Source: a virus | Lineage: Duplodnaviria; Caudoviricetes | Direction: 5' to 3' (one strand) | Virus record (IMG/VR): IMGVR_UViG_3300047157_000186 | Length of the DNA stretch: 64,000 bases | In this document: positions 1 to 64,000 of the stretch, piece after piece | Position numbering within the stretch: the first letter of the stretch is position 1 | How the letters are laid out: the number at the start of each line of letters is the position of its first letter | The notes under the pieces: model-generated | The model's input: only the letters and a program-made list of their open reading frames with translations | Told to the model about the DNA's origin: nothing | The model's database searches: none | Program-made: the position numbers and the translations under genes

Positions 1-542
1 AAAAAGAAAGTGTTAAATCTACAAGCAAAGATAATTTAAATGCTGACTATAATTTTATGGAAATTGTAGAACAATATTTTAGGTGAAGATGGTGTAAAGA
101 ATTTAGCAGTTAAAACTATTTTACCAGGACTTAATACTAATATTGCAGCAATGGCGCAAACAATGCACTTACAATTCCATATTAGATTTGATGAGAAGTT
201 TAATTGTATTATTAATCACTTAGGTGAAGATATTAATCCAATGACACTTTCAACTGGTGAGCGTAAGAAAGCAGATTTTATTATCATCATCGCAATTATT
301 AAAATATTAAAATTAAGATTTCCACAATTAAACCTTATTGTTCTTAGATGAGTTATTATCTTCAGTAGACCATGATGGTGTTTATAACATATTGAAGATA
401 TTAAATCAAGTAATTAAAGAAAACAAAATAAATACATTTGTTATCAATCACTCTGTGCTTACCACATGAAATATTTGACAAGAAGATACAGATATATAGA
501 GAGAACGGGTTCTCTAAGTTCACCATAGATACTATAGAGTAA
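1..542 (+). CDS. gp46: C-terminal part of SbcC/Rad50-like recombination ATPase (T4 gp46-like); partial, one indel near 345
   Basis: ABC signature LSTGERKKADF, then in the shifted frame Walker B/D-loop FLDELLSSVD and H-loop VINHS; stop TAA 540-542. Confidence 0.85.
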
Positions 543-568
543 GATATATAAATAAAATAAAGAAATAG

Positions 569-1669
569 ATGGCAACATATAATCTTAAGTATAACAAAGA
601 CGATTCAGTTATTAGACACATCATAATTGGTCTATTAGCTGATCTTAATAGCAAGCTTAGTTTTTGGAGACAAATCTCTAATGAAGAGAGAGCTATAATT
701 GATGTGCCATTTTTTTACGCAGTATCAGGTGATGAAAACTTCGTTAAAGATAATTTCTTATTTTCAAATGTAAACGGAGAAGGCTGTGATCCAGATGGTC
801 AATATGCAAATGGTAATTATGACAAAGTGCCAAGAGGTATAGTAAATCTAACTTCATTTTCTGTTGATCCTGGTAAATTAGTAAATAAAAGAAATTTAGG
901 TAATTATACCATGATGAATAATCAAGGTTTAATGGAAGGTTATGTAGCTGAATTTGAAATTATTCCATGTGTAATTGGCGTAGATATTGAAATATTAGTT
1001 TCTAGTCAATTGGATATGTTTAAGGTCACAGAATCTATTATTAAAAACATGTATAAGGCAAACTTTTTCCATGTAGATGCAGGTCACCTTGAAGATGGTA
1101 TGTATAGAATTTCTTCAGAATACATGATGCCAGACGATTACACACAAGAACGTCCAATTGAATATGGATTTGATGATAAAGAAAATCATAAAATTACATT
1201 TAGTTTAGAAATCAACACATTTATACCTTCATTTGATTTTGAAGATGATATCTACACTAAATTTACAAGATCTGTTTATCCTTTAGGTGTTACTGGTAAT
1301 TACGGTGATCCAAATGGCGTAGCATTAGATCCTGCAATATTATATAGTGATTATGAGGGTGATATGCCACAACCTGTACAATACACAGACACTTCAGGTT
1401 CAATATGGATGTGGGATTCAGAAACACAATCATGGATACAAAAAGAATCTCCAAAAGGAGATGATTTCATAGTGGATGACTCAGATATGGGTAAATTAAT
1501 AACTAAGAATTCACATTTAGTAAGAACTTCTAAAAGAAGAAAGAACTCAAATAGAATGTTTAAAATTGGTAATTCTCAAGAGTTTTCAAATGATGTTATG
1601 GAAAAAGATAAACCTCTTTTTGGTGATGATTTTGACGTCTCGTCGACAGATCTACCATTCAAAGAATAA
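569..1669 (+). CDS. gp15: Tail terminator / sheath stabiliser (T4 gp15-like)
   Basis: IDVPFFYAVSGDENF and KVPRGIVNLTSFSVDP parallel the gp15 motifs VPITYA / LPRINLHL; late promoter GATATATA at 543. Confidence 0.65.
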   Translation: MATYNLKYNKDDSVIRHIIIGLLADLNSKLSFWRQISNEERAIIDVPFFYAVSGDENFVKDNFLFSNVNGEGCDPDGQYANGNYDKVPRGIVNLTSFSVDPGKLVNKRNLGNYTMMNNQGLMEGYVAEFEIIPCVIGVDIEILVSSQLDMFKVTESIIKNMYKANFFHVDAGHLEDGMYRISSEYMMPDDYTQERPIEYGFDDKENHKITFSLEINTFIPSFDFEDDIYTKFTRSVYPLGVTGNYGDPNGVALDPAILYSDYEGDMPQPVQYTDTSGSIWMWDSETQSWIQKESPKGDDFIVDDSDMGKLITKNSHLVRTSKRRKNSNRMFKIGNSQEFSNDVMEKDKPLFGDDFDVSSTDLPFKE

Positions 1670-1703
1670 ATTAAAGATATATATTAAAAATTAAATAATA
1701 CAA

Positions 1704-2891
1704 ATGACAAATTTAAACAACGGAATTATTTCCCCATTTGTTGAAGCAAAACAAGGTTTTGTGTTTCATGCAGCTGGTCAAAATTTCAAAATGACAGGAA
1801 GTCATATAGAAAAATTTAGTAATGTTTCTGAGGATTTTAAATCATTAGTTAAAGCAAATGAACTTTTTTCAATAACAAACGAAGGCGTTTCTTTTTACTA
1901 TGATTATAATAATAAGAAATCTATTTCTAAAATTGAAGAATCTTCAGTAGAGAACTTTAACTCACTTGTAGCATTGAATGAAAAAATTGATTTTTTAAAT
2001 AGTAGTCTTAAAAATTCAAATAAAGCTAGTAATAATTCAGTTATAGTAGATGAGCTTAAAAATGAATTAGCAGTTTTAGAATCATCTAGAACCGATTTAC
2101 TTAAGAATTCAATTACTATTGAAGTATCATATAAGGTAGAAGAAAACAAATTTTACACTGGTAATATAGAATTAGCAGTTTCTACTTCACTTCCTTTATC
2201 AGAATCTATGTTTGCATCTGCATATATTAGATATGAAGATAAAGCATTGATTGATTTATTCGAATTTGCTTCTAAGAACTATAAACATTATGGACTTTTA
2301 GAATTTATTTCTGAATCAAAAGACGGAGACGTTAATGTATTGGCAATGAGAGCAGAAAATAATATGTTCATATACAAATATAACGAATCTACCAAAATAG
2401 ATAAATTTACTAAATTACTTGCAGACGCAGCCATCGAATATGTTGCTGAACAAACAGGTGCAGATATCACGCCAATGGTTGAAGATATTTTAGAATCTTA
2501 TAAATCTAGAAGAGCAGCTAAAAACGAGAAGATGTTATTAATGCATGAAATGATTGCATTTTTAAAAGATCAAAAAGGTAGATTAGCTGAAGCTAATAGA
2601 AATTTACCAGACATCAAGGCAGCTGATCAATTACTAAACTCTGAAATCAAAAGAATTTCTGAAGAACTAGATAATATAGGAAATGAAGATATTCTTACTA
2701 AAGATGATGGTTATATTGACGCCTCAACTAAATATGAATCAGACGAAATACCTAAGGGTACCGTTGTAAAAGTAGATGCATTAGAATGGGCTGGACAAGG
2801 AAAAACAGACATACTAACAGTATTCGTAAACGACGATCCATTAAGAATAGAGAAAAACAAGCTTCAGTTATCTGCTGAAGATTCTATTTAA
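1704..2891 (+). CDS. Hypothetical late (probably virion) protein with coiled-coil segments
   Basis: 395 aa ORF, late promoter at 1676, lies in the structural module. Confidence 0.6.
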   Translation: MTNLNNGIISPFVEAKQGFVFHAAGQNFKMTGSHIEKFSNVSEDFKSLVKANELFSITNEGVSFYYDYNNKKSISKIEESSVENFNSLVALNEKIDFLNSSLKNSNKASNNSVIVDELKNELAVLESSRTDLLKNSITIEVSYKVEENKFYTGNIELAVSTSLPLSESMFASAYIRYEDKALIDLFEFASKNYKHYGLLEFISESKDGDVNVLAMRAENNMFIYKYNESTKIDKFTKLLADAAIEYVAEQTGADITPMVEDILESYKSRRAAKNEKMLLMHEMIAFLKDQKGRLAEANRNLPDIKAADQLLNSEIKRISEELDNIGNEDILTKDDGYIDASTKYESDEIPKGTVVKVDALEWAGQGKTDILTVFVNDDPLRIEKNKLQLSAEDSI

Positions 2892-2912
2892 AATATTACA
2901 CTATTTTATTTT

Positions 2913-2944
2913 AAAGCCCATTTGGAAACAATTGGGCTTTTTTT
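2913..2944 (+). terminator. Rho-independent terminator overlapping a middle promoter
   Basis: AAAGCCCA/TGGGCTTT stem followed by a T run. Confidence 0.7.
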
Positions 2945-2951
2945 CGTATAA
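2925..2951 (+). promoter_or_regulatory. Middle-class promoter (G/T)AAAC-N17/18-TATAA; representative copy upstream of the late sigma gene
   Basis: Same motif and spacing at 12644, 15146, 29353, 30163, 31227, 34197, 48881, 49997, 55676 and 61738, each just upstream of a gene. Confidence 0.8.
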
Positions 2952-2972
2952 GTTTAAATACATCTAACAACA

Positions 2973-3351
2973 ATGGCAAGAAAGAAAAATTATTTAAATA
3001 ACAAAGATCTTTATAACGAACTTGTAAAGTCAAAAGAATTAGACAAATTAACACCAACTGCAGAAAAAATGTTAGTGTTATTAGCAGAAAGAACTATTAA
3101 CAAATTAAACTATGTTAATTCAGATGATCGAAACGATTGTTTACAGTTTGCTCTATTAGATCTTTTAAAATATTGGAGAAATTTTAATCCAAAATATACC
3201 AAACGCATTTGCGTATTTTACAGAAATAGCAAAAAGAGGATATGCAAAAGGTTGGAATAAAATTCATCCACAGAAATATAAAGGCACGTTATCGATGGAT
3301 AAGAATTCTACAGGAGGTGATAGTGAAAACGGCGGAATGTTTAACATATAA
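2973..3351 (+). CDS. gp55: Late-transcription sigma factor (T4 gp55-like); one indel near 3200
   Basis: YLNNKDLY, DDRNDCLQFALLDLLKYWRNFNP, then in the shifted frame NAFAYFTEIAKRG. Confidence 0.8.
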
Positions 3352-3839
3352 ATGTCAATAAAAAATCTTAAACCTACTAATAATTCAGGCTTTGTACAAG
3401 GATATTTTAATCCAAAAAATCCAGAAAAGTATATTGGCCCAACCCTATTATTTATAGATCATCATGGGAAAGAAAGTTTATGATTATGTGTGATACAAGA
3501 GATAGACGTTATTAAAGTGGTCAAGTGAGCCTGTAGAGATTAAGTATATTTGGTCTTTTGATAAAAGAGAACATAAGTATTATCCAGACTTCTATATGAA
3601 AACTAAGAAGTATTGATGAGGGTGTTGAAACGTATAAAGAGTTTTTGGTTGAAATAAAACCAGAAGCTCAGATTAAAAAACCACCGCCTCCTAAAAAAAT
3701 AGCAAAAAGGCATTAAATTCATATAAGTTTTTAGCAGAACAGTATGTTAAGAACAGAGATAAATATAAGTATGCACAAGCATGGTGTGAAAGTCGTAGGT
3801 TGGAGATTTATTGTGTTAACAGAAAAATCACTTAAATAA
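3352..3839 (+). CDS. gp4: Head completion nuclease (T4 gp4 / TnsA-like), fragmented by indels
   Basis: QGYFNPKNPEKYIG, IIYRSSW, KWSSEPVEIKY, HKYYPDFY and LVEIKP recoverable across frames. Confidence 0.8.
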
Positions 3840-4468
3840 TGGGAAAATAAAAAAGGACATTAAGGAATTAAGTAAAGAAGCTGGCGGTAAAAACTAAAGC
3901 ACGATCTGAGGTGCTGAAGAATGGTTTGAAAGACATCTAAGAAATCTATTAGAGACAATTCAGTTGCCAAATATAGCAAGAAGATTTAAACCAGGACAAG
4001 TCTATGTATTTAGATATGATAATCCTAAAAATATTAAAACTCACCGTGGTGGGATAGAAATCCAGTAGTATTAGCATTGGACCCATGCAGGTAATAAGAC
4101 TGTTGGTATTAATTTAAACTTATTACCAGTACATATTAAAGAAGAACTATTAGATGTAGTTTACGACAGATTCCAAGGTTAGATTAATCAAAGTCAAGAA
4201 GGGCATCAAAAGACAATGCTAATGACACAAGGCAAATAAACCTATCATTAACTTAAGATGGTGCAAAAGGCTTTTTAAAACAATTTGGTTTTGATTTTGC
4301 GATTAGACAATATATTCCACTAGTCGTAAAACCAGAACAAGCAGGTAGTTTCTTATGAACAGTTGGGCAAAAATAGCACTATGTGACTTTCTATGACTTA
4401 GATGGCATTGGAATTAACGAAGTTGGTGCGTATTAGGGCACACCTTCAGAAACCACTTAAATAAATGA
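3839..4468 (+). CDS. gp2: DNA end protector (T4 gp2-like), fragmented by indels
   Basis: FKPGQVYVFRYD, WWDRNPVVLAL, GINLNLLP and FAIRQY recoverable across frames; TAATG overlap with gp4. Confidence 0.7.
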
Positions 4469-4497
4469 GATATATAAAACAGAAATAATACTATATT

Positions 4498-6100
4498 ATG
4501 GCAGGATTTACGATAAAAGAAACGGACCACTTAGTTCTAATCACAAGACCATTTAGCCTTTCAAATGCTTTGAAAACGCTAAGTTCTTTTGGTATGCGTT
4601 ATGATGATATGGTACTTAGACAATCTCAAGCAATTGGTCCAATGGAAGACCAGTTCGGTTATAGAGAGATGAACCCGTTTGGTGTTGACAATGATGATAT
4701 TTATGGTGCATTTGCTGCACTATCTATGGCAGATATTAATATGAAGAAGAACGTACCGTTCTTTGATATTGATTATGAAGGTAAAAGAGATGAACTTAGA
4801 AGGTTCTCATTAAACGATGAAGTTGAAGATATTCTAGATATTCTTTGTGATGAAGCAATTGTATATGATGAAAAAAACTTCTTTGTTACAACCAGAATTA
4901 TAGGACTTGATGTATCAGATGATGTTAATAAAGACCTTAACAAATACTTTAGACAAATCTATCACTATTTTGGTTTTAATGGTGAACAATCAGCATGGTA
5001 CTTCTTTAGAAAAGTTCTTAGTTGATGGTTACTTATCATTTGAAATAATTTATTCCCCAGACCAAAAAGAAATTATAGGTTTTAAAGAATAGATCCAATT
5101 ACTCTTAATGCCAGGTTACAATAAAGATGATGGTAAGAAAGTATGGGTACAATATAAAGACGATCCAGTAAAAGAAAGAGTATTATATGATTCTCAAGTC
5201 ATTTACATTTCTTATTCTTCTACTTTCAACTGCATCAAGAGTTCAGTTATGTTGAGAGATTAATTAGATCATTTAACTTACTTAAGAATTATGGAACACA
5301 CCAGAGTAATCTGGGCAGTGACCAATGCTTCATTTAGAATGAAGTTTATTATTCCTGTAGGTGGTAAATCTAAAACTAGAGCAAAACAATCTTTGGCACA
5401 GTTAATGAATAACTATAAAGAAGTCTGTAGATTTGATTGGGAATCAGGTACATTAGAAACAGACGGTAAACCAATGTTACAATTTAGTAAAGAATATTGG
5501 TTACCTTCTAAAGATGGTGAAACACCAGAAATTGAAACTCTTAAATAGTGAAGGACCAGATCTTTCAGATACAGAAGCACTTAAATACTTCTCAGATAAA
5601 TTAAAACATGTTTCTAAAATTCCTTACAATAGATTCTTATATGAAGATGGATGGTGGAGATTTGCAACTTAGCTGCTGATGGTATGGTTAGAGATGAGAT
5701 TAAGTTTGGTAAGTTTATCAAACGATTAAGATCTAGTATTCCAAGAAATTTTAGTAAAACCCTTTATTTATTCAAATGTGTCTTAAATACCCTGAGTTTA
5801 CTGACGATCCTCAGTTTAAAACTCAAGTAGCTTTAAGGTTTAATGAAGAGAATGTGTTTGCTGAATTAAAAGACAAGAAATAATGCAAAAAGATTAGACT
5901 TTATTGGTACTATGAGAGATTCGTTAATGACAACTAATCAAGAGACTATGGAAGAAGAATACTATTTCGATCAAGAATACTTAGTTAAAAAATATCTTAA
6001 ACTGAGTGATGATGAAATTAGAGCAAATGAAGCCTTTAAATCTAAACTGGCAAAGAAGTCGGCTGAAGAACCAGAGGCTGAAGATCCATTCGCAATGTAA
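4498..6100 (+). CDS. gp20: Portal protein (T4 gp20-like), fragmented by multiple indels
   Basis: EVEDILDILCDEAIVYD, WYFFRKFLVDGYLSFEIIY, LRIMEHTRVIWAVTNASFRMKFIIPVG, EYWLPSKDGETPEIETL. Confidence 0.9.
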
Positions 6101-6128
6101 AACAATGATTAAAAAAGATATATAAAAC

Positions 6129-6467
6129 ATGAAAATTATCAAAACATTTAATGACTTCATATCTGAAGATGCTCTTAGAGCTGGGGAAGATTCTAAAGTC
6201 ATAATCGACGATCTAAAGTTAGATTCTGGTCCTGAAATTAAATCTGCTGAAATTCTAGGAGCTATTACAGCAGCTTTAACTGATGAAGAATTTAAGCAGT
6301 ATTTTTATGAAACATATAGCGAAGCTGCCTTTGCAGAAGGTGAAATGGATATTCTAGTAGGCTATTATTTAGATAAATCGGCAGAAGAAGCTGAAGCTGA
6401 AAAGGAAGCTGAAAAGGAAGAAGAAGGTGGTGAAGAAGACAGCGATGACCCGCTTGCTGGAATGTAA
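6129..6467 (+). CDS. Small acidic prohead core / internal head protein
   Basis: Lies between portal and protease; N-terminus MKIIKTFNDFISE resembles the T4 capsid-targeting sequence; late promoter at 6117. Confidence 0.6.
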   Translation: MKIIKTFNDFISEDALRAGEDSKVIIDDLKLDSGPEIKSAEILGAITAALTDEEFKQYFYETYSEAAFAEGEMDILVGYYLDKSAEEAEAEKEAEKEEEGGEEDSDDPLAGM

Positions 6468-6523
6468 TAAGATATTTCAATAATAAAGTATGATATATAT
6501 TAAAAATACAAAAATAAAATATT

Positions 6524-8671
6524 ATGAATAATAATAACGATTTATTGATCGTCGAGATGTCGTCATCTGCATTGAGTGTTACTCCATCGGATAATAAAGA
6601 CTACATTCTGGAAGGTGTTTTTGGTCAAATTGATCAAAAAAATAAAAATAACCGTATTTACACAGAATCCGAATATGTTCCTCAAATAGAAGCATTACAA
6701 CAAAAAATCGGAGCTAGTAAATTACTGGGTGAATTAGATCACCCTGCACAATTTGATATTTCTTTAAAGAATGTATCTCACATTATTGAAGAATTAACTT
6801 ATGACAAAGATTCTAAAGAAGTCAGAGGACGTATTAAATTATTAGATACAGATGCTGGTCGTCAAGCTAAAGCCTTAGTAGACGCTGGTGTACCTTTACA
6901 GATTTCATCTAGAGCTGCAGGTGCAGTTGAATCTAATGGACAAGTAAAAATTAAGCAATTGTTTACATACGATTTAGTAGCTGACCCTGGTTTTGAAAAC
7001 GCAGAGTTAAAGAGAGTTAATGAATCTTATGGTTTTTCAAACGACACAGGACTTTATATATATGAAGTTGGTGAAGCTAATTTAACTGAAAATATTGAAA
7101 ATAAAACTACAAACACACAAATAAAAGAAAATAAAAACATGGCAGAATTTGTAAAATCTGAGGATTTCAATAAGTACTCTGAGTATTTAGCGAATGAGAT
7201 CAAGACACTAAAAGAGTCTATTGAAGCTAAAGACGAAGCAGCTTCAGGCGAAAACACAGTAGAAAATCTAACACAACACAATAACCACATTGTAGAATCA
7301 GTTAATGATTTAACAGAATATGTAGGGTATATTGCTGAACAATTAGATGGTTCTATTCAGTATACGGAACATGTAGCTGAAAAAACAGATCAATCTATTT
7401 CTTATTCAGAAAGTATTGCTGAAAAACTAGATCAAGGTATTTCTTATACTGAGCATTTAGCAGAATCAGTATCTAAAGTTAAAGATTTCGCTAATTATTT
7501 AGCAGAAGCACATAACGAAGGTGCTGAATCAAACAACACTTTATTAGAATACGTTGAATACTTAAAAGAAAACTTACAATCTGTCTCTGAATACGCAGAA
7601 TACATTGCTGAATCTTTAAACGAAACTGTTGAAGAAGTTGAAGTTAATGTTGAAGCAGAAGAAGATAAAGAAGAAGATGTAGAAGCAGCTGATAACGTTG
7701 AAGGTGAAGAAGTTGCAAAAGAAGCAGGCGAAGATAACGAAGAAGTTACTGAAGAGACTGAAGAAGTTGAAGAGACTGAAGAAGTTGAAGAAGTTGAAGA
7801 GACTGAAGAAGTTACTGAAGAAGAAGATCCTGCAAAAGATAAAGACGAAGCTGAAGACACAGACGAAATAGAAAACATCGGTGATAATTCAGAAGAAGGT
7901 GCAGTTGCTGCAGATAGCGATGAAGCTGGAAAAGAAGTTGAAGAAATTGAAGACGAAGAAGTTGAAGCTGGAGATAATTCAGAAGAAGGCGACGTTGGAG
8001 GTGAAGAAGTTGCTAAAGAAGGTGACGAAGACGCTGACGATGCTGTAACATCAGATTCTGAAATCGAAGATGAAACTGAAGAAGCTGATGCTGGTGAAGG
8101 TGAAGAAGAAGCTGAAGGTGAAGATGGAGCACACGATCCATTAGAAGCTTATAAAGCAGATATCTCTTCTAAATTAGACGCACTAGTAGAAAATGCAACT
8201 AAAAAAGAAAATGAAAATCCTTCATTCTTTAAAGTAGTATCATCTGCAACTAGAAATAAATATAACGAATTATCAGAATCTGCTAAAACAGATGTTAGAG
8301 GAATCGTTTCTAAAAGAGGATTTATGACAGAATCAGAAATTATGTCAGTAATGAATGAAGCACAACTTATTGTTGAAAGTGCAGGAGCACAACCTACATT
8401 CATTGCACTTATGCCTTCTGAATATAAAGAAGCATGGGCTAATCTATCTGAATCTAAACAAAATAATATCATCGCACAATCTAAATACCACACATTGAAC
8501 ACAGAATATCAAGTTGCTAATTTCTGGCAAACTAGAGACTTAAGAGACACTAAAGTGGAATTAGAAAAAGTTGCAATGGTAACTGAAGCTAAGAAAGAAG
8601 AAACTAAACCAACATTAGGATATGATGTATCAGGTATGGCAGATGCTTTCAAACAAAGGTTCAATAAGTAA
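6524..8671 (+). CDS. gp21: Prohead protease (gp21-like) fused to a scaffold/core domain (gp22-like)
   Basis: LEGVFGQIDQKNKNNRIY, LLGELDHP, ISSRAAG, YDLVADPGF; followed by 14-aa helical repeats and a long acidic tract. Confidence 0.9.
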   Translation: MNNNNDLLIVEMSSSALSVTPSDNKDYILEGVFGQIDQKNKNNRIYTESEYVPQIEALQQKIGASKLLGELDHPAQFDISLKNVSHIIEELTYDKDSKEVRGRIKLLDTDAGRQAKALVDAGVPLQISSRAAGAVESNGQVKIKQLFTYDLVADPGFENAELKRVNESYGFSNDTGLYIYEVGEANLTENIENKTTNTQIKENKNMAEFVKSEDFNKYSEYLANEIKTLKESIEAKDEAASGENTVENLTQHNNHIVESVNDLTEYVGYIAEQLDGSIQYTEHVAEKTDQSISYSESIAEKLDQGISYTEHLAESVSKVKDFANYLAEAHNEGAESNNTLLEYVEYLKENLQSVSEYAEYIAESLNETVEEVEVNVEAEEDKEEDVEAADNVEGEEVAKEAGEDNEEVTEETEEVEETEEVEEVEETEEVTEEEDPAKDKDEAEDTDEIENIGDNSEEGAVAADSDEAGKEVEEIEDEEVEAGDNSEEGDVGGEEVAKEGDEDADDAVTSDSEIEDETEEADAGEGEEEAEGEDGAHDPLEAYKADISSKLDALVENATKKENENPSFFKVVSSATRNKYNELSESAKTDVRGIVSKRGFMTESEIMSVMNEAQLIVESAGAQPTFIALMPSEYKEAWANLSESKQNNIIAQSKYHTLNTEYQVANFWQTRDLRDTKVELEKVAMVTEAKKEETKPTLGYDVSGMADAFKQRFNK
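7740..7826 (+). repeat. Tandem GAAGAAGTT/GAAGAGACT repeats encoding EEV/EET in the scaffold linker
   Basis: EEVTEETEEVEETEEVEEVEETEEVTEEE. Confidence 0.85.
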
Positions 8672-8681
8672 AAAATTAACA

Positions 8682-8689
8682 GATATATA
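8682..8689 (+). promoter_or_regulatory. Late promoter GATATATA; representative copy upstream of the major capsid gene
   Basis: Exact copies at 543, 1676, 4469, 6117, 6492, 10243, 16232, 18214, 20761, 23402, 25554, 34414, 35343, 36002, 36867, 43258 and 44460; GATAAATA variants at 24043, 31737 and 12633-12640 (minus strand); analogous to T4 TATAAATA. Confidence 0.85.
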
Positions 8690-8695
8690 AATTAA

Positions 8696-8739
8696 TCGAC
8701 GATAAGGGTGACAGAAGCAGAAAACCCATTGAATGTCGA
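8696..8739 (+). other. Stem-loop in the 5' leader of the major capsid mRNA
   Basis: TCGAC/GTCGA outer stem and GGGT/ACCC inner stem. Confidence 0.45.
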
Positions 8740-8783
8740 GTTTTTAACTAAACAACAATAAACAAAAAAAACGATCATTAAAA

Positions 8784-10160
8784 ATGGCAAATTTATTAAA
8801 CGAAGCTGAGATCAAGAATACATGGGCACCGATTATCTCGGAAGCTACAGGTATCAACGAATCTAGCAAATTAGCGTGGATGTCGACTTACTGTCACAAC
8901 CACAAACTTTATGAAGACGCGAACATCATGTCTTTATCTAACAACCCTGGCCCAATGAACTTAACAGGTATGGGTGCAGTATCTTTTCCTGCTGGCGCTC
9001 CTGCAAACGGTGCAGCTGATGCAGCTAAAGGTTCTGGTGACAAAGCTCCAACATTATTGCCTTTGGCAATGCAAGTTGCTGCTCAAACTATCGGTTTAGA
9101 CTTAGTACCAGTAGTACCAATGGCTGGACCAATGGGATTATTGTCTTACTTAGACTTTACTTATGAAGGTGGTACTGTTGCATTAGGTGCAACTGCTCCA
9201 ACTTACATCAAAACAGCTTTAGCTAAAGCTGGTCTTGACGAAAATGTAGGTACATCAAGAATTGATGGAAAAAACATCATCAAGATTGTTGATGCAGTTG
9301 CTGCTGGTGAAACAATCGCTGACAGATATGCTGACGCTTCATTAGTTGCTGCATTAGAAGACCACATTGCTGGATTCTCTGGTGCTGACGCTAACGGTAA
9401 GCCAATGTCAAGAGAAGTTGGTGAAAGAACTGCTGATAAAGTAATGGGTCTTTCTTTATTCTCTAAAAGTGTTGCTGCTGAAACTTTCCAAGTTGCTGCT
9501 GCAGTTACAAGAGAACAAGTACAAGATTTAAAACAATTCGGTGTAGATGCTGTTGCTCAAGTTGAGTCAGTATTAACTAACGAATTAACTCAATCTATCA
9601 ACAACCACATCTTAACTAAGATGAGAGCTATCGCTGAAGAAGGAATTACTGAAGTTGCTTTAGATTACACTTTAGGTGGAAACACTTACGGTGATGTTAA
9701 CAGAAGAATCCTTACTCACGTATTGGCTGCTGCTAACTTAATCGCTAACAGAGGTAGAAGAGGTGCTGGTAACTTCGCTGTAGTTGATGCTAAATTAGCT
9801 TCAGCTTTACAAGGTGTTGCTGGTTTCGTACCAAACCCAATGGCTAACACATTCAATCAAGTTGCAGGTGCAATCTACCCAGTAGGTTCAGTTGCTGGTA
9901 TCAATGTTTACACTGATCCAAACTTAGCATTCGAAGGTGATGTTAATGGAAAGCACGAAATTCTAGTAGGTAGAAAAGGTGACGGTAACGGTGCTGGATT
10001 AGTATTCATGCCTTACTTAATGGCTGAATCAGTTCAAATGATCGCTGAAGGAACTATGGCTCCTAAAGTAGCGGTTAAATCTAGATACGCTCTAGTTGAA
10101 GCTGGTTTCCACCCAGAAACTGCATACCAAAAATTCAAAGTAGCTGGATTAAAACTATAA
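8784..10160 (+). CDS. gp23: Major capsid protein (T4 gp23-like)
   Basis: IGLDLVPVVPMAGPMGLLSYL, SKSVAAETFQVAAAVTREQVQDLK, RGRRGAGNF, FMPYLMA, KSRYAL; strong codon bias. Confidence 0.95.
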   Translation: MANLLNEAEIKNTWAPIISEATGINESSKLAWMSTYCHNHKLYEDANIMSLSNNPGPMNLTGMGAVSFPAGAPANGAADAAKGSGDKAPTLLPLAMQVAAQTIGLDLVPVVPMAGPMGLLSYLDFTYEGGTVALGATAPTYIKTALAKAGLDENVGTSRIDGKNIIKIVDAVAAGETIADRYADASLVAALEDHIAGFSGADANGKPMSREVGERTADKVMGLSLFSKSVAAETFQVAAAVTREQVQDLKQFGVDAVAQVESVLTNELTQSINNHILTKMRAIAEEGITEVALDYTLGGNTYGDVNRRILTHVLAAANLIANRGRRGAGNFAVVDAKLASALQGVAGFVPNPMANTFNQVAGAIYPVGSVAGINVYTDPNLAFEGDVNGKHEILVGRKGDGNGAGLVFMPYLMAESVQMIAEGTMAPKVAVKSRYALVEAGFHPETAYQKFKVAGLKL

Positions 10161-10189
10161 TCTAAACACTTAGAACAATTGATATAAAA

Positions 10190-10213
10190 GGCTGCCTTCG
10201 GGCGGCCTTTTTT
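10190..10213 (+). terminator. Rho-independent terminator after the capsid gene
   Basis: GGCTGCC-TTCG-GGCGGCC followed by T6. Confidence 0.9.
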
Positions 10214-10287
10214 ATTTCTAGAAATATTTAAAATATTAAGAGGATATATAATATATTAACAAGGTAATTTAAAACAAAATAATAATT

Positions 10288-12114
10288 ATGAAACTTAAAT
10301 CAAAATTAAAACTTTACGAAGAGTTCGTAAATGAATCAACTAAAGAAACTACAACAACGACAGACTCTGTTGCTATAGATCAGGTTAGTGTTGATGCAGC
10401 TGCAGATTCTGCAGAAGCGGTTAGAACTGAAGTTATTAGAGACGTAGATACTATTCTTAATAATCTAGCTGAATTATCAGATAGAATTGGAGAATCAGAA
10501 TCTATTGCTTTAGAAATGGATGAATTATTCGAAGAATTATTCGAACTAACTAATGTTACAGAACTTAACGAAGGTATATTAGATTTTATTAAATCTCCTA
10601 TTAAGTTCATGAAAATTAAGAAAAATCTTAAATCATATCAAAAAGCCTTAGTACAAAAAGCAATTAACGATGTTGATTTCGCTAAGAAGAAACAGGCAGG
10701 TGATGCTGATGAGAAAGATAAAAAGAGAATGGAAACTCTAAAACAAGCCAATGAAGCCAAAAACAAAGCACTAGATGATCAATTATCTGCTATCGCAGAA
10801 AGAATGACAGAATTGTCAGGTGGAGATGAAGGTTTAGGTAAAGTTGTTTCTATTGGAAAAACAAAATCTAAATTAGCTGCGGCTAAAATAGTAATGAAAG
10901 CAACTTCAGGTGAAGAAGCAAAACAACTTAAATTAGAAATTGATACTTTAGTAGATAGAATTTCAGATGATGAAAAATCTCTTAAAGATTACGCTAAAAA
11001 AGCTGGTCCAGCTGATCATACAGATGCTGAACAATCAGGTGATAATGATAATGAGGCTAGTAGAGATCAAATGGCAGGTATAGGCACTGAAGATAAGCCT
11101 AAAGTTAAGACTAAGACAAAGGATGAAACTCCAGAAGAGAAAGAAGCTAGAATAAAGAAAGAAAAGACAGATAAGAATGCTCCTAAAATTGAAAAATTAG
11201 AAGCTTCAAAAACTAAAGCTAAAGAAGCATACGATGCTGTAGATGCAGGTAATAAGATTGAGAAAGCTAAAGCAAAAATTGCTTTTGTAGAAGTACAATT
11301 AGAATTAGCTAAACTTAAAGAAGATGATGCAGAAGTAATAAAAGGCTTTGAAGAAGAAATCAAAGCACTTAATATAACAGCTAATCGTAAAGCAGTTCAA
11401 GTACCAGCCGGTAATACAGAAACTGGTTCAGGCTCTGGTTCAGGTTCAGGTTCAGGCTCTGGTTCAGGTTCAGGCTCTGGTTCAGGTTCAGGCTCTGGTT
11501 CAGGCTCAGGCTCTGGTTCAGGCTCTGGTTCAGGTTCAGGCTCTGGTTCAGGAGGCGGTGAACCACAAAATAGCAATAACCAAATTTCTGTAGAAGATAG
11601 TATAACTATTAATGAAGCTACTCTTGGTGAACTAATGGCAACTACCGAAGATGATTACAAATACTTAAAGGGAGAAGCTAAGAAACTAGGAGTTAAAGTA
11701 TCAGTTTCAACTGGAAAAGATTCAATGTATGACGATATGGGATATGATACATTATCATTCAGTGGTGATAAAGCTGCTATTTTAAAATTAGCCAAAATTT
11801 CAGGTCATGATCAAGATATTTGTTCAGAACCAGATTGTGGTGGTTATGAGATTACAGAAGCCGTTGAAGTAACTGAAGAAACATCTGAAGAAGTTGAAGA
11901 AGGAAATGAATTCGGAGCTGCAAGAGCAGAAGCAATTGCAAAAGGTGAGAAAACATTTAAAGTAGGCGACGAAGAATATCCAGTAGAAGATGTTTCTAAG
12001 GAAGATGAAGAAAACGCTGAAGAATTTGTAGAAGAAGCAAAAGAAGAATTACCTAAAACTATTAAATTAGATGAAGGTTTAACTATTGCACAACGATTCT
12101 CAAGATTAATGTAA
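10288..12114 (+). CDS. Large acidic/lysine-rich putative internal head protein with a (GS)21 linker
   Basis: N-terminus [17 protein letters not shown] is CTS-like; many L/I-x-E sites; late promoter at 10243. Confidence 0.65.
11425..11550 (+). repeat. 21 x 6-bp tandem repeat (GGTTCA/GGCTCT/GGCTCA) encoding Gly-Ser
   Basis: 126 nt of in-frame hexamer repeats. Confidence 0.95.
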
Positions 12115-12116
12115 GA

Positions 12117-12626
12117 TTAAAGAGAACGTTTAGCGTTCTTTTTAGCAAGTTTAAGAAACTCCTCTCGTTCTTCGAGCAGGAGTTTTTTACATTTCTTACG
12201 AAACTCAATTGAAGATTTTAATATACGACTATCAATCATTGGTGCTTTTAATGCATCATGATATTCTGGATGTAAAAAGTTTTCCAAATCAAAATTCATA
12301 AATTTAGCTTTAATTGGCTTAAGACTAATCGCACAATACCAATCTACTATATTACAGTTTTCATGAAGTGTTGCTAAATCGACTAATATTTCATTACTAT
12401 GATCCCAGTATTTTTTAGTTAATGCGACGCTTTTAATTGGTGGTTTTTGCATTCTAAGTACACAATGGACAAATTGATCATCATCAGACCATCTTCTAAT
12501 GTGCCTGTGTTCAACAAGGAACTTCCTGAAGAACTTCATCATTGGCGCTAGTATAATACCGTACCTATTTCGTGGATTAGGACCAGATGTGCGGGTGATG
12601 ATTATATGAGAATAAGATCTTGCCAT
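12117..12626 (-). CDS. Hypothetical protein; the only convincing minus-strand gene
   Basis: 169 aa, fills the gap between two + strand genes; GATAAATA late-like box at 12633-12640 on the minus strand. Confidence 0.75.
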   Translation of the reverse strand: MARSYSHIIITRTSGPNPRNRYGIILAPMMKFFRKFLVEHRHIRRWSDDDQFVHCVLRMQKPPIKSVALTKKYWDHSNEILVDLATLHENCNIVDWYCAISLKPIKAKFMNFDLENFLHPEYHDALKAPMIDSRILKSSIEFRKKCKKLLLEEREEFLKLAKKNAKRSL

Positions 12627-12691
12627 TTATTATATTTATCTATGAAACTTTATAGCTGTTGTGAGGTATAACCATTAAACATATTATATAC

Positions 12692-13648
12692 ATGAATTCG
12701 ATAAATCAATTATTTACAGAAAAATACAGACCTAAAAACCTAGAAGAACTCATATTACCAGAGAGGGTAATGAGTAAATTCAATGATGGTTTAGTACAAA
12801 ATATGCTATTCGCTGGATCACCAGGAACAGGCAAAACATCATGTGCTAAGGCAATTGTTCAACAATTTAAACTACCATATCTCTATATTAATGCATCAAC
12901 AGATACATCGGTAGAAGTTATTCGTACAAGAATTACCGATTTCTGTTCTACTGTTTCTATTATGGATGCACCCGGAATGTTTAAAGTAGTAATACTTGAT
13001 GAGGTTGATGGTGTATCAGATCAATTCTTTAAAGCATTGCGTGCTACTATGGAAACATTCGCATCTAATTCTAGATTTATTGCAACATGTAATTATATTA
13101 ATAAACTACCAGATCCAATTCTTTCAAGATTTGAAGTTATAGATTTTGATTTTGACAAACAAGAAGAAAGTGAACTAACAAAAAAGTATATTAAAAGAGT
13201 TTATGAGATTTGTAAGAAAGAAGACATGACAATTGAAAAGCCGGCATTGGTTGAATTTGTTAAAAGAAACTTTCCTGATTTAAGATCTACTCTTAATAAA
13301 TTACAAGGATATAAAACACAAGGTACTTCCAATATTACAGTAGATGATGTTAAAAAATTCAACTCTGTATATAAAGACGTATTTGAATTAGTGTTTAATG
13401 AAACAGATCCTGCAAAAAATTATCAAACATTAGTAGGTAATTATGCAAATAGAGTTGACGATGTTTTACAAACACTTGGCGCTGAATTCATTGAATATAT
13501 TCAGCAAGAAAAAGGACAATATATAAAACATATACCACAGATAATTATAACTGTAGCTAAGCATCAATCTCAAAGAGTTCATGTTATTGATCCAGTTATT
13601 ACAATGTTAAGTTGTGTATATGAGATACAAAGTATAGTTAATTCGTAA
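12692..13648 (+). CDS. gp44: Clamp loader AAA+ subunit (gp44 / RFC small subunit-like)
   Basis: FTEKYRPK, GSPGTGKT, ILDEVD, LSRF, NFPDLR. Confidence 0.93.
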   Translation: MNSINQLFTEKYRPKNLEELILPERVMSKFNDGLVQNMLFAGSPGTGKTSCAKAIVQQFKLPYLYINASTDTSVEVIRTRITDFCSTVSIMDAPGMFKVVILDEVDGVSDQFFKALRATMETFASNSRFIATCNYINKLPDPILSRFEVIDFDFDKQEESELTKKYIKRVYEICKKEDMTIEKPALVEFVKRNFPDLRSTLNKLQGYKTQGTSNITVDDVKKFNSVYKDVFELVFNETDPAKNYQTLVGNYANRVDDVLQTLGAEFIEYIQQEKGQYIKHIPQIIITVAKHQSQRVHVIDPVITMLSCVYEIQSIVNS

Positions 13649-13664
13649 AAAAGTAATAAATAAT

Positions 13665-13695
13665 TTTTTTATGTCAATTATTTTTGGTATATTAG
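13665..13695 (+). promoter_or_regulatory. Early-class promoter (TTTTTATGTC...TGGTATATTAG)
   Basis: One of 9 copies of the TATATTAG box with a conserved upstream element. Confidence 0.75.
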
Positions 13696-13719
13696 GCATA
13701 GATATTAAACACATAAGAT

Positions 13720-14985
13720 ATGAAAGTGGGAAAACACACACTATTAATAGACGGTAATTATTTTGTATTCAGCAGACTTTTTGTTTTACCAAAACCTAAA
13801 ACAGGTCAACTGTTAGGTGATGATAAACAAAAATCACAGTTTATGAGAAAATTAGCCATTGATTTTGCATCAGAGATGCGTAAATTAAAAATGTTTGTAG
13901 ATGACGTTGTATTAACAGTTGATTCTAAATCATGGAGAAAAGATTTATACCCAGAAGCAGATTATAAGGGTACTAGAAAACAAAGCAGTAATGTAAATTG
14001 GACAAATGTATATGGAGTTTATGAAGAATTCCAAAAAATATTAGCCGATAAAGGTGTTACTGTACATCAAATACAAGGTGCAGAAGCAGATGATGTTATT
14101 TTTGGATGGTCTACTGCACTTAATAACAGGGGTAAATCATGTATCGTATGGTCAGGTGATAGAGATCTTATTCAATTAGTAAATTACTCTAAAACTAATG
14201 ATGCACATACTTTATGGTATTACAACACTAAAAAATCTTTATATGCTTATGAAGGTTTTGAAACAGACATGGAAGCATCGGTTGCATCTGAAATGTCAAA
14301 TGAAGATCTTCTATTTAACATGGGAGGTGAGCACATGACAAGAGATTCGTATCAAAATAATATTATGTCATGGGTAAAAGCACTTAAAATAAATATTACA
14401 GAAGTTGATTGTGATAGATTTATTTTCAATAAGATTCTTATAGGTGATAAATCAGATAATATACCATCTGTAGTTACGTGGCAAAAAGAATTAAAAACAG
14501 GCAAGCTTAGAACATACTCTATCACAGAGAAGATGGCAGATACCATATACGATCAATTTATTAAAGAACTAGATAACTTTACTATTGAGTATTTGTTTAA
14601 TACAGATCACAAGAACTCTCTTACAGACATCATATACAGAGTAGTTGGACATTCTAATACTGCATTGATCAAAGCATCTTTATCTAATAACATCGCGTTA
14701 ATGTTACTACATATTAAAACTATTCCAGACTCTATTCAAAAAGCGATATATGATGCTATCGAAAAGGATTGGGAAGGAGCATTAGAAAATGTAGAACAAT
14801 TCCAAGATATGGAAAAAATATTGGAAGGAACAAGTTGGTTGAAAGATAAAGCAAGTTTTGGTCCTGATGCATTCGCAGGAATGGATATTCCTAAAGAAAC
14901 AAAGACCAAAAAACCTCCAATGAAATTAGTAGGTAAGAAAACAAATACAGATAAAAAATTGGCACCTAGTAAAAAGTTATTCTAA
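13720..14985 (+). CDS. rnh: 5'-3' exonuclease / RNase H (T4 Rnh, FEN-like)
   Basis: LLIDGNY, SWRKDLYPEADYKGTR, EADDVI, SGDRDLIQL, GDKSDNIP. Confidence 0.9.
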   Translation: MKVGKHTLLIDGNYFVFSRLFVLPKPKTGQLLGDDKQKSQFMRKLAIDFASEMRKLKMFVDDVVLTVDSKSWRKDLYPEADYKGTRKQSSNVNWTNVYGVYEEFQKILADKGVTVHQIQGAEADDVIFGWSTALNNRGKSCIVWSGDRDLIQLVNYSKTNDAHTLWYYNTKKSLYAYEGFETDMEASVASEMSNEDLLFNMGGEHMTRDSYQNNIMSWVKALKINITEVDCDRFIFNKILIGDKSDNIPSVVTWQKELKTGKLRTYSITEKMADTIYDQFIKELDNFTIEYLFNTDHKNSLTDIIYRVVGHSNTALIKASLSNNIALMLLHIKTIPDSIQKAIYDAIEKDWEGALENVEQFQDMEKILEGTSWLKDKASFGPDAFAGMDIPKETKTKKPPMKLVGKKTNTDKKLAPSKKLF

Positions 14986-14986
14986 T

Positions 14987-15148
14987 ATGACACTAACTGA
15001 TTATATTCAAATAGAAGAAATATTAGCAGAAGCAAATGCACATAATCTAAAACCAGAAGTTATAGATCTTGCTATTAAAATAGAGATGCTTCATAATTTT
15101 TCAAAAGTAGATGCACATCAACATGCATTTAACACCTTAATAGGGTAA
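14987..15148 (+). CDS. Small hypothetical protein (53 aa)
   Basis: ATG 1 nt after the rnh stop, open to TAA; below the ORF-track length cutoff. Confidence 0.55.
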   Translation: MTLTDYIQIEEILAEANAHNLKPEVIDLAIKIEMLHNFSKVDAHQHAFNTLIG

Positions 15149-15177
15149 ACTTTCTTACTAATCCACATATAAATAAT

Positions 15178-15606
15178 ATGCTAGACGAAACTAAATTATT
15201 TGATTTTGTAAAGATAATGTTTACAAAACCAGACCAATACAACAATATAAAAAATCATTCAAAGAAACGACATCACTTTATGATCAATCGTTTCTTTGCT
15301 ATTAAATATCCATCTAATGCTAATCTTTTTAATTTAAACGGTATTAATGGAGGAAATGTAGTAGAATCATGGGCTATGGTTGCTCAAAGATTCAAAGGTG
15401 TTCCACGTTGGTTTTATACTAAGACCAAAAAAGCACCAAAAAAACAGGTTGATAGATATACTCCTAGCGATGCTTCAATTGAGATCTACCTGTCAAAAAA
15501 TGAAATAGGTATGCGAGAATTCAATGATTTAAAATTGTATGCAAAAGAGGAACTATTTAATGATTTACAAAAAATTGAAGCGCAAATAGATGTTTACAGA
15601 AAATAA
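15178..15606 (+). CDS. Possible clamp loader small subunit (gp62-like)
   Basis: FMINRFFAIKYPSNANLFN resembles the gp62 FMINR...ANEMN region; middle promoter at 15146; near gp44. Confidence 0.45.
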   Translation: MLDETKLFDFVKIMFTKPDQYNNIKNHSKKRHHFMINRFFAIKYPSNANLFNLNGINGGNVVESWAMVAQRFKGVPRWFYTKTKKAPKKQVDRYTPSDASIEIYLSKNEIGMREFNDLKLYAKEELFNDLQKIEAQIDVYRK

Positions 15607-16240
15607 AGATGACTTTTCAGAAGTAGTAGATATTACACTTTATCGATATAATTCAATAGACACTAAAATATGGGGACTAATTTCTAGGGACTCTATGTGT
15701 AAAAGAATAAGCGATGATTCGTATTTAGTACAGGCTACAAAAATGCAACAATATATTACTAAGTTCTTTGCTAGAGAAATAAATAGATTTAAATCTGTGG
15801 GAGATGCATCTATACACAAAGAAGCAACTTCAATTTATTTTATATGGCAAATGTTACAAAATATGCCAAATTTATCATGGATCAAAGTTACTTTAAATAA
15901 AAATCTAAATTATAATAGAATTGTCAAGATTGATCAAATTAAAACAATTAAATATAATATTAAAACAATTAGAGGTAGTTTAAGATTATTTGAATTATTT
16001 GAATCGAGAGAATTAAATATTATAAATGAAGTTTTAGAAAGATGTAAGATGATGTCAAGTGATGAGATGTATAAAGTTTTTAAACTAAAACAGTTCATGA
16101 CAGTGTTAGATATGTATTTATCAGATAATGAAGCAACAGAAACCTTTGGAATAATTAATGCAATAATTCATAAATTAGAACCTTATGAATCTGACGATCC
16201 TGAAATACTCTTAATAACAGATAGAAATTCAGATATATAA
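15590..16240 (+). CDS. Hypothetical protein
   Basis: 216 aa ORF overlapping the previous stop. Confidence 0.6.
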   Translation: MFTENKDDFSEVVDITLYRYNSIDTKIWGLISRDSMCKRISDDSYLVQATKMQQYITKFFAREINRFKSVGDASIHKEATSIYFIWQMLQNMPNLSWIKVTLNKNLNYNRIVKIDQIKTIKYNIKTIRGSLRLFELFESRELNIINEVLERCKMMSSDEMYKVFKLKQFMTVLDMYLSDNEATETFGIINAIIHKLEPYESDDPEILLITDRNSDI

Positions 16241-16270
16241 TAAAAAACAAGACCACTGGTCCTTTTATTA

Positions 16271-18157
16271 ATGGTAAATAATTTTACAGCAGATCAAATA
16301 GGTGACTCATTTGTCGCAAAGCTAATAGAACCATACGAAAATGTAGCGGGTATCAATTCATGGGATATTGTAGCAGGTGTAAGTACGCCAAATACTGTAG
16401 GAACTTTAAGTATGACTGAAGGTAATCTTACTGTTACTGGACAAAACACCAACTTATTTTTAAATAGAGGTGATAAAATCATAGTAGGTAATACAACATT
16501 TGAAGTAGATACAATATATGACTCGAATACTTTTACAGTATTGGAAGTTCCTACCTTTACTGCAACAGGCTTAAAATTTTACTTACCATTAAATCCAAAC
16601 AATTTTTTTAATTACGAATTTAAATGGTCACAAGAGCCATTAGATAGTGATGGAGGCGCAATGTCAGAATATGCGTTATTAAACACTGGCACATCACCTA
16701 CGGATTTATTAGGATTAACGTTTGATTCTACTAAACCCCTATGGATTAGTGTTAGGTTTACAGTAAATAGATTATCTACGGCACATTCTTTATCTTTATT
16801 AAGTCTTACATTTAATTTAGAAACAGAAGCTGGAGAAATTATATCATGCCCTCAATATTGTACTGATTGTACTGATCCATCAGCAATGAATGGATGTGCT
16901 AATATATCTGTTACATGTGACGAAAACTTATTTGATCCATATTCTTTACAAAAACCAATTAATGTATATAAGCAAATATCTGATTTATCTACTGAGATGT
17001 TTGGCCATAAAGTAAAGTATTATAAAGTAGAGGCAGATAAAAGATCGCGCGATGTTATATTAATGGAATATTCATTGTATAATGTTAAAGATAGTGGAGA
17101 ATTTAAAATAATGGTACCAGATAATGAGATGCCATCTAATGAATTTAAATTTGATATTTATGGAATGGGATTTGAGGATTTTGAAATACACATAACAAAA
17201 ACTCAATTTGAATCAGCATTTGGTCCAAATAAAAATCCGAGAATGAGGGATTACTTATATTTTCCTTTAATGAATAGAATGTATGAAGTTAGTTCTGTTG
17301 CATTTGCAGATGAATTTAACATGGAACATTCTTACTGGAGAGTAATGCTTAGAAAATATGAGGAAAGAACAAGCACTATTAATAATGATACAGTAATAGA
17401 GCAAGAAGTTAATGATTTAGTTACAGGATTAGATGAAGTCTTTGGAGAAGAGATACAAGACGAATTTACACAAGTTACTAAACCAGAACAATATCAAACC
17501 GTATTTACAGAAGTAGGTGATGGTATTAGAGAAAGAATTCATAACAACTTAACAATATTAGATACTGAGATTAGACAGAAGTGGACAATCATTAGTAAAA
17601 ACACATATGATCTTAGTAGTATTAAAGACATAGGAATAGAAGCATTGGTTTATAAAAGAAAATCTAAACTTGCATCCAATGATAATTTAGCTATTACACT
17701 TTGGTTTCAACCTAATTTAAAAGAAGCTAATCCAAATGCAACATTAATAGATGGATATTTAAGTGGTAAAGGATTAAAGGTGTCAACAACATCTAATAAC
17801 TTGTCAGTTAAAATAAACGGAGATTCTCATTCATTTACATATGACAATGAAATTTTAAATGATGTATGGCATGGTGTAGTTATTAATGTAAATAATAAAT
17901 ACAGCAAACTTACAGCTAACGTATTCAAATTAGAACCTGGTAGTAACTTATTAAATAGTAATACAACACAAACAGGAATCACATCAGTATTAAATGATTC
18001 ATGGTCTCTTATGCCAGGTCCAGCAAAATTAACAAACGTTAGATTATTTAATAAATCAATAGAAGCAGAACAAAGACTAAATGTATTACAACAATATATT
18101 GTTAGAGATAATAAATTCGCTCTATTATCGATAACGCAATTCCATCAATTCAATTAA
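16271..18157 (+). CDS. gp14: Neck protein (T4 gp14-like core) with N- and C-terminal beta-rich extensions; true C-terminus slightly beyond 18157 because of an indel
   Basis: FGHKVKYYKVE and PRMRDYLYFPLMNRMYEVSSV match gp14 motifs; LamG-like AITLWF / WHGVVIN / LTNVRLFN at the C-terminus. Confidence 0.7.
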   Translation: MVNNFTADQIGDSFVAKLIEPYENVAGINSWDIVAGVSTPNTVGTLSMTEGNLTVTGQNTNLFLNRGDKIIVGNTTFEVDTIYDSNTFTVLEVPTFTATGLKFYLPLNPNNFFNYEFKWSQEPLDSDGGAMSEYALLNTGTSPTDLLGLTFDSTKPLWISVRFTVNRLSTAHSLSLLSLTFNLETEAGEIISCPQYCTDCTDPSAMNGCANISVTCDENLFDPYSLQKPINVYKQISDLSTEMFGHKVKYYKVEADKRSRDVILMEYSLYNVKDSGEFKIMVPDNEMPSNEFKFDIYGMGFEDFEIHITKTQFESAFGPNKNPRMRDYLYFPLMNRMYEVSSVAFADEFNMEHSYWRVMLRKYEERTSTINNDTVIEQEVNDLVTGLDEVFGEEIQDEFTQVTKPEQYQTVFTEVGDGIRERIHNNLTILDTEIRQKWTIISKNTYDLSSIKDIGIEALVYKRKSKLASNDNLAITLWFQPNLKEANPNATLIDGYLSGKGLKVSTTSNNLSVKINGDSHSFTYDNEILNDVWHGVVINVNNKYSKLTANVFKLEPGSNLLNSNTTQTGITSVLNDSWSLMPGPAKLTNVRLFNKSIEAEQRLNVLQQYIVRDNKFALLSITQFHQFN

Positions 18158-18238
18158 GAAGATATAATCAAAAGGTAGATAATTTACTAAATTTGTACTA
18201 CAATGATTTGTTAGATATATAGATTATAATATAATAAT

Positions 18239-18911
18239 ATGAGTGAAGACAAGAAAAAGACATATATCTGAACAAGCAGATCAAATAAGAAAGGAATTAG
18301 ATGATTTAATAGGGGACTAATGTATTGGATGTAGAAACAGATCCAACAGATCTGCCAATCAAACAACCCAGAACTAGATTTAGCACCACGTGTAAATTAT
18401 ACAGAATTAAAAGGTTCTAGTGCTACTAAAAAAGCAGACAAAAACTATTACAGCACTTATGAAATTTTATCTCGATGCAGATATTATTGAAAAGAGACGA
18501 ATATATTCAAGCTAAAAAAGCAAATGGATGAAATGACAATGTCATCTCTAATATATCAATTACAAGCTGGTGAAAAAGCATTAACTACACTCTATTAGAA
18601 ACAATTGACTCTGGTGAATTAGCACCAAGAATGTTTGAAGTTCTTGCAACTCTACAGAAATCAATGTTAGATATTATTAAATCTCAGACCATGTATTTAA
18701 TGGCTGCAGAAGAATCTACAAAAAGAATTGCTAGAGATATTGAAATCTATCAAGCAAAGAGAATGATCAAAGAAATTGAAGAAGCTGGTGGAGACACTGG
18801 TAATAAAAATATCCAAAGAGGTACAAAAGATTTAATGGCTGCAATTCAAGCAGGTATCATGGTGCATCAGAAGAAGATATTGAAGATGTAGAACCAACTA
18901 CAGAAGAATAA
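18239..18911 (+). CDS. Probable terminase small subunit, fragmented by indels
   Basis: Directly upstream of TerL; helical APRMFEVLATLQKSMLDII resembles the gp16-type PRxxEV motif. Confidence 0.55.
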
Positions 18912-20742
18912 TGATGTCAGACGGAATAGGAGATAATAAATGGATTCCCAAAGAAGAAGGGCCACATGCAGCTATCTGATAGAATTGTTTGGTCTACTAA
19001 ACAAGATCAATGATCTGTTGTTGCAATGGACCAGGGTTATCGTCCTAAGATTAAGTTGCCATTCTACGAGGGTAGACAATTTCTAAAGAAAGGTAATATT
19101 GTATTTGAATATACTGATGAAGAAATTACTGAATTAGCTAGATGCGCCAAGATATTGTTTATTTTGCAGAAAAGTATGCAGTAGTAATGACAGATGAAGG
19201 TATTCAACAAGTAAAACTTAGAGAATATCAAAAAAGAATGTTCGAAATTTCCAGAAGAAGATTTAATATTGTATTAGCTTCTCGGCAAATGGGTAAAACT
19301 GTAACTGCATCTATATTTAATGCATGGTACTTTATTTAATACAGATAAAAATACTCTTTTATTAGCCAACAAATCTGATTCAACAAAAGAAATTATTGAT
19401 AAAGCAAAAGTAGTTGTAGAAAACTTACCATTCTTTATGAAACCAGGTATTATTAAATATGATGTGATGAATGTAAGATGTGATAATGGTTGTCGATTAA
19501 TAGGACAATCAACTACAGCAAAATCAGGTATTGGTTTTACAATTCATAATTTATACCTAGATGAGTTTGCCCATATTCATCCATCGATTGCTAGATACTT
19601 TCTATGAGAATGTATATCCTACATTATCCTCATCGAAAGTCTCTAGAATTACTATTACATCTACGCCAAACGGATTTAATAAGTTCTATCAAATCTATGC
19701 TGCTGCAGATCGAGGTGATAATGAATACAGCAATGCGAGAATTGATTGGTGGCAACATCCAGATAGAGATGATGCTTGGTATGAAAGAGAGCTAGGAAAC
19801 TTAGGTTAGTATTGAAGCATTTAATAAACAATATGGAAATGAATTCGTTTCGCTCATCAAACCTTTTATTAGACCCAGTCGATATGAAGAAGATGAGAAA
19901 GAGAATGAAGAAATATGTTTATCATGACTTTGATGAATTTGATTATATTAATATTGATACAAAAGGTTTCTTAGAATGGGATCCTGACTTTGATATTGAA
20001 TACATGTAAAGATGCAGAAAACTTTTGGTTATTCTCAGTAGATATTGCAGAAGGTAATGGTGGTGATTATTCAGTGATTAATATATTTAAAGTCGATCCT
20101 ATGAATAAGAAGAAATTAAGAATTGTTAATCCTGGTGCGATGTATGATTTCTTTAAATTTAAACAAGTTGCTATATTTAGATCTAATGAACATGTTATAG
20201 AAGATTTTGCAAAGGTACTTATATACTTTAGCAGTAGATATTTTATCACGAGAATGTAAAAATGATTGTAGAGTATAATACTTATGGTACAGTTTATTCC
20301 AATATCTAAGAAGTATATTTCCACAAAGAAATGATTTTGATGATGAAATGATTAGTAAAATTCAGACATCGACATGACGCAAAGACATTAAAACCAGGAA
20401 TAAAACTAAAATCTGACAATAAAGCTATCTTTTGTCAGAATTTTGCAAAATTATATAAGATAAATAGATTAGATTTAACAGATGAAGTTACAGTAAATGA
20501 AGCTAGTCTTATTTGGTACTTTACCAAATGGAAGTTATGGAGCTCAAATGGGAAACGATGATGTCATTATGACATTATTACTGCAACTGAATTTTTTAAC
20601 ACAACAGATTATGCAGATTTATTGAGGAACTCTTAGATTTCATAGATCCTGATCTTCACGACGAGATGGAAAGCTATCTTATTTAAAGATAGTGATTTCA
20701 GCAAGGAGATTTACAATATGACATTTATGACCTATTAAATAA
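18911..20742 (+). CDS. gp17: Terminase large subunit (T4 gp17-like), fragmented by many indels; end approximate
   Basis: LREYQ, VLASRQMGKT, LANKSDS, LYLDEFAH, ITSTPNGFN, VDIAEGNGGDYS, GNDDVIM. Confidence 0.92.
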
Positions 20743-20800
20743 ATTTGCGAAAAAGACAAGGATATATAATAAAAGAATTAAAAAATAAAAACGAACAATT

Positions 20801-23393
20801 ATGGCATTAAGTCCTCAATTATTACAGTTCAAAAGCTCAGGCGTATATCGCTTAGAGTTTGACAAATCACAGACCGTTAACATCCCTGCTGAAACTATTA
20901 GATTAGTTGTAGGTAGATCTAAAAAAGGTCCTTACAACACTCCAGTATTATAGAAGATGTTGAACAATTCAAACAAGTTTTCGGTGGGTATTGATAAGTC
21001 TTTAGAAAAGAAAGGAATGTTCTTCCACAGATCAGCTATCGAAACTCTATCAAGAGGTCCGATTTTGGCATTAAACTTAACTATCAGCTGACGCAGCTGA
21101 TAGAAGTATGCAATTTTATCTCCAGCAACTAATTCTCTCAAGAAGGTTTATCAGCTAAACACTTCAAGCTTCTGTTCTAAGAAATTTAGCGATGTATTTG
21201 ATACAGATAAGTTTTGGAATCCTTCTGATGATCAAAATTATTACTGCTGCTGCAGAAGACGACTCAAACCACGCAATCATTTGTAATATCAAACAAGATC
21301 CTATTACAGTTATCGTAGACAAGCTGCTGATACTAGAGGTTTTGAATTAACAGCAAGAGAATGGTACGGTGAAGGAAATATTCCAGAAGGAATCGAAGCT
21401 TAGAATACGTATCTGACTACATGGTAGATGTATTTGTATTCAAAGGTAAGTTTGATGCACAAGTATTAAATAATGACCCAACATACGGAGCATATTTTAA
21501 TCAAAGATGGATTATTAAAATCAGAATTTGCAAAATTCACTGGTTTAAGAGAAGTAACTTTTTAGCACAATACACTGGATCATCTTTAATTCCTGAATTT
21601 AAGATGCAAGAAGGTCGTCAATTATACATTGAGACTTTAATTAACTTGGAAGCTAGAAGAACAGGTTTATTCTGTGCTGTCAAGAAGATGCTTTAGAAGC
21701 AATTGATTTCGTAGGTAAAGGGTACCAAGATTATAAAGTATTATCACATTTGCACAAGATGCTATGATGCAATACCAAGAGTTAACTATTAGAAACGCTA
21801 AGTATTTAAATCTTTACATCACAACAGAGTAAGAGCTGCTTTAGAAGGAGAATTTACTCCAATTAGTTCAATAAGCCCATCTGGATCTATTAGGTGCAAA
21901 TGGACTTGATTACGTAGGAATCGGTTCAGTTGAAGAATTACAACCACTTGGAGATATAAACGTAGTAAAAATTACTGCAGCAGGTGGAAACGCATTTAGT
22001 TCAACTTACGCAGCAGCAAGTGCAGATAAATTAACTGCATATTTAAGAGCTCAATCAGCTACAATAGAATATACTACTATCGAGCCTAACTCGAGAGCAG
22101 TTATGTTACCAACATTAGTTGATGATTATTCATTTACTCCACTAGGAGCTGGACAATTTAGATTATCCGCTACTTTAGCTAAAGATACATTTGATTGGTC
22201 AGAAGTTTCAGTAGGAATGTATATTCCAGCTGACGGAACTGAATTAGCAAGAATTAAAAGAATTATTAAGACTACTGAAGGTGGTTCTAATATTTATTCA
22301 TTCGAATGTCACAGACCTGTATCTTTAAGACCAGAATATGCTCTTAAAAGATATGAAGAAAGTACAACTACTTATACAGTATTCCCATTAGCGGCTGCAA
22401 CACAGAGCGCTAAAACAAAAGCTGAGTTATTAACTCAACTAAGACCAGGAAATGGATTATCAAACACATTAATTGACAAGGACGCAATTACATTCAGATA
22501 TGTTGTTGATACATTCGGATCATTAGAAAACAGTGGAATCTTAAATAAAGAAGAATTACTCAACTTTGTAAAGAAAGACAAAATGCATCTGCAATTCTTA
22601 ACGCACCAATGGTGAAAGAATTTAAAGGATCAACTAATCCTTCTTTTAAAGACGCTAATACTGGATCATTCGATACAAGATTACGTATGCAACTGGTGGT
22701 AATTTAGAACTTAACCCAACTGCAGTGTATACATTACCAAGTATCAATGAAGGTGCAAACTTACGCATTCTACTATGGTCCTGGTCTTAATGTATTGAGA
22801 ACGGTAAAACAAAGGTGATTCCACCAGCGGCTTACGTATCTAATAACTACATTGACAAATACTTAGACGCATTACCATGGTCAATCATTGCAGGACCAAG
22901 AAGAGGTGTTGTAGGTGGTACAGGTGTACAAGGTTTAGAATTCGCATTTGATAAAAATGATAGAGATTACTTAGAGCCATTTGGTTAACCCAATCGTATT
23001 CGAAAGAGGCGTTGGTTTAACTATCAAAGGTAATAAAACTGCACAACAAGGAGTTCAATCAGCATTATCTTCAGCTCACGTAAGAGAAGCAATGATCTAT
23101 ATTGAAGATGGTTTAGCAGAAATCTTAAAAACTACCTATTCGAGTTTAACAACGCTCAAACTAGATTAGAGATTAAAACTTTAGCAGATAACTTTATGGA
23201 ATCAGTTAAAAAAGACGGAGGTGTATACGACTATAGAAACGTCATGGACGGAACAAACAACACTAACGAGGTTATCGATAACAACATGGGTATTTTAGAT
23301 ACATTCGTTGAGCCAGTTAAAGGTCTTGAAATCTTAGTATCGAGAGTAACTATCTTGAATACAGGAGAAATCGCAACAGGAAACTTTGCATAA
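20801..23393 (+). CDS. gp18: Tail sheath protein (gp18-like), fragmented by many indels
   Basis: MALSPQLLQFKSSGVYRLEFDKSQ, KGPYNTP, IAGPRRG, NPIVFERG, GNKTAQ, HVREAMIYIE, ILDTFVEPVKGLEILV. Confidence 0.92.
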
Positions 23394-23428
23394 CAAAATT
23401 AGATATATAAAATAAACACATACAAATT

Positions 23429-23986
23429 ATGGCTTTACCACATTATTCAGAAGATCAAACTAGCAAGAAAGGTAAGAATTTCGAACCAGTACAGGCTAAC
23501 CTATTTGAGGTAACTATTTTACCTCCTGACGGTGTTGCTGGACAAGAGATGTTATTACAACATGTTAAACACTATTTCTGGTCTTGCAGGATTACATAAA
23601 GAAGTTGCTGCTATCGAACAAAAGTATAAATTTGCTACTAGATCTTATGCTGGTATGATTGATAGAACTGCGTTAGATATAACTGTAAACTTTTCATTAA
23701 ACTTAAATGATTCTAACCAAGCGTACTTATATAAAACATTAGACAATGGTACAGAGCACAATACAATCCAGAAACTGGTGAAATGGGTCTTAAAAAGAAT
23801 TATGTAGGTACAATCGTAATCGTACAATTCAACAGAGAAGGTGATATTTTTAGAAAAGTAACACTTGATGACTGTTTCATCACTTCAGGTCTTGGATTTA
23901 CAGATGCATTAGATTATTCATCTGCAGAAGTACAAACATTAGAGATCACTTGGAGATCTGATGTATATGCAGAAGAAGTAAACTAA
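23429..23986 (+). CDS. gp19: Tail tube protein (gp19-like), two indels
   Basis: EPVQANLFEVTI, ITVNFSLNLN, IVQFNREGDIFRKVTL, LDYSSAEVQTLEITWRSD; follows the sheath gene. Confidence 0.85.
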
Positions 23987-24002
23987 TTATTAATTAATTA
24001 CA

Positions 24003-24038
24003 AATAAGAAGGTGTATAATTACATCTTCTTATTTTTT
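24003..24038 (+). terminator. Rho-independent terminator after the tail tube gene
   Basis: 14-bp stem AATAAGAAGGTGTA/TACATCTTCTTATT plus T run. Confidence 0.85.
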
Positions 24039-24078
24039 GCAAGATAAATATAATATATTATTAACATATCAAATTATT

Positions 24079-24297
24079 ATGAATAACCACAAATTAACAA
24101 AAAAACTACAAGTTCTCTTAACGGAGGACGAGGTTTCTTCGGTTAATCGATGCATTTTAAACGATGCAATAGATACTGAAACGAGGCCAGTTTCTGTTAG
24201 TGCATGGATAAGAGACTTAATAAAAAAAGAACTAAGTCTACAATCTATTGACCAACAGTCGTTTATTAAAAATAAAGTAAAAAATTTAAATAAGTAA
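24079..24297 (+). CDS. Small hypothetical protein, possibly ribbon-helix-helix-like
   Basis: KKLQVLLTEDE...SVSAWIRDLIKKEL pattern; ATG 24079 is more plausible than the TTG at 24037. Confidence 0.45.
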   Translation: MNNHKLTKKLQVLLTEDEVSSVNRCILNDAIDTETRPVSVSAWIRDLIKKELSLQSIDQQSFIKNKVKNLNK

Positions 24298-24302
24298 ATA
24301 AC

Positions 24303-25305
24303 ATGAGTAAAGAAAACCAAAACAAAAAAGAAGAAGCTGCAAAAAAAATGCTGGAAGCCAGAGATAGTATCAATGAGCCAGTACAAGACAACTCAGTAGA
24401 AGATGTTTCTGTTGAAATGTTAGATGCAGTCGAGTCCAAGGGACTTGGTAAAGTAAACATGGACCAATTCGGACAAGCTAGACCAGATAAAACTTCGGAT
24501 CAATTCCTAGGTTGGATGGTTTTAGATCAGTCGGAATTACCATCTAATGGTAAATTTTATCCAAACGGATGTGTTATTAAAATTAGATCAGCGAGAGCTG
24601 CTGAGATTAGACACTTCTCAACTATGGATGAAGAGAACTATATTGATATGGAAGAAAAACTAAACCATATTGTAGAGATGTGTACTCAGATTATGGTTGG
24701 AGATAAGAGAGCATCTTATAAAGATCTTTTAGAAGAAGATAGAATTGTAATTCTATTAGCTATTAGAGATCTTACTTTCCCAGAACCAGAAAATAAGCTA
24801 ATTCTTAAAGGTAAAACTGAAAACTAAAAAAACTGTAGATATTGAATTATCTTCAAGATATTTAGTCGCAACAGAAGTCCCGACAGAAATAGAAGGATAT
24901 TATAGTTCTAAAGAAAGAACATACGTTATCAAAACTAGATCTGCTGGTGAAATCAGAATGCGTCCACCTTCAATTGGTGTTATGCAAGAAATAACTAAGT
25001 ATTTAAAGGATCGTCAAGAAAAAGAAGTTGAATTCGATAAAGCGTTTATACAAGTTTTACCTTATATTACGCCTGATTGGAGACAATTAAACTTACCTAA
25101 GATCTTTAATTTAGAAGTAGATTACAAAGCATGGGATCAGAAAAAGTTTATGGTAATTTATAGGTTAGCTGAAAAAATGAAAATTGGTGTACAAACAACA
25201 CTAGAAATGGAATTCGATGGGGAGATCGCAAAAGCCCCTCTTGATTTCCCAGGTGGCATCAAAAGTCTTTTCATTATTTCAGATCTCGCTGGAGAATTAC
25301 TTTAA
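24303..25305 (+). CDS. gp26: Baseplate hub assembly / tail chaperone (gp26-like), one indel near 24825
   Basis: ELPSNGKFYP, DLLEEDRIVILLAIRDLTF, IRMRPP; ends GGIKSLFIISDLAGELL. Confidence 0.65.
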
Positions 25306-25552
25306 GACTAAGTTCTATCTGGGCATACATCTCAGAATGCAACCTTCAGAAATAGAAAATTTATTTTATTATGAATTTTGGTACTATGTAAAAAATCTGT
25401 CGGACTACATTAAAGAGAAGAATAATCAGAACAAGGATCAACAAGAACAACAGGCACAACAACAGAGTGAAATGAGCTCTAAATATAAAACGCCTAAGAT
25501 GCCGTCGGTCCAATCTTTTAAAGCACCTTCTATGAAGATGCCTAAATTTTAA
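25217..25552 (+). CDS. gp51-like baseplate hub / tail assembly protein overlapping the gp26 3' end in the +1 frame; true start uncertain
   Basis: SLENYFKTKFYLGIHLRMQPSEIENLFYYEFWYYV resembles T4-like gp51 SLENYYKTNF...ELENM.PWE. Confidence 0.6.
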   Translation: MGRSQKPLLISQVASKVFSLFQISLENYFKTKFYLGIHLRMQPSEIENLFYYEFWYYVKNLSDYIKEKNNQNKDQQEQQAQQQSEMSSKYKTPKMPSVQSFKAPSMKMPKF

Positions 25553-25564
25553 AGATATATAAAG

Positions 25565-25605
25565 AGTATGGACAAGCGCTACATAAGTAGCGTTTGTCTT
25601 ATACT
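25565..25605 (+). other. Strong hairpin in the tape measure gene leader
   Basis: GACAAGCGCTAC-ATAA-GTAGCGTTTGTC core extended by AGTAT/ATACT. Confidence 0.7.
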
Positions 25606-25625
25606 AAAAAACATACACATATAAC

Positions 25626-28600
25626 TTGGCTCAATTAATTCCAAAATTTCTAGCAAGTGCATTCGAAAGAATGGGTAATAGTGATAAAGCTCTAGAACAA
25701 GTAGCAATAAATACTGGAACAACGGCTGCCGCTGTATCGGTGGGTGGTGATCTTTATGAAAAAATGGATGAGCTTGTTAAAGCTCTTGGTGCTGGAGGTG
25801 GCGGAAAGAAAGGTGACCTTTCAATTAAAGAAGCATTAGTCCTTAGAATTACTGCAGGTGCCTTAGAACCTATTGGACTTGGTTTAGGAGTAATTATTGA
25901 CGCGTTAGAAAGAGCACCTGACGGTAAAGAACTTAAACTAAAAATGGAAGCCTTAACTAACGGGCTTTTAGCATTAGGTGATGTTGGTTATTCAATAGTA
26001 AAATTTGCTGCAATGATGATTTTAGCATTGCCTCTATTAATAGTGGCTGGTGTGGCCATGTTATTGATAGTGCCTATATTAAAACTCATGGTAGATGGCC
26101 TCATGTGGGCAACTAAGAAGTTGGATAAAAAACAACTGAAGAAAATAGCAATGCTTGGTGAAATAGGTGCTAATATTTTAATATTAGCAGTTAGTTTAGT
26201 ATTGGTTGGTTTATTAGCAACATTTGCAATGAAAGGTGTCTTAGTAGCTGCAGGTATTATGTTAGGACTTGCAGGTGTTATGTTACTTTTAGATAAAATG
26301 GGATTTGATCCTAAAGGAATGAATAAATTTGCTAAGGCGTTAAAGAATTTAGCACTAGGAATTTTAGGATTATCTGTAGGTTTAATATTAATAGGATTTT
26401 TAACACAACCAATTTTAATTGGATTAGCAACAGCAATGTTGGTAATATTAACTATTGGTGGAGTATTCTGGTTGATGAATAAGTTGAAGATTGCTAAATC
26501 AATGAGAAAGACTAGTAGAGCTTTAGTTTTTGCAGCTATGGCAATTTTATCAGTCTCTGTAGCATTAGTATTGTCTGCATTAATAGTAAAATCATTAGGT
26601 TGGTTAGAAGTAGGTAAAGTATTACTACTCGTTGGTGCAGTTGCCCTCACATTCTTTGTAATTAATAAAGTATTAGGTAAGCAATCTAGAAAAGGAGCAA
26701 TGTTAATGATATTTGCAGCTGGAGCTATATTAGCGGTTGCTGTTGCAATATTTTTAGCCAGATTACTTATAGGACCAGTCAACGCTGAGAATATTCTCGA
26801 AACATTCGGAGTTTTAGTAGTTATTGGAGCAGTTGCATTAGTATTTGGAATCGCAGGTTTAGCACACAAATTTATTAAAAAAGGTGCTATAGCCTTGGCT
26901 TTCGCTGGAGGAGCGATGATAGTAATAGCAATAGGTGTCTTTGCAATGAAAAAGGCAATTGATGGCATGTCATGGGGTAACCTAGGAATGATTGCGGCCA
27001 TTATAGTAGGTTTAGGTCTCGCTATGGGAATAGCAGGTGCTGGACCTCTTCCAGGTTTTATTGCGCTTGGATCAGCAGCGATGATAGTTGCAGGTATTGC
27101 ATTGGTAGTAATTGGAGCAGGAGTTATGGTTTTTGCTAAAGCACTAAAAGATATGACTTGGGAAAAGGTAGGCATGATGGGTGCTATCATAGGAGGAGTT
27201 GCGAGTGGCAATGGGTCTAGCAGGACTAGGTGCAATTTTCATAGCCGCAGGTGCCGCAGTAATGATATTAGCGGGAGTTGCATTGATTACATTAGGAAAG
27301 GGATTAGAAATAATTGCAAAAGTTGACTTTAATAAATTAGGTAATGTAAACAAAAGAGGTTCGGGCGCATTTAATGATTCTGGTGAAATGACTTCCGGAT
27401 TTTTAGGAATGTTTAAGAGAAAGAAAACTAATTTTGAAGTTGCAATCGAGTCTATTGTAGATTCAATGTCATTAGGTCCACTATCTATTATAGGTGTATT
27501 AGCGGGAGCACCAGTTGTATTATTAGCTGGAGCTGCGATGATAAAAGTTGCTCAAGGGTTAGGAGATGTTCAAAAACTTACAGAAAAAGTAAACTTAAAA
27601 ACTTTAGGTAAAAGTGTAGGTGAAATGGTCTTTACTATTGCAGATGCATTTGGAGCAATTGGTAAGAAATATCCAGGTGGTAAACAATCTTTATTTTCTT
27701 CTATAATGGGAGGAGGCGGAGGATCTTTTGTATCACAAGGTGTTTCTTCTACAATGGGAATGGGATCAGCATTATCTGGTATCGCAAGAGGTATGCAGGC
27801 AATGGCGAATTTAAAATTCCCAGTAAAATATGATAAAGAAGGAAATCCAATAGAATTTGAATCTATGGATTCTGACGCTCCTGTAAAAGTGGCAGTAAAC
27901 GCTGCAATGATTACTGGAGTATTAGCAGATGTATTTGGCAGAATAGGTAAGAAATACCCTGGAGGTAAGAAATCTCTATTCGCACAGATAATGACAGGTA
28001 AAGGTAATTCACCGGTTGCTGATGGTATATCTTCGGTACAAGGTATGGGTAGCGCACTTACTAATGTTGCTAAAGGATTTCAAGCAATGGCAATGCTAAA
28101 CTTCCCAGTAGAATGGGATGAAGAAGGTAAGCCAATTAAGTTTGAAACTATGGATATAAAAACCAATGGTAAATTGGTTATGGACAATACTAAAGAGATT
28201 GTAAAAGGTTTATCAGCAGTATTCGGAGAAATTGGTTCTAATCCAGATGCAGAATCATCTTGGTGGGGAGGTAAATCAAAAATTCAAAAAGGTATTGATC
28301 TTGTAACTGGAGTTGGTACTCCACTTATAAATTTAGCAAAGGGTGTACAAAATATGGCTAGCCTTAAATTTCCAAAAGGATTTGATGCAGACGGTAAAGC
28401 AACAGGATATGATACATTAAGTTCACCAGCTGAAGTAATGGAAAAAGTAACTGGAAATACTAAAATGTTAATTAGAGCATTAGTTGAAGTATTTACTGAA
28501 ATTGGTGGAATGAGTGGAACATCTTCAGATTATTGGTGGTGGGATAATTCTAAATTTACAAAAGGAGCTGAATTAGTTACAACAATGTCAACACCATATC

Positions 28601-29337
28601 AAAAATTAGGAACAGCACTTAAAGAAGTTATGGCATCTGTCGGTAAAATGGACACTAAATCATTTGCCGGTAAAATGCAAGATATTATTAAAGTATTTGT
28701 AGGCGCTGGAGAAGAAGCTCAAGATACAAAACTCCTTGATCATAGAAGGTGGTATATAAAAGCTATGGGAAGTTCATTTGAAAAAATGAAAACCGCAGTA
28801 CCAGCTATTGTAAAAGGAGCCAATGGTTTTGATAAGAAAAGAGGAGCAGCATTCTTTAGTTCATTAATTGGAGCCACTGATAAAGGCCAAAGAGTTCAAG
28901 GTTATGATGCACAGAAAAAACTATGGTATGCCATAGGACATAGTACTACCAAAATGAGTACTTCTATGCCAGGAATTGCACAAGCAATTAATAACATGGA
29001 TCTAGCTAAATTAACAGAAGCTAGAACAATGTTTGAAGCATTAGCGGTTCTTAGTGAAGGAGGCAATCCTAATGATATACTCGCTAAAATGGGAGAATCA
29101 TTAGAAGAGGCAATGTGGAATTTAGGAGAAATGTTACAGACTGTCGCATCTTCGATGCAAGCAAATACAGATCAAATGGCAGAAACGTCTATGGGATCGG
29201 ATGGTAGTAATGCAGCAGACGACGGAGGAAGTTCGAATAGTGGTGGCAGTGTAGGAAGTGTTAGAATGCCTTCTCAGATGGCTGTTAAAATCACTAACTT
29301 GCAAGCTTTAGCAAGAGTCATGAAACAAGGTTATTAA
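25626..29337 (+). CDS. Tape measure protein (about 1,240 aa), split by one indel near 27203
   Basis: Long hydrophobic Ala/Gly/Ile repeats followed by repeated KFPxxxDxEGxP units; follows tube and chaperones; TTG start. Confidence 0.85.
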
Positions 29338-29396
29338 ATTTTAATTTTATCTGAAACATTTATAATCTTTATGATATAAGTATCAAATACTATATT

Positions 29397-29681
29397 ATGA
29401 GAACATCAACAACATCTTATTATGATTCATCAACAATAACACATGCGTCATATAACTTTACTTCTAAAGACTTAACAGTTCATTTTAATCATGCTACATA
29501 CGTATATGAAGATGTATCATTAGAAGACTTCATATTATTCGAAGGAGCCAAATCACAAGGTAAAGCATTAAATGAGTTTATTAAACCAAATCACTCATTT
29601 GAAAAACTAGAAACAATAGAAACAGCACCAGGTAGTTTACTAGATGAATTACCACCAGCTGATTATCAAATGGGAAATTAA
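29397..29681 (+). CDS. KTSC domain protein
   Basis: SSTITHASYN...LTVHFNHATYVYEDV...AKSQGKALNEFIK. Confidence 0.8.
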   Translation: MRTSTTSYYDSSTITHASYNFTSKDLTVHFNHATYVYEDVSLEDFILFEGAKSQGKALNEFIKPNHSFEKLETIETAPGSLLDELPPADYQMGN

Positions 29682-29720
29682 CATAATCTCTTTAGCCCAA
29701 GAACTAAATAAATAAACAAT

Positions 29721-30038
29721 ATGGAACAAACAACAGCGTTCGTTTTAGGTGTACTATCAGTGTTGGCAATTGTCGGCGTTTATCGTATGTTTAAAGTGGC
29801 ATTTAGGGTCAAAGACCTACAGGAAGATATTGATGACCTCAGAAATGTTATCAATGAAATTGAAATGGATCTAGGACAAACTTCGGATTTACTAGACCGT
29901 AGAATTGATGGTGAAATTGATAGAGTAGACAACTCAGTTGAAGAACTCTATAAGTACATTGATTCTAGAACTGATAAGATGGAATCAAGATGCGATTCTA
30001 AATTTAAAGAAGTAGAAACAAAAATTAAAAAGAAATAA
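29721..30038 (+). CDS. Hypothetical protein, N-terminal TM helix plus coiled coil
   Basis: [16 protein letters not shown] followed by a heptad pattern. Confidence 0.6.
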
Positions 30039-30069
30039 TATAAACCTTTGGGCAAGGGAGTTTATGTTA

Positions 30070-30155
<86 letters not shown>

Positions 30156-30212
30156 AAAAATTGAAACAAACCAAATATACTTTATATAAGTATTAAATAA
30201 CATTTTAAATTA

Positions 30213-30410
30213 ATGACAAAGGCAAGTATTGTACAACGATTGTTAGATAAAAAAACAATCACAGCTGAAGAAGCCGTAGTTCTACTAAAGAGCGAAACTA
30301 TCAATATTCCAATGTATACTCCGAATCCTTATTTTAGCGATCCGAATTGGTCAACTCCACCTCCAGTATGGTGTGAAGATCAAGATAATACAACTAGCAA
30401 CATCGATTAA
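30213..30410 (+). CDS. Small hypothetical protein
   Basis: ORF after the middle promoter at 30163. Confidence 0.6.
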   Translation: MTKASIVQRLLDKKTITAEEAVVLLKSETINIPMYTPNPYFSDPNWSTPPPVWCEDQDNTTSNID

Positions 30411-30421
30411 ATAATAGACTG

Positions 30422-30574
30422 ATGAAAAAGCGTAAACAATCACGTGAGGATTATAATCCCGAAGAAAGAAAGCGTAAGATTAACTTTAAGAAAAAGAAAC
30501 AACGCTATGAAGATAACTACTTTGATCCTAAAAGATTAAGTGAATTGGAAGATTTTGATGAAGAACATGAGTGA
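30422..30574 (+). CDS. Small basic/acidic hypothetical protein (50 aa)
   Basis: MKKRKQSREDYNPEERK...DFDEEHE; overlaps the next start. Confidence 0.55.
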   Translation: MKKRKQSREDYNPEERKRKINFKKKKQRYEDNYFDPKRLSELEDFDEEHE

Positions 30575-30779
30575 AGAAGATTTTATTTATAGACACATTG
30601 AGAGCATATTAGATGTTCCAGGTGATCTTAGTTCTGGTATCAATGGTTGTATACTCGCAAGTGCATATGATAGAACCTGCCGTATTCTAAAAGAACATGG
30701 AGCAACGAAACCACTAATAGTAGATACTATAGATGATCCAGAATGTGAATTGACATATTTAGTAGAAAATGGACAATAA
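30567..30779 (+). CDS. Small hypothetical protein
   Basis: ATG 30567 is in frame with the ORF-track call at 30540. Confidence 0.55.
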   Translation: MSEEDFIYRHIESILDVPGDLSSGINGCILASAYDRTCRILKEHGATKPLIVDTIDDPECELTYLVENGQ

Positions 30780-30896
30780 AATGATATTTTGGGATGAGAT
30801 GTGGAATCAAAGTACACCGACTCCAACGCCAACGCCAACTATAGAATGTTGTGGTGAATGGGATAAAGATGGTAAATGTAATTGTAAAGATAAATA

Positions 30897-31229
30897 ATGG
30901 GACTTTTAGAAAAAATAGCGTGGAGAACACGTAAATGGAATTTAAAAATTAATATATTAGATATTTTCATTCATGATGGAGATGGTTGCTGGGGTTTTAC
31001 ATTTTTAGAAGTCGTTCATAATTTTAAAACAAGAGCTTTACTTGCATTTGAATTTAGATTACCAAATGGCGGAAACATTAAACAATTCAGTATTGACAAT
31101 TGGGATTTCTTATTTCTTAGAAGTTTTCTTTATAACCAATGGGAAGTATTGGATGAAAGACGAATGTGGTCAGGTCCTCTTTCCAAGTGGGATGAAATTA
31201 AACTAAATATTTTAAGTAAAATTTTATAA
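30897..31229 (+). CDS. Hypothetical protein
   Basis: 110 aa ORF. Confidence 0.55.
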   Translation: MGLLEKIAWRTRKWNLKINILDIFIHDGDGCWGFTFLEVVHNFKTRALLAFEFRLPNGGNIKQFSIDNWDFLFLRSFLYNQWEVLDERRMWSGPLSKWDEIKLNILSKIL

Positions 31230-31258
31230 ACAAATATAAAACTCTACATATAAACTAC

Positions 31259-31732
31259 ATGAAAATAATACTAGTAGGCAAAGCAGCATCCGGAAAGGAT
31301 TTTTTAAAACACAGATTACACAAAAAAGGATTTACAATAGGCGTAAGTCATACTACTAGATTACCTAGAAATAGCGAAATAGACGGAGAAGATTATCATT
31401 TTGTAACAGAAAATAAGTTTAAAGAAATGATAGTTAATGGTGATTTCATAGAGTATATGGAATTTAATGGATGGTATTATGGACAAACTGAAACAGATTT
31501 TGACAATGCAGATATAATGATTATGTCTAAAGATGGTTTAGATATGTTGCCACAGCAATATAGAAATCAATGTATCGTTCTTTATTTAGACATTGATAGA
31601 ATGACTAGAATTGAAAGACTTAATTACAGAAATGATGTAAATGATTCTATCATGAGAAGAATGAATACTGATGATCAACAATTTGCGGGCTTTAAAGACT
31701 ATGATATTAAAATAAAAAACGCAGATTTTTAA
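31259..31732 (+). CDS. gmk: Guanylate kinase-like protein
   Basis: GKAASGKD P-loop, VSHTTRLPRNSEIDGEDYHFV, GWYYG. Confidence 0.9.
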   Translation: MKIILVGKAASGKDFLKHRLHKKGFTIGVSHTTRLPRNSEIDGEDYHFVTENKFKEMIVNGDFIEYMEFNGWYYGQTETDFDNADIMIMSKDGLDMLPQQYRNQCIVLYLDIDRMTRIERLNYRNDVNDSIMRRMNTDDQQFAGFKDYDIKIKNADF

Positions 31733-31769
31733 GAGAGATAAATAATAAACACAATTAAACAATTATAAT

Positions 31770-32276
31770 ATGAACACAAAGTTAAAAACACGTCAAACAG
31801 AATTGGCAGTTGAAATCGATGCATTACAGACTGAAGCAGCAGAGAAACGTTTTGAAATTACATTTGATAATGTAAAAGCAATCAAGACAGTTCAAGAACA
31901 CCTTAATAAAGGTTATACTTGGAAAACACAAAACGCTGCAGTAGTTGTATCTTTGTATGATCAATTTAAAACACAAGGTAAAAATCTAACAGCTGATTCT
32001 GATCCTGTTATTTCTTTAAGGGGTCATGAATTAAATGCACTTTATCAAGCACTTCTTAATGTAGAAGGAACTGGAATTGAAAATGCACGTAGATTTATTA
32101 CTATGTTAACCCAAATAGGTGAAGCTGTAGGAACAGCGATGCAAGATTTAAGTACTATGAATACTACGTTAAATGATTTGCATGCTGAACTAGCAGAAAT
32201 TGATGCTCAGTTAGATGCTGATGCTAACGTGGAAGTAGTTTCACCAGAATTAGAAACTGTTAAATCTACAAAGTAA
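31770..32276 (+). CDS. Hypothetical coiled-coil protein
   Basis: 168 aa ORF, GATAAATA box at 31737. Confidence 0.6.
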   Translation: MNTKLKTRQTELAVEIDALQTEAAEKRFEITFDNVKAIKTVQEHLNKGYTWKTQNAAVVVSLYDQFKTQGKNLTADSDPVISLRGHELNALYQALLNVEGTGIENARRFITMLTQIGEAVGTAMQDLSTMNTTLNDLHAELAEIDAQLDADANVEVVSPELETVKSTK

Positions 32277-32288
32277 GATTTAACCATT

Positions 32289-32332
32289 AATAAAACAATA
32301 AAGCGATAGGTCAAAGTATCTATTGTTTTATT
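32289..32332 (+). terminator. Intergenic hairpin, probable terminator or processing site
   Basis: AATAAAACAATA/TATTGTTTTATT 12-bp stem with inner GATA/TATC. Confidence 0.55.
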
Positions 32333-32367
32333 GTTATTTTACAAGTAAAAAACTATAATAACCTCAT

Positions 32368-32883
32368 ATGAAAATATTTGTAACATCTAATTTACAGTTA
32401 GGTAGACCAGCTGCCATAAAGCAATATAAAAGATCATACACTGATGTAGATCAAATGACTGATGATCTTATATTAAAATGGAATGAAACTGTAAAAGCAG
32501 AAGATACTGTGTTTTATCTTGGTAATTTTGCGCATGATCCTAAAACGGCTCAAGATGCATTACAAAGATTAAATGGTAATATTAAATTTATTGAAGGCGA
32601 TTATGATAGCTCTATTTCTTTATTACATGATAAGGGCATGTTACCTACTAGATGTTCTATTCTTAGATGTGTAGATAAAATTGAAGGATTTAATGTAGCA
32701 GTGTCTTATTGGCCGTTAGGAGCATGGCCTGAAAAAGCAAAAAAAGCTTGGTCCATTATAGGTTATCCAAATAAAAAATATAAATCAGATCCTAAAAAGA
32801 GAATCATTAATGTCTCTACTGATTTATGGGCAAATAGACCACAAGAGCTAGAAAAGCTACTTGGCATCTTCTCAGATTTTTAA
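32368..32883 (+). CDS. Calcineurin-like phosphoesterase-fold protein with metal ligands substituted (pseudoenzyme)
   Basis: TSNLQLG, WNETVKAEDTVFYLGNF, RLNG, EGDYD, INVSTDLW. Confidence 0.75.
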   Translation: MKIFVTSNLQLGRPAAIKQYKRSYTDVDQMTDDLILKWNETVKAEDTVFYLGNFAHDPKTAQDALQRLNGNIKFIEGDYDSSISLLHDKGMLPTRCSILRCVDKIEGFNVAVSYWPLGAWPEKAKKAWSIIGYPNKKYKSDPKKRIINVSTDLWANRPQELEKLLGIFSDF

Positions 32884-32914
32884 TTTACAACTTTTCCGAA
32901 AATAAACGCTTAAA

Positions 32915-32948
32915 TATTTTTTTATGTCGTTTATTTGTGGTATATTAG
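32915..32948 (+). promoter_or_regulatory. Early-class promoter
   Basis: TTTTTATGTC...GTGGTATATTAG. Confidence 0.8.
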
Positions 32949-32975
32949 TAGTATAATTAAAACAGAGAGAGTCAT

Positions 32976-33332
32976 ATGCAAATAAAAATTAACAAACAAC
33001 AAGAAGAAGTTTTAAAGTCAGCCTTAGAAGATTACATTCAAAATCTTGTAGGTAAAGGTCGCAAATACAATAATGCTGTTGAAATCATAAACACCATTAA
33101 CAATGCGGGACTAGTTAAGTTAGAACGTACACCAAGAGTCTTTATTAAAAAACAATACATGTTCACCTTTGAAGAAGGAGGTTGGAATACTGTTTGGGCT
33201 AAGACATTGCCAGGTGCAAAAAGACAAGCTATCAAAGAATATAAGGATTTGGAAAATCTAACAGTACGTTTAGATTCAGTACACTTAGCAACTAAAAAAG
33301 GATTAGAATCAGCAATGAGTTTATTTTACTAA
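32976..33332 (+). CDS. Early hypothetical protein
   Basis: 118 aa, directly after an early promoter. Confidence 0.6.
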   Translation: MQIKINKQQEEVLKSALEDYIQNLVGKGRKYNNAVEIINTINNAGLVKLERTPRVFIKKQYMFTFEEGGWNTVWAKTLPGAKRQAIKEYKDLENLTVRLDSVHLATKKGLESAMSLFY

Positions 33333-33360
33333 TTGTTCGTAACTTTTGAAAATAAATCTA

Positions 33361-33398
33361 AAAAAGCTTTCCCGTTTAAATAAAAAGTGTTATATTAG
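33361..33398 (+). promoter_or_regulatory. Early-class promoter, subtype GCTTTCCCG...TATATTAG, driving the ECF sigma gene
   Basis: Near-identical context of about 100 bp repeated at 39599-39700. Confidence 0.8.
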
Positions 33399-33430
33399 CC
33401 CTATAATTAAAAACTAAAAAAAATAATAAT

Positions 33431-34036
33431 ATGCCAAAACAACTCAGTTACCGCGAACTATCAGAAAATTTTATCAAGTCAAAATCAGAAAAAGATTACA
33501 ATGCGTTATATCAACGTGTAAAACCAGGACTTAGAAATTATATTTCAAATGTAGTCAAAGATGTGAATGCCACAGAAGATGTTCTAACAAACACACTAAC
33601 TAAAATGTGGACTAAGATTGATCAATATAATCCATCATATCAAATCACAACGTGGTTATACAGAATTGCATTCAACGAATGTTTAGGTTGGATACGCCAA
33701 CGTAATTCTAAATATAGTATTGAAACTATGAAAGAATACGGTATTGAAATTTCTGATCAATATGCTCACACATCAGCTCGTGATTTATTGATTGAGAACG
33801 AAACAAAAACAGAATCAGATTGGTATGAAGAAGATGATTATTTACAAGCACGTTATGAACTAGCTCTTGCAAATATAGAGTCACTAAAACCAATGTATAA
33901 AGAGATTATTGAAGATCGTCTTCTTAATAATATGAAATATGAAGATATTGCTGCTAAGCATAATCTACCACTTCAAACTATTAAAAACAGAATTCGTAGA
34001 GGTAAATCTATTATTGCAGAAAGTATGGATTATTAA
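33431..34036 (+). CDS. ECF-type RNA polymerase sigma factor
   Basis: Region 2 EDVLTNTLTKMWTKIDQYNPSYQITTWLYRIAFN; region 4 MKYEDIAAKHNLPLQTIKNRIRRGK. Confidence 0.9.
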   Translation: MPKQLSYRELSENFIKSKSEKDYNALYQRVKPGLRNYISNVVKDVNATEDVLTNTLTKMWTKIDQYNPSYQITTWLYRIAFNECLGWIRQRNSKYSIETMKEYGIEISDQYAHTSARDLLIENETKTESDWYEEDDYLQARYELALANIESLKPMYKEIIEDRLLNNMKYEDIAAKHNLPLQTIKNRIRRGKSIIAESMDY

Positions 34037-34040
34037 TATC

Positions 34041-34199
34041 ATGAAGAAGTATAAATCAATAGTAGATCACATATGGAATTGTGGGTGTGGTTCAATGAAT
34101 TCACCTTACAGAACTGTATGCGGATTTTGTGGAGCTGAAAATAAAAATTCAGATAATCAAGAAATAGAAAAAACAATAAAAAATTCACAAATACCATAA
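34041..34199 (+). CDS. Small zinc-ribbon protein
   Basis: WNCGCGSMNSPYRTVCGFCG. Confidence 0.6.
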   Translation: MKKYKSIVDHIWNCGCGSMNSPYRTVCGFCGAENKNSDNQEIEKTIKNSQIP

Positions 34200-34283
34200 A
34201 CAAAATAAAACACATTGGTATAATATAAGTGAACAACAAAAAAAAAGGTTCTTTGATTTATTGGTAGAGAAAATACGTTAGAT

Positions 34284-34365
34284 GCTCGGGTGATGAAATC
34301 GGTAAACATGTTCGACTTAAAATCGAATGGCCACAGCCTTGCGGGTTCGAGTCCCGCCCCGAGCA
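34284..34365 (+). tRNA. tRNA-Leu(TAA)
   Basis: GCTCGGG/CCCGAGC acceptor, TTCGA-CTTAAAA-TCGAA arm, variable arm, TTCGAGT. Confidence 0.95.
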
Positions 34366-34425
34366 CCCAAATATTTTTGGTAGACGTGTCTGTTAATTTT
34401 CTTAAGTACCATAGATATATAATCT

Positions 34426-34860
34426 ATGAAAGATAAAGTAACAAAAGATGAATTAGTAGAAGCTATTAATTCTTCAATAACAATGGCACAAGCAGCAGAC
34501 AAAGTTGATTTAGCATTTACAACATTTAAAAGATACGCTAAAAAACATGGTCTATATAATGCTAATCAAGGTGGCAAAGGAACACGTCGACCACTTAAAA
34601 AACTTCAAGATGTTTTTTCAGGTAAAGAACATTTAGTAACAAACCATCTTAAATATCGTTTGATACTAGAAGGCTTTAAGACCGAACAATGTGAGGAATG
34701 TGGTATAACAGAATGGAATGGTAAAAATATTTCTTTTGAACTTGATCATGTAAATGGAAAAAGAATGGACAACTCATTAGAAAATCTAAAAATTCTATGT
34801 CCAAACTGTCATTCACAAACACCAACATTTAGAGGTAGAAATATTCGTATGGACCAGTAG
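34426..34860 (+). mobile_element. Free-standing HNH homing endonuclease inside the tRNA array
   Basis: CEECG...ELDHVNG...DNSLENLKILCPNCHSQT with an N-terminal HTH-like segment; own late promoter at 34414; stop codon lies within tRNA-Arg. Confidence 0.85.
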
Positions 34861-34927
34861 CTCAGCTGGATAGAGCATCTGCCTTCTAAGCAGACGGTCA
34901 CAGGTTCGAATCCTGTCTGGTTCACCA
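34851..34927 (+). tRNA. tRNA-Arg(TCT), CCA encoded
   Basis: GGACCAG/CTGGTTC acceptor, TCTGC-CTTCTAA-GCAGA arm. Confidence 0.95.
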
Positions 34928-34950
34928 ATATCGACTGTCAGTCAAGCTTT

Positions 34951-35071
34951 AGAGAGGTAGTGAAGCTGTAGTTAAGAAGTAGAGTGTATTAATTGTCGAA
35001 AAAGGGTTTATAGTAGACAGGCGTTACTCATTGCACTTAACCAGAAACCCCGAAAGACCCGAAGCCTCTCT
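34951..35071 (+). ncRNA. Candidate structured RNA between tRNA-Arg and tRNA-Glu
   Basis: AGAGAGG/CCTCTCT closing stem, GTTAAG/CTTAAC, GAGT/ACTC, TTGTC/GACAG; loop GGGTTT complementary to AAACCC. Confidence 0.5.
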
Positions 35072-35076
35072 TATTT

Positions 35077-35148
35077 GCTCCGTTCGTCTAACGGTTAGGA
35101 CATTAGGTTTTCATCCTAAAAATAGGAGTTCGATTCTCCTACGGAGTA
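35077..35148 (+). tRNA. tRNA-Glu(TTC), CCA not encoded
   Basis: GCTCCGT/ACGGAGT acceptor, TTAGG-TTTTCAT-CCTAA arm. Confidence 0.93.
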
Positions 35149-35157
35149 CAACAGATT

Positions 35158-35234
35158 GATCTCTTAGCTCAGTTGGCTAGAGCATCTCACTTTTAATGAG
35201 AGGGTCCAGGGTTCGAGTCCCTGAGGGATCACCA
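35158..35234 (+). tRNA. tRNA-Lys(TTT), CCA encoded
   Basis: GATCTCT/AGGGATC acceptor, TCTCA-CTTTTAA-TGAGA arm. Confidence 0.95.
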
Positions 35235-35237
35235 TAT

Positions 35238-35314
35238 AGTCAAGTATCTCCTCAAGCTTATACCTTGTAGAAAGAGTAATTGGTTACATGAGAGTTCAAA
35301 TCTCTCCTTGACTA
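35238..35314 (+). ncRNA. Non-canonical tRNA-like RNA: perfect acceptor and T-arm, rearranged D/anticodon region
   Basis: AGTCAAG/CTTGACT plus discriminator A, GAGAG-TTCAAAT-CTCTC T-arm, internal CAAG-CTTATAC-CTTG and GTAA-TTGG-TTAC hairpins. Confidence 0.75.
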
Positions 35315-35376
35315 CCTGTGGAAGAAATTTAATTATATTAATGATATATAGTTTTCAACTAAAAAAATAATAAGTA

Positions 35377-35520
35377 ATGAATTCTGAACAATCAAACAAT
35401 GGAAACACTCAGATAAACCATGAGAGAGCAAGTCTCAACAGTAGAGTTTCTAAATTTATGATGCTTGGTAAATCCAAGAAAGTACAATGGGACGGTAGAA
35501 GAAGAAACCGCACCATTTAA
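35377..35520 (+). CDS. Small basic peptide (47 aa) within the tRNA array
   Basis: ATG..TAA ORF behind the late box at 35343. Confidence 0.5.
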   Translation: MNSEQSNNGNTQINHERASLNSRVSKFMMLGKSKKVQWDGRRRNRTI

Positions 35521-35526
35521 AAGGCC

Positions 35527-35600
35527 GCCTTTGTAGCTCAGCTGGCTAGAGCAGCGCATTTGTAATGCGCAGGTCGTGGGTTCGAGTCCCTCCAAAGGCT
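35527..35600 (+). tRNA. tRNA-Thr(TGT), CCA not encoded
   Basis: GCCTTTG/CAAAGGC acceptor, GCGCA-TTTGTAA-TGCGC arm. Confidence 0.93.
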
Positions 35601-35606
35601 CATTAA

Positions 35607-35679
35607 GCGAAAGTAGCTCAGTTGGTAGAGCGAAAGCCTTCCAAGCTTTAGGTCGCCAGTTCGAACCTGGTCTTTCGCT
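35607..35679 (+). tRNA. tRNA-Gly(TCC), CCA not encoded
   Basis: GCGAAAG/CTTTCGC acceptor, AAAGC-CTTCCAA-GCTTT arm. Confidence 0.93.
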
Positions 35680-35684
35680 CATAA

Positions 35685-35906
35685 TCGAGAAATAAAGACA
35701 ACTCGGGACAAGCATAAGAGTCCTTAAACAATGCAGGCCACTACCTCGCGAGCCTACAATAACATAAAACGTGGGGTCTGGGATTCTAAAGGACATAACA
35801 AACCTACCCAGTAGTTTGACTAATTTTCATGTGGTAAGACACTAATGCGTTTTATTGAAGAGAAAGAAAAACCGTTAAAATCCAGTCTAACAAGTCTTAG
35901 TTAGGC
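35685..35906 (+). ncRNA. Candidate structured RNA between tRNA-Gly and tRNA-Asp
   Basis: AGGC/GCCT, ATAAAACGT/GCGTTTTAT, CTGGG/CCCAG and GTCTAAC/GTTAGGC stems; TAAGAC complementary to loop GTCTTA; no good ORF. Confidence 0.4.
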
Positions 35907-35913
35907 GCAATAT

Positions 35914-35990
35914 AGTCTGGTAGCTCAGTTGGTTAGAGTGTCGCCCTGTCACGGCGAAGGTCGCGGGTTCGAGTCCCGTCCAGACTGCCA
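35914..35990 (+). tRNA. tRNA-Asp(GTC), CCA encoded
   Basis: AGTCTGG/CCAGACT acceptor, TCGCC-CTGTCAC-GGCGA arm. Confidence 0.95.
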
Positions 35991-36024
35991 TTTTTACAAT
36001 AGATATATAATCTAAATCATTATC

Positions 36025-36132
36025 ATGACAGATCCTAAAAACGAACCAGACGTAGACTTAGAAAATTCAGAATACGATTCTTTTTCAATACCAAATAAAT
36101 CGGAGTATATTGATGATGATTACGATTATTAA
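36025..36132 (+). CDS. Very acidic 35-aa peptide
   Basis: MTDPKNEPDVDLENSEYDSFSIPNKSEYIDDDYDY behind the late box at 36002. Confidence 0.45.
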   Translation: MTDPKNEPDVDLENSEYDSFSIPNKSEYIDDDYDY

Positions 36133-36143
36133 ATCAAGGTAAT

Positions 36144-36854
36144 ATGCAAACACGAGTAGTTTATATGAGTGGTAATGAATTTTCAGTAAACATTACTAAA
36201 GAAACCACTAAATCCTTAGAAGATTTCGGTATTGAATATGAATTATTTGATGGTGTAAAAGGAAGAGATGGAATTAAAATTCTAAACAATCTTAATATAG
36301 TTCCATCTGCTTATGTAGAACAAAGAGATTGGACCGATGGTACAATTGGATGCTTAGCAAGTCATGTATTACTTTGGGAAGAATGTTCTCGTCAAGAAGA
36401 ATCATATCTTATAATAGAACAAGATGGTGTTTTAATAAAAGATCCCAGATCACTTCTACCACTAATAGACACTGTTTGTCACTTAGATGCATATTTGCCA
36501 TTTGATAATTCAAAAACAGCTTCAACTGCATTAGAATATTTTCAACTATATAATGAAAGAGTTGCTTTAGAAGAACCCGGTGTAAAGAACTATCCAAAGA
36601 ATAAATTTTATGATGATAATAATATAACAGGTTCATGTTTTAGAGGAACTTATGGATATATTATAACACCAAAGGGTGCAAAAGAAGTTTTAGATTTTAT
36701 TAAAACTAAAGGTGCATTTCCTTCAGATAGATGTCTGTGTTCAAAGGCAACACATTTACAAAGATCTAATAGTACTTATGTTAGATTAAATCCATTTTTT
36801 AATTCACTTGATGTTCAACGAAAGTGGTCGCTTAGAATTCCGGGTGCCATTTAA
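36144..36854 (+). CDS. Glycosyltransferase family 25-like
   Basis: ELFDGVKG, GTIGCLASHVLLWE, LIIEQDG, GTYGYIITPKGAK. Confidence 0.8.
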   Translation: MQTRVVYMSGNEFSVNITKETTKSLEDFGIEYELFDGVKGRDGIKILNNLNIVPSAYVEQRDWTDGTIGCLASHVLLWEECSRQEESYLIIEQDGVLIKDPRSLLPLIDTVCHLDAYLPFDNSKTASTALEYFQLYNERVALEEPGVKNYPKNKFYDDNNITGSCFRGTYGYIITPKGAKEVLDFIKTKGAFPSDRCLCSKATHLQRSNSTYVRLNPFFNSLDVQRKWSLRIPGAI

Positions 36855-36913
36855 TTAATCATTTAAGATATATAATAAGTACGAAAGTACATTAAAAAAA
36901 TATATCTTATAAT

Positions 36914-37159
36914 ATGAAAAAGATAATTGGATGGGTATCAGGATTACTAAGAGATGAAAAGGGAACTCCGTCATCTAAAAGATTTATTGGAATTTTAGCA
37001 GGTATCACATTATGTGCCGCTTTATTTATTAATCTTTACACAGAATATCCAGTAGAACCTACAATCGTAAACGCAGTCGCAGCAATATGTATTGGTGGAC
37101 TTGGACTAGCTTCAGCTGATAAAATATTCGGCAAGAAAAAAGAAGAAACAAAGGAATAA
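36914..37159 (+). CDS. Small two-TM membrane protein, holin-like
   Basis: PSSKRF motif, two hydrophobic helices, basic C-terminus, late promoter at 36867. Confidence 0.55.
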   Translation: MKKIIGWVSGLLRDEKGTPSSKRFIGILAGITLCAALFINLYTEYPVEPTIVNAVAAICIGGLGLASADKIFGKKKEETKE

Positions 37160-37169
37160 ATTTAATTAA

Positions 37170-37709
37170 ATGGAATTTAGTTTAGACAAAGTTATATCTG
37201 AAGAATATCGGGCTATGATTCAGGAAAATACTAAAGATATGCCATGGGGTGGAGCTGTAATAAGCTCTGTTCCTAAGATATATGAATATGCTTTAGAATA
37301 TGACTGTAAATCAATTTTAGATTATGGTTCAGGAAAATCAGATTTTTTTAACACATTAAACGAATCATATCCTGATCATCAATTTAAGGTAAATCAATAT
37401 GAACCCGCTAGGCCTGAATTCGAAATGGATCCAGAAGCAAGTGACATGACAGTTTGTGTTGATGTAATGGAACACATAGAACCAGAAAAATTAGAAGCAG
37501 TTTTAGATCACATTGCAGATAAAACTAATAAGATCTTATATTTTAAAGTATGTATGTTGCCTTCTCATAATAAATTTAAAAATGGGCAGAATCTACATTT
37601 AATAATAGAAAATAAAGATTTTTGGTTAGATAAATTATCAAAATATTATAACTTAGATAATATTATTGTTGCACCTGGACATGTTTGGGGATTAGCAATA
37701 AAAAAATAA
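37170..37709 (+). CDS. Class I SAM-dependent methyltransferase
   Basis: ILDYGSGK, CVDVMEHIEP, LHLIIE. Confidence 0.85.
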   Translation: MEFSLDKVISEEYRAMIQENTKDMPWGGAVISSVPKIYEYALEYDCKSILDYGSGKSDFFNTLNESYPDHQFKVNQYEPARPEFEMDPEASDMTVCVDVMEHIEPEKLEAVLDHIADKTNKILYFKVCMLPSHNKFKNGQNLHLIIENKDFWLDKLSKYYNLDNIIVAPGHVWGLAIKK

Positions 37710-37720
37710 ATATACTTAAT

Positions 37721-38329
37721 ATGAGTTGTTACACTAGAGAACAAATAGAAGAAGTAATGAAAGCCAAAGGCTACAAATACTTCACAGGAGGAGACTACGA
37801 TGTTAATATCATTGGAGTAAGAAACTCAGAAACTAAAAATAAGGTAACAAATAAATTTGATGACTGTTTAACATTATCTTATAAAATAGATGGTGAATGG
37901 CAGTTTCATTGCTTTCCATGTACTACCGATCCTGGAACACATTGGGTAGAGAATGTACTAAATAAAAATGGAGTAGCGATACTTAAACCGGGTCAATATA
38001 GAGGTTCTCATAAATTAAGATTACATGCTGGTAAATATTTAGCTTTAGGGCAACAAAAACCAGTTAAAGTATATCGAGACAATAATAGAGATGACAAATA
38101 TGATTTGTTAGAAGAAAATGTACATGAAGGTATTTATGGAATTAACATTCATAGAGCTACAAGCAGAGCAGGTGGAAAATCTACACAAGTAGATAAATGG
38201 TCTGCAGGATGTCAAGTTATTGCCGATAATGATGATTGGCATGAATTCTTAGATATTTGCCAAATCGCTAGAGAAAAATGGGGTAACTCTTTTACTTATA
38301 CTTTAATTGATTCAAGCGATATTTCTTAA
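37721..38329 (+). CDS. L,D-transpeptidase (YkuD)-like putative endolysin
   Basis: GINIHRA-x14-WSAGCQV catalytic His/Cys pattern; TTDPG; near the holin-like gene. Confidence 0.65.
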   Translation: MSCYTREQIEEVMKAKGYKYFTGGDYDVNIIGVRNSETKNKVTNKFDDCLTLSYKIDGEWQFHCFPCTTDPGTHWVENVLNKNGVAILKPGQYRGSHKLRLHAGKYLALGQQKPVKVYRDNNRDDKYDLLEENVHEGIYGINIHRATSRAGGKSTQVDKWSAGCQVIADNDDWHEFLDICQIAREKWGNSFTYTLIDSSDIS

Positions 38330-38354
38330 ACTTTTTTGAAAATAAATCACCAGG

Positions 38355-38387
38355 ATTTTTTTATATCAATTATTTTTGGTATATTAG
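38355..38387 (+). promoter_or_regulatory. Early-class promoter driving a non-coding transcript
   Basis: TTTTTTATATC...TGGTATATTAG; no ORF follows for about 370 nt. Confidence 0.8.
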
Positions 38388-38397
38388 TACTGTAATT

Positions 38398-38641
38398 GTG
38401 GCTGAGAGCTTGATCACTCTCTCGAACATTAAGGGCCTGATGGCAACGCGACCACCCTTAATGACAGTTACATCGGACAGACGCCAGGTGAAAAAGTAAA
38501 TTTATGGCAATGTGGGAACTCAGTTCGCTGAGGTCGGTCAATCATAGGGAATACCGTTTAAAACAAAAATAGAGCCTGGTACCTACGCAACTTAAGAACG
38601 TGGGAATTGGTTAATTGAAGGTTCGACTCCTTCTCTGTTCG
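38398..38641 (+). ncRNA. Early structured RNA ending in an expanded tRNA-like domain (38475-38641)
   Basis: GGACAGA/TCTGTTC acceptor, GAAGG-TTCGACT-CCTTC T-arm, inserted hairpins; leader stems GAGAG/CTCTC and CATTAAGGG/CCCTTAATG. Confidence 0.75.
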
Positions 38642-38684
38642 CAAAATATAAATCCGGAAACTAATTTGAAAATAATTAGCTCCG

Positions 38685-38747
38685 GATTTTTTTATGTCAA
38701 ATATTTGTGGTATATTAGTAGTATACTAATGGAGGTTACTACCTCAC
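38685..38747 (+). promoter_or_regulatory. Early promoter plus GAGGT/ACCTC leader hairpin
   Basis: 38704-38747 matches 46369-46412 at 43 of 44 nt. Confidence 0.8.
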
Positions 38748-38762
38748 TAAAACCAATAAAAA

Positions 38763-38987
38763 ATGATCAGATCAAAAAAACCTAAATCAGAAATCGTTAT
38801 CGACTTAACAGGTCCACAAGGAAATGCATTTAATTTAATAGCACTTGCTAAGAATTTTGGAAAACAAATCGGCATGAGTGATTCTTATATTAAAGAGATC
38901 CAAGAAAAAATGATGTCAGGTGATTATGAAAATCTAATTCAGGTATTTGATAATGAATTTGGTTCAGTTGTAATTTTAGAAAGATAA
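38763..38987 (+). CDS. Early hypothetical protein
   Basis: IDLTGPQGNAFNLIALA...MMSGDYENLIQVFDNEFG, a motif I recall from small phage proteins. Confidence 0.7.
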   Translation: MIRSKKPKSEIVIDLTGPQGNAFNLIALAKNFGKQIGMSDSYIKEIQEKMMSGDYENLIQVFDNEFGSVVILER

Positions 38988-39101
38988 TATGAAAGCACAA
39001 GATCTTAGACACCATTTAGCCAGATTAGAAATGATGATGGCAGAAGAAAGAGGAATTAACTTAAGCTACGAAGAAGCTTTAAATATAATAGACAAATCAT
39101 A

Positions 39102-39617
39102 ATGAGAAAAGCACCAAACACAGTTGATCATCAAGAATGGAACGAACAGTTCTTACCAATTATGTGGGCTTTTGTTCAGAGTTATCAAGCATCTAAAAAT
39201 GATTTCTTAAAGAAGAAAATCAAAGAAGCTCTTAAGCGTACTATTTATAAGTGGACAGATTTACCACCTAAATATGTTTCTACAGAGATTATAAGACTTT
39301 TTGAAGAGAACGGTATTGAAGAAGATCCATTTAATCTTATATACACTGACCGTAAAATGTTGGGTAGAGATGAGGATGGTAAAACTATTATGTTATGGGA
39401 ACACACAACAACAAATCACGAAACTTATCAAACATTTGTTAAGTGTCAATCTCAAGAAGAATTAAAAGAAGCAATGTCAAACCACACTGGAGTTTGTTGG
39501 ATTACTCGCGAAGAGGACAACATACTTAATAAGAGTGGATTTAGATCAAACAGAGAAGAAGGTTGGGAAGCGGTTTATGAAAAATGCGGTATAAACGTAA
39601 TTGTTCGTAACTTTTAA
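39102..39617 (+). CDS. Hypothetical protein, possible degenerate nuclease (WEH motif)
   Basis: 171 aa; MLWEHTT, VCWITREEDNIL. Confidence 0.55.
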   Translation: MRKAPNTVDHQEWNEQFLPIMWAFVQSYQASKNDFLKKKIKEALKRTIYKWTDLPPKYVSTEIIRLFEENGIEEDPFNLIYTDRKMLGRDEDGKTIMLWEHTTTNHETYQTFVKCQSQEELKEAMSNHTGVCWITREEDNILNKSGFRSNREEGWEAVYEKCGINVIVRNF

Positions 39618-39629
39618 AAATAAACAGCA

Positions 39630-39666
39630 AAAAGCTTTCCCCGTTAAAATAAAAGTGGTATATTAG
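39630..39666 (+). promoter_or_regulatory. Early-class promoter, GCTTTCCC subtype
   Basis: Repeat of the 33361 promoter. Confidence 0.8.
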
Positions 39667-39697
39667 TACTGTAATTAAAAAGCTAAAAATAAAAAAC

Positions 39698-40090
39698 ATG
39701 TCAAAAATTCCAAAAATTTACAAGCACGGCATCGAGATCACTAAACCTTGGTCAAGAGAGATGTATAAATATAATCAAGAAGTTTCTTCTCATATGATTA
39801 AAGAAATTGAATTTGCTATTAATGCGCTTAGCGATTTAGATACAGCTAAAACACTAGGTAAGATTATCATGTCATCAGGATATGGTTATGGTTTTACTTT
39901 AGAATCTATCAAAGAAGATCTTCTAAAAAATATCGATGGCATCGAAACATGGTGGTTAAACGAAATTTGGGATGATTTAATCATATCTAATTTTGTACAG
40001 CCTAATTTTGGTGAAGGCAATGAAGTATTTCACATCATTGGATTTGAATCAAAAGAAGAGATTAAAGAATTAAGAGCTAAATTTGCATAA
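39698..40090 (+). CDS. Early hypothetical protein
   Basis: 130 aa after an early promoter. Confidence 0.6.
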   Translation: MSKIPKIYKHGIEITKPWSREMYKYNQEVSSHMIKEIEFAINALSDLDTAKTLGKIIMSSGYGYGFTLESIKEDLLKNIDGIETWWLNEIWDDLIISNFVQPNFGEGNEVFHIIGFESKEEIKELRAKFA

Positions 40091-40265
40091 TATGAAAAAG
40101 CTAAAATCAAGATTGCTGACTTACCTATTTACAGATTGGGTAAAAACTGAAGAAGATGTTGAAACTTTGATCATGACAAGAAATATGATTGAGCAACGTA
40201 AAAATAAAATTGTTGGCCACACGCCTGTTATGGGTTTTAGAAGCCACTTAAATAACGATTTATAA
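40083..40265 (+). CDS. Small hypothetical protein (start probably 40092)
   Basis: Coupled to the previous ORF. Confidence 0.5.
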   Translation: MHNMKKLKSRLLTYLFTDWVKTEEDVETLIMTRNMIEQRKNKIVGHTPVMGFRSHLNNDL

Positions 40266-40382
40266 TATGAGAAAAATAAAATCAATTGTACAAAATATAG
40301 ATAGCGTAGATATTGTATTAACCGTAGCCTTTGGATTATACATGATTCTACTAGTTAGTAATCTTTTAAAAATGATATAATT

Positions 40383-41678
40383 ATGAGAACAGATTTCCAA
40401 TTAATACATGATTTCGTTGAAGTTTCAAATTCAACTAATTCAAACACAGACAAAATAAATGTCTTAAAAGAATATAGTCAATATGAATCGGTTAGAAATG
40501 CGCTGTACTACACATATAATACATATCTTCAATATGGTGTAACTTCAGCAAACTGTAAAAAGAATTCAGATTTGTTAGGTCATCCTAATACTTATGGTGA
40601 TTTCTTTCTTTTACTTAATGATCTGAATGACAGAGTAGTCACTGGTCACAACGCAATTGCTAATGTTAATCGATATGTTAGAGAAAATCCACTATTCGAG
40701 GATTTAATCTGGAACATTCTGGATCGTAATCTTAAGACAAGATCAACTGCATCTACTATTAATAAGGCAATTCCTAATCTTATCCCAACATTTGATGTTG
40801 CATTAGCAAAAGCATTTGATGAAAAAACTCAAAAGAAAGTTGATTGGAATGATGGATGGCAAGTTAGTCGTAAATTAGATGGATGTCGATGTATTTGTAT
40901 TATTGATGGTGATGGAGAACCTAAGTTTTTCTCAAGATCAGGAAAAGAATTCTTAACACTTGATAATTTAAAACCAGAGTTGAGAGCATTGAATCTTTCC
41001 AATATGGTTTTTGATGGAGAGATTTGTATGTTAGATGAAAACGGAGATGAGGATTTCCAAAATATTATTAAAGAAATTAAACGTAAAGATCACACTATTG
41101 AAAATCCATATTATTGGATGTTTGATTTTCTAACTCTTAAAGAATTTCAAGATAAAACTAGTTTGACTACATTTAATGAGCGTATTAATAATCTATATAA
41201 TATTGTTGAAGATGGACATCAATTTATTGGAGTTCTTGAGCAATTAGATTGTGATGATGAAGTATTCTCTAGAATGATGGATATGTCAAAAGAAGGTGGA
41301 TGGGAAGGACTTATGTTACGTAAGAACACTGCATATAAAGGTAAAAGATCTGATGAGGTTCTTAAAGTAAAACAAATGCACGATGAAGAATATATTGTAG
41401 TTGGTGTAGAAAACGACATTCAAAGAGTTATTGTTGATGGCGCAGAAGTTTCTGAATTAATGTTAAAGAATATTATTATAGAACATAAAGGAAATCCTGT
41501 TCAAGTTGGAAGTGGTTTTAATCATGATCAAAGACGTCATTATTTTCAGAATCCAAATGAAATAGTTGGGAAACAAGTTACTATCCAATACTTTGAAGAA
41601 ACAACAAATATGAATGGTACTAATTCACTAAGATTTCCTGTAATTAAAGCTATTTATGAAACTACTAGAGACTTTTAA
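40383..41678 (+). CDS. lig: ATP-dependent DNA ligase
   Basis: Motif I SRKLDGCRC, FSRSGK, FDGEI, EGLMLR, VLKVK, VGSGF, SLRFP. Confidence 0.93.
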   Translation: MRTDFQLIHDFVEVSNSTNSNTDKINVLKEYSQYESVRNALYYTYNTYLQYGVTSANCKKNSDLLGHPNTYGDFFLLLNDLNDRVVTGHNAIANVNRYVRENPLFEDLIWNILDRNLKTRSTASTINKAIPNLIPTFDVALAKAFDEKTQKKVDWNDGWQVSRKLDGCRCICIIDGDGEPKFFSRSGKEFLTLDNLKPELRALNLSNMVFDGEICMLDENGDEDFQNIIKEIKRKDHTIENPYYWMFDFLTLKEFQDKTSLTTFNERINNLYNIVEDGHQFIGVLEQLDCDDEVFSRMMDMSKEGGWEGLMLRKNTAYKGKRSDEVLKVKQMHDEEYIVVGVENDIQRVIVDGAEVSELMLKNIIIEHKGNPVQVGSGFNHDQRRHYFQNPNEIVGKQVTIQYFEETTNMNGTNSLRFPVIKAIYETTRDF

Positions 41679-41722
41679 AAAATGAATAGATACTATTAGA
41701 GTATTGAAAAACATTTAATATT

Positions 41723-42328
41723 TTGAAGATATTTGTAGCGCCACCTAAAGGCCTAAAAGAAAAGGAAATGTATATTAATTGGATTAAATCTGAAGGATTC
41801 GATCCAATCATTCTGGATCTTAGGTACAAAAATCTTGATGCACCACTACTTTTATGTGGAGGAGCAGATATTGGCAAAAATATAGAAAGAGATCAAAAAG
41901 AATTACATTGGATAGAATTAGCCATAGAATGTGAACAGCCAATAATTGGAATTTGTAAAGGTATGCAAATTTTAAATTATTATTTTGGAGGAAAGGTTGA
42001 AGATTTATTAGAAAGAGTTGTTGAATTTCACCAAAGCGATGTTTTCTCTGAAGATGTTGATCATAGTGGAAAACAATCACAATATCATTACGTAAAAGAT
42101 CTAGAAGATGGTATGTTTGAAGTTAATTCAAGACATCACCAATGGTGTTCAAAGATAGCACCTAATTTTAAAATAACATGTATGTCATTTGATGGATATT
42201 ATATTCCTGAGGCAATAGAGGACGAAGAAAAGAAAATCCTTGCAGTTCAATGGCACCCAGAACGAGAAGAGTGTGCTGTGAATTACAATCTGTTTAAATA
42301 TGTGAAACAATATAGATTTAAACGATAA
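41723..42328 (+). CDS. Class I glutamine amidotransferase / peptidase C26 (PuuD-like)
   Basis: LLLCGGADI, IIGICKGMQILNYYFGG, VNSRHHQ, AVQWHPE. Confidence 0.88.
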   Translation: MKIFVAPPKGLKEKEMYINWIKSEGFDPIILDLRYKNLDAPLLLCGGADIGKNIERDQKELHWIELAIECEQPIIGICKGMQILNYYFGGKVEDLLERVVEFHQSDVFSEDVDHSGKQSQYHYVKDLEDGMFEVNSRHHQWCSKIAPNFKITCMSFDGYYIPEAIEDEEKKILAVQWHPEREECAVNYNLFKYVKQYRFKR

Positions 42329-42355
42329 AATAAATATAAAAAATAGTTATAATTT

Positions 42356-42994
42356 ATGAAAATACCTAAGAAAATTCATCAAGTTTGGATTGGAGAAAAA
42401 GAGCCACCAGCATGGTGTGTGAAATTTGGAGAAGAGATGCAAGCCATGCATCCTGATTGGGAATATACATTATGGACACATGATATGGTCTTTAATGATG
42501 TCTATAAAAATGATAAGTTTTTACAAAATTATATAACAGAGCCAGAAGTTTATAAATGGGCTTTTATTGCAGATAGAGTTAGAATACTTATACTTAGAGA
42601 TTATGGTGGAGTTTACTGTGATTTAGATGCAAAACCTATCAGACCATTTGATGAATGTTTAGCACACCTTTCACCACAACACACATTCTTTGCAGGTATG
42701 AAACCTACACAAGAAAATAACACATTAATAGATTGTACAGTTTATGGTTCTGCACCAAATAGTAGAGTTATTAATGAATGTTTAGAATGTTATGGAGATA
42801 ATATTTATTGGGCACATGGATGTAAGACATTTAATAATCAGATTATCAAAACAATGGACACTGATGTTGCATTATTTGGATATGAATGGTTTTACGATGA
42901 TAAAGTAACTGATAAAACAATAGTATTACATGACGTCGAAGAAACAAGATTGTTCTCTTGGGTGGATGGCGATAAATATAAGAAAAACTGGTAA
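42356..42994 (+). CDS. Glycosyltransferase family 32 (DXD, OCH1-like)
   Basis: IPKKIHQVWIG, AFIADRVR, YGGVYCDLD. Confidence 0.88.
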   Translation: MKIPKKIHQVWIGEKEPPAWCVKFGEEMQAMHPDWEYTLWTHDMVFNDVYKNDKFLQNYITEPEVYKWAFIADRVRILILRDYGGVYCDLDAKPIRPFDECLAHLSPQHTFFAGMKPTQENNTLIDCTVYGSAPNSRVINECLECYGDNIYWAHGCKTFNNQIIKTMDTDVALFGYEWFYDDKVTDKTIVLHDVEETRLFSWVDGDKYKKNW

Positions 42995-42997
42995 AGA

Positions 42998-43252
42998 ATG
43001 TACGGACAATCAATAGAAAATTCATATCAATTATTATCTGGAGGTGCAACACTTGAACAATTATTAGTGTATTTGTCCTTTATAATTGTTGAAGAAGGTC
43101 AAGAATTTCCTGATGATATGATGCCAGTATTTTTTATAGAACCCGATGCAACACCAACTGAAGATGATTTAGATGAAATGATTTCATATTTTGAGAAACA
43201 AGAAGAATATGAAAAGTGTTTATATCTAAAGGAATTCAAACATAAATTATAG
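42998..43252 (+). CDS. Small acidic hypothetical protein
   Basis: Ends YFEKQEEYEKCLYLKE, a UVR-like tail. Confidence 0.55.
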   Translation: MYGQSIENSYQLLSGGATLEQLLVYLSFIIVEEGQEFPDDMMPVFFIEPDATPTEDDLDEMISYFEKQEEYEKCLYLKEFKHKL

Positions 43253-43269
43253 TATTTGATATATAATAC

Positions 43270-44439
43270 ATGAGATTAGTAGAATCATTTAAAAATTTTA
43301 AGCTTTTATTAGAAGCCAACAATTCTCTTAAATTAAATGTTCCAAAGGATATTTTAGAATTGCATAAACTATTTAAACAAAATGGCAAGGAATTGTTTAT
43401 TGTGGGTGGTGCAGTGAGAGATGCATTGCTAGGTAAAAAGCCAAAGGATTTTGATTTGGCAACTGATGCGTTTCCTGCAGAAGTTATAGATATTGTTACT
43501 AACGCTGGTTACTCAACTACTGGAGAAGTTGGTCATCAATTTGGAGTAGTTATTGTAAATGTACCTTCGGATCCAGCGGGTGTTGAGATTGCAACATTTA
43601 GAGAAGATGTTGGAAAGGGAAGAAGACCAGATGCAGTGGAATATTCTACAATTGATAAAGATGTATTAAGAAGAGATCTAACAATTAATGCACTATTTTA
43701 TGATATGGGCAGAAAAGAGATTGTAGATTTAGTTGGAGGTTTAGATGATATAAAAAACTCAAAAATTAGAACAGTTGGTGTCGCCGCAGATAGATTTGCA
43801 GAAGATCCACTTAGAAAATTAAGGGCGTTGCGATTTGCAGGTAGAACAGGATCAAAATTAGAAAAAGAAACTGCAGATGCTATTTTAATCGATAATAGTT
43901 TAGAAGGTATTAGTTCTGAAAGAATTAGAGATGAATTTAAGAAATCTATTGTTTCTGCAAAATCAGCAAAGAGTTATTTAAACATGGTATCAGAATTTAA
44001 TTTGTGGTCAATCATGTTTCCATCTTTACAAATTAACGAAAAGTTTATTAACACTAACAATTGGATAGTACAGATTGCAATTCTATTTAGTAATAATGAT
44101 AATGATACAATACAGAAGGAATTAAATAAAGCATCGTTTACAAACGGTGAAATTGATTCAATATTATTCCTAAAGAGTTTAATGACGTTTGATATAAATG
44201 ATGTATTTAATTTACATAAACAATATATGAAGATTCAAATATCTTCTAAATTAGACACCAAAACTATTCTAGAATTTGCAAAAATTAATAAACTCGACAC
44301 TAAAACTTTAAAAGTGTTCTTTAAATATAAACCATCAACCAAAGGTGGAGATGTCATGAAAAAGTTTGGCTTAAAAGGATCTGCAATATCCGATAAGATC
44401 AATCAAATAGAAGCAGAGAAGTTCAGAAGTCTTATTTAG
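43270..44439 (+). CDS. cca: CCA tRNA nucleotidyltransferase / poly(A) polymerase family (class II)
   Basis: VGGAVRDALLG, DFDLAT, EIATFR, RRDLTINAL, RFAEDPLRKLRALRF, ERIRDE; late promoter at 43258. Confidence 0.9.
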   Translation: MRLVESFKNFKLLLEANNSLKLNVPKDILELHKLFKQNGKELFIVGGAVRDALLGKKPKDFDLATDAFPAEVIDIVTNAGYSTTGEVGHQFGVVIVNVPSDPAGVEIATFREDVGKGRRPDAVEYSTIDKDVLRRDLTINALFYDMGRKEIVDLVGGLDDIKNSKIRTVGVAADRFAEDPLRKLRALRFAGRTGSKLEKETADAILIDNSLEGISSERIRDEFKKSIVSAKSAKSYLNMVSEFNLWSIMFPSLQINEKFINTNNWIVQIAILFSNNDNDTIQKELNKASFTNGEIDSILFLKSLMTFDINDVFNLHKQYMKIQISSKLDTKTILEFAKINKLDTKTLKVFFKYKPSTKGGDVMKKFGLKGSAISDKINQIEAEKFRSLI

Positions 44440-44505
44440 ATCAAATAAGTATTTTACAAGATATATACATTGTAGCATTATGCATAAAAAATACATTGTT
44501 ATACA

Positions 44506-44799
44506 ATGGCAAAAGAATTAAATGAAGACAGCGGAATTAAAGTTAGTGTAAAAACACTAATCGCAATAGCTGTGGCAATCACAACAGTGGTAAGTTTTTG
44601 GTTCGCATTCCAAGCTCAACTCGATGATATGAGAGATGAGATAGAAGCAGCTAAAACTCTACCAGCTCCTAACATTTCTAGAACTGAATATGAACTCAAA
44701 GATGAGTTAGTACGTTCTACAATATTAAATACACAAGAAGATGTAGAAGAAATGAAAGAGGATTTAAAGGCAATTGAAAAACATCTTCGTAACAGATAA
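44506..44799 (+). CDS. Membrane-anchored coiled-coil protein
   Basis: One TM helix (LIAIAVAITTVVSFWF) then heptads; late promoter at 44460. Confidence 0.65.
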   Translation: MAKELNEDSGIKVSVKTLIAIAVAITTVVSFWFAFQAQLDDMRDEIEAAKTLPAPNISRTEYELKDELVRSTILNTQEDVEEMKEDLKAIEKHLRNR

Positions 44800-44800
44800 C

Positions 44801-45910
44801 ATGAAAAAACTATTATTACTTATTATCGCGTTGGTATCATTTAGTACTGCGGACGCACAGATTACAAAGAAGGTTAAGAAATTCTTTAAATACTCTACTA
44901 TTTATGGAGTTGCTGGAGAAGCACAACCACAAACTAGCACACAAAAAACTTATTTCGTAGATCAAGGTGGAGAACTATTTGATGTTACACCAGATGCTGA
45001 AACTAATTATTCTTATGGTTTTGGTATTAGAAAGGTTGCAAGATTTGATTATGAGAATAAACCTAATGCGTTCTATGATGGTACAGAAATCCAAACAGGA
45101 TTAAGTTCTAATATAGGTGCTGTTAAAGGTTGGGAATATAAATTCCAATGGGAATGGGCAAGACAGTTTGGTAATGAATACACAAGAGAAGATATATTTC
45201 TTAGATATTTAGGAGATAACTTTATCTTTAAACTAGAACAAATGCAAGATGGTCTTGCAGATTTGGATTACAGGGCAGTAGATCTTAGATGGAGAAAACC
45301 AATAGGTAAAAAACTTAACCTTTCTATCGGTGCTGCATTTAGAACACATAGACCTTATGGTTACTTACCAATTGCAGATTACTTAGATGATAATCCATGG
45401 TGGCAATTAGCATACGACAATGGTTACAATGATAACTATTATGGTATCGATTATGATAACGATGGAGAATTAGATAACTTTGATTTCTTTTGGAATGATG
45501 AAAATGGTGAGAGAGTTTCAGATACAGATTTAGATTTTAGAACTAATGTATTCGGTGGTATTGTAAATGACTTTAATAGAGAAAGACTTATACAAATTGA
45601 AGATCTTGGTACAATATCTCCAGTAATTGGATTAGATTTTTATCATTATTCACAAGATGGAAATAACTGGGCACACATTTACACTTCAGTTATGCCATAT
45701 CACCAACAGGTTATGGGTAACAAAGACTTTTCTTATGGTAAGTTTATTAGTGAAGGAGAAGATGCGCAATGGACTGATTTTACAATCGGTGCAATGACAG
45801 GATGGAAAATAACAAAGAAGTTAGGTGTTTTTGCAGAAATGAATTATCTACAATATTGGGATAGACAAGTATTTACTGCTAAAGCTGGCTTAAACTTCCA
45901 ATTTAGATAA
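44801..45910 (+). CDS. Secreted, probable outer-membrane beta-barrel protein
   Basis: Sec signal MKKLLLLIIALVSFSTADA, alternating aromatic beta-strands, C-terminal GLNFQFR. Confidence 0.6.
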   Translation: MKKLLLLIIALVSFSTADAQITKKVKKFFKYSTIYGVAGEAQPQTSTQKTYFVDQGGELFDVTPDAETNYSYGFGIRKVARFDYENKPNAFYDGTEIQTGLSSNIGAVKGWEYKFQWEWARQFGNEYTREDIFLRYLGDNFIFKLEQMQDGLADLDYRAVDLRWRKPIGKKLNLSIGAAFRTHRPYGYLPIADYLDDNPWWQLAYDNGYNDNYYGIDYDNDGELDNFDFFWNDENGERVSDTDLDFRTNVFGGIVNDFNRERLIQIEDLGTISPVIGLDFYHYSQDGNNWAHIYTSVMPYHQQVMGNKDFSYGKFISEGEDAQWTDFTIGAMTGWKITKKLGVFAEMNYLQYWDRQVFTAKAGLNFQFR

Positions 45911-45912
45911 TT

Positions 45913-46320
45913 ATGAAAAAGATAGTAATTGTATTTTTATTAGCATTTGGATTAATGGCATCGTCTACGATAGCAGATTCAACTAATGCAGGAATAACTG
46001 AGGGAGAACCAAAGTATTTAACTTCTGACACATTTAGCAAGTCTATTAATACAGGTATAGTTATTGTAGAATTTGTAGCCTCTTTTGTTGAGCCATTTTC
46101 AGAATGGGAAGCAATAGAAGATGGAACATATTACAGAGTAGATATTGAAAAATACCCAGATCTTAAAAAGAAATACAAGGTAAGATCTATTCCAACTATT
46201 TTAGTATTCAATAACGGAAGTAAAGAATTAACATATCGTGCAAACATTATGTTAGAATTAGATGTAACTGCTGAAGAAATTCACGAAGACATAGAAGATA
46301 TATTCTCCGATAAATTTTAA
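45913..46320 (+). CDS. Secreted thioredoxin-fold protein lacking CxxC
   Basis: Signal peptide; VIVEFVASF, RVDIE, KYKVRSIPTILVFNNG. Confidence 0.7.
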   Translation: MKKIVIVFLLAFGLMASSTIADSTNAGITEGEPKYLTSDTFSKSINTGIVIVEFVASFVEPFSEWEAIEDGTYYRVDIEKYPDLKKKYKVRSIPTILVFNNGSKELTYRANIMLELDVTAEEIHEDIEDIFSDKF

Positions 46321-46349
46321 TTGAAACTTTTTTAAAAATAAATCACCCA

Positions 46350-46412
46350 GATTTTTTTATGTCATTTATTTGTGGTATATTAGTAGTATACTAATGGAGG
46401 TTAATACCTCAC
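46350..46412 (+). promoter_or_regulatory. Early promoter plus GAGGT/ACCTC leader hairpin
   Basis: Repeat of 38704-38747. Confidence 0.8.
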
Positions 46413-46424
46413 CAAACACAAATT

Positions 46425-46787
46425 ATGTCAAACACTTCTACTTTTACATTCCCTTACGATAATTGTTATGGCGACGTATTTGCTATAGTAAATACAGTTG
46501 ATGCTACTTATGTATGTCCAGGTTGGCACCCGGTTCCTAAAGGAACTACTAGAGATCAGATTAAGTTTGACAAAAGTACTAAAATAGAAAAACCAAAACC
46601 TGTGTCAGTGATCACTAAAACTAAAACTGAAAACAGATCATGGAAAGTAGAGTCTTCTAAGCCTGGAAAATTCTATGATGTTACTGAAACAAACGGTGTT
46701 TGGGGATGTAATTGTCCAGCAATGAATTTCTTTAGAGGAGATTGTAAACACATTAAGGCTAAAAAAAGTGAAAAAATATTAGCATAG
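46425..46787 (+). CDS. SWIM zinc-finger protein
   Basis: WKVESS...YDV...WGCNCPAMNFFRGDCKHI. Confidence 0.75.
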   Translation: MSNTSTFTFPYDNCYGDVFAIVNTVDATYVCPGWHPVPKGTTRDQIKFDKSTKIEKPKPVSVITKTKTENRSWKVESSKPGKFYDVTETNGVWGCNCPAMNFFRGDCKHIKAKKSEKILA

Positions 46788-46820
46788 ATTTTTTTATGTC
46801 AATATTTTTTGGTATATTAG
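46787..46820 (+). promoter_or_regulatory. Early-class promoter
   Basis: TTTTTTATGTC...TGGTATATTAG. Confidence 0.8.
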
Positions 46821-46846
46821 TAGAGTATTAATCAAAACAAATAAAA

Positions 46847-47215
46847 ATGAACAAATTACAATCTCTTAAATGTGTTGAAGTAACTTCACAACGACAAGCT
46901 GACAATGGTACAATATGTTATCATGACCCAATTACAAATTGTGACTATCTTTCTTATGAAAGTGGTTATATTCGCAGAAGTTACAAAACTAAGTTACTAT
47001 CATCTGCTGCCAGGTCTTATTATGGTGGTAAATTTCATGAAACCATCTATCAATTAAATCCACAGCGCAAAGGTTACTACAAATCATCTTACAATGGTAA
47101 AATTTACGAAACCACAGCACGTGTGATGATTCAAGATCCTAAAGAACGCATGGATCGCCTTGCAAAAGCAGTTGTTAATTATCGTAATACCAAAAAAAAT
47201 AATCAATCAAATTAA
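46847..47215 (+). CDS. Early hypothetical protein
   Basis: 122 aa. Confidence 0.6.
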   Translation: MNKLQSLKCVEVTSQRQADNGTICYHDPITNCDYLSYESGYIRRSYKTKLLSSAARSYYGGKFHETIYQLNPQRKGYYKSSYNGKIYETTARVMIQDPKERMDRLAKAVVNYRNTKKNNQSN

Positions 47216-47225
47216 TTCATATAAC

Positions 47226-47468
47226 ATGTCAGAAAACGAAAAATACATTACCCCTAGAGAAAAAGAACTTTTAAAAGGTTTAAACACCAAAGCTACTTTA
47301 CTTTTAGAATTTGAAGAAATCTGTAAAGAGCAAAAAATGCCATTCAATCCAGTATATATGGACACTCTAAATGAACAAGATCTCAGAGAGTTAATATATA
47401 ACTTTTCACCAGAAGGTCAAGCTGAATTGAAAAAAAGAATCAAATATGAAACCAAATTTAAAAAGTAG
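47226..47468 (+). CDS. Hypothetical protein
   Basis: ATG 47226 is in frame with the ORF-track call at 47160. Confidence 0.55.
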   Translation: MSENEKYITPREKELLKGLNTKATLLLEFEEICKEQKMPFNPVYMDTLNEQDLRELIYNFSPEGQAELKKRIKYETKFKK

Positions 47469-47509
47469 CATATAAAAAATGTCTCTAAACCAAAGAACAG
47501 TATAGATTT

Positions 47510-47785
47510 ATGAAAAAACCAACTGTAATATATTATTTACATTATTATGACGAAGATCATAGAGAACGAGCATTTAATAAGTTCCAAGATTTTACGATTT
47601 GCGTGATGGCTGAAAATAACGCCGAAGCTATTGAAAAAGCTAAACTTATTTCAGGTAATGATAATATTAAAATTATGGGAATCTCAACTGGAAAAGAAGA
47701 ATGGGTAAATGAGAAAGCGCCAATGGGAACAGGTGAAGAAATAATGCCACTTGGAGGATGGGAAAGAAATAAATATGGAAAGTAA
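47510..47785 (+). CDS. Hypothetical protein
   Basis: 91 aa. Confidence 0.55.
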   Translation: MKKPTVIYYLHYYDEDHRERAFNKFQDFTICVMAENNAEAIEKAKLISGNDNIKIMGISTGKEEWVNEKAPMGTGEEIMPLGGWERNKYGK

Positions 47786-48201
47786 AGAGTATCACGAAAC
47801 GTGTAATATATGCGGAGACAATATACCAAGTGGTTTATTATTAACTAACATTTGTGTTAATTGTTTAGTTAGACCAAAAAATAATGACAATCATGGAAAA
47901 TAAAGGCAAAAAATTAAAAGAAGTAAATCTAACACTACAAGAGTGGTTGGATGCTCTTCGTATGCCTACTCCAGTTAGAAATAAGAAAAAGTATAGACGC
48001 ACAAAAAAACACAAGAACAGAGATGACTAAACATCGCCACGCTCGAAGAGAAGACGAATCAGTTACAAGTTGGATAGAAAGAATATCCTATAAAGATGAG
48101 AGTTGGCTCAAAAAAGCAAAAAGGCGAAGAAAGTTTAGATGGTATTATGATCTTAAGTTTTATATTCAATTAAAATTAATTATTTTTAAAAAGAAATTCA
48201 A

Positions 48202-48879
48202 ATGAACAAAATAGTAGTAATAGGAGACATTCACGGACACGATAGTTGGAAGAAACTTATCGAGTTAAATCCTGATGCTACAGAGTTTGTATTTATTGGA
48301 GACTACTTTGATTCATTCTCAATTCCACATGTAGAACAAATCTATAATTACAAAGAGATTATTGCATGGAAGGAATCTACTGATGTTAAAGTAACTATGC
48401 TGATCGGTAATCATGACTTTCACTATATGTCAGATTGTGGTGGAAGATATGGTGGATATAATGTATGGCACGCACCAGAAATTGGTGAACTCTTAAAAGA
48501 AACTAAAGAACATTTACAAGTAGCATATCAGGTAGATAAGTTTTTATTTACACATGCTGGCGTTTCGAAAGAATGGTATGACACCAATTTCCCAGAAGGT
48601 GGTAATATCCCAGAACAAATTAATGATCTTTGGTCTTATGATAAGAGATCGTTTAATCACAGTGGCATGGAAATGTATGGTAATTATGATGGTGAAGGTC
48701 CAATGTGGATTAGACCTCAAGCCCTAAGACGTAATCCTCTTAACGATACTATTGTACAAATCGTTGGACATACTAATATGTCATTAATTGACTATGATGA
48801 TAATCATTATTTTGTTGACGCACTCCCATATGAGTACATGACAATTAAAAATGGTGTTCCATTCATCCACAAATTATAG
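48202..48879 (+). CDS. Calcineurin-like metallophosphoesterase with intact active site
   Basis: GDIHG, GDYFD, GNHD, THAG, VGHT. Confidence 0.9.
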   Translation: MNKIVVIGDIHGHDSWKKLIELNPDATEFVFIGDYFDSFSIPHVEQIYNYKEIIAWKESTDVKVTMLIGNHDFHYMSDCGGRYGGYNVWHAPEIGELLKETKEHLQVAYQVDKFLFTHAGVSKEWYDTNFPEGGNIPEQINDLWSYDKRSFNHSGMEMYGNYDGEGPMWIRPQALRRNPLNDTIVQIVGHTNMSLIDYDDNHYFVDALPYEYMTIKNGVPFIHKL

Positions 48880-49073
48880 TGAAACAAATTAAATAATCTT
48901 AATATAAATATAAACAATCAACAAAACATGAGTAAGACAAAACCAAATATCTTTAAATCAAGAACTAAAGAATGGGATCCTAACGAGTGGCAAGGAAGAT
49001 CTAAAAGACAAGTTGAAAATAATTATAAAGTAAATGATTATGTTATTAAAACAGGATTAGTTGCATTTTTATT

Positions 49074-49304
49074 ATGGGCATTAACACAGATAATTTTATA
49101 AATATGACTAATTTAATAGAGTACGCAAACGAAGTTATTAAAAAATATCCAGTTCTAGAAAGTGATATACAAGGTTTATTAGATCTGTGTATTATGGAAA
49201 TTGAAGAAGGAAGTCCAGAAACACATGAGATAGAATTATGTTGGACAGATATAGATCAATTAGTGAAAGAAGAAGACGCTAAAATCTTATCTAGAAATAT
49301 ATGA
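49074..49304 (+). CDS. Small hypothetical protein
   Basis: ORF track; probable start 49104. Confidence 0.5.
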   Translation: MGINTDNFINMTNLIEYANEVIKKYPVLESDIQGLLDLCIMEIEEGSPETHEIELCWTDIDQLVKEEDAKILSRNI

Positions 49305-49504
49305 GCCAAAAACCTAAATTAGATCAGTTTCATTATCATGAAATGTTGGATAGATTACATGTAATTATGTCTATGATAGATGATCATTTACAACAACATC
49401 CAGTAGCTAAAATAGAAACAGAAATAAAAGATCTAGTTAGTGCAGCTCAAGATAAGCTACATGAAGCATATCAAATAACAGGAACTCAAAATAAAACACA
49501 ATGA
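49301..49504 (+). CDS. Small hypothetical protein
   Basis: ATGA-coupled; LDQFHYHEMLDR. Confidence 0.6.
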   Translation: MSQKPKLDQFHYHEMLDRLHVIMSMIDDHLQQHPVAKIETEIKDLVSAAQDKLHEAYQITGTQNKTQ

Positions 49505-49612
49505 GCATGACAATAGCAGGAATTATATTCGGTTTAGTATGGGTTTGGATATTTAAAGAAATCAAAAATGCTCCACTTATGGATGATTACGGTAATATAA
49601 TAGAAGACAAAA

Positions 49613-49780
49613 ATGACAACAATAAAAAGAAATAAAAACAATAGGTATTTAGGAGGAGTTTGTGGAGGAATCGCAAGATGGTCAGATACATCAGCACTCG
49701 CATGGAGAATCATATTCTTATTAGTTCCATCAAGCTCACTAGTATATTTATTTTTATGGATCTTATTAAAAAAACAATAA
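49613..49780 (+). CDS. pspC: PspC-domain membrane protein (55 aa)
   Basis: KRNKNNRYLGGVCGGIARW...WRIIFLL...YLFLWILL; below the ORF-track cutoff. Confidence 0.8.
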   Translation: MTTIKRNKNNRYLGGVCGGIARWSDTSALAWRIIFLLVPSSSLVYLFLWILLKKQ

Positions 49781-49781
49781 T

Positions 49782-49988
49782 ATGGAAGGATATTATATAA
49801 GTGATGAGTATAGAACTAATTCAAAAAGTCTTGTTCCAGGAGGATGGGACGTTGAAGTAGAATATAAAACTCTAGAAAAGAGAATTTATTCCAATATTAA
49901 AAACACAGAAGCATACGCTAATCATATATTAGCATCTGATGAAAATGTAAAATCAGTAACAGTAATCGGAGAAAGTAAAAAAGATTAA
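49782..49988 (+). CDS. Small hypothetical protein
   Basis: 68 aa. Confidence 0.55.
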   Translation: MEGYYISDEYRTNSKSLVPGGWDVEVEYKTLEKRIYSNIKNTEAYANHILASDENVKSVTVIGESKKD

Positions 49989-50050
49989 AAAAAGTTGAAA
50001 CAAATCAATTTAGCAGAGTATAACAGGTATAAATTTAAAAAACAAATATT

Positions 50051-50227
50051 ATGACAGAATTATTAAATCAAATCCAAGAAGAATTGACTAACATCCAAGA
50101 GGATGCAGCAAAATTCTCAGAAAAAGGAAACAAAGCAGCAGGTACAAGAGTACGTAAGGCTATGCAAGTAATCAAAGGATTAGCACAAGACGTAAGAGTT
50201 GCAGTAAGTGCAGCAAACAAAGCATAG
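50051..50227 (+). CDS. Histone H1-like (Hc1-family) protein of the Bacteroidota type (58 aa)
   Basis: EKGNKAAGTRVRKAMQ signature; middle promoter at 49997; below the ORF-track cutoff. Confidence 0.8.
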   Translation: MTELLNQIQEELTNIQEDAAKFSEKGNKAAGTRVRKAMQVIKGLAQDVRVAVSAANKA

Positions 50228-50257
50228 TACCAAATATTAATTGGTATATATAAAGTA

Positions 50258-50682
50258 CCAAGGAAACGTTCTTTAAAATATTGGAAGGCACATTAGATAT
50301 TGATCATTGATAATGTGAGTGTATTGCCGAAAAAATCCTGACGGAAAGAGGGATTAAGGCACACTAGACATCGGACAAGTTCCGGCTTAGTTGCAAAAGT
50401 GCGTAACTAAGACTCGACAGAGTAGAAGGTGGTAGATCGGGAAAGATATCTAAACTAATCTTTCTAAGAGCATTGCAAGTACCCGAGAGGAAGCCTTGCC
50501 TAAGTGACTGAACATCCTGTCTTATTAGGGGATAAAGTACAATCAAAGCCGTTGTGGCACTACAACGAGATTTAACCATCTTGAGTAGAACTTGAAATAA
50601 TAGTAAAGTTGATTGGTATGCAGTAATCAACACAATAAGTCGATCTTCTAAGGCTAGTATACCTTAGTACACGATCCTTCCT
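50258..50682 (+). ncRNA. Large (about 425 nt) highly structured ncRNA upstream of tRNA-Ala; GOLLD/ROOL-like context
   Basis: At least 8 hairpins including GNRA tetraloops, long-range GGTGGT/ACCATC pairing, 5'/3' AAGGA/TCCTT pairing, GC-richer than the genome, no convincing ORF. Confidence 0.75.
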
Positions 50683-50691
50683 TTTTTTATT

Positions 50692-50799
<108 letters not shown>

Positions 50800-50806
50800 C
50801 GAAATT

Positions 50807-50831
50807 AGCCTCTCAAACGAGAGGCTTTTTT
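50807..50831 (+). terminator. Rho-independent terminator after tRNA-Ala
   Basis: AGCCTCTC-AAAC-GAGAGGCT plus T run. Confidence 0.85.
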
Positions 50832-50860
50832 ATGAAATAAAACCATGATAAATATATTAT

Positions 50861-50922
50861 TGGAGCAGGTTCTATATCTAACCACTGTTATGGGCCCCCG
50901 TCCTGTGGTAGAATCTGTTCCA
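50861..50922 (+). ncRNA. Long stem-loop upstream of a methyltransferase gene
   Basis: 14-bp stem TGGAGCAGGTTCTA/TAGAATCTGTTCCA with two G-U pairs, inner CCAC/GTGG, followed by T6. Confidence 0.5.
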
Positions 50923-50939
50923 TTTTTTAACTTTAAACA

Positions 50940-51512
50940 ATGAGTAAATATCTAAAATATTACAAAGACATTTTTGAAGGTAAACCATTTTTAAGAAATG
51001 GTAAAATGGTCACGTTAAAAGAAAAAACAGTTTTTGATGGGGGCGGAATTCAAAAGATATATGGCGAATTAGAATATGAATTAGATAAAAGAGGTAGCGG
51101 TACTATCTTAGATTTTGGATCTGGAACTGGAGTACATTGGACAAAAAAAGTGCCAATTCCAGGAGTTAAAGAACGTAAAACTGCTAGTGAACACTTTGGT
51201 TCTAGATTAAGAGGATTTTATAGATATGATCCTGCCCACCCAGAATATTGTAAAAAACCAACAGGAACATTCGATATTATAATGTGTACAGAAGTTTTAG
51301 AACATGTGCCATTAGAAGAGTTACCGGAATTATTATCTGAAATGAAATCTTATTTAGCAGATGACGGTGTAGTTATATTCACCATTCCAAAGGGATTATC
51401 AAGTAATGCATTTCCAGATGGTAAAAATCTACATATTACATTAATGGAAACTAAAGAATGGAACAAAATGTTTGATCAATATTTCGATGATCATATATTA
51501 ATTCACCATTAG
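50940..51512 (+). CDS. Class I SAM-dependent methyltransferase
   Basis: ILDFGSG, FDIIMCTEVLEHVP, NLHIT. Confidence 0.85.
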   Translation: MSKYLKYYKDIFEGKPFLRNGKMVTLKEKTVFDGGGIQKIYGELEYELDKRGSGTILDFGSGTGVHWTKKVPIPGVKERKTASEHFGSRLRGFYRYDPAHPEYCKKPTGTFDIIMCTEVLEHVPLEELPELLSEMKSYLADDGVVIFTIPKGLSSNAFPDGKNLHITLMETKEWNKMFDQYFDDHILIHH

Positions 51513-51532
51513 TAGTAAAATAATTCACCCAG

Positions 51533-51565
51533 ATTTTTTTATGTCATAAACTTTTTGTATATTAG
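51533..51565 (+). promoter_or_regulatory. Early-class promoter
   Basis: TTTTTTATGTC...TGTATATTAG. Confidence 0.8.
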
Positions 51566-51588
51566 TAGTATAATATTAAAGCAGAACT

Positions 51589-51813
51589 ATGAGATATACA
51601 GTAACTTATGAAGTTTACATTGAAGGTGACAATGATAAACATGCTTTTTCTAAAGCAGAACTGATCGCCAAAAACCAGAATGCGTTGCACCCAAATCAAC
51701 AGTGGGATGTACATAAATTGCATATTACACCGTTCGCATCATTAAACGTAAAGGAAGTTGATATTGATGCAATCAAGACAGAAAAATTGTTGAACCAAGA
51801 CTTACCATTTTAA
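51589..51813 (+). CDS. Early hypothetical protein
   Basis: 74 aa. Confidence 0.6.
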   Translation: MRYTVTYEVYIEGDNDKHAFSKAELIAKNQNALHPNQQWDVHKLHITPFASLNVKEVDIDAIKTEKLLNQDLPF

Positions 51814-51815
51814 TT

Positions 51816-52667
51816 ATGCCAGAACTAGCCGAACTTAAATTAACATCAGACTATGTAAATCAAGCATCAAGTGGAATGATTTACACAAATGTAAAAAAGA
51901 ATCCTCAACACAAAGGGGCAGAATTAGATATTCCATTTAAATATTTTACACTAACTTCAGAAAGTAAAGGTAAAGAGATCATATTAACTATCAAAGATGA
52001 TGATAGTGAAGCAACTATTCCTATACGTATTACTATGGGTATGAGTGGTCATTTTAGAACTACTAACACTGGACAAGAAGACAAACACGCACATCTTAAA
52101 TTTTATAGAAAAGATGGAACAACATTGTCATTTGTAGATGTTAGACGTTTTGGTAAATGGACACAAGGTTTGAGTTGGAATGAAGGAAGAGGTCCAGATC
52201 CAACAACAGAACCACGTGAATTCTTTTTGAATATCATGACAAATCTAACTAAAAAAACATTTCGTAAACCATTATATGAGGTTCTTATGGATCAAAAATG
52301 GTTTAATGGTATTGGTAATTATCTAAGAGCTGAAATTATTTTTAGAGCAGGTGATGTTGATCCATTTCTTCCGGCAGCACAACAAATTGCAAAGTACCCA
52401 AAAATACTAGAATTATGTACAGATATTCCAATGTTGGCATACGCAAAGGGCGGTGGAAGCATCAAAGATTGGGATAATCCATTTGGCGAAAACGCAATTC
52501 AAGAAAAATTTATGTTGTGTTATGGAAACAAAATGATGGATACTCGTATAGATTCTAAGAACCGTAGATTTTGGTATGATCCTAAATGGAATGTACCTAT
52601 CCACAGAGATGATTTAAAAGATTGGGATTATTACAGTGGATTACCTAACCCTAAAGCATATGAATAA
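51816..52667 (+). CDS. mutM: Fpg/Nei DNA glycosylase
   Basis: N-terminal MPELAE, GMSG, DVRRFG, H2TH LMDQKWFNGIGNYLRAEI. Confidence 0.88.
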   Translation: MPELAELKLTSDYVNQASSGMIYTNVKKNPQHKGAELDIPFKYFTLTSESKGKEIILTIKDDDSEATIPIRITMGMSGHFRTTNTGQEDKHAHLKFYRKDGTTLSFVDVRRFGKWTQGLSWNEGRGPDPTTEPREFFLNIMTNLTKKTFRKPLYEVLMDQKWFNGIGNYLRAEIIFRAGDVDPFLPAAQQIAKYPKILELCTDIPMLAYAKGGGSIKDWDNPFGENAIQEKFMLCYGNKMMDTRIDSKNRRFWYDPKWNVPIHRDDLKDWDYYSGLPNPKAYE

Positions 52668-52683
52668 CTATAAATTAAATATT

Positions 52684-52872
52684 ATGAACAAGATTAACAA
52701 ATTCAAAAAATTCTTTAATAACTGGTACCCAGTAATTTTAGCATTTGCATGCCTTCTATATTCCGTAACTTATGGAGTATTAGGTTACACAGAAGAAGCT
52801 CAGTATTCGGCACACTGGCCAGGAACTATCCTCCTTTTTGCGATAGCGATCAGACAAAGAAGAAACTCATGA
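52684..52872 (+). CDS. Small membrane protein
   Basis: Two hydrophobic segments; AHWPGTILLFA. Confidence 0.6.
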   Translation: MNKINKFKKFFNNWYPVILAFACLLYSVTYGVLGYTEEAQYSAHWPGTILLFAIAIRQRRNS

Positions 52873-53144
52873 ATCTAGGATTTTTTATTATGGGTGGACT
52901 GATATTTTCAGTTTACATCTATTTTACAATATGGAACATCTTCTATGGTGCTAAAAAACAAAGAGAAGAAAACTATCCAAACTATTATGATAGACATGGA
53001 TCGATGAGCGATGATGTGGATATGGATGGTATGGGAAACTTTAGTAGATTTCCAGTTAATAAAGAACGCGAAGCTCTTAAAAATGCTAGAAAGAATAGAA
53101 TGGATAGAGATTGGAAAGGCCGTAAAAAAGAAAAAGTTGATTAG
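52869..53144 (+). CDS. Small membrane-anchored protein
   Basis: MNLGFFIMGGLIFSVYIYFTIWNI; ATGA-coupled. Confidence 0.6.
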   Translation: MNLGFFIMGGLIFSVYIYFTIWNIFYGAKKQREENYPNYYDRHGSMSDDVDMDGMGNFSRFPVNKEREALKNARKNRMDRDWKGRKKEKVD

Positions 53145-53145
53145 A

Positions 53146-53391
53146 ATGAGAAACACAGTTAAATTACCACAGCCACAAAGGGATATTATTGTAAAAGCAT
53201 TACAAGTTTATCAAACTGCATTAAGAACGCTAGAAGATAAAACTGAAGATCAAGAATATACTGACTTTGATATTACTGCTTTAACTGGAATGTTTAAGGA
53301 CAGTGATGTTGATGTAAGAATTGAATTAGATGAAGAGGTACACAACTCATTTGTACACCGACATGGTGTAGATTTTCCAATGTATGTTTAA
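53146..53391 (+). CDS. Small hypothetical protein
   Basis: ATG 53146 is in frame with the ORF-track call at 53011. Confidence 0.55.
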   Translation: MRNTVKLPQPQRDIIVKALQVYQTALRTLEDKTEDQEYTDFDITALTGMFKDSDVDVRIELDEEVHNSFVHRHGVDFPMYV

Positions 53392-53402
53392 CACCAAAGA
53401 CA

Positions 53403-53552
53403 ATGGGTAAATACTTAAAGCAAGGATTTGTAAGAGAGTTGGAATGGCAACTTAATAGAGAAGAAATCTCGTACTCAAAATGGGTTGACCTAATGGAGGA
53501 GGAATGTATTAAGAACTACAAGGAAGAAACCTTTAACACCAAAGAGAAATGA
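53403..53552 (+). CDS. Cassette ORF (49 aa) ending ETFNTKEK
   Basis: Start and stop both lie inside repeats. Confidence 0.6.
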   Translation: MGKYLKQGFVRELEWQLNREEISYSKWVDLMEEECIKNYKEETFNTKEK

Positions 53553-53833
53553 GTGAAGTAAATCCAAATTACAATCCACAAGCAGATTTTGACAACTTTG
53601 GTGAAGAGATGGAACACATCGTTAAGACAACACCTAAAGAGGTGCTAAAAAAGGAGTGGGATAAAGTATTAGCAGAATATGGTACTGATACACACGACAA
53701 GATTCTATCTATGACTGATGACTTTGTTCAGTCTAATCGTAGTGAAGGACAAACCTATGCTCATTATCACTATGATATGATGGCAGACTTTGCTCTACAT
53801 ATATTAGAAACCTTTAACACCAAAGAGAGATGA
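53549..53833 (+). CDS. Cassette ORF (94 aa) ending ETFNTKER
   Basis: Start and stop both lie inside repeats. Confidence 0.65.
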   Translation: MSEVNPNYNPQADFDNFGEEMEHIVKTTPKEVLKKEWDKVLAEYGTDTHDKILSMTDDFVQSNRSEGQTYAHYHYDMMADFALHILETFNTKER

Positions 53834-53988
53834 AACCATTAGACAATGTTCAAATGATTGAAGTCAAAGAAGGAGTAGTAACTATCACTTATAAAGATGG
53901 TACAACGCTTACCACTAAAGAGGATATTACACTTGGACTTGGGTATAAGAATGAGAATGATATACCATTAAATGACCATTGTCTTTAA
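53830..53988 (+). CDS. Cassette ORF (52 aa)
   Basis: Starts in repeat 3, stops in repeat 4. Confidence 0.5.
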   Translation: MKPLDNVQMIEVKEGVVTITYKDGTTLTTKEDITLGLGYKNENDIPLNDHCL

Positions 53989-54000
53989 CACCAAAGAGAG

Positions 54001-54255
54001 ATGACAGAAAAGCAACTAATAGAATTAGACTTCACTCGCAATGACGAGACAGCTGAGAATAGTGGAGCACCAAATGACTTCCACTACTACACATACGACG
54101 TAGGTAACTTCAGCTTAATCTCACCAGCAAGTGATGAGGTTGAAGAAGATGGATGGTATGTTGAGGCATTTGAAACTCCGGAGATTAGATTTACTAATCC
54201 TACAGAGGTGAATATTCTATTGACGTTACTAACGAACAATTATACAGAGAAATGA
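54001..54255 (+). CDS. Cassette ORF (84 aa)
   Basis: Starts in repeat 4. Confidence 0.6.
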   Translation: MTEKQLIELDFTRNDETAENSGAPNDFHYYTYDVGNFSLISPASDEVEEDGWYVEAFETPEIRFTNPTEVNILLTLLTNNYTEK

Positions 54256-54331
54256 AAGAAGAAAGAATTTATACAATAATTAATATTCTTACAGTGATTG
54301 GGTTTTTTACTCTAATGATACTAGGATCAAA

Positions 54332-54571
54332 ATGACAGAAGAACAAATTGATAGAATTATAGAAATGGCTTGGGAGGATAGAACTCCATTTGAGGCCATT
54401 GAATTCCAATTCGGACTTAAAGAGAATGATGTTAGGAAGTTAATGAGGAAGCACATGAAAGAATCCTCATTTAAAATGTGGAGAGAGCGAGTTAAAGGCA
54501 GAAAGACAAAGCATGCCAAAAATAATGATGGTATCAGATTTAAATCAAAAAACCAAAGAGCAAACCGATGA
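54332..54571 (+). CDS. TIGR03643/DUF2805-like protein
   Basis: IDRIIEMAWEDRTPFEAIEFQFGL...SSFKMWRERVKGRKTKH. Confidence 0.8.
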   Translation: MTEEQIDRIIEMAWEDRTPFEAIEFQFGLKENDVRKLMRKHMKESSFKMWRERVKGRKTKHAKNNDGIRFKSKNQRANR

Positions 54572-54897
54572 GACATTTCTTTTTAATAATTCTATTTATG
54601 TTAACAACAAACATGGTTGGGCAGAATTTTATTTTACAAGAGAAAGACAAACAAATACATTTTATAGCAGGCGCAGCAGCTAGCACAGTAGGTTATTATT
54701 GGTCATATAAAAAACATAATAATAAAACAAGAGCTCAAATAACGGGAATGTTAGCATCAATTTCAGCAGGTATATTAAAAGAATTGTATGATAGTAGAAC
54801 TGGTGGTACGGTAGAGCGCAGAGATGTGTTAGCTACTATGATGGGAGGAGCCACAGTTACATTGACTATACCATTATTTCAAAAGAAAAGAAAATGA
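54568..54897 (+). CDS. YfiM-like small membrane protein
   Basis: DKQIHFIAG, GILKELYD, DVLATMMGG. Confidence 0.65.
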   Translation: MRHFFLIILFMLTTNMVGQNFILQEKDKQIHFIAGAAASTVGYYWSYKKHNNKTRAQITGMLASISAGILKELYDSRTGGTVERRDVLATMMGGATVTLTIPLFQKKRK

Positions 54898-55069
54898 CAG
54901 CAAAAGAATGGTTAGATAAAAATGAATGGCCAAATAAAAATATAGATAGTGATGCATTTTCTCATTACACAACAATGAGCAAGATCATGGAACAATATGC
55001 CAGAGAATATCATGTAAAAAAACTAGAAGAATCTAGAAAAAAAGAAGAAACACAATTTAAACAATTTTT

Positions 55070-55702
55070 ATGAAAAAGCTAGAAAGAATGCAGAACTTGA
55101 TTGTAGTAGGTCATCCAGATCAGGAATCTTTCTGTTACAATGGTATTTTTAAGACAATTCAGAAAACTCTATTAGATAGTGATTACCTAAATGAGGTAGA
55201 AGTTATTGATTTATATAGAGATGATTTCTCTAGACCAAGAACAGATCTTATTAAAAAATATCAAGAGTTAGTAACTTGGGCAGACAGAATCTATTTCGTA
55301 TCTCCAGTTTGGTGGTTTAGATTAACACCAAGAACAGAGATATTCTTTGACGAAGTATTTACTCCAGGTTTTGCATACAAGTTTGTCCCAGTGATTGGAC
55401 CATACGCATATCCAAAACCATTTTTGAGTGATAAAAAGGTAAGAACATACATCACACATGGAGCACCTTCATTGCCAGTAAAAACACTTTATTTGAATTC
55501 GGTTAAATTACGTTTAGTGATGGGTGTATTTACATTTGTGTTTGGATGGAATATTTCAAGATGGTTAAAGACAAAACAATTTTGGTCAGTACCATTTGCA
55601 AGTGATAAAAAACGAGCAAAGTATTTAGAAATAGTTAAAAAAGATGTTCTTAAAGATTTGAAGAAACATCAAATTGAAACAATATCAAATAAGAGTATAT
55701 AA
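55070..55702 (+). CDS. Flavodoxin-fold NAD(P)H dehydrogenase (quinone)
   Basis: VVGHPDQESF, IDLYRDDF, WADRIYFVSPVWWF, FTPGFAY. Confidence 0.85.
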   Translation: MKKLERMQNLIVVGHPDQESFCYNGIFKTIQKTLLDSDYLNEVEVIDLYRDDFSRPRTDLIKKYQELVTWADRIYFVSPVWWFRLTPRTEIFFDEVFTPGFAYKFVPVIGPYAYPKPFLSDKKVRTYITHGAPSLPVKTLYLNSVKLRLVMGVFTFVFGWNISRWLKTKQFWSVPFASDKKRAKYLEIVKKDVLKDLKKHQIETISNKSI

Positions 55703-55718
55703 TACTTAAACAATAATT

Positions 55719-55934
55719 ATGACTATAGAAGTTTGGATTCAAGAGGAATCAATTGAAAATCTAATTAAAATTAGTGATGAACTTTATAATGGAGATGCAG
55801 ATGAAAGATTTGAAGATTCTGTAGAATTCACCAAAGTTCTTACATTAGAGGGTCAAGTAGCAATTCACATGTCACTTGATACTTATATTAGACTTACAGA
55901 TAATGAATTATTAACTGAATGGGAAATATATTAA
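55719..55934 (+). CDS. Small acidic hypothetical protein
   Basis: After the middle promoter at 55676. Confidence 0.55.
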   Translation: MTIEVWIQEESIENLIKISDELYNGDADERFEDSVEFTKVLTLEGQVAIHMSLDTYIRLTDNELLTEWEIY

Positions 55935-55943
55935 AATTAAAAT

Positions 55944-56228
55944 ATGGATTTTAAAGAAGAAATTAAAACAGGAAGAGTATTAGTAGATTTTTGGGCTGCA
56001 TGGTGTGGACCATGTAAAATGCTTATTAAAACATTAGACAAATACTCAGAAGAAGTTAGTGAAGTTAAAGTACTAAAAATTAACGTAGATGAAGAATCAG
56101 ACATTGCTGCAGAATATGGCATTAGATCGATACCTACATTATTGTATTTTGAAGACGGCGAAATTGTAGAAAGACAAACAGGTAATGTTCCGTTAGCAAC
56201 TATAAAAGAATTAACAAAAATAAATTAA
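55944..56228 (+). CDS. trxA: Thioredoxin
   Basis: VDFWAAWCGPCK, YGIRSIPT. Confidence 0.95.
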   Translation: MDFKEEIKTGRVLVDFWAAWCGPCKMLIKTLDKYSEEVSEVKVLKINVDEESDIAAEYGIRSIPTLLYFEDGEIVERQTGNVPLATIKELTKIN

Positions 56229-56229
56229 T

Positions 56230-56715
56230 ATGTGGAACTGGATCAAAAACACTTTTGTATATTGGGTAGAATTAGCTAGAGATATTAGAGTTTGGTGGAT
56301 TTTTCGTAAAACTGCAAAACAAAATCAAGATCAATTAAATCAAGACTTTCAATTAAGAGTTGATTGGTTGGGTAGAATTTATGGTGTAGTTAATTTACCA
56401 GAAGAGGTTCAAACTGCATCTGGTGAAATTCAACAGGCATTTGTTCTTAATAAGATTTCAGGTTTTGGAAACTACATGTTACAAATAGGTTTGGCAGATA
56501 TGGTTTATCCTCAAATACAAAAGGTATCGCCTGTTTCTTATTTAATAATTTTATGGCCAGTATTTGATGATTTGTCTCTGCTGCCTATTATTGGTAATAT
56601 TATTAGATCTACATTTGTAGGTTTTATCATTTTTATTATAACTAAATTTATCATCAATAATGCACACATATGGAATGCATTATGGGATAAGTTTACTATA
56701 TTCTTAACACAATAG
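56230..56715 (+). CDS. Hypothetical membrane protein
   Basis: LRVDWLGRIYGVVNLP; C-terminal TM helix. Confidence 0.6.
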   Translation: MWNWIKNTFVYWVELARDIRVWWIFRKTAKQNQDQLNQDFQLRVDWLGRIYGVVNLPEEVQTASGEIQQAFVLNKISGFGNYMLQIGLADMVYPQIQKVSPVSYLIILWPVFDDLSLLPIIGNIIRSTFVGFIIFIITKFIINNAHIWNALWDKFTIFLTQ

Positions 56716-56718
56716 AAT

Positions 56719-57486
56719 TTGAAAACAGAAGAAGTATCAATAAACAGAGTTCATGAAGATGGACTTAGGTTTTATCAAGTAACTGAAGGTGACAAAGTAA
56801 TAGCTAAGTTGCCTTCAGTTACTACTATCTTGGGTAATACCAAAGATATGTCAGGTTTAGAGAAATGGAAAAAAAGAGTAGGTGAAGCCGAAGCTAAACG
56901 TATATCTGAACTTTCAATGAACAGGGGAACTATTATGCACAGACTCATAGAACTGTATAAGAGCACTTCTGGGTCAGCCACTGAAAGGCTAAAGATTCTT
57001 AAAGATTTAGCAAAAGAAGATGAGGAGGTTAACCAATTCAGCGAAGAAGACAATGGACCTCTTTATTTAGAAGAAGCATGGAAATTCTTTTATAAATTCT
57101 ATTTTAATAGTTCTGATTATTTTGATAGAGTTGTTAAAGTATTAGAAGCAGAAACATTCTTATGGACTGTAAAAGGTGGAGGATGGGCTGGAACAGTAGA
57201 TAATATTTCTAAAATGGTTGATGATAAAGTTGTTATTATTGATTATAAAAACAGTAGAAGACCAAAAAGAGAAGATTGGATTCAAGATTATTTCATACAA
57301 TGTGGTGCATACTTTATTGCATATTGGGATATGACAGGAATTAAAGCAGATGGTGGAGAAATATGGATTGCAAATGAAGAAGATAACATACCACAATGTT
57401 TCACATTAACACAATCAGATTTAGAATTTTATTCTAAGCAATTTATAAGAAGAAGAAAAACATTTAAAGAATTAAAAGGTATATGA
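56719..57486 (+). CDS. PD-(D/E)xK exonuclease
   Basis: LPSVTTIL, RGTIMH, AGTVD, IIDYKNS, YFIQCGAY. Confidence 0.85.
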   Translation: MKTEEVSINRVHEDGLRFYQVTEGDKVIAKLPSVTTILGNTKDMSGLEKWKKRVGEAEAKRISELSMNRGTIMHRLIELYKSTSGSATERLKILKDLAKEDEEVNQFSEEDNGPLYLEEAWKFFYKFYFNSSDYFDRVVKVLEAETFLWTVKGGGWAGTVDNISKMVDDKVVIIDYKNSRRPKREDWIQDYFIQCGAYFIAYWDMTGIKADGGEIWIANEEDNIPQCFTLTQSDLEFYSKQFIRRRKTFKELKGI

Positions 57487-58565
57487 AAAAGAACAAACAA
57501 TTTTTATATGATTACTTAAATGCTTATGCTCCAGTAGCACAGGAAACTGAAGGTCAAAAAATATGGACTGATTACATTAAACCGTTTTCTGATTTTTTGT
57601 ATACAGATGCATATGGAACTTCATACGGAGTTAGAAAATCTAAAACCAAATTTAATACTCAATTTCCAAAAGTAGTAATTGAAGCCCACTGTGATGAAAT
57701 TGCATGGATTATTACTAATATTGAAAAAGATGGTATGATTAGAGTTAGAAAACATGGAGGATCAGATAATATGATTGCACCTTCTAAGGCAGTAACTATT
57801 CATACACATGATGGAGAACAAGTTAAAGGTGTTTTTGGTTGGCCAGCAATTCATACGAGAGTTAAAAGAAAAGATTTAGGTTATGCTGATCATGAATTAT
57901 GGGTAGACACTGGATTAGATAGTTTAGAAAAAGTAAATGAAGCTGGTGTTGAAGTAGGATGTTTAATTACATTTGATGATCAATTACAAGAAATGGGCGA
58001 TTATTATGTAGGTAGAGCATTAGATAATAAGATAGGAGGTTATATTATAGCAGAGGTTCTTAGAAAAATACACAAAGAAGGTGTAGATTTGCCATTTGAT
58101 CTATATGTAGTTAATTCAGTACAAGAAGAAGTTGGATTATTTGGCGCTAAAAAAATTGCAAAAGAATTACAAGCTGATTTAGCATTAGTCACAGATGTTT
58201 GCCATAATACAGCAACACCAAAAATGGATAATGCAAAACATGGGCCAGTTGAAGGTGGTAAAGGACCATCATTAGAGTATGCATCTCAAAATCATAGAGG
58301 TATTTTAAACATGATCAAGAAAGTTGCAGAGAACAATAATATTCCACTTCAACATCATGTTGGTAGTTATGGAAATGATACTGTTGCATTCTTTTTAGAG
58401 AATACACCAACTGCTATTTTAGGTATGCCACTTAAATATATGCACTCAACTGTAGAAATGGCACATAAGAAAGATGTTAAGAATTGCATTGAATTATACG
58501 TTCATTTTCTTAAAAACTTGACACCTGAAAAAATAAATAAGATAAATAATAAGATAGATAATTAA
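57483..58565 (+). CDS. M42 family metallopeptidase
   Basis: IEAHCDEI, RALDNKIG, SVQEEVG, VTDV, PLKYMHS. Confidence 0.9.
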   Translation: MKKNKQFLYDYLNAYAPVAQETEGQKIWTDYIKPFSDFLYTDAYGTSYGVRKSKTKFNTQFPKVVIEAHCDEIAWIITNIEKDGMIRVRKHGGSDNMIAPSKAVTIHTHDGEQVKGVFGWPAIHTRVKRKDLGYADHELWVDTGLDSLEKVNEAGVEVGCLITFDDQLQEMGDYYVGRALDNKIGGYIIAEVLRKIHKEGVDLPFDLYVVNSVQEEVGLFGAKKIAKELQADLALVTDVCHNTATPKMDNAKHGPVEGGKGPSLEYASQNHRGILNMIKKVAENNNIPLQHHVGSYGNDTVAFFLENTPTAILGMPLKYMHSTVEMAHKKDVKNCIELYVHFLKNLTPEKINKINNKIDN

Positions 58566-58577
58566 AATACACACATT

Positions 58578-58877
58578 ATGAGCAAATTTAATACATTTTT
58601 AGCAGATCATGGTACAAAGATAGTAATTGCACTTTTAGTGCTTACTTATTTCAAATCATGTGGAATTGATTCTGACGTTGAAAAAATCAAAAAAGATTTA
58701 AGAGTAACCAATGCGGAAGTTGATTCTTTAACAAATAGATTAGAAACAAAAATCATTTCTGAACAAGATATGATTAGATTAATTAAAGAAGTTCCGGCTT
58801 GGAAAACTCTAAGAATTGAAGAGATATCAGACAAGGAAAGAATTTCAATTAACGCACTAGAAGAAAAAGAAGACTAA
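58578..58877 (+). CDS. Membrane-anchored or lipoprotein-like coiled-coil protein
   Basis: IVIALLVLTYFKSCG then heptads. Confidence 0.5.
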   Translation: MSKFNTFLADHGTKIVIALLVLTYFKSCGIDSDVEKIKKDLRVTNAEVDSLTNRLETKIISEQDMIRLIKEVPAWKTLRIEEISDKERISINALEEKED

Positions 58878-58878
58878 A

Positions 58879-59280
58879 ATGGCATCTGAGGATAAATCAC
58901 AAAATTATAACTCTGATATTGAGAGAATGGCTGAAAAATTAAATGTTCAACCACCTCAACCTATTGAAACACCAAAAGAAGAGACTGCTTCACAGTTAAG
59001 TCAAATTCTTTCAGGATGGGGCAATAGAGTTAAAGATGCATTCGGCATGTTAGATGACGAGACTAAAGCAATGAGTGAAGCTAGATTAAAACATTGTGAC
59101 GGATGTTATATGAGAACTAGTAATACATGTGATCCAAGAAAGTCTATGAAAAATAACGTTACTGGTCAAGTAGTAACAGGGTGTGGATGTAATATTTCTG
59201 CAAAATCAATGTCACGTATGTCTAGATGTCCTTTAGATAAATGGGATAAAATTGAACCCAAAATTTGGAAAAAACAATAA
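58879..59280 (+). CDS. Cys-rich hypothetical protein
   Basis: RLKHCDGC...C...GCGCNISAK...CPLDKW. Confidence 0.65.
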   Translation: MASEDKSQNYNSDIERMAEKLNVQPPQPIETPKEETASQLSQILSGWGNRVKDAFGMLDDETKAMSEARLKHCDGCYMRTSNTCDPRKSMKNNVTGQVVTGCGCNISAKSMSRMSRCPLDKWDKIEPKIWKKQ

Positions 59281-60364
59281 TATTATGAAAGATAAATTAG
59301 TAAAACGGTTTGTAATAGGAACGTTCGTATCTTTATACGCATTAGTTTCTGTTATATCAACAATACACGTAATAGATTTCTTTGAATTATCAAATCCATA
59401 TTGGTTAGCAGTAACTTTAGCAATTGGTTTTGAAATAGGTGCAGCAGCATCTCTAGCATCTCTAGTTATTTTAAAGAAAATGAATAAAACTATTGTATGG
59501 TCCTTATTCATAGCAATTACTTTGATGCAAATGCAAGGTAACATGTATTATGCATTTATTAATTTAGAAAATTTTACAGGATGGTCAGAATTATTTGATT
59601 TAATAGAAGAAGATCTTATTGACCAAAAAAGAATTTTAGCATTTGTATCAGGTGCTATTTTACCACTTATTGCTTTAGGATTTATTAAATCTTTAGTAGA
59701 CTATATAAAACCAGAAGATGAGGATGAGATTATATCAGAAGGTATTTTAGGAGATTTGAATAAAGAAGAAGATGTAACAGGATTTGATACTGTACCTTCT
59801 GAAGAATTCTTTGAAGATATTCTTGATAAACCAGGTGATAATATAATGCCAAGTGTCGATGTAGATGAAGAACTTGACGCATGGAGAGATATTTCAGATG
59901 AATTAACTGAATCCTACGGCCCTGATGAATACGATGCATATATTGATCGTCATGAGCCTGGTAGTTGGTTAAAGAATCCACCAGAAGATAATGAAGAATC
60001 ACATAGCGATCACTTGTATGAAGAACCAAATCTATCTAAAATAAAAGAATCTGTAGAAGAATGGGACGAAGATCATGCTCTTGATTTAGTAATGAATGAC
60101 ATGGTAAAAGATATGGATCTTGAGGATTTTGAAGAAGTTCAGCAAGAAGAACTTGATGGAGCTTCAGAAGAAAGTTCTACAGAATTTCAAGAACCTAATC
60201 CAACATCAGTTGGTGCTATAGTTCAAAAAATAGAAACACCACATTTACCGACAAACGAAGAATTAAAATCTAAAACTCAAGACGAACTTTGGAATGAAGC
60301 AATGGCTAAAAAAGCCAAAAAAGAGATGGAAGATTTTATAAAAAATAAGAATGCAAATAAGTAG
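59252..60364 (+). CDS. Multi-pass membrane protein with a long acidic C-terminal tail (start probably 59285)
   Basis: About four TM helices in the first 150 aa. Confidence 0.65.
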   Translation: MNPKFGKNNNIMKDKLVKRFVIGTFVSLYALVSVISTIHVIDFFELSNPYWLAVTLAIGFEIGAAASLASLVILKKMNKTIVWSLFIAITLMQMQGNMYYAFINLENFTGWSELFDLIEEDLIDQKRILAFVSGAILPLIALGFIKSLVDYIKPEDEDEIISEGILGDLNKEEDVTGFDTVPSEEFFEDILDKPGDNIMPSVDVDEELDAWRDISDELTESYGPDEYDAYIDRHEPGSWLKNPPEDNEESHSDHLYEEPNLSKIKESVEEWDEDHALDLVMNDMVKDMDLEDFEEVQQEELDGASEESSTEFQEPNPTSVGAIVQKIETPHLPTNEELKSKTQDELWNEAMAKKAKKEMEDFIKNKNANK

Positions 60365-60785
60365 ATTAAAGATTAACATAGAAGACGTTTACATTTCTAA
60401 GCCTTTAGAAAAAGAAACGTATATAAAGGTTATGTCTGAAAATCCAAATACAATTCATTCTCTATATCTAATAGCAAATGAATTGAAAGCAATGCATTAC
60501 TTTCTTTCTTTAGATGATCATCCAGATCATATAATATCTGCATATATACAAGTTCATCATGGATATTGTAATAAAGCTCGACAACAAATAGGTGCTATTA
60601 AAAGCATGTCTCACAAATTAAAAATCAGACCATATTATGTTATCAGATACAAGATTACTGATAAAAAAACTATGAAAGAGACATTTTCTTTTAGACATAA
60701 GAGTACCAGTAAAAATGAAATATATAAATTAATCAAAGTGTTTCATGATAAAACAGAAGAATTATGCAAAGTAAATACGTTTTAA
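60351..60785 (+). CDS. Hypothetical protein
   Basis: 144 aa. Confidence 0.5.
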   Translation: MQISRLKINIEDVYISKPLEKETYIKVMSENPNTIHSLYLIANELKAMHYFLSLDDHPDHIISAYIQVHHGYCNKARQQIGAIKSMSHKLKIRPYYVIRYKITDKKTMKETFSFRHKSTSKNEIYKLIKVFHDKTEELCKVNTF

Positions 60786-61735
60786 AAATAGGCCAAAGTG
60801 GAGATTTAGTTAGAATTCTTCAAGAACTTTTAGATTTAAAACCAGATGGCGTTTTTGGAAATAAAACTAAAACAAAAGTAATTGAGTTTCAAAAACAAAA
60901 TAAATTAACATCCGATGGAATTGTTGGACCAATGACATGGATGAAATTAGAATACAATCCACTGGAACTAGAAGCAGATACTGATTTAACAACCGGTGCA
61001 ACTTGGATCCAACAATATCCTTTACCAGAAGGTGAATACGTTTTACAAAAAACACACAAAGAATGGATATTCTTACATCACACTGCAGGAAGACACAATC
61101 CTAAAGCAGTAATTGATCAATGGTCAAGAGACCAAAGAGGTAGAGTAGGAACACATTATGTGATTGGAGGAATTGCTTCAGATAAAGATACTAATAATTT
61201 GACAGAAGAAGATTCTGAATGGGATGGTAAAATATTACAAGCAATCAAAGACGAATACTGGGGATATCATTTAGGATCTGTTAAATCTTCTAAAATGCAT
61301 AAAGGAAGTATTAGCATAGAAATATGTTCAGCAGGATTTTTAACAGAAAAAAATGGCAAGTTCTACACATGGTATGGTGCAGAAGTACATGAATCTCAGG
61401 TTTGTAGATTAGACACAGAATACAAAGGACATAGATATTATCACAAATATTCTAACTCACAAATAGAAGCTACTAAAGCACTTTTATTATTACTTTCAGA
61501 TAAACATGGAATCGATATTAATAAAGGTGTAAAAGAAATGTTAATGAAAAGTGTTGGACAATACGATAGACAAGCAGTATCTTATTTAGTTAATGGAAAT
61601 TCAAATGTTTTTGATTATAGTGAAGACTTGAGTTATGGTAAAACAAAAGGTATATTAACACATGGTCAAGTTAGAAAGGATAAATCAGATGTTTTTCCAC
61701 AAAGAGAATTAATGAATATGTTACTTAATTTGTAA
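60764..61735 (+). CDS. N-acetylmuramoyl-L-alanine amidase with N-terminal peptidoglycan-binding domain (endolysin)
   Basis: VRILQELL..PDGVFG.KT...FQK...DGIVGP; LHHTAG, SISIEIC, THGQVRKDKSD. Confidence 0.88.
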   Translation: MQSKYVLKIGQSGDLVRILQELLDLKPDGVFGNKTKTKVIEFQKQNKLTSDGIVGPMTWMKLEYNPLELEADTDLTTGATWIQQYPLPEGEYVLQKTHKEWIFLHHTAGRHNPKAVIDQWSRDQRGRVGTHYVIGGIASDKDTNNLTEEDSEWDGKILQAIKDEYWGYHLGSVKSSKMHKGSISIEICSAGFLTEKNGKFYTWYGAEVHESQVCRLDTEYKGHRYYHKYSNSQIEATKALLLLLSDKHGIDINKGVKEMLMKSVGQYDRQAVSYLVNGNSNVFDYSEDLSYGKTKGILTHGQVRKDKSDVFPQRELMNMLLNL

Positions 61736-61783
61736 TTGAAACAAATAAGTGATAAAATCATATAACTAGTAAATAATCACAAT

Positions 61784-61993
61784 ATGCAAAAAGTAAAAGA
61801 CGCTGAGGTAGAACAACCACAAATTTCACCATTTGAAGAGGTGAAAACAATGACAGACATACAAGCACTTAATATTTTAATACAAGCTGCAAACGCTGCA
61901 CAAGGAGCAGGAGCATTAAGTGTTAGAGATTCAGTATTTGTGGCTGCAGCTGCAGAATTATTAACTAAACCATTCGGTCAAAAACAAAAATAA
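61784..61993 (+). CDS. Small hypothetical protein
   Basis: After the middle promoter at 61738. Confidence 0.6.
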   Translation: MQKVKDAEVEQPQISPFEEVKTMTDIQALNILIQAANAAQGAGALSVRDSVFVAAAAELLTKPFGQKQK

Positions 61994-62386
61994 ATGAAAA
62001 TAGAAGTATCTAACGGAGAAATAATCGACAAGTACACAATCTTAGAGATTAAATTAGAACAAATTAAAGAACCATCAAAACTAGTTAACGTACAAAACGA
62101 GTTTGATTCTTTGAAACCAGTTGTAGATCAGATCTATAACGAAACACATGCACAAGAAGTTTTAGCAGAATTGAAACTAGATTTGCTTAATATCAATAAA
62201 ACACTTTGGAATATTGAAGATATAATTAGAGATCACGAACGTGAAGAGAGATTTGATTCTGATTTTATAGAATTAGCAAGATCTGTTTATTATACCAATG
62301 ATGAGAGAGCAGAAGTAAAAAAGCAAATCAATGAATTAACTGGTTCAGCGTTAGTAGAAGAAAAGTCTTATCAAGAATATAACTAG
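61994..62386 (+). CDS. DUF6165-like protein
   Basis: VSNGEIIDKYTILEIK, LWNIED, FIELARSVYYTNDERAEVKKQIN, EEKSY. Confidence 0.75.
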   Translation: MKIEVSNGEIIDKYTILEIKLEQIKEPSKLVNVQNEFDSLKPVVDQIYNETHAQEVLAELKLDLLNINKTLWNIEDIIRDHEREERFDSDFIELARSVYYTNDERAEVKKQINELTGSALVEEKSYQEYN

Positions 62387-62389
62387 CTT

Positions 62390-64000
62390 ATGTCAAAACA
62401 GGTTGCAATATGTATTGACACACCAGCGTTAGGTGATACTTTAGCCGCAATTCCTACTCTTAGGAAATTGTCAAAGGCATACGAGTCGCAACTTATAGTT
62501 TTCTCTAGTAAACCATTTTTATTTGAAAATCATCCACTAGTTTCTAAAGCACTAAAATTAGATGATCCTCTTAGAAACGATCCATCAATTAAAGTGTATC
62601 GTACATTTATGCCAATTGTTGGTAAAGCATATGATTTAAGGGGTGAGAAAGTAGAATTTAGATCATCGAACACAGACATTAGACAATTCCATGCCATATC
62701 TTTAGGGTTTAGTTTAACTCAAGAAGAAATGGAAATGGATTTGTATATTGAAAGAGAAAGAGAATTAGGACATGAAGATTATGTTATAATTCACCCTACA
62801 CATACTTGGCCAACTAGAACATGGGACCAACATAAATGGCAAGAATTAGTTGATAGATTAAATTCAAAAGGAATTCCTGTAGTTGCAGTAGGACGAGATT
62901 CAAAAGAAGTAGGAACATTTTCAGTAGATAAACCAGTAATGGATTTAAATATTAATTTAGGTGTTAATTTACTTAATGATCCTACTAATGATCCAGCAGA
63001 ATTACGATGGATGATGAATCATAAAGCTCGAGCTATAATTACAATGGATTCGGGCTTACTTCACATTGCAGGAACAACTGATGTTAATATTATTCAATTA
63101 GGCAGTTCTATAGATCCTAAATTAAGAGCACCATATAGAAAGGGTACACAAGATTATAAATATAAATATATTGCAGGTGGATGTGATATATTTTGTTCTA
63201 GTAACATGAAATATAATGTTAAGGAACATAATACTATTCAAGCCATTCCACCTCAAATTTATTGTTTAGAAAATAAACCTACATTTGAATGTCATCCATC
63301 AGTAGATAAAACATATAATGCTGTTTTAGATTTATATGATGATCTACCAATAAATCAAAAAACAGAAAGCATGGAAACTAAAAAGAAACTATTATTCTTA
63401 GCACCACATTTAAGTACAGGTGGAATGCCACAGTTTGTATTGAAAAGAGTAGAAGCGATGCTCGATGTTTCAGAATATGAAGTTCACTTAATAGAGTATA
63501 CACAATATAGTAATATCTATAATGTACAAAGAGATCAATTAATAGAAAAACTAGGCAATAACTTTCATACTATTGGATTCTTACAATCTATAGATATTAC
63601 AGAAAGAGGTCAAAAACTAATGGATAAAATATCTGAAATAGATCCAGATATTATTCACATAGATGAGTGTCCAGAATCTTTTGATAGTTTTAATAAATTA
63701 GATCAATCTGCAATGGATTGGTTATACAATAAAAAATGGAAAGTAGTAGAAACTTGCCACAATATTTGGTTTAATCCAGATAATAAAATAAATGATCCAG
63801 ATATGTACGCTTTATGTACACCATATCATTTAGAGACTTTCGCAAATAGAAATGGTTTAAAGCCAGTTATTGAATATCCTATTATCGATACCAAACCCTC
63901 AACTTTAGAAAGAGCAAAAGCAAGAGGTAAACTAGGATTGTCAATAGACAAGAAGCATATTTTAAATGTGGGTTTATGGACTTCTGGTAAAAACCAAAAA
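62390..64000 (+). CDS. Glycosyltransferase fusion (GT9/heptosyltransferase-like plus a second GT-B domain); runs off the window end
   Basis: ALGDTLAAIPTLRKL, IHP..TWPTRTW, TMDSGLLHIAG, then LFLAPHLSTGGMPQF and ILNVG; open for 537 codons, absent from the ORF track because no stop is reached. Confidence 0.85.
   Translation, partial: MSKQVAICIDTPALGDTLAAIPTLRKLSKAYESQLIVFSSKPFLFENHPLVSKALKLDDPLRNDPSIKVYRTFMPIVGKAYDLRGEKVEFRSSNTDIRQFHAISLGFSLTQEEMEMDLYIERERELGHEDYVIIHPTHTWPTRTWDQHKWQELVDRLNSKGIPVVAVGRDSKEVGTFSVDKPVMDLNINLGVNLLNDPTNDPAELRWMMNHKARAIITMDSGLLHIAGTTDVNIIQLGSSIDPKLRAPYRKGTQDYKYKYIAGGCDIFCSSNMKYNVKEHNTIQAIPPQIYCLENKPTFECHPSVDKTYNAVLDLYDDLPINQKTESMETKKKLLFLAPHLSTGGMPQFVLKRVEAMLDVSEYEVHLIEYTQYSNIYNVQRDQLIEKLGNNFHTIGFLQSIDITERGQKLMDKISEIDPDIIHIDECPESFDSFNKLDQSAMDWLYNKKWKVVETCHNIWFNPDNKINDPDMYALCTPYHLETFANRNGLKPVIEYPIIDTKPSTLERAKARGKLGLSIDKKHILNVGLWTSGKNQK

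Follow-up and report, generated by a model that had tools for sequence, protein, structure and literature searches.

Small RNAs other than tRNAs in phage tRNA clusters

The tRNA clusters of phages may contain small RNAs that are not tRNAs. For example, the cluster of T4 includes species 1 (rnaC, 139 nt) and species 2 (rnaD, 119 nt), annotated as stable RNAs beside the homing endonuclease gene segB, and T5 has RNAI, RNAIII, RNAIV, RNA1, RNA2, RNA2H, RNA3 and RNAX, entered as "stable RNA with unknown functions" among tRNA and HNH endonuclease genes; several of the T5 RNAs are ~103–107 nt long and some are tRNA-like. To our knowledge, T4 species 1 and 2 and the T5 stable RNAs have remained unexplained for decades. 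Larger, with 400–800 nt, are GOLLD and ROOL (Rfam RF02032 and others). These structured orphan RNAs occur in phages and prophages, often close to tRNA islands (PMC12286853), and they form multimeric cages.

Here we describe an element of 121 nt (positions 34951–35071) from a large marine phage with AT-rich DNA, where it lies within an array of tRNA genes on one strand; the whole stretch of DNA analysed (64,000 nt) is referred to as the window. An initial annotation had read the element as a pseudoknotted non-coding RNA of no known class between two tRNAs, and this reading is supported by the comparisons given below. Like rnaC and rnaD, to which it is similar in size, the element lies on the same strand inside a tRNA cluster and adjoins a homing endonuclease gene; the likeness is one of position only. 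Homology to rnaC and rnaD was rejected, the covariance model of the family (R1, see below) finding nothing at T4 70908–71171 with filters off (the best score in the T4 tRNA region, 12.8 bits, lies off both genes), and so was homology to the T5 stable RNAs (no R1 match in T5 27.5–42 kb, where the best score with filters off is 10.4 bits); T5-like relatives such as Proteus phage Stubb have members of the family, T5 itself has none. When the sequences are read directly, T4 rnaC is seen to end in a tRNA-like T arm, whereas the element has a pseudoknotted junction core instead. As far as the model searches can tell, the T4 and T5 RNAs are positional analogues of the element rather than homologues. 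From GOLLD and ROOL, whose models do not match the element, the family (85–125 nt) differs in size, and its sequence and fold are unrelated to theirs; one member (locus L106) has a GOLLD RNA (257 bits) in the same tRNA array as a separate neighbour.

In scans of the window and 18 further loci, representing both architectures of the family, no family of Rfam 15 matched the element at E up to 10, the hammerhead, twister, twister-sister, pistol, hatchet, HDV-like, hairpin and glmS models included, and nothing was found on the element in 9 more loci at the gathering threshold. The initial annotation, which could place the RNA in no riboswitch or ribozyme class, is thus borne out. The sole weak row, YrlA (15.6 bits, E 8.2), extends from tRNA-Arg to 34972. 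Whereas ARAGORN and Rfam call the flanking tRNAs, 34951–35071 is called neither tRNA nor tRNA-like by them. In our assessment the RNA is a new class as regards both its sequence and its fold, within something already known, namely that the tRNA clusters of phages harbour orphan RNAs. What the RNAs other than tRNAs do in such clusters has long been asked, and to this question the family contributes a well-defined member that can be put to the test. No publication was found that prints GAAAGACCCGAA in this context; a published catalogue of 8,495 viral candidate RNAs (PMC10690425) may include the motif.

Setting of the element in the window

The coordinates of the element, of its parts and of its upstream and downstream neighbours are collected in Table 1. 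The last codons of the HNH endonuclease ORF overlap the start of tRNA-Arg, and after tRNA-Glu the array continues with tRNA-Lys, a weak tRNA-like sequence, tRNA-Thr, tRNA-Gly, a 233-nt spacer and tRNA-Asp. The window also codes for a prohead protease, a neck protein, an ATP-dependent DNA ligase, a nucleotidyltransferase of the CCA-adding type and a sigma factor. The insertion of the leader together with the element was read from an alignment of the window with the related loci L005, L020 and L022.

A protein-coding role of the element was considered and rejected: the sole overlapping ORF (35031–35159, 42 aa) extends into tRNA-Glu, and the indels across the family are not multiples of three. 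In the records of cultured phages the corresponding stretch is almost always without annotation, or small spurious ORFs are called over such stretches.

Table 1. Features of the tRNA array around the element and parts of the predicted fold (positions in the window)
Feature	Position	Strand	Remarks
Sigma factor gene	33431–34036		
tRNA-Leu	34283–34369		
HNH endonuclease ORF, 144 aa	34426–34860	+	Pfam PF01844, 23.6 bits; ORF list
tRNA-Arg(UCU), encoded CCA	34851–34927	+	Upstream neighbour of element; ARAGORN; Rfam 72.1 bits
Leader, 23 nt, including CUGUCAGUCAAGCUUU	34928–34950	+	Inserted jointly with element relative to L005; common to G001
Pseudoknotted RNA element, 121 nt	34951–35071	+	
P1, 5' strand, AGAGAGGU	34951–34958	+	Pairs with 35064–35071; 8 bp, AGAGAGG(U)/(G)CCUCUCU
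Junction strand J1/2, AGUGAAG	34959–34965	+	Conserved, unpaired
P2a (CUG), UA bulge, P2b (GUUAAG), 5' strands	34966–34976	+	Pair with 35036–35044
P2a, CUG/CAG	34966–34968 with 35042–35044	+	
P2b, GUUAAG/CUUAAC	34971–34976 with 35036–35041	+	
P2c (GAGUG), internal loop, P2d (UUGUC), 5' strands	34982–34997	+	
P2c, GAGUG/UACUC	34982–34986 with 35025–35029	+	93% paired (29 sequences)
P2d, UUGUC/GACAG	34993–34997 with 35016–35020	+	4 of 5 pairs changed on both sides
Apical loop: GAAAAA, GGGUUU, AUAGUA	34998–35015	+	GGGUUU (35004–35009) is the pseudoknot 5' strand
3' strands of P2d, P2c, P2b, P2a	35016–35044	+	
Pseudoknot 3' strand, AAACCC	35045–35050	+	Complementary to GGGUUU, 35004–35009
Junction strand C-GAAAGACCC-GAA	35051–35063	+	Best-conserved unpaired block
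P1, 3' strand, GCCUCUCU	35064–35071	+	
Trailer (5 nt), then tRNA-Glu(UUC)	35072–35149	+	ARAGORN, Rfam; tRNA-Glu starts at 35077

Fold of the element

The element is predicted to fold into a three-way junction formed by P1, the base of the long P2 arm and a pseudoknot helix, in which the apical loop of P2 pairs with the strand just 3' of P2. The closing stem and the arm helices CTG/CAG, GTTAAG/CTTAAC, GAGT/ACTC and TTGTC/GACAG, all proposed in the initial annotation, were recovered in place.

Folding of the single sequence gives no signal above chance: the minimum free energy of the 121-mer is −24.8 kcal/mol versus −22.3 ± 3.4 kcal/mol for dinucleotide shuffles (z −0.75), and z is +0.24 at 149 nt. 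It is because of the comparison of homologues, not of one-sequence folding, that the fold is considered to be beyond chance. In an alignment of 29 window-type sequences (with the long arm) 95.9% of the cells are paired and 19 of the 34 pairs have changes on both sides; the covariation score is 0.365 versus 0.168 for shuffled alignments, is reached by 0 of 500 shuffles, and does not exceed 0.137 when the partners are slid. In a broader alignment of 88 sequences, pairing amounts to 89% over P1, the base of P2 and the pseudoknot, with a covariation score of 0.392 versus 0.183 in shuffles (reached by 0 of 500; slid partners ≤0.176).

P1, all eight pairs of which have changed on both sides, is 87.6% paired in the 88 sequences and 93.9% in the 29. 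P2a and P2b are 100% paired in the 29 sequences (e.g., pair 31/101 is AU in 16 and GC in 13, and pair 34/98 is AU in 14 and GC in 13), and CUG/CAG of P2a becomes CUC/GAG in other groups. Pseudoknot pair 65/116 of the 88-sequence alignment is GC in 55 sequences, AU in 26, GU in 6, UA in 1 and unpaired in none, and the second variable pair of this helix is UA in 51, AU in 23, CG in 4 and something else in 10. Compensatory variants of the pseudoknot include AGGUUU/AAACCU, GGGUUA/UAACCC, GGGUUC/GAACCC, GGCAUU/AAUGCC and GGCUC/GAGCC. In 25 circularly permuted sequences (see below) the counts for pseudoknot pairs are GC16/CG9, UA17/CG7 and UA16/AU4/GC3, and those for a P2a pair are GC14/CG11. The pseudoknot that had been proposed between GGGTTT (35004) and AAACCC (35045) therefore covaries in the sets of 88, 25 and 29 sequences alike, and the comparison of homologues, which the initial annotation had named as a check, confirms by covariation all five of the predicted helices. 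Judged by this comparative evidence, 34951–35071 is a real folded, pseudoknotted RNA.

Along the junction, whose strands have 7, 1 and 13 nt, run two near-invariant single strands, AGUGAAG and GAAAGACCC-GAA, and altogether ~30 unpaired nucleotides around the pseudoknotted junction are nearly invariant. AGUGAAG followed by GCU makes up the block AGUGAAGCU. It should be noted that the invariance of AGTGAAGCT, AACC and GAAAGACCC in one of our alignments (A3) is partly a product of the search pattern with which the sequences were collected. The 5' block is, however, still strongly conserved in a metagenome sample chosen on the pseudoknot and the 3' block only (AGTGAAGCT, n = 53; AGTAAAGCT, 4; AGTACGCT, 4; AGTAACGCT, 3), and GAAAGACCC, or GAAACACCC in enterobacterial phages, is retained in nhmmer and covariance-model matches not chosen on that block. 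In the apical loop GAAnAA and AGUA are kept across all groups. The strand C-GAAAGACCC-GAA is presumably the functional site. The long arm is dispensable, short forms of ~85 nt being found. Orphan structured RNAs with unpaired nucleotides this conserved are rare, and often they have proved to be ribozymes or ligand sensors.

A family of phage RNAs

Two further viral contigs, one of them G001, were found by an exact 30-mer search to contain the identical 121 nt, in the settings ORF–element–tRNA-Glu and tRNA-Leu–element–tRNA-Arg, and diverged copies are present among 69 loci of related phages that were fetched via the neighbouring sigma factor. An exact pattern of the conserved blocks matched 118 viral contigs with 90 distinct sequences, and another exact pattern found 23 more viral contigs with a circularly permuted form. 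Among metagenome contigs, one relaxed pattern has at least 120 matches; in 185,579 genomes of prokaryote species only 10 contigs match the same pattern, all of them from metagenome-assembled genomes, and the RNA is therefore considered to be essentially a phage RNA. Its distribution is patchy. In aquatic viromes the family is abundant.

The window copy has, in order, all the features used to recognize a member: P1, the AGUGAAGCU block, P2a, the loop-to-3'-strand pseudoknot and the GAAAGACCC-GAA block. The covariance model R1, which was built here, matches it over its full length (34948–35074) with 118.3 bits (E 1e-26), and there is no other significant match of R1 in the window. Because the window sequence is in the seed alignment of R1, independent support for its membership comes from the exact and near-exact copies elsewhere.

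Members found with R1 span T4-like, T5-like, rV5-like, jumbo and crAss-like phages as well as phages of Pseudomonas and Rhizobium. Examples are Pseudomonas phage Milchi (unclassified Caudoviricetes, 70.8 bits), Klebsiella phage RaK2 (jumbo, Alcyoneusvirus, 66 bits), Erwinia phage pEp_SNUABM_01 (Vequintavirinae, 60 bits), Pectobacterium phage PM2 (Tevenvirinae, 46 bits), Cellulophaga phage phi14:2 (Crassvirales, 44 bits), Proteus phage Stubb (Demerecviridae, 44 bits), E. coli phage mogra (Mosigvirus, 35 bits) and Rhizobium phage RHEph12 (unclassified Caudoviricetes, 28 bits). Further phages of Klebsiella, Proteus, Pectobacterium, E. coli, Vibrio and Rhizobium were added by BLAST. Another cultured carrier is E. 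coli phage vB_EcoM_G2469. The RNA is tractable at the bench, since its carriers include phages in culture that infect E. coli, Klebsiella, Pseudomonas, Proteus and Erwinia.

Contigs from four seawater metatranscriptome studies contain the element; carry-over of DNA is possible, and these contigs say nothing on the RNA ends, the strand or the transcription of the element. The breaks of some of these contigs at 34965–34969 coincide with the margin of a conserved block, a place at which assembly graphs branch.

Architectures and genomic context

The genome and viral scans brought to light copies that are circularly permuted. In these P1 is capped by a tetraloop (e.g., UUCG or GAAA), a new helix on the far side of P2 carries the ends, and GGUUGAAG replaces the AGUGAAG strand; some permuted copies, such as the L245 type with its long closing helix, are without any P1. 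In one locus (L249) the motif stands in place of the anticodon arm and the variable arm of a body like that of tRNA-Leu, so that this copy resembles tRNA-scaffolded RNAs such as T4 rnaC, T5 RNA1/RNA2 and engineered scaffolds; the window copy, by contrast, is free-standing between tRNAs, and the flanking tRNAs would supply its processing sites. Other copies are embedded in a larger conserved non-coding RNA of ~270 nt (alignment A6), for which there is no Rfam family. Constant throughout is the junction, i.e., AGUGAAG (or GGUUGAAG), P2a, the pseudoknot and GAAAGACCC plus three bases. Since the core is found permuted, without P1, on a tRNA scaffold and embedded in a larger RNA, it is a portable module, and where the ends of the motif are located is immaterial. 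These natural variants delimit a minimal core of ~60–70 nt, and they point to phages making passenger RNAs via tRNA-processing signals.

The context was counted in 101 distinct standard-form loci. A tRNA on the same strand is present within 1.5 kb in 86 of them and a tRNA on the opposite strand in none; 15 have no tRNA nearby. A tRNA starts ≤15 nt downstream in 63 loci and ends ≤15 nt upstream in 40, with both being the case in 30. In some loci that were counted as lacking an upstream tRNA, its place is taken by a conserved tRNA-like RNA not recognized by ARAGORN.

Most of the permuted copies are without a nearby tRNA. They fill intergenic gaps between co-oriented ORFs, 13–90 nt upstream of start codons and without a terminator, so that there a role in cis on the transcript is possible. 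The genes that follow them are unrelated: Pfam recognizes a 2OG-Fe(II) oxygenase, DUF3307, an RNase H-like protein, UvsX and a zinc-ribbon protein, and a 602-aa ORF and others have no family match.

Possible functions

We consider it probable that the element is made as part of the array transcript and released from it by RNase P and tRNA 3' maturation, and that the junction pocket of the RNA then acts on a partner in trans. Sitting as a cassette in the tRNA array, the element would be transcribed along with the tRNAs; 3' maturation of tRNA-Arg would set the 5' side of the element-bearing precursor, and RNase P cleavage at 35077, the start of tRNA-Glu, would give the element its 3' end. The product would be a stable RNA of roughly 125–150 nt. 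Release by tRNA processing, already proposed in the initial annotation, would fit the family-wide context, notably the 63 of 101 loci in which a tRNA follows within 15 nt. Since the core works in five architectures, it would be self-contained as a module, and the most likely role of its conserved junction pocket is to bind a partner in trans, either a macromolecule of the host or the phage or a small molecule. The cassette reached the window together with a laterally exchanged HNH homing endonuclease/tRNA-Arg block (see below).

It is possible, if only tentatively so, that the RNA represents a new catalytic or ligand-binding class, i.e., a free and abundant phage module acting as a self-cleaving ribozyme or as a sponge for a universal small molecule (e.g., a defence-signalling nucleotide), with the tRNA arrays being only a platform for production and processing.

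That the element belongs to a new class of self-cleaving or otherwise catalytic ribozymes, which would cut polycistronic tRNA or mRNA precursors with the junction strands as putative active site, is rather unlikely. Natural circular permutation is typical of hammerhead and twister ribozymes, and conserved unpaired strands combined with such permutation are a signature of self-cleaving ribozymes too. Indeed, the family resembles the circularly permuted hammerhead (types I–III) and twister (P1/P3/P5) ribozymes in having a compact core at a junction with tertiary pairing and natural variants that open a different helix, the other helices being capped by loops. The ~30 near-invariant unpaired nucleotides, the constant co-orientation with the flanking genes without a promoter or terminator of its own, and the occurrence in phages of very different hosts, as if no specific protein were needed, would likewise fit a ribozyme. 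However, no Rfam ribozyme model matched at E up to 10, the sequence matches none of these ribozymes, the hammerhead core is not compatible with junction strands of 7, 1 and 13 nt, and a ribozyme would be superfluous in tRNA arrays, which are already cut by RNase P and the 3' processing enzymes. The tRNA-like scaffold of L249 and the embedding in a larger RNA suit a stable passenger better than a cutter.

A small-molecule aptamer, serving as a free abundant sponge for a metabolite or signalling nucleotide and, in the permuted copies within 5' untranslated regions, as a riboswitch-like sensor, is to be regarded as unlikely. The combination of a pseudoknot and a junction pocket lined by invariant nucleotides is usual for aptamers, many permuted copies end 13–45 nt before ribosome-binding sites, and a universal ligand would go well with the very wide host range. 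A riboswitch is expected to precede related genes and to have an expression platform, but the permuted copies precede unrelated genes, with no regulon to indicate a ligand and no evident expression platform, and the window copy is located between tRNAs, where it cannot regulate a gene in cis; also, no riboswitch model matched.

Quite improbable is a purely structured spacer acting only in cis, the fold of which would steer or shield the processing of adjacent tRNAs or mRNAs (e.g., as an exonuclease block or boundary element). The close abutment of tRNAs in most standard-form loci and the permuted copies that fill whole intergenic gaps between co-oriented ORFs would agree with such a role, but most neighbouring tRNAs of the same arrays, and the entire array of the closest relative (L005), manage without the element. 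A simple roadblock would not need ~30 invariant unpaired nucleotides across phages of Proteobacteria, Bacteroidota and marine hosts, nor would it be expected inside a tRNA-like scaffold and a larger RNA. A phage 6S-like RNA that mimics open promoter DNA and sequesters RNA polymerase, as the small size, high degree of structure, long irregular arm and phage-encoded sigma factor might suggest, is hardly credible, since no 6S model of Rfam (RF00013 and relatives) matched at E up to 10, the element has 121 nt versus ~180 nt for 6S RNA, its core is a pseudoknotted three-way junction rather than a rod with a central bubble, and the arm is dispensable in the short forms of ~85 nt.

Likenesses to larger RNAs were also considered. 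A resemblance to RNase P RNA, which we take to have a comparable P4-like pseudoknot with A-rich flanking strands, was dropped, there being no Rfam support and the element being far too small, and so was one to the 3' end of 16S rRNA, with which only the 7-mer AACAAGG (at 1499) is shared. GAAAGACCC is identical to E. coli 23S rRNA 2057–2065 (a 9-mer), after which 23S rRNA reads CGUGAACC, and the pseudoknot sequence resembled 23S 2581–2587. However, the best local alignments of 47 members with 23S rRNA (21.6 and 21.1) are no better than those of shuffles (20.1 and 20.2), the enterobacterial members have GAAACACCC where GAAAGACCC matches 23S rRNA, and the pseudoknot sequence varies freely in the permuted members. 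We regard mimicry of the peptidyl-transferase loop of 23S rRNA only as a weak lead, raised post hoc.

History of the window copy

The initial annotation had made its reading depend on conservation of the spacer among related phages. The outcome is mixed. The closest relative, L005, is without the element, but in phages that have it the conservation of the element exceeds that of the coding genes. For example, the coding genes of G001 (212 kb) are 70–77% and its tRNAs 93–95% identical to those of the window, whereas the element together with tRNA-Glu is 99% identical over 223 nt and the element itself 100%. With L022 the element shares 95% and tRNA-Arg 100% identity, and the sigma genes of both G001 and L022 are only ~75% identical to that of the window. 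The relationship to L005 is the reverse: the sigma gene is 96% identical and the region from tRNA-Glu to tRNA-Asp 98%, but tRNA-Leu and tRNA-Arg are only 72% and 84% identical, and the array, otherwise the same, has neither the HNH ORF nor the element.

According to this pattern of identities to L005, L022 and G001, the block tRNA-Leu–HNH ORF–tRNA-Arg–leader–element was acquired laterally; the cassette is, on these comparisons, evidently an accessory one that moves between phages. Transfer of such a block is what would be expected from co-conversion by a homing endonuclease, as shown for SegB in the tRNA region of T4 (PMC2330249). In the metatranscriptome assemblies, variants of the array that skip the element are also present.

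Larger RNAs Containing the Pseudoknot Motif

The pseudoknot RNA does not always stand by itself between tRNA genes. At five loci (alignment A6) it is an internal domain of a larger conserved non-coding RNA, which extends from GGAGAGGAACUUC to GGGUACGCUC and for which no matching Rfam family was found. One of these loci, L300, is a metagenome contig that carries tRNA genes and a tmRNA in addition to the embedded copy. A different arrangement is suggested by the sequence of locus L249, where a tRNA-Leu-like body appears to retain acceptor stem, D arm, and T arm and to have the circularly permuted motif in place of the anticodon and variable arms. If read correctly, this would amount to a natural tRNA scaffold with a passenger RNA.

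Features of the window and of related loci
Feature	Location	Strand	Remarks
Weak tRNA-like RNA	window 35238-35314		Rfam tRNA, 31.3 bits
233-nt spacer, no real ORF	window 35681-35913		between tRNA-Gly and tRNA-Asp
HNH endonuclease ORF	window 34426-34860		final codons fall within tRNA-Arg
Nucleotidyltransferase, CCA-adding/poly(A) polymerase family	window 43270-44439		PF01743 (111 bits), PF12627
Dispersed repeat, ~65 nt	window 38657-38731		~10 matching places in G001, 84-95% identity
Dispersed repeat, ~65 nt	window 32896-32963		3 matching places in G001, 84-95% identity
Larger conserved non-coding RNA, ~270 nt	L316 ~450-800; also L300, L279, L281, L234		alignment A6
tRNA-Leu-like body with permuted motif	L249 ~1345-1545	+	read from sequence
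Conserved non-coding stretch, ~107 nt	L002 346-452		directly upstream of tRNA-Leu; closing stem GGGGGAGC...GAAGCCCCC
GOLLD RNA	L106 758-1169	-	Rfam RF02032, 257 bits
tmRNA	L300 9813-10216		RF00023, 56.4 bits

Other RNAs and Candidate RNAs of the tRNA Arrays

The weak tRNA-like RNA of the window, for which there was no ARAGORN call, has a T arm and an 8-bp acceptor-like stem, but its middle part is aberrant. Homologues are present at at least 25 other loci, at several of which (e.g., L074, L105, L161) they adjoin the pseudoknot RNA on its upstream side. These arrays probably encode a second structured RNA in the 233-nt spacer, which has homologues in 16 other loci (nhmmer). The non-coding stretch of the L002 type occurs at 10 loci, several of which represent the same contigs twice over, and was not found in the window. 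At L106, GOLLD RNA and a copy of the pseudoknot RNA share one tRNA array.

Protein Genes and Dispersed Repeats

The HNH endonuclease ORF is absent from the closest relative, L005, as is the pseudoknot RNA. Because tRNA-Leu and tRNA-Arg are only 72 and 84% identical to those of L005, as compared to 96-98% in the flanks, the block from tRNA-Leu to the pseudoknot RNA looks as if it had been laterally replaced. The nucleotidyltransferase is in keeping with maturation of the tRNAs by the phage itself; in several of these tRNAs, CCA is not encoded. The two dispersed repeats, which recur in G001 (a related 212-kb viral contig with an identical pseudoknot RNA), are possibly promoter or regulatory elements.

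What the first reader, a model, noticed from the sequence alone, without database searches (positions are those of the whole stretch)
35238..35314. tRNA mimic with rearranged D/anticodon region inside the tRNA array
Seen in sequence: a 77-nt element sits 3 nt after tRNA-Lys. It has a perfect 7-bp acceptor (AGTCAAG/CTTGACT), discriminator A followed by CC, T8A9, and a textbook T-arm (GAGAG-TTCAAAT-CTCTC). There is no canonical D-arm followed by an anticodon arm. Instead a hairpin with a 7-nt anticodon-like loop (CAAG-CTTATAC-CTTG) comes first, and a small hairpin carrying the D-loop-like GG (GTAA-TTGG-TTAC) sits just before the T-arm. Inference: the elbow and acceptor are kept while decoding geometry is lost, as expected for a decoy of tRNA-sensing or tRNA-cleaving defences, a CCA-enzyme substrate, or a processing spacer.
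Basis: partly seen in the sequence, partly recalled or inferred. Interest (0 to 1): 0.85.

Follow-up and report, generated by a model that had tools for sequence, protein, structure and literature searches.

The report
Phage isoleucine tRNA with rewired core
This 77-base gene is most likely a working isoleucine tRNA for the AUA codon whose D-loop segment lies after the anticodon arm instead of before it; it belongs to a widespread phage family that tRNA finders mostly miss and that I could not find described.

Summary
The element at 35238-35314 (+) is real.

In 67 distinct relatives from viral metagenomes, covariation shows a different core. A D-stem (11-13 with 37-39) encloses the anticodon arm. 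A single-stranded D-loop-like strand (AAYYGGUYR) follows it. Positions 42 and 52 covary like the Levitt pair R15:Y48. The anticodon-to-D-loop stack has the canonical count of layers (5+1+4), so the L-shape is probably kept (inferred).

Among sister phages, the loci carry either this gene or an ordinary tRNA-Ile(UAU), never both. The same scaffold occurs with arginine anticodons. Those copies always have A at the position equivalent to A20, the main determinant for ArgRS; the isoleucine copies always have U.

My best reading (0.7) is a functional AUA-decoding tRNA whose core segments are permuted in a non-circular way. ARAGORN finds 3 of 100 family members and Rfam 1 of 20. Eight literature searches found no description. 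Earlier notes of this scan report the same class on other genomes.

The parts
35238..35244 (+). Acceptor stem, 5' strand (positions 1-7, AGUCAAG)
   Evidence: Pairs with 35307-35313. All 7 pairs show double compensatory changes across 67 relatives.
35245..35246 (+). U8 A9, invariant
   Evidence: Invariant in 67 of 67 sequences found with a pattern that fixed only the anticodon arm.
35247..35250 (+). D-stem strand UCUC (positions 10-13)
   Evidence: Pairs with 35274-35277. 12:38 is U-A 37 / C-G 29 / G-C 1 with none unpaired. 11:39 is C-G 65 / A-U 2. 13:37 is always C-G. 10:40 is always U opposite U.
35251..35251 (+). C14, invariant single base between the D-stem and the anticodon stem (spatial equivalent of position 26; inferred)
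   Evidence: Invariant.
35252..35268 (+). Anticodon arm (positions 15-31): stem UCAAG/CUUGU with U15 opposite U31, loop CUUAUAC, anticodon UAU at 35259-35261 (reads AUA, Ile)
   Evidence: Rfam aligns it to the tRNA anticodon arm. Stem pairs 16-19:27-30 all show double changes in arginine-type and other relatives.
35269..35273 (+). Linker N-GAAA (positions 32-36) that returns the chain from the anticodon stem to the D-stem
   Evidence: Position 32 varies (A/U/C). G33 A34 A35 A36 are invariant.
35274..35277 (+). D-stem strand GAGU (positions 37-40)
   Evidence: Partner of 35247-35250. These are the top mutual-information pairs outside the acceptor stem.
35278..35286 (+). D-loop-like strand AAUUGGUUA (positions 41-49), equivalent to A14 R15 Y16 Y17 G18 G19 U20 Y20a R21
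   Evidence: Identical to the D loop of the ordinary tRNA-Ile(UAU) of L037. A41, G45, G46 and U47 are invariant. Changes stay within R or Y classes. Position 47 is U in all Ile-type and A in all Arg-type copies.
35287..35289 (+). C50 A51 U52; U52 is the Levitt-type partner of A42 (35279)
   Evidence: 42:52 is A-U 55 / G-C 10 / G-U 1 / U-G 1. C50 and A51 are invariant.
35290..35306 (+). T arm GAGAG-UUCAAAU-CUCUC (positions 53-69)
   Evidence: 4 of 5 pairs and 5 of 5 pairs show double changes. L034 alone has two compensatory swaps.
35307..35314 (+). Acceptor stem 3' strand CUUGACU and discriminator A (position 77)
   Evidence: The discriminator is A in 67 of 67 Ile-type sequences.
35315..35316 (+). 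Encoded CC; the final A of CCA is not encoded
   Evidence: In 100 family loci the base after the discriminator is C in 99, and the full CCA is encoded in 7.
35158..35234 (+). Upstream neighbour tRNA-Lys(UUU) in the same array. Array members on the + strand: Leu 34283, Arg 34851, Glu 35077, Lys 35158, this gene, Thr 35527, Gly 35607, Asp 35914
   Evidence: ARAGORN and Rfam.
43270..44439 (+). Phage gene of the CCA-adding enzyme / poly(A) polymerase family; a candidate for completing the CCA end (inferred link)
   Evidence: Pfam PF01743 (E 5e-32) and PF12627. NCBIfam CCA tRNA nucleotidyltransferase and PcnB models match at E 1e-52 to 1e-53, below the equivalog cutoffs.

Best explanation
This is a phage-encoded elongator tRNA-Ile with anticodon UAU that reads AUA codons. 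Its core is rewired relative to a canonical tRNA.

In a canonical tRNA the order is: U8-A9, D-stem 5' strand, D loop, D-stem 3' strand, base 26, anticodon arm, variable loop, T arm. Here the order is: U8-A9, one D-stem strand (10-13), C14, anticodon arm (15-31), linker NGAAA (32-36), the other D-stem strand (37-40), D-loop-like strand (41-49), C50-A51-Y52, T arm.

The D-stem therefore closes around the anticodon arm and stacks on it. The D-loop strand leaves the far end of that stack. It can reach the T loop through G45 and G46, equivalents of G18 and G19, and it makes a 15:48-type pair (42:52) just before the T stem. The stack counts 5 anticodon-stem layers, 1 spacer and 4 D-stem layers, as in any tRNA, so the L-shape and the anticodon-to-CCA distance are probably kept.

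Shown here: the secondary structure and the 42:52 pair (by covariation); the family's spread; its alternation with an ordinary tRNA-Ile(UAU); and the link between D-loop identity bases and anticodon class.

Inferred:
- co-transcription with the array
- 5' cutting by RNase P
- 3' trimming and completion of CCA by the phage's own or the host's nucleotidyltransferase
- charging by the host IleRS
- decoding of AUA, which makes up 31% of Ile codons in this 31-35% GC phage
For: 1. Structure. On 67 distinct sequences found with an anticodon-arm pattern only, 12:38 is U-A 37 / C-G 29 / G-C 1 with no unpaired case. 11:39 is C-G 65 / A-U 2, and 42:52 is A-U 55 / G-C 10 / G-U 1 / U-G 1. The acceptor stem has 7 of 7 and the T stem 4 of 5 pairs with double changes. 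None of 500 shuffles reaches the observed scores, and slid controls collapse. Lineages with the same acceptor stem differ at 12:38 (L082 against L084; L076 against L114; L080 against L133) and at 42:52 (window against L034; L144 against L150), so the switches are repeated events.

2. An unbiased mutual-information ranking over 120 sequences puts only the model's pairs at the top.

3. Anticodon-stem pairs covary in the arginine-type copies and in UAU copies with other stems.

4. Among 69 loci related through the sigma factor, 13 carry this gene and 10 carry an ordinary cloverleaf tRNA-Ile(UAU). None carries both, and the two states interleave along the identity ranking. The ordinary version in L037 has the same anticodon arm and the same D-loop sequence.

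5. The scaffold also occurs with the arginine anticodons UCU, CCU, UCG and ACG. Position 47 is A in 52 of 52 Arg-type and U in 67 of 67 Ile-type copies. The discriminator is A in all Ile-type copies and G or A in 46 of 52 Arg-type copies. These match the published identity sets: Arg uses A20, C35 and A/G73; Ile uses the discriminator, the anticodon and D20/D21 (PMC9976931).

6. All nine ordinary tRNAs of the window except Asp have U34 and serve A-ending codons, which dominate phage usage. AUA is 2% of all codons.

7. In 100 family loci the commonest neighbour is tRNA-Arg(UCU), and the base after the discriminator is C in 99.
Against: - There is no direct evidence for a mature RNA, aminoacylation or decoding. 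Metatranscriptome contigs cover the gene in 3 of 4 runs, but they may come from DNA or from a precursor.
- The three-dimensional fold is inferred. No RNA 3D tool was available.
- U15 lies opposite U31 and U10 opposite U40, so two positions in the stack are non-standard.
- An unmodified U34 could also read AUG.
- AUA usage does not differ between loci with this gene, with the ordinary gene, or with neither.
- Invariance of the core motifs in the Arg-type set is partly imposed by the search pattern.
- The alternation with the ordinary gene rests on partial contigs.
Confidence: 0.7

Rival explanations
1. It is a non-decoding tRNA mimic. It would act as a decoy that soaks up host tRNA-cleaving or tRNA-sensing defence proteins, or as a substrate of the CCA-adding enzyme, without delivering isoleucine to the ribosome.
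For: The architecture is unusual and essentially phage-specific. Phage tRNAs are known to counter tRNA-targeting defences (PMC11555353, seen). A decoy for an anticodon nuclease would also need a conserved anticodon loop.
Against: A decoy does not need synthetase identity bases that switch with the anticodon class (A47 with NCU/NCG, U47 with NAU). It does not need an invariant discriminator A, nor the canonical 10-layer stack. It would not be expected to alternate with an ordinary tRNA-Ile(UAU) in sister phages. No defence or anti-defence gene lies next to it.
Confidence: 0.13
2. It is a processing signal: a tRNA-shaped punctuation mark that only guides RNase P and 3' nucleases to cut the polycistronic transcript, for example to release the downstream small ORF.
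For: It sits 3 nt after tRNA-Lys and 62 nt upstream of a conserved 47-codon ORF. The acceptor and T arms alone are enough for RNase P (established knowledge).
Against: Punctuation needs neither an invariant anticodon loop, nor a covarying D-stem, nor a Levitt-type pair, nor identity bases. The flanks differ entirely between lineages, and the small ORF is absent from most of them.
Confidence: 0.05
3. It is a decaying tRNA-Ile pseudogene or an assembly artefact.
For: ARAGORN misses it and the Rfam score is marginal.
Against: The 77 nt are 88-100% conserved while neighbouring proteins are about 70% identical and the flanks are unrelated. Compensatory changes occur in every helix. The stretch is present in marine metagenomes from 17 studies.
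Confidence: 0.02

Closest known systems
Ordinary phage tRNA-Ile(UAU), e.g. L037:11636-11710 and those of L013, L018, L020, L023 and L038-L041; more broadly the TilS-independent tRNA-Ile(UAU) of Mycoplasma mobile (PMC3575796, listed)
   Same: Same anticodon loop CUUAUAY. L037 has the same anticodon stem UCAAG and the same D-loop sequence AAUUGGUUA. They share discriminator A, 7/5 acceptor/T arms, the same place in the phage tRNA array, and presumably the same job of reading AUA.
   Different: The order of the core segments differs. In the window's gene the D-stem encloses the anticodon arm, the D loop is an open strand that runs into the T stem, and no variable loop joins the anticodon arm to the T arm.
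Rewired phage tRNA-Arg (UCU, CCU, UCG, ACG) and tRNA-Ile (GAU, CAU) on the same scaffold, e.g. L206:13042-13118, Kehishuvirus 'tikkala' OQ198717.1 (L309:1495-1571) and Pseudomonas phage PA11 NC_007808.1 (L338, about 593-673)
   Same: They share the core: UA, UCYC, C, anticodon arm, NGAAA, GRGU, AAYUGG.., CAY, T arm. PA11 has the same segment order with different linkers and a GCCC/GGGU stem. They are also left unannotated in the deposited records.
   Different: The anticodon differs, position 47 is A in Arg-type copies, and the discriminator differs. PA11 has other linker lengths (3 nt, and 7 nt before the T arm) and an encoded CCA.
D-arm-lacking mitochondrial tRNAs, e.g. [quoted passage not shown]
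   Same: No D arm lies between the acceptor stem and the anticodon arm, and standard models align the gene as D-armless.
   Different: Those tRNAs truly lack the D stem and the D-loop/T-loop contact, and they are flexible. This gene keeps a covarying D-stem, a GG-bearing D-loop strand and a Levitt-type pair, placed elsewhere in the chain.
Circularly permuted tRNA genes of Cyanidioschyzon merolae and other algae (Soma, PMC3978253, cited within PMC10085705)
   Same: The gene order of tRNA segments differs from the canonical order.
   Different: In those genes the 3' half precedes the 5' half, and circularisation plus cleavage restores a standard tRNA. Here the acceptor strands are in normal order, only internal segments are transposed, and no processing route could restore the canonical order. 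The mature RNA itself would be permuted.
Natural non-circular permutations in ribozymes (hammerhead, twister; PMC10085705)
   Same: The same concept: the 5'-to-3' order of structural elements changes while their likely 3D positions are kept.
   Different: A different RNA class. That paper reports no tRNA case and states that no such permutations were known in natural RNAs before it.
Type II (long variable arm) tRNAs
   Same: Rfam accommodates positions 33-50 as a variable-region insertion.
   Different: There is no conserved variable-arm hairpin. The segment supplies one D-stem strand and the D loop.

Membership tests
tRNA (Rfam RF00005, canonical cloverleaf) | 7-bp acceptor stem with an unpaired discriminator | tested here: met
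   All 7 pairs covary.
tRNA (Rfam RF00005, canonical cloverleaf) | 5-bp T stem with a 7-nt UUCRANY loop | tested here: met
   GAGAG-UUCAAAU-CUCUC. Covariation.
tRNA (Rfam RF00005, canonical cloverleaf) | Anticodon arm with a 7-nt loop, U33 and purine 37 | tested here: met
   Loop C-U-UAU-A-C on 4 Watson-Crick pairs plus U opposite U. The stem covaries in relatives.
tRNA (Rfam RF00005, canonical cloverleaf) | D arm (stem and loop) between position 9 and the anticodon arm; variable loop between the anticodon arm and the T arm | tested here: not met
   Only 6 nt separate A9 from the anticodon stem. The D-stem partner and the D-loop strand lie 3' of the anticodon arm.
tRNA (Rfam RF00005, canonical cloverleaf) | Score above the curated threshold; called by tRNA finders | tested here: inconclusive
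   Rfam scores 31.3 bits against a cutoff of 29. ARAGORN makes no call. Across the family, Rfam finds 1 of 20 and ARAGORN 3 of 100.
tRNA (functional definition) | Aminoacylated and used by the ribosome | not testable with these tools
   Only indirect evidence: identity bases and alternation with the ordinary gene.
   U12-A38, C11-G39 and C13-G37 in the window. Covariation.
   AAUUGGUUA-CAU in the window. 42:52 counts. The class model R2 scores the window's gene at 84.4 bits, against 24 bits or less for the ordinary tRNAs.
D-armless mitochondrial-type tRNA | D arm replaced by a short connector, with no D-loop/T-loop interaction elements | tested here: not met
   A D-stem and a GG-bearing strand are present and conserved.
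tRNA-like decoys or mimics (tmRNA tRNA-like domain, viral 3' tRNA-like structures, mascRNA) | Acceptor/T-arm mimicry without a selected anticodon and identity set | tested here: not met
   The anticodon loop is invariant. Position 47 and the discriminator track the anticodon class. Only weak, sub-threshold Rfam matches to other families, none spanning the element.
Circularly permuted tRNA genes | The 3' half is encoded upstream of the 5' half and restored by circularisation | tested here: not met
   The acceptor 5' and 3' strands are in normal order at the two ends of the gene.

The most novel reading that the evidence does not exclude
The rewiring is adaptive rather than neutral. It would be a natural, non-circularly permuted tRNA scaffold that still works with RNase P, the CCA enzyme, IleRS or ArgRS, EF-Tu and the ribosome. 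At the same time it would be a poor substrate for host proteins that read the canonical D-arm connectivity, such as tRNA-cleaving defence nucleases or toxins, or modification enzymes acting on Ile and Arg tRNAs. Phages would thereby gain a protected supply of the AUA and AGR decoders.
Probability: 0.25. Interest if true: 0.9.

Novelty: new variant of a known kind. Interest (0 to 1): 0.8.

Why it matters
If these RNAs are charged and used by ribosomes, the order of tRNA core segments along the chain is not fixed. The same L-shape could then be built from a different strand order. To my knowledge that would be the first natural tRNA whose mature form is permuted, and a further case of non-circular permutation in a natural RNA.

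- Annotation: phage tRNA complements, and codon-supply or host-range inferences drawn from them, are under-counted for AUA and AGR, because ARAGORN and the Rfam model mostly miss the class.
- Mechanism: the class offers a natural test of which tRNA features RNase P, CCA-adding enzymes, IleRS and ArgRS, modification enzymes, EF-Tu and the ribosome really need.
- Engineering: it suggests a new scaffold for orthogonal tRNAs.
- Experiments: cultured carriers exist (a crAss-like Bacteroides phage and the Pseudomonas phage PA11 group), so the question can be tested directly.

Tried and rejected
- the first viral scan used a pattern with one N too many and found nothing. It was corrected.
Covariation rejects that fold.
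- RNAalifold on the 67-sequence alignment builds a central structure from invariant columns only, which is uninformative.
- I considered a D-like arm at 37-52 (G37:Y52, G39:C50, U40:A49) after seeing L034. I dropped it when 11:39 and 12:38 covariation appeared.
- megablast and blastn against cultured phages with the window's own sequence found no near relative and only two distant hits.
- no whole genome is held for this window.
- AUA usage compared between loci with the rewired gene, the ordinary gene or neither showed no difference.
- metatranscriptome contigs cover the gene but cannot show ends, strand or charging.
- eight literature searches gave no description of this architecture. The 2020 review of non-canonical tRNAs (PMC7609411) does not list it.
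- I did not test rearranging the segments in silico back into canonical order for scoring. ARAGORN would probably accept either possible rearrangement, so the test could not discriminate.
- I did not run complex prediction or any protein fold jobs, because no protein partner is claimed.

Full report
**1. What is in the sequence**

- The acceptor stem is AGUCAAG/CUUGACU, followed by U8 A9.
- A hairpin CAAG-CUUAUAC-CUUG has a 7-nt anticodon-type loop.
- The T arm is GAGAG-UUCAAAU-CUCUC.
- The discriminator is A, and it is followed by CC.

The gene starts 3 nt after tRNA-Lys(UUU), inside a + strand array of Leu, Arg, Glu, Lys, this gene, Thr, Gly and Asp. ARAGORN does not call it. The Rfam tRNA model reaches 31.3 bits against a cutoff of 29. 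It does so only by deleting the D arm and treating 18 nt after the anticodon arm as an insertion. It reads the loop as C32-U33-UAU-A37-C38, that is, anticodon UAU for the Ile codon AUA.

**2. Setting**

- The window has 29-36% GC.
- It encodes a T4-type major capsid protein (PF07068), a prohead protease, a sigma factor, a DNA ligase and an HNH endonuclease.
- Its best cultured relatives are below 50% identical in the capsid protein.
- No whole genome is held for it.
- The stretch occurs in seawater and marine metagenomes from 17 studies. It is therefore a marine T4-like phage.
- In its long ORFs, AUA is 31% of Ile codons and 2% of all codons. A-ending codons dominate, and eight of the nine ordinary tRNAs have U34. 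A UAU anticodon fits that set.

**3. Conservation**

- A pattern scan of viral contigs found near-identical copies in three contigs. It also found one ordinary tRNA-Ile(GAU) with the very same acceptor stem and T loop.
- Using the adjacent sigma factor as a handle, I fetched 69 related loci.
- A covariance model of the element found it in 13 of them. It differs by 0-2 changes even where the sigma factor is only about 70% identical, and the flanks are unrelated.
- The most divergent copy (L034) has two compensatory swaps in the T stem.

**4. Alternation with the ordinary gene**

ARAGORN on all loci shows an ordinary cloverleaf tRNA-Ile(UAU) in 10 loci and the odd gene in 13, never both. The two states interleave along the ranking by sigma-factor identity. 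The ordinary version in L037 has the same anticodon arm (UCAAG-CUUAUAU-CUUGA) and the same D loop (AAUUGGUUA) as the window's gene.

**5. The real fold**

About 100 are the odd type and only about 10 are ordinary tRNAs. They give 67 distinct gap-free sequences with quite different acceptor stems. A 68th, L152, has a 1-nt deletion and was left out of the alignment. Pair counts:

| Element | Counts |
|---|---|
| Acceptor stem | 7 of 7 pairs with double changes |
| T stem | 4 of 5 pairs with double changes |
| 12:38 | U-A 37, C-G 29, G-C 1, none unpaired |
| 11:39 | C-G 65, A-U 2 |
| 13:37 | C-G always |
| 10:40 | always U opposite U |
| 42:52 | A-U 55, G-C 10, G-U 1, U-G 1 |

- None of 500 shuffles reaches the observed values, and sliding the partners destroys the signal.
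- Lineages that share an acceptor stem differ at 12:38 or 42:52, so these are repeated events.
Its 41:48 pair is unpaired in 32 of 67 sequences and it has no double change.
- A mutual-information ranking over 120 sequences, made without any structure, lists only the model's pairs at the top.

So a D-stem (UCUC with GAGU) encloses the anticodon arm. Positions 41-49 form an open strand with the D-loop consensus A14 R15 Y16 Y17 G18 G19 N20 Y20a R21. The 42:52 pair behaves like the Levitt pair R15:Y48 and sits directly before the T stem, as position 48 does.

**6. Geometry (inference)**

Along the arm the order is: anticodon loop, 5 stem layers (the last is U opposite U), C14 opposite a 5-nt bulge, 4 D-stem layers, then the D-loop strand. 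That is the same count as the canonical tRNA's 5 + position 26 + 4.

Relative to a canonical tRNA, three backbone connections differ:
- 9 joins the strand that runs toward the anticodon.
- The anticodon stem's 3' end returns through NGAAA to the other D-stem strand.
- The end of the D loop runs through C-A-Y into the T stem.

In known tRNA structures the residues joined in each case are neighbours in the core: the 8-14-21 triple, residues 45/46 in the D-stem groove, and the 15:48 pair. I rely on established structural knowledge for that point. A canonical L-shape with a re-threaded chain is therefore plausible, but it is not shown here.

**7. A class, not a singleton**

It gave 52 distinct well-paired genes, all with arginine anticodons (UCU 29, CCU 18, ACG 4, UCG 1). 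Their anticodon stems covary fully.
- A scan of one genome per 185,579 prokaryote species gave only 28 hits. About 20 are real, and all are in metagenome-assembled genomes, many of them Bacteroidota. Their anticodons are UAU (with varied stems), GAU, CAU, UCU and CCU.
- Cultured carriers exist and are unannotated. Kehishuvirus 'tikkala' has a GAU copy. The Pseudomonas phage PA11 group has a UCU variant with other linker lengths.
- The class model scores the window's gene at 84.4 bits and finds no second member in the window.

**8. Evidence for charging**

- Position 47, the base after GG and equivalent to position 20, is A in 52 of 52 Arg-type and U in 67 of 67 Ile-type genes. It is perfectly linked to the anticodon's middle base.
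- A20 is the main determinant for bacterial ArgRS, together with C35 and A/G73. E. coli IleRS uses the discriminator, the anticodon and D-loop residues including D20 and D21 (PMC9976931).
- The discriminator is A in all Ile-type genes and G or A in 46 of 52 Arg-type genes.
- A mimic that is never charged has no obvious need for this pattern.

**9. Ends and expression**

- Only CC is encoded here. Across 100 loci the base after the discriminator is C in 99 and the full CCA is encoded in 7. The 3' end therefore needs completion.
- The phage encodes a nucleotidyltransferase of the CCA-adding/PcnB family at 43270-44439.
- Contigs from 3 of 4 marine metatranscriptome runs span tRNA-Lys and this gene. 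That could reflect precursor RNA or contaminating DNA.

**10. Comparison with what is known**

- It works like a tRNA-Ile(UAU). It fails the canonical cloverleaf definition on arm order.
- It is not a D-armless mitochondrial-type tRNA, because it keeps the D-stem and the D-loop elements.
- It is not a circularly permuted tRNA gene, because its ends are normal and no processing could restore the canonical order.
- The nearest concept is the non-circular permutation reported for hammerhead and twister ribozymes. That paper contains no tRNA case (PMC10085705).
- Eight full-text searches and a review of non-canonical tRNAs gave no description of it.
- Earlier AI notes of this scan describe the same class on other genomes. 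I had reached the same reading before seeing them, and I tested it independently here.

**11. Verdict**

- The decoy interpretation is not supported.
- The gene is most likely a functional AUA-reading tRNA-Ile with a permuted core (0.7).
- Why phages keep this form, and why it appears only for Ile and Arg within the motif-limited searches made here, remains unexplained.

Noticed in passing
window 38572-38641 (+), with 38651-38696: A second tRNA-like element missed by ARAGORN and by Rfam at its gathering threshold. It has a T arm GAAGG-UUCGACU-CCUUC preceded by AAUUGGUUAA and a weak acceptor-like closing helix. A strong terminator-like hairpin with a U run follows. The class model scores it at 23.6 bits. 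The same sequence is found only in L003 among the fetched loci.
   Followed up: partly
window 35377-35520 (+): A 47-codon ORF for a basic peptide lies between the rewired tRNA and tRNA-Thr. It is conserved in L006 and L003, with an in-frame 3-nt indel that fits a coding region. It has no Pfam match.
   Followed up: partly
window 34426-34860 (+): An HNH endonuclease gene (phrog_10822) is inserted between tRNA-Leu and tRNA-Arg. Its last 10 nt overlap the start of tRNA-Arg (34851). The close relative L001/L005 lacks it; there Leu and Arg are 6 nt apart. In Pseudomonas phage PA11 an HNH gene likewise ends inside the rewired tRNA-Arg.
   Followed up: partly
window 34928-35076 (+): A 149-nt spacer lies between tRNA-Arg and tRNA-Glu. 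It is absent from L001 (11-nt spacer), and one metatranscriptome contig skips it (34934 to 35077). It is therefore an insertion that is polymorphic in the population.
   Followed up: no
L003:7060-7136 (-) against window 35158-35234: The tRNA upstream of the rewired gene is Lys(UUU) in the window. In L003 the same scaffold reads as Asn(GUU), with the anticodon changed and a compensatory change in the anticodon stem. This looks like an anticodon switch.
   Followed up: no
window 43270-44439 (+): The phage encodes a class II nucleotidyltransferase (CCA-adding enzyme / poly(A) polymerase family). It scores below the equivalog cutoffs, so its exact activity is open.
   Followed up: partly
L002:5449-5857; L109:2473-2881; L140:8156-8519: Phage-encoded tmRNA genes lie close to Ile tRNAs. 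In L002 the tmRNA follows an ordinary tRNA-Ile(GAU) that has the window gene's acceptor stem. In L109 it lies 57 nt after a rewired tRNA-Ile(UAU).
   Followed up: no
L333 (MAG, Flavobacteriaceae bacterium SAT1509), 2803-2879: A contig binned with a Flavobacteriaceae genome carries the window's rewired gene with the identical acceptor stem. Many other MAG hits are Bacteroidota. This is a hint about the host, or a case of phage contigs mis-binned with their host.
   Followed up: no

Follow-up and report, generated by a model that had tools for sequence, protein, structure and literature searches.

The 64,000-nucleotide stretch of DNA analysed here (hereafter the window) comes from a large, uncultured, T4-related marine phage and encodes a CCA-adding-type tRNA nucleotidyltransferase (cca) whose extra N-terminal leader resembles both the leaders of two proteins of the phage's own head module and the tag with which T4 loads proteins into its head. 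Because this leader is combined with a late-type box in front of the gene, the enzyme is probably delivered by the virion; the explanation that we favour, and to which we give somewhat better than an even chance, is that cca is a late-made CCA-adding enzyme with a T4-type capsid-targeting propeptide, packed in virions and injected with the DNA. The family and fold of the enzyme, its extra, unstructured and conserved leader, the likeness of that leader to those of the head module and the motif statistics are observations, and from them we infer late timing, targeting, cleavage, injection and the role in the cell. A sequence-only reading of the same DNA had proposed a virion-delivered enzyme; the pairing of a late-type box with a capsid-targeting-like propeptide on cca was upheld, and packaging, cleavage and injection are kept in the conditional below.

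The phage and its head module

The window is AT-rich (32% G+C), carries nearly all of its genes on the + strand and devotes its left third to a T4-type morphogenesis module, recognised by Pfam and PHROG profile matches (Table 1). The prohead protease-scaffold fusion (PHROG head maturation protease, phrog_207, E 7e-44; PF03420 match) has six [YHS][ILV]AE repeats, read from the sequence, in its scaffold-like region; the T4 record shows LIAEA, KIAEK and KIAEQ in gp22. The major capsid protein contains a candidate cut, KLYE↓DA, at residues 41-45 (the arrow marks the position of cleavage here and below). For ORFs 6129 and 10288, which border this core of the module, Pfam and PHROGs returned nothing informative, and tblastn of ORF 6129 against phage records found no match. 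Around residues 380-425, in mid-protein, the ORF 10288 product holds a long perfect (Gly-Ser)n linker.

Judged by the capsid protein (tblastn), the nearest records are uncultured huge phages, Lak phages and Tenacibaculum phage PTm1, T4-like phages also being matched, and the clade is common in marine metagenomes, where contigs reach ~250 kb. In two parts of the window (4498-6100 and 18200-25550), frame changes split the portal gene and many of the genes for tail and packaging functions, with a few TAG or TGA codons in frame as well; these breaks may be assembly or sequencing errors and not biology, and the cca region, unlike them, is intact. The N-terminus of the 95-aa ORF near the left end presumably resembles that of the T4 late sigma factor gp55; its tblastn matches are unannotated huge-phage genes, and it is followed by ~1.2 kb (within 2973-4470) free of any ORF of at least 70 aa.

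Table 1. Positions of the window features discussed in the text (ORFs are named by their first nucleotide).
Feature	Position	Strand	Description
95-aa ORF	2973-3260		Candidate gp55-like gene (presumed likeness of N-terminus)
gp15-like protein			Left-third morphogenesis module
Portal gene, fragmented			Left-third morphogenesis module, before ORF 6129
ORF 6129-6467 with late box, 4 nt apart	6117-6467	+	112 aa; small, acidic; between portal and protease; canonical T4-like leader
Prohead protease-scaffold fusion	6524-8671	+	715 aa; Peptidase_S77 (T4 gp21-type) in N-terminal ~190 aa, then acidic scaffold-like region
gp23-type major capsid protein	8784-10160	+	PF07068, E 2e-47; N-terminal delta region
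ORF 10288-12114 with late box	10243-12114	+	608 aa; acidic; coiled-coil and (GS)n regions; just 3' of capsid gene
Neck and tail genes			Left-third morphogenesis module, after ORF 10288
tRNA gene outside array	30070
tRNA array	34283-35990	+	Seven of the nine window tRNA genes (ARAGORN, Rfam)
Late-type box GATATATA	43258-43265	+	4 nt 5' of cca ATG
cca, class II CCA-adding-type tRNA nucleotidyltransferase	43270-44439	+	389 aa; complete
N-terminal leader of cca, residues 1-22	43270-43335	+	F7 and F10 (i, i+3), then L13-x-E15↓A16; putative capsid-targeting propeptide and prohead-protease site
tRNA gene outside array	50726

The CCA-adding enzyme

The cca product matches PF01743 (PolyA_pol head, E 5e-32) and the RNA-binding domain PF12627, and its sequence matches in the PDB include CCA-adding enzymes and, with a comparable E-value, E. 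coli poly(A) polymerase. The AlphaFold model computed from an alignment of 79 homologues has a mean pLDDT of 92.3; its top full-length Foldseek matches (4x4w, 6qy6 and 1miv; TM 0.65-0.69 over ~385 columns) are to true CCA-adding enzymes, namely those of human mitochondria, Planococcus and Bacillus stearothermophilus, and the head-neck-body-tail architecture is, as modelled, complete. Among the 79 homologues, G46, R50, D51, D60 and D62 of motif A (GGAVRD...DFD) are invariant, as are R134, R135 and D136 of motif B (RRD) and L181 and R182 of motif D (EDPLRKLR), in which E178 and D179 are nearly so. Sequence and model together place the protein in the class II CCA-adding type, and exact C-C-A addition is the predicted activity.

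An extra, unstructured and conserved leader

The first ~20 residues of cca (MRLVESFKNFKLLLEA) are extra relative to other CCA enzymes. Solved cellular CCA enzymes align to it only from residue 23-34 onwards, so that this extension, present just as the sequence-only reading had described it, is not a feature of ordinary cellular CCA enzymes. Nor is it found in Vibrio phage KVP40, whose enzyme starts directly at the catalytic head (MKANLNLMKKYIVGGAVRD); the KVP40 gene is an intact but unannotated 365-aa ORF (locus L086, 2471-3568; ~226100-227200 of the KVP40 record) that lies between gene 23 and KVP40.0365 on the strand opposite to the head genes. Of 150 diverse cca representatives (36-52% identity), 39 are long fusions and 40 have little or no extension; in the remainder it measures 10-45 residues. 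Residues 1-17 of the AlphaFold model fall below a pLDDT of 50, against 92 overall, and the leader as modelled is not needed for the fold.

Clade members all have F10, E15 and A16, and at position 7 they have F, L or Y. The codons at these conserved leader positions differ synonymously, which argues that the leader peptide is translated and under selection. A mis-called start was rejected, as the ORF offers no other start codon upstream of residue 146 and the leader's protein sequence is conserved. In 711 ORFs (117 k aa), the cca-type pattern [FYL]xxFxhhxE[AS] was found at the start of no other protein and had only a single internal match. A second type of leader, (L/I)LREYI(R/K)E..h.E, which likewise ends in h-x-E, recurs in other lineages on homologues of cca (P0326, P0350, P0338, P0370, P0357 and others).

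Likeness to the head-module leaders and the T4 tag

In T4, the ten N-terminal residues of IPIII are sufficient for packaging; of these, Y4 and F7 matter for targeting and I8 and E10 for processing by gp21, whose cleavage follows L/I-x-E (PMC9026906). The tag MKTYQEFIAE, which heads two genes in the T4 record (where gp23 reads FLTE↓A), and the L/I-x-E rule had both been invoked in the sequence-only reading and agree with that record and with the literature (PMC9026906); the similar termini that it had pointed out on ORFs 6129 and 10288 are also there. ORF 6129 begins with MKIIKTFNDFISEDA, and its family has MK(I/F)IKTFE(E/D)F(I/V)xE; 120 homologues preserve KTFE[ED]F[IV]xE, with KTFEEFIAE in some members. 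The leader of ORF 10288, conserved in 106 homologues, ends in LYEEFVNE↓S; distant members of that family have KTYEEFVNE, and F-TAQ-LVNE↓A and NFEHFRIIKE↓A occur as spacing variants. A strict regular expression for the leader occurs only twice in the 16.8 k aa of window ORFs, at precisely the N-termini of ORFs 6129 and 10288.

The aromatics F7 and F10 of cca occupy the same positions as those of ORF 6129, and the cca variant MKIIESFENF equals the 6129-family MKIIKTFEDF at eight of ten positions. In cca, by comparison, two additional residues separate the second aromatic from L-x-E↓A relative to the canonical arrangement (F7-I8-x-E10 in T4). Spacing variants are present in both the 6129 and the 10288 families, and the 10288 homologues P0487-P0490, which begin with MKELVNFEHFRIIKEA, have cca-type spacing in the same register. 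Trained on the N-termini of the 6129 family, which are nearly identical, a position matrix was overfitted and placed cca only fourth, and BLOSUM comparison and regular expressions were used instead. On these sequence comparisons, cca appears to share its leader, in register, with the head-module proteins and to follow it with a putative h-x-E↓A site of the T4 protease type.

A late-type box before cca

The 8-bp, A/T-rich GATATATA motif, whose presence ahead of cca had been noted before, occurs 19 times on the + strand of the window and never on the - strand, with 6.6 copies expected from shuffles and 19 reached in 0 of 100 of them; every copy is intergenic. Thirteen lie within the head and tail structural module, where they precede almost every structural gene or operon, and the other six precede an HNH endonuclease gene, a 47-aa ORF at 35377, a gene at 36144, an endolysin cassette (membrane protein, methyltransferase and endolysin-like protein), cca and a cluster of envelope-protein genes. 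Strand counts of GATAWATA in three related contigs (50/6, 38/1 and 40/2) have the same bias. Such a box is what a T4-type late promoter looks like, and expression of cca would, on this ground, be late.

Exactly 4 nt lie between the box and the ATG at cca, at ORF 6129 and at the HNH gene (window 6117-6131, 34414-34428 and 43258-43272), and the same fixed layout recurs in relatives (loci L056, L060, L052 and L058), where several tagged genes share it; this suggests that some late genes carry mRNAs that are leaderless or have a very short 5' end. Since the box ends 4 nt before its ATG, a leaderless mRNA is possible for cca as well. The gap to the upstream ORF is only 17 nt and holds no terminator, so earlier read-through is possible and expression of cca may not be confined to the late phase.

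Inspection of eight distinct relatives from the clade showed that each has both the leader and a late-type A/T box upstream of cca, which confirms the co-occurrence of extension and box in these relatives. The box lies 4-5 nt before the cca ATG in relatives with GATATATA, GATACATA, AATAAATA or GATAAATA and further upstream in those with AATATATA or GAATAAATA; in one relative (G002), cca and the orthologue of ORF 6129 both use GATAAATA. Just 3' of cca in the window (44460-46320), a late box heads what looks like an envelope-directed late cluster, whose genes encode a membrane protein of 97 aa and two proteins with signal peptides, one of 369 aa that may form an outer-membrane beta-barrel and the other with a thioredoxin fold.

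Tagged genes and cca fusions in relatives

The association of cca with the leader extends beyond close relatives. On a contig of ~348 kb, a cca of 36% identity is preceded by AATATATA, 5 nt and an ATG that opens a canonical YSEFLNE leader, and other cca representatives begin with KNYDTFVNES, FYEFVNES or FKDFIKEN. M-[KR]-x4-[FY]-x-x-F opens 23 coding-strand genes in one related contig and 16 in another, and no gene on the opposite strand of either; counts of leader-bearing genes, taken from related IMG/VR contigs, run to 16-23 or more per relative. Such leaders in relatives continue with F-[ILV]-x-E in 22 of 28 cases, and some of the genes that bear them flank cca. Their cargo includes a HIGH-type nucleotidyltransferase and a ligase-like protein, most of it having no informative Pfam or PHROG match, and the replication genes and major structural genes are without the leader. 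PTm1, the nearest cultured relative by capsid protein, has neither cca nor an evident head-module leader, and its proteome is for that reason uninformative here.

In other lineages, the cca core is an internal module of fusion proteins of 500-1900 aa, and there too it is preceded by hhxE[AS]xxLKLxIP. E15 and A16 could thus belong to a conserved linker or structural feature; equally, this invariant pair could be a retained cut site, if these polyproteins are cut by a prohead protease. In P0250, P0254, P0293 and P0248 (IMG/VR loci L036-L042), cca is a module of multi-enzyme proteins of 850-1930 aa that also comprise cytidylyltransferase-like, 2H/Acb1-like, DUF5661, AAA_33 kinase-like and HD modules and C-terminal ligase-like (EKTDG) modules. 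These proteins have h-x-E[AS] motifs near their module junctions, and the same contigs encode a distant gp23-like capsid protein.

tRNA genes as candidate substrates

CCA is clearly encoded by the window's genes for tRNA-Arg, tRNA-Lys and tRNA-Asp, and by that for tRNA-Leu according to its ARAGORN ends, the Rfam ends leaving this case ambiguous; it is absent from those for tRNA-Glu, tRNA-Thr and tRNA-Gly within the array and from those for tRNA-Ser and tRNA-Ala elsewhere. The sequence-only reading had put the CCA-less genes at six of nine; that most lack CCA is correct, and the number is five, or six if the Rfam ends are used for tRNA-Leu. These CCA-less tRNAs are likely substrates of cca. A tenth, tRNA-like element at 35238-35314 scores 31.3 bits in Rfam against a threshold of 29, with ARAGORN silent, and an HNH homing endonuclease gene with a late box of its own (34426-34860) sits inside the array. 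Given the CCA-less phage tRNAs and the distant fusions in which cca is joined to kinase-like, HD, 2H and ligase-like modules, we infer a role for the enzyme in tRNA maturation or repair.

Proposed mechanism and alternative explanations

Under the favoured explanation, the late-type box of cca would drive its transcription, perhaps into a leaderless mRNA, and the enzyme would be made as a precursor with an N-terminal propeptide of ~15-20 residues, this lineage's version of the T4 tag. The aromatic pair F7/F10 would direct this precursor to the scaffold core while the prohead assembles, and there the gp21-type prohead protease would cut it after L-x-E15; the mature enzyme would stay in the head, enter the next host cell with the DNA and there complete or restore the 3' CCA of phage tRNAs, or of host tRNAs damaged by defences. 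Several findings count against packaging: the h-x-E of cca is two residues off the canonical position, the cca of the T4-like phage KVP40 is untagged and the box leaves no 5' UTR.

These findings leave some room for an ordinary cytoplasmic enzyme, whose extension would be a neutral or vestigial linker from a multi-enzyme ancestor and whose box would simply boost late tRNA maturation. T4 too has late promoters ahead of non-virion genes, many jumbo phages encode an untagged cca, CCA must be added to five or six of the tRNAs of this phage, and the stretch before the core recurs within large fusions. Yet the aromatic pair is absent at the fusion junctions while being selected at the protein level in stand-alone cca, the canonical leader returns on the 36%-identical enzyme, and the neighbours of cca in relatives bear the same leader, so that we regard this account as unlikely. 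Much the same low probability is given to a tag that is real and shared but not meant for the capsid, serving instead a cytoplasmic complex, timed proteolysis or the translation of leaderless mRNAs. The tag may have another purpose because relatives carry dozens of leader-bearing genes per genome, far more than T4 and with many more types of cargo (the HIGH-type nucleotidyltransferase and ligase-like protein among them), and several tagged genes have the box 4 nt before the ATG; against this stand the close match to the experimentally defined T4 capsid-targeting sequence, the presence of the leader on two head-module proteins encoded beside a gp21-type protease, the conserved Glu at the T4 processing position, which fits a Glu-specific prohead protease, and the synonymous variation, which argues against a purely RNA-level role.

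A further doubt concerns the reaction and applies wherever the protein goes: instead of CCA, it might add poly(A), only A or only CC, or it might have a different RNA substrate, for instance the tRNA-like elements. The Pfam domains of class II CCA-adding enzymes are also those of A-adding enzymes and poly(A) polymerases, and the E. coli poly(A) polymerase is among the PDB matches noted above; the best full-length structural matches are nonetheless true CCA-adding enzymes, motifs A, B and D are intact, and the phage has its five or six tRNA genes without CCA; we hold this alternative to be improbable. The loading of a CCA-adding enzyme into virions by way of a T4-type propeptide remains the explanation that we prefer.

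Comparison with known systems and implications

The closest parallel is provided by IPI, IPII and IPIII of T4, which likewise have an N-terminal tag of ~10-15 residues with aromatics at i and i+3, an h-x-E↓A motif (here a putative cut site) and late expression (here predicted). In both systems, the head module also encodes a gp21-type protease and an acidic scaffold, and the cargo genes, unrelated to one another in sequence, are grouped near tRNA genes in variable regions. The differences are that the leader described here has at least three extra N-terminal residues, with the cut motif of cca two residues further on, that the cargo is a 43-kDa RNA enzyme in place of small basic DNA-associated proteins, and that relatives have dozens of tagged genes where T4 has three. 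For the delivery of an enzyme there is the precedent of T4 Alt, an ADP-ribosyltransferase that is packaged in the head, trimmed by gp21 and injected, and that acts before phage gene expression (PMC9026906); its chemistry and target are unrelated to those of cca, and the Alt propeptides are not an IP-type tag.

Class II CCA enzymes of jumbo and T4-like phages (e.g., KVP40) share family and fold with cca and occur in phages with tRNA sets of their own, although that of KVP40 is without the leader. phiKZ, 201phi2-1 and SPN3US are likewise large phages in which many head-loaded proteins are trimmed after Glu by a gp21-like protease; their ejection proteins are cleaved at S/A-X-E, unlike cca, and neither a T4-type aromatic tag nor a CCA enzyme is reported for these ejection proteins in the searchable literature. 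The distant cca fusions with kinase-like, HD, 2H-phosphoesterase and ligase-like modules recall the RNA-end repair by T4 Pnk and Rnl1 (versus PrrC) and suggest a role in RNA-end repair, the T4 pair differing in that it is made after infection, is not packaged and includes no CCA enzyme. No report of a virion-associated CCA enzyme or of this family of leader peptides was found in the searchable literature.

A broader and decidedly tentative proposal, which we think doubtful though possible, is that marine jumbo phages load a kit for RNA-end repair and tRNA maturation (cca, the ligase-like protein and the HIGH-type nucleotidyltransferase) into their capsids by the T4-type leader, that in sister lineages, where these modules form one polyprotein, the prohead protease would cut it at its h-x-E junctions, and that it would be injected to neutralise tRNA-targeting defences before phage expression. 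Bacteria often defend themselves by cutting or blocking tRNAs, and the known phage counter-measures (spare tRNAs, and the kinase and ligase of T4) act, to our knowledge, only after phage gene expression. If virion delivery is true, a tRNA 3'-end enzyme brought in by the virion would represent a pre-loaded counter-defence of a new type, and the capsid-targeting principle of T4 would extend to abundant uncultured ocean phages with dozens of candidate cargo proteins. The leader, moreover, offers a simple sequence handle by which candidate injected proteins may be listed in metagenomes.

What the first reader, a model, noticed from the sequence alone, without database searches (positions are those of the whole stretch)
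50258..50682. Ornate ncRNA of about 425 nt beside tRNA-Ala
Seen in sequence: a GC-enriched region without a convincing ORF is densely paired. Stems: CACATTA/TAATGTG (50289/50311), CTTAGTT/AACTAAG (50386/50405), ACTC-GACA-GAGT (50412), GCAAG/CTTGC enclosing CC-GAGA-GG (50475-50499), CGTTGT/ACAACG (50550/50562), GTTGATT/AATCAAC (50608/50625), CTAAGG/CCTTAG (50648/50662). There is long-range GGTGGT/ACCATC pairing (50428/50575) and end pairing AAGGA/TCCTT. A late-like GGTATATATAAA box precedes it and a terminator follows. Established: GOLLD and ROOL are large phage ncRNAs of unknown function often found next to tRNAs. It may be a short member of those families or a new class.
Basis: partly seen in the sequence, partly recalled or inferred. 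Interest (0 to 1): 0.85.

Follow-up and report, generated by a model that had tools for sequence, protein, structure and literature searches.

The report
Double-module manA-like phage RNA
The flagged stretch is a real, very abundant, roughly 400-base folded RNA of uncultured marine giant phages. It is built from two copies of the "manA" RNA module, which a 2026 preprint reports to self-assemble into RNA-only cages. It behaves as a gene of its own beside tRNA-Ala, but what it does for the phage is unknown.

Summary
The region 50283-50681 (+) is a genuine structured RNA.

- **Family.** Homologues were found in 48 loci. 28 distinct sequences, 71-99% identical, were aligned.
- **Structure.** A curated 89-pair structure is 99.8% base-paired, and 38 pairs show compensatory changes. 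Sliding the partners gives at most 4 such pairs.
- **Expression.** Marine metatranscriptome contigs over the RNA are about 30-90 times deeper than over the upstream Hc1 gene. They are up to about 4000 times deeper than over the downstream methyltransferase gene.
- **Identity.** It is not GOLLD or ROOL. The 3' half matches Rfam manA below threshold (18-33 bits against 55.2) in every member tested. Covariance models of the 5' and 3' halves each find the other half, other manA-like phage RNAs and the canonical P-SSM2 manA, all in register. The RNA is therefore a tandem duplication of the manA module (core hairpin plus four-way junction). The two modules are tied together by three nested long-range helices and one pseudoknot.
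Five of eight are confirmed and three are not conserved.
- **Gene context.** It always follows a phage Hc1 histone-like gene and lies near, or fused to, tRNA-Ala.
- **Function.** Most likely it is a self-assembling architectural RNA. This is inferred, not shown.
- **Earlier notes.** This scan found the same family on other DNA (e1-5362657, e1-5362648) and read it the same way.

The parts
50051..50227 (+). Hc1 histone H1-like gene (58 aa), always directly upstream of the RNA in family members
   Evidence: Pfam PF07432, E 6e-21. An Hc1 homologue lies directly upstream in every RNA-bearing locus that extends far enough.
50243..50254 (+). Promoter-like box GGTATATATAAA, with the ATATATAA core at 50246
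   Evidence: ATATATAA occurs 17 times on + and once on - in the window, mostly just upstream of ORFs including the major capsid gene. Not shown to be a promoter. A tRNA occupies this place in the L214 and L185 groups.
50262..50282 (+). Conserved 5' leader (GUUCUUUAANAUAUUG is nearly invariant). It can form a small hairpin or pair with GGAAGG as an alternative to P1.
   Evidence: Invariant columns in A2. Alternative pairing 9-13/26-30 proposed by RNAalifold, with one-sided changes only.
50283..50681 (+). Body of the RNA (399 nt), closed by P1 GGAAGG (50283-88) with CCUUCC (50676-81)
   Evidence: P1 is kept in all 28 sequences in five covarying forms. The whole-structure count is 99.8% paired with 38 covarying pairs. 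Metatranscriptome contig depth is 66,000-184,000 here in run X3, against 41-2,000 in the flanks.
50289..50317 (+). Hairpin Pa. Its apical loop carries an invariant self-complementary GAUC (50302-05), which is UGAUCA (50301-06) in most members.
   Evidence: 3 covarying pairs. GAUC is invariant in 28/28 while the stem beneath it changes sequence and length.
50318..50433 (+). 5' manA-like module. Core hairpin Pb (50326-28/50358-60 and 50334-39/50350-55), then a four-way junction closed by CACU/GGUG (50362-65/50428-31) holding Pc, Pd and Pe (GNRA loop GACA).
   Evidence: Helix coordinates and covariation. The 3'-module model R1 hits 50320-50434 over its full length in register (8.3 bits, E 0.05). 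The 5'-module model R2 hits other manA-like RNAs at 18-26 bits and the P-SSM2 manA in place.
50319..50323 (+). Long-range helix LR1, 5' strand GUGUA, pairing with UACAC at 50668-72
   Evidence: 100% paired in 28 sequences but with one-sided changes only, so it is compatible but not proven.
50343..50349 (+). Pseudoknot, 5' strand: the Pb loop GGAAAGA pairs with UCUUUCU at 50459-65. That partner is also the 3' strand of hairpin Pg.
   Evidence: 99% paired, 23 cells changed on both sides (for example CGUGAGA/UUUCACG), slid controls 0. Hairpin Pg also covaries, so the two pairings compete.
50434..50439 (+). Long-range helix LR2, 5' strand AGAUCG, pairing with CGAUCU at 50641-46. It encloses Pg, Ph and the 3' module.
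   Evidence: 100% paired, 3 covarying pairs.
50440..50465 (+). Hairpin Pg (GGAAAGAU/AUCUUUCU) with a UAAAC-containing loop
   Evidence: Forms in all 28 sequences with different stem sequences.
50475..50499 (+). Hairpin Ph (GCAAG/CUUGC) capped by CC-GAGA-GG, a GNRA loop (GAGA or GAAA)
   Evidence: It aligns with P1 of the Rfam manA model.
50501..50618 (+). 3' manA-like module. Core hairpin (GUGACUGAA...GGGGAUAAAGUAC), then a four-way junction closed by CAAUCAA/UUGAUUG (50540-46/50609-15) holding Pk, Pl and Pm.
   Evidence: Rfam RF01745 scores 32.7 bits, E 1.9e-6, over the full model 1-192 at 50484-50672. The junction helix has 5 covarying pairs. R2 hits 50503-50617 in register. R1 hits the canonical P-SSM2 manA in register.
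50648..50667 (+). 3' hairpin P3h, CUAAGG/CCUUAG, with a conserved GUAUA loop
   Evidence: 5 of 6 pairs covary, for example CUAGAG/CUCUAG and CCAGAA/UUCUGG.
50692..50725 (+). Intrinsic terminator: 12-bp hairpin followed by U8
   Evidence: -14.2 kcal/mol, z = -6.4. Relatives carry unrelated hairpins at the same place.
50726..50800 (+). tRNA-Ala (UGC), always in the same small module as the RNA
   Evidence: ARAGORN and Rfam. Its position varies: just after the RNA, 0.15-3.9 kb after it, or between Hc1 and the RNA.

Best explanation
This is a stand-alone gene for an abundant, stable RNA of about 400 nt, carried by uncultured marine jumbo T4-like phages. The genomes are about 250 kb and the hosts are probably Flavobacteriales.

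Shown:
- The RNA folds into two tandem manA-type modules, each a 'core' internal-loop hairpin followed by a four-way junction.
- The modules are wrapped by three nested long-range helices (P1, LR1, LR2).
- A pseudoknot cross-links the loop of the first core to the 3' strand of hairpin Pg.
- The RNA displays an invariant self-complementary GAUC loop and two GNRA tetraloops.

Inferred on expression: it is made either from its own ATATATAA-type phage promoter or by processing of an Hc1/tRNA-Ala co-transcript. It ends at P1 plus a U-tract and a terminator.

Inferred on mechanism: like the single-module manA RNAs that form 8-, 10- and 60-subunit cages in vitro, it works as a self-assembling architectural RNA. 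Each monomer supplies a covalently linked pair of manA modules. Copies would join through the palindromic GAUC kissing loop, GNRA-receptor contacts, and possibly a swap of the Pb-loop/Pg pairing between molecules. The assembly would act late in infection as a scaffold or container, not as a cis-regulator. Its cargo or target is unknown.
For: Reality and structure:
- 48 loci carry it at nhmmer E 1e-78 to 1e-159.
- On 28 distinct sequences, 89 pairs are 99.8% paired and 38 pairs (203 cells) show compensatory change. No shuffle out of 500 reaches this, and slid controls give at most 4 pairs.
- P1 covaries in five forms. The pseudoknot is supported.

Expression:
- 13 or more RNA runs from many studies hold it.
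- Contig depth over the RNA is 66,000-184,000 in run X3, against 2,028 for Hc1 and 41 for the methyltransferase. In run X2 it is 4,800-6,800 against 5-200.

Stand-alone status:
- Non-homologous terminator hairpins follow it in different lineages.
- What follows it varies: tRNA-Ala then a methyltransferase, a 1041-aa ORF, a 61-aa ORF, or tRNAs.

Likeness to manA:
- Rfam RF01745 matches over its full length below threshold in all members tested.
- Models R1 and R2 hit each other's module, other manA-like RNAs and the canonical P-SSM2 manA, all in register.

Self-assembly precedent:
- manA RNAs form decamers and a T=1 60-mer through kissing loops and a GNRA loop-receptor contact (preprint 10.64898/2026.07.01.735769).
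- GAUC is invariant in an apical loop above a covarying stem.
Against: - No experiment or computation here shows oligomerisation. No loop-loop covariation that would prove an intermolecular contact was found.
- The match to manA is below Rfam's threshold. The module-to-module hits are weak (7-10 bits, E 0.03-0.2 in small searches).
- The cage result is a preprint and in vitro only, and a biological role for manA cages is unknown.
- Related phages carry Hc1 and tRNA-Ala without the RNA, or with only a 50-nt remnant, so the RNA is dispensable for some lineages.
- The two competing, both-covarying pairings (Pg hairpin against pseudoknot) could equally indicate an intramolecular switch.
- The contig evidence cannot fix the RNA's ends or its strand.
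Confidence: 0.45

Rival explanations
1. tRNA-operon accessory RNA. It is a decoy, sponge or chaperone tied to tRNA biology, for example diverting host tRNA-targeting nucleases or processing enzymes, or stabilising phage tRNAs. It would be released from tRNA co-transcripts by RNase P/Z.
For: tRNA-Ala is always in the module. It is fused 3 nt upstream of the RNA in the L214 and L185 groups, and two tRNAs follow directly in L227. Other manA-like RNAs sit inside phage tRNA islands.
Against: No tRNA-like element was detected inside the RNA. Linkage to tRNAs could simply reflect shared strong promoters and processing. No target is identified.
Confidence: 0.17
2. Partner of the phage Hc1 histone-like protein. 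The polyanionic RNA would bind, buffer or time the action of the very basic Hc1 made from the gene just upstream, as an RNP or decoy.
For: Every RNA-bearing locus that extends upstream has Hc1 (72-100% aa identity) directly upstream. Hc1 is itself highly represented in metatranscriptomes.
Against: Related phages have Hc1 with no RNA downstream (L239-L242) or only a remnant (L243). Other manA-like RNAs have no Hc1 nearby. The synteny is within one fairly narrow clade. No binding test was possible.
Confidence: 0.1
3. Intramolecular conformational switch or riboswitch. The two mutually exclusive, both-conserved pairings of UCUUUCU (with the Pg 5' strand or with the Pb loop) toggle in response to a ligand or to temperature. 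The toggle controls termination or read-through into tRNA-Ala and downstream genes. This matches Rfam's 'cis-reg' label for manA.
For: Both pairings covary. A U-tract follows P1. manA was proposed as a riboswitch candidate (PMC2864571).
Against: What lies downstream is not conserved. A separate strong terminator follows in several lineages. The RNA accumulates far above its neighbours, which is unlike a leader. No ligand is known for manA.
Confidence: 0.08
4. Member of GOLLD or ROOL, or a protein-coding region (the minus-strand 89-aa ORF).
For: A minus-strand ORF at 50364-50633 exists.
Against: No GOLLD or ROOL match at E up to 10. The ORF length varies from 50 to 135 aa with indels of 1, 2 and 4 nt. 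The substitutions preserve RNA pairs, not codons.
Confidence: 0.01

Closest known systems
manA RNA motif (Rfam RF01745; Weinberg et al. 2010, PMC2864571; cage structures in preprint 10.64898/2026.07.01.735769)
   Same: It shares the core internal-loop hairpin with the conserved UGAC(U/C)GAAUAA ... GAUAAGGUAC. This is followed at once by a four-way junction whose second and third arms are separated by AA. It shares a preceding hairpin with GA in the loop and a phage origin. Full-length Rfam alignment is obtained in all members tested, and reciprocal model hits land on the P-SSM2 manA.
   Different: - It scores 18-33 bits against the 55.2-bit gathering score.
- It has two modules in one 400-nt transcript rather than one module of about 190 nt.
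- The outer closing helix proposed by the Rfam alignment (CUAAG/CUUAG) is not conserved. It is replaced by LR1, LR2 and P1.
- It has an added Pa hairpin with a GAUC loop, a Pg hairpin and a pseudoknot.
- It is free-standing between a terminator and tRNA genes in Flavobacteriales-type jumbo phages. It is not in a 5' UTR of cyanophage metabolic genes, as in P-SSM2 where manA lies between regA and purL.
Single-module manA-like RNAs in phage tRNA islands (loci L196, L197, L200, L201, L202 of IMG/VR)
   Same: The same core motif, a tRNA-cluster context and sub-threshold Rfam manA scores of 27-31 bits. They are hit by both R1 and R2 at 13-32 bits.
   Different: They have a single module, no 5' add-on, no Hc1 neighbour and different junction arms.
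GOLLD and ROOL large ornate RNAs (cryo-EM: PMC12286853)
   Same: Large, ornate, phage- or prophage-associated, often beside tRNAs, and forming RNA-only homo-oligomers.
   Different: No sequence or structure match. This RNA is about 400 nt, against about 580-800 nt, and has a different architecture.

Membership tests
manA RNA (RF01745) | Score at or above Rfam's gathering threshold (55.2 bits) | tested here: not met
   Window 32.7 bits. Relatives 18.4-32.5 bits. Positive control P-SSM2 181.6 bits.
manA RNA (RF01745) | Core hairpin flanked by the conserved UGaCUGAAUAA and UAAgGu strands, closed by a short outer helix | tested here: met
   Present in the 3' module (50503-50540) and, in diverged form, in the 5' module (GCCGAAAAAAUCCU...GGGAUUAAGGCAC). 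Alignments. The outer pair covaries (264/292 CG:18 UA:10).
manA RNA (RF01745) | Four-way junction directly 3' of the core, with three hairpin arms | tested here: met
   J4b is 50540-46/50609-15 with Pk, Pl and Pm. J4a is 50362-65/50428-31 with Pc, Pd and Pe. The closing helices have 5 and 3 covarying pairs.
manA RNA (RF01745) | Outer helix of the Rfam consensus, joining the strand after P1 to the 3' tail | tested here: not met
   The CUAAG (50500)/CUUAG (50663) pairing proposed by the Rfam alignment is not kept in relatives (CCGUAAAC, CCCAAG). It also clashes with P3h, where 5 of 6 pairs covary. LR1 and LR2 play the analogous role.
manA RNA (RF01745) | Location in the 5' UTR of metabolic or photosynthesis genes (the basis for the cis-regulatory label) | tested here: not met
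   Flanked by Hc1, a terminator and tRNA-Ala. What lies downstream varies between lineages.
manA RNA (RF01745) | Self-assembly into closed homo-oligomers (preprint 10.64898/2026.07.01.735769) | not testable with these tools
   No RNA 3D or oligomer tool is available. There is only suggestive evidence: the invariant palindromic GAUC loop and the GNRA loops.
GOLLD / ROOL | Match to the Rfam covariance models | tested here: not met
   No hit at E up to 10 in 49900-51000, and none at gathering score in the window.
RNase P RNA / tmRNA / group I intron | Match to Rfam models or ARAGORN | tested here: not met

The most novel reading that the evidence does not exclude
The duplicated manA architecture encodes a new kind of RNA-only quaternary structure. 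The 'monomer' would be a built-in pseudo-dimer. The assembly would be held by a palindromic GAUC kissing loop and by a Pb-loop/Pg strand swap between molecules. It would be produced at very high copy in infected marine Flavobacteriales and would have a real in vivo role, such as sequestering tRNA, Hc1 or a host factor. That would give the first natural setting in which to ask what manA-type cages are for.
Probability: 0.3. Interest if true: 0.85.

Novelty: new variant of a known kind. Interest (0 to 1): 0.6.

Why it matters
- **An uncatalogued large RNA.** manA has been an orphan 'riboswitch candidate' since 2010, and a 2026 preprint reports that it builds RNA-only cages whose biological purpose is unknown. 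This family is an uncatalogued enlargement of that fold, twice the size, with a covariation-supported map of long-range helices and a pseudoknot.
- **Clearly not a leader.** It is a free-standing, extremely abundant transcript in ocean metatranscriptomes and is tied to tRNA operons.
- **Ready for experiment.** That makes it a good target for cryo-EM. Its apparent loss in related phages offers a natural comparison for asking what such RNAs do during infection.
- **Annotation.** It adds a large structured RNA class to marine jumbo phages that current annotation (Rfam 15) misses.

Tried and rejected
1. BLAST of the RNA against INPHARED phages and against 27 related IMG/VR records found nothing. 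The short hits at query 220-245 were coding sequence.
2. The first DNA patterns failed. CTAAGTGACTGAANNNNCTG gave only chance hits, and ACTCGACAGAGT...GTGACTGAA gave none.
3. Synteny through the methyltransferase and the CCA-adding enzyme: more distant relatives lack the RNA at that place.
4. Rfam manA search through the genome search on 27 relatives found nothing, and the controls were silent too.
5. L194 (a Peregrinibacteria MAG) and L175, L176, L178 and L180 were chance pattern matches.
6. The helix GUCG/CGAU (50639-42/50672-75), which I first drew, was dropped in favour of LR2, which stays Watson-Crick where GUCG/CGAU breaks.
7. A kissing contact between the Pl loop AACCA and GGUGGU or UUGGU is 93.5% compatible but not supported by compensation.
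8. An all-against-all covariation scan found no further convincing loop-loop pairing beyond the pseudoknot.
9. RNA ends could not be fixed, because only Logan contigs were available and no raw reads. One adapter junction at 50677 in run X1 may be a fragment end.
10. No literature on a double manA RNA was found.

Full report
**Observation.** The stretch lies between a 58-aa Hc1 histone-like gene (50051-50227; Pfam PF07432) and tRNA-Ala(UGC) (50726-50800). It has no + strand ORF of note. Its GC content is 0.40, against 0.32 for the window. It folds better than shuffles (z = -3.3). Rfam at gathering thresholds finds only tRNAs in the window. At relaxed thresholds the only meaningful hit is manA (RF01745) at 50484-50672. 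That hit scores 32.7 bits against a 55.2-bit cut-off, with E 1.9e-6, over the full model. GOLLD, ROOL, RNase P, tmRNA and group I intron do not match.

**The phage.** The window encodes a gp23-type capsid protein and an S77 prohead protease. Its nearest relatives in the phage collection are uncultured huge phages. An identical Hc1 protein is seen on a contig of 249,819 bp. One homologue of the RNA sits on a contig binned with a Flavobacteriales MAG. All genes in the window are on the + strand.

**Finding relatives.** BLAST and the first patterns failed. A note from this scan on another genome listed shared elements, GCCGAAA and ACTC-GACA-GAGT. A pattern built from these recovered true homologues:
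- three in IMG/VR;
- thirteen in JGI/ENA metagenomes;
- one in a MAG.

All of them had Hc1 directly upstream. I therefore collected phage Hc1 homologues and their contigs. Every one of those contigs carried the RNA at full length. In all, nhmmer finds 48 loci at E 1e-78 to 1e-159. Alignment A2 holds 28 distinct sequences, 71-99% identical to one another.

**Structure.** RNAalifold on A2 gave 95 pairs, 38 of them with compensatory changes. A curated set of 89 pairs in 18 helices gave the following:
- 99.8% of cells are base-paired;
- 38 pairs (203 cells) are changed on both sides;
- none of 500 shuffles reaches this;
- sliding the partners by 1-3 columns leaves at most 4 such pairs.

The order of elements along the RNA is:
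1. P1 (50283-88/50676-81), which covaries in five forms.
2. Pa (50289-50317).
3. LR1 (50319-23/50668-72), compatible but supported by one-sided changes only.
4. Core hairpin Pb.
5. Junction helix CACU/GGUG, enclosing Pc, Pd and Pe (GNRA loop).
6. LR2 (50434-39/50641-46), with three covarying pairs.
7. Pg.
8. Ph (GNRA loop).
9. The second core hairpin.
10. Junction helix CAAUCAA/UUGAUUG, enclosing Pk, Pl and Pm.
11. P3h (50648-67).

An all-against-all scan for covarying stacks added a pseudoknot. The Pb loop GGAAAGA (50343-49) pairs with UCUUUCU (50459-65). This pairing is 99% kept, with changes such as CGUGAGA/UUUCACG and zero in the slid controls. The same UCUUUCU is the 3' strand of hairpin Pg, which also covaries. 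The two pairings therefore compete, at least in the window's sequence.

Five are confirmed.

**Two manA modules.** The 5' module (50318-50433) and the 3' module (50501-50618) are 116 and 118 nt long and share one plan. Each has a 3-bp outer helix, a GAA-rich 5' internal loop, an inner helix (A)UCCU/GGGAU, a UAAG 3' loop, ACA, a four-way junction and GGUA. The model tests were as follows.

| Model | Target | Result |
|---|---|---|
| R1 (3' module) | 5' module of the window | top hit, full length, in register, 8.3 bits, E 0.05 |
| R2 (5' module) | 3' module of the window | top hit, full length, in register, 7.1 bits, E 0.035 |
| R1 and R2 | single-module manA-like RNAs in phage tRNA islands | 13-32 bits |
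| R1 and R2 | canonical P-SSM2 manA (181.6 bits by Rfam) | best hit in that locus, at the right place and register, 10.4 and 10.7 bits |

Rfam manA also aligns over its full length, below threshold, to every family member tested. The RNA is thus a tandem duplication of a manA-type module. It is a remote relative of manA, not a member by Rfam's criterion. This agrees with the follow-up note e1-5362657 ('double-core manA-like phage RNA') on another genome, and I tested that reading independently here.

**Expression and boundaries.** Thirteen or more RNA libraries from many marine studies hold the sequence. The depths of laid contigs were as follows.

| Run | Over 50281-50635 | Comparison regions |
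|---|---|---|
| X3 | 66,000-184,000 | Hc1 2,028; upstream 144; methyltransferase 41 |
| X2 | 4,800-6,800 | flanks 5-200 |
| X1 | 360-745 | 67 and 5 |

Contigs cannot give ends or strand, and strain variants fragment them. The contrast with the flanks nevertheless argues for a very abundant, stable RNA rather than DNA carry-over.

Upstream lies GGTATATATAAA. The ATATATAA core recurs 17 times on the + strand and once on the - strand, typically just before ORFs, including the capsid gene. In the L214 and L185 lineages a tRNA-Ala occupies this place and ends 3 nt before the conserved leader. There the RNA must be cut out of a tRNA co-transcript.

Downstream, the window has a 12-bp terminator followed by U8. 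Relatives have unrelated hairpins at the same position. The minus-strand ORF is not conserved.

**Context.** Hc1 is directly upstream in all RNA-bearing loci that extend far enough. tRNA-Ala is always within the module, but on either side. Related phages carry tRNA-Ala and Hc1 with no RNA (L239-L242), and one carries only the first 50 nt or so of it (L243). The RNA is therefore an accessory element, and the Hc1 linkage may be historical. Other manA-like RNAs have no Hc1 nearby.

**Mechanism.**
- Shown: a conserved, elaborate fold; high abundance; independence from any particular downstream gene.
- Taken from the literature: manA RNAs form octamers, decamers and a 60-subunit T=1 cage in vitro, through kissing loops and a GNRA loop-receptor contact (preprint 10.64898/2026.07.01.735769).
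- Inferred: this double-module RNA also self-assembles. The candidate contacts are the invariant palindromic GAUC apical loop of Pa, the two GNRA loops, and an exchange of the Pb-loop/Pg pairing between molecules.

I put self-assembly as the working mechanism at about 0.45. The rivals are a tRNA-related decoy or processing partner, an Hc1 partner, and an intramolecular switch.

**Novelty.** The family is not in Rfam 15 at curated thresholds, and no paper on a duplicated manA RNA was found. It is a new variant of a known kind. This scan had already met the same family on other DNA (e1-5362648, e1-5362657).

Noticed in passing
window, 17 sites on the + strand (e.g. 544, 4470, 8683, 10244, 16233, 43259, 50246): The motif (G)ATATATAA is strongly strand-biased: 17-19 copies on +, 0-1 on -. 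It sits just upstream of many ORFs, including the capsid gene. It is probably this phage's own (late?) promoter element.
   Followed up: partly
window 50230-50262; L174 10197-10225: The promoter-like box lies inside an inverted repeat (TTGGTA...TACCAA). In the L174 group the repeat is kept with a compensating insertion (GGTTA...TAACC). A third copy, TACCAA, lies just after the Hc1 stop. This could be an RNA hairpin in an Hc1 read-through transcript or a protein-binding palindrome.
   Followed up: no
L243:2706-2756: One related phage keeps only the 5' leader, the P1 5' strand and most of hairpin Pa after Hc1, and then an ORF begins. This is a deletion remnant of the RNA.
   Followed up: partly
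L239-L242 (e.g. L239:2368-2677): Related contigs carry tRNA-Ala(UGC) directly upstream of Hc1 with no RNA. The tRNA-Ala/Hc1 pairing therefore exists without the RNA.
   Followed up: partly
window 35238-35314: A weak tRNA-family hit (31.3 bits, just over threshold) sits right after tRNA-Lys, and ARAGORN does not call it.
   Followed up: no
L133:12753-12980: A group I intron (103 bits) in a related IMG/VR jumbo-phage contig.
   Followed up: no
L196, L197, L200, L201, L202: Single-module manA-like RNAs (Rfam 27-31 bits, below threshold) are embedded in large tRNA islands of other IMG/VR phages. L201 also has a weak tmRNA-like hit at 3669-3740.
   Followed up: partly
window 50677 (run X1): A metatranscriptome contig ends at 50677 and runs straight into Illumina adapter sequence. 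That position is inside the P1 3' strand. It may be a processed 3' end or only a fragment end.
   Followed up: no
L203:2130-2300: In the L203 group a second copy of the TGATATATAA...GTACCAA box and a conserved spacer of about 60 nt precede tRNA-Ala downstream of the RNA. The tRNA there seems to have its own copy of the same promoter-like element.
   Followed up: no
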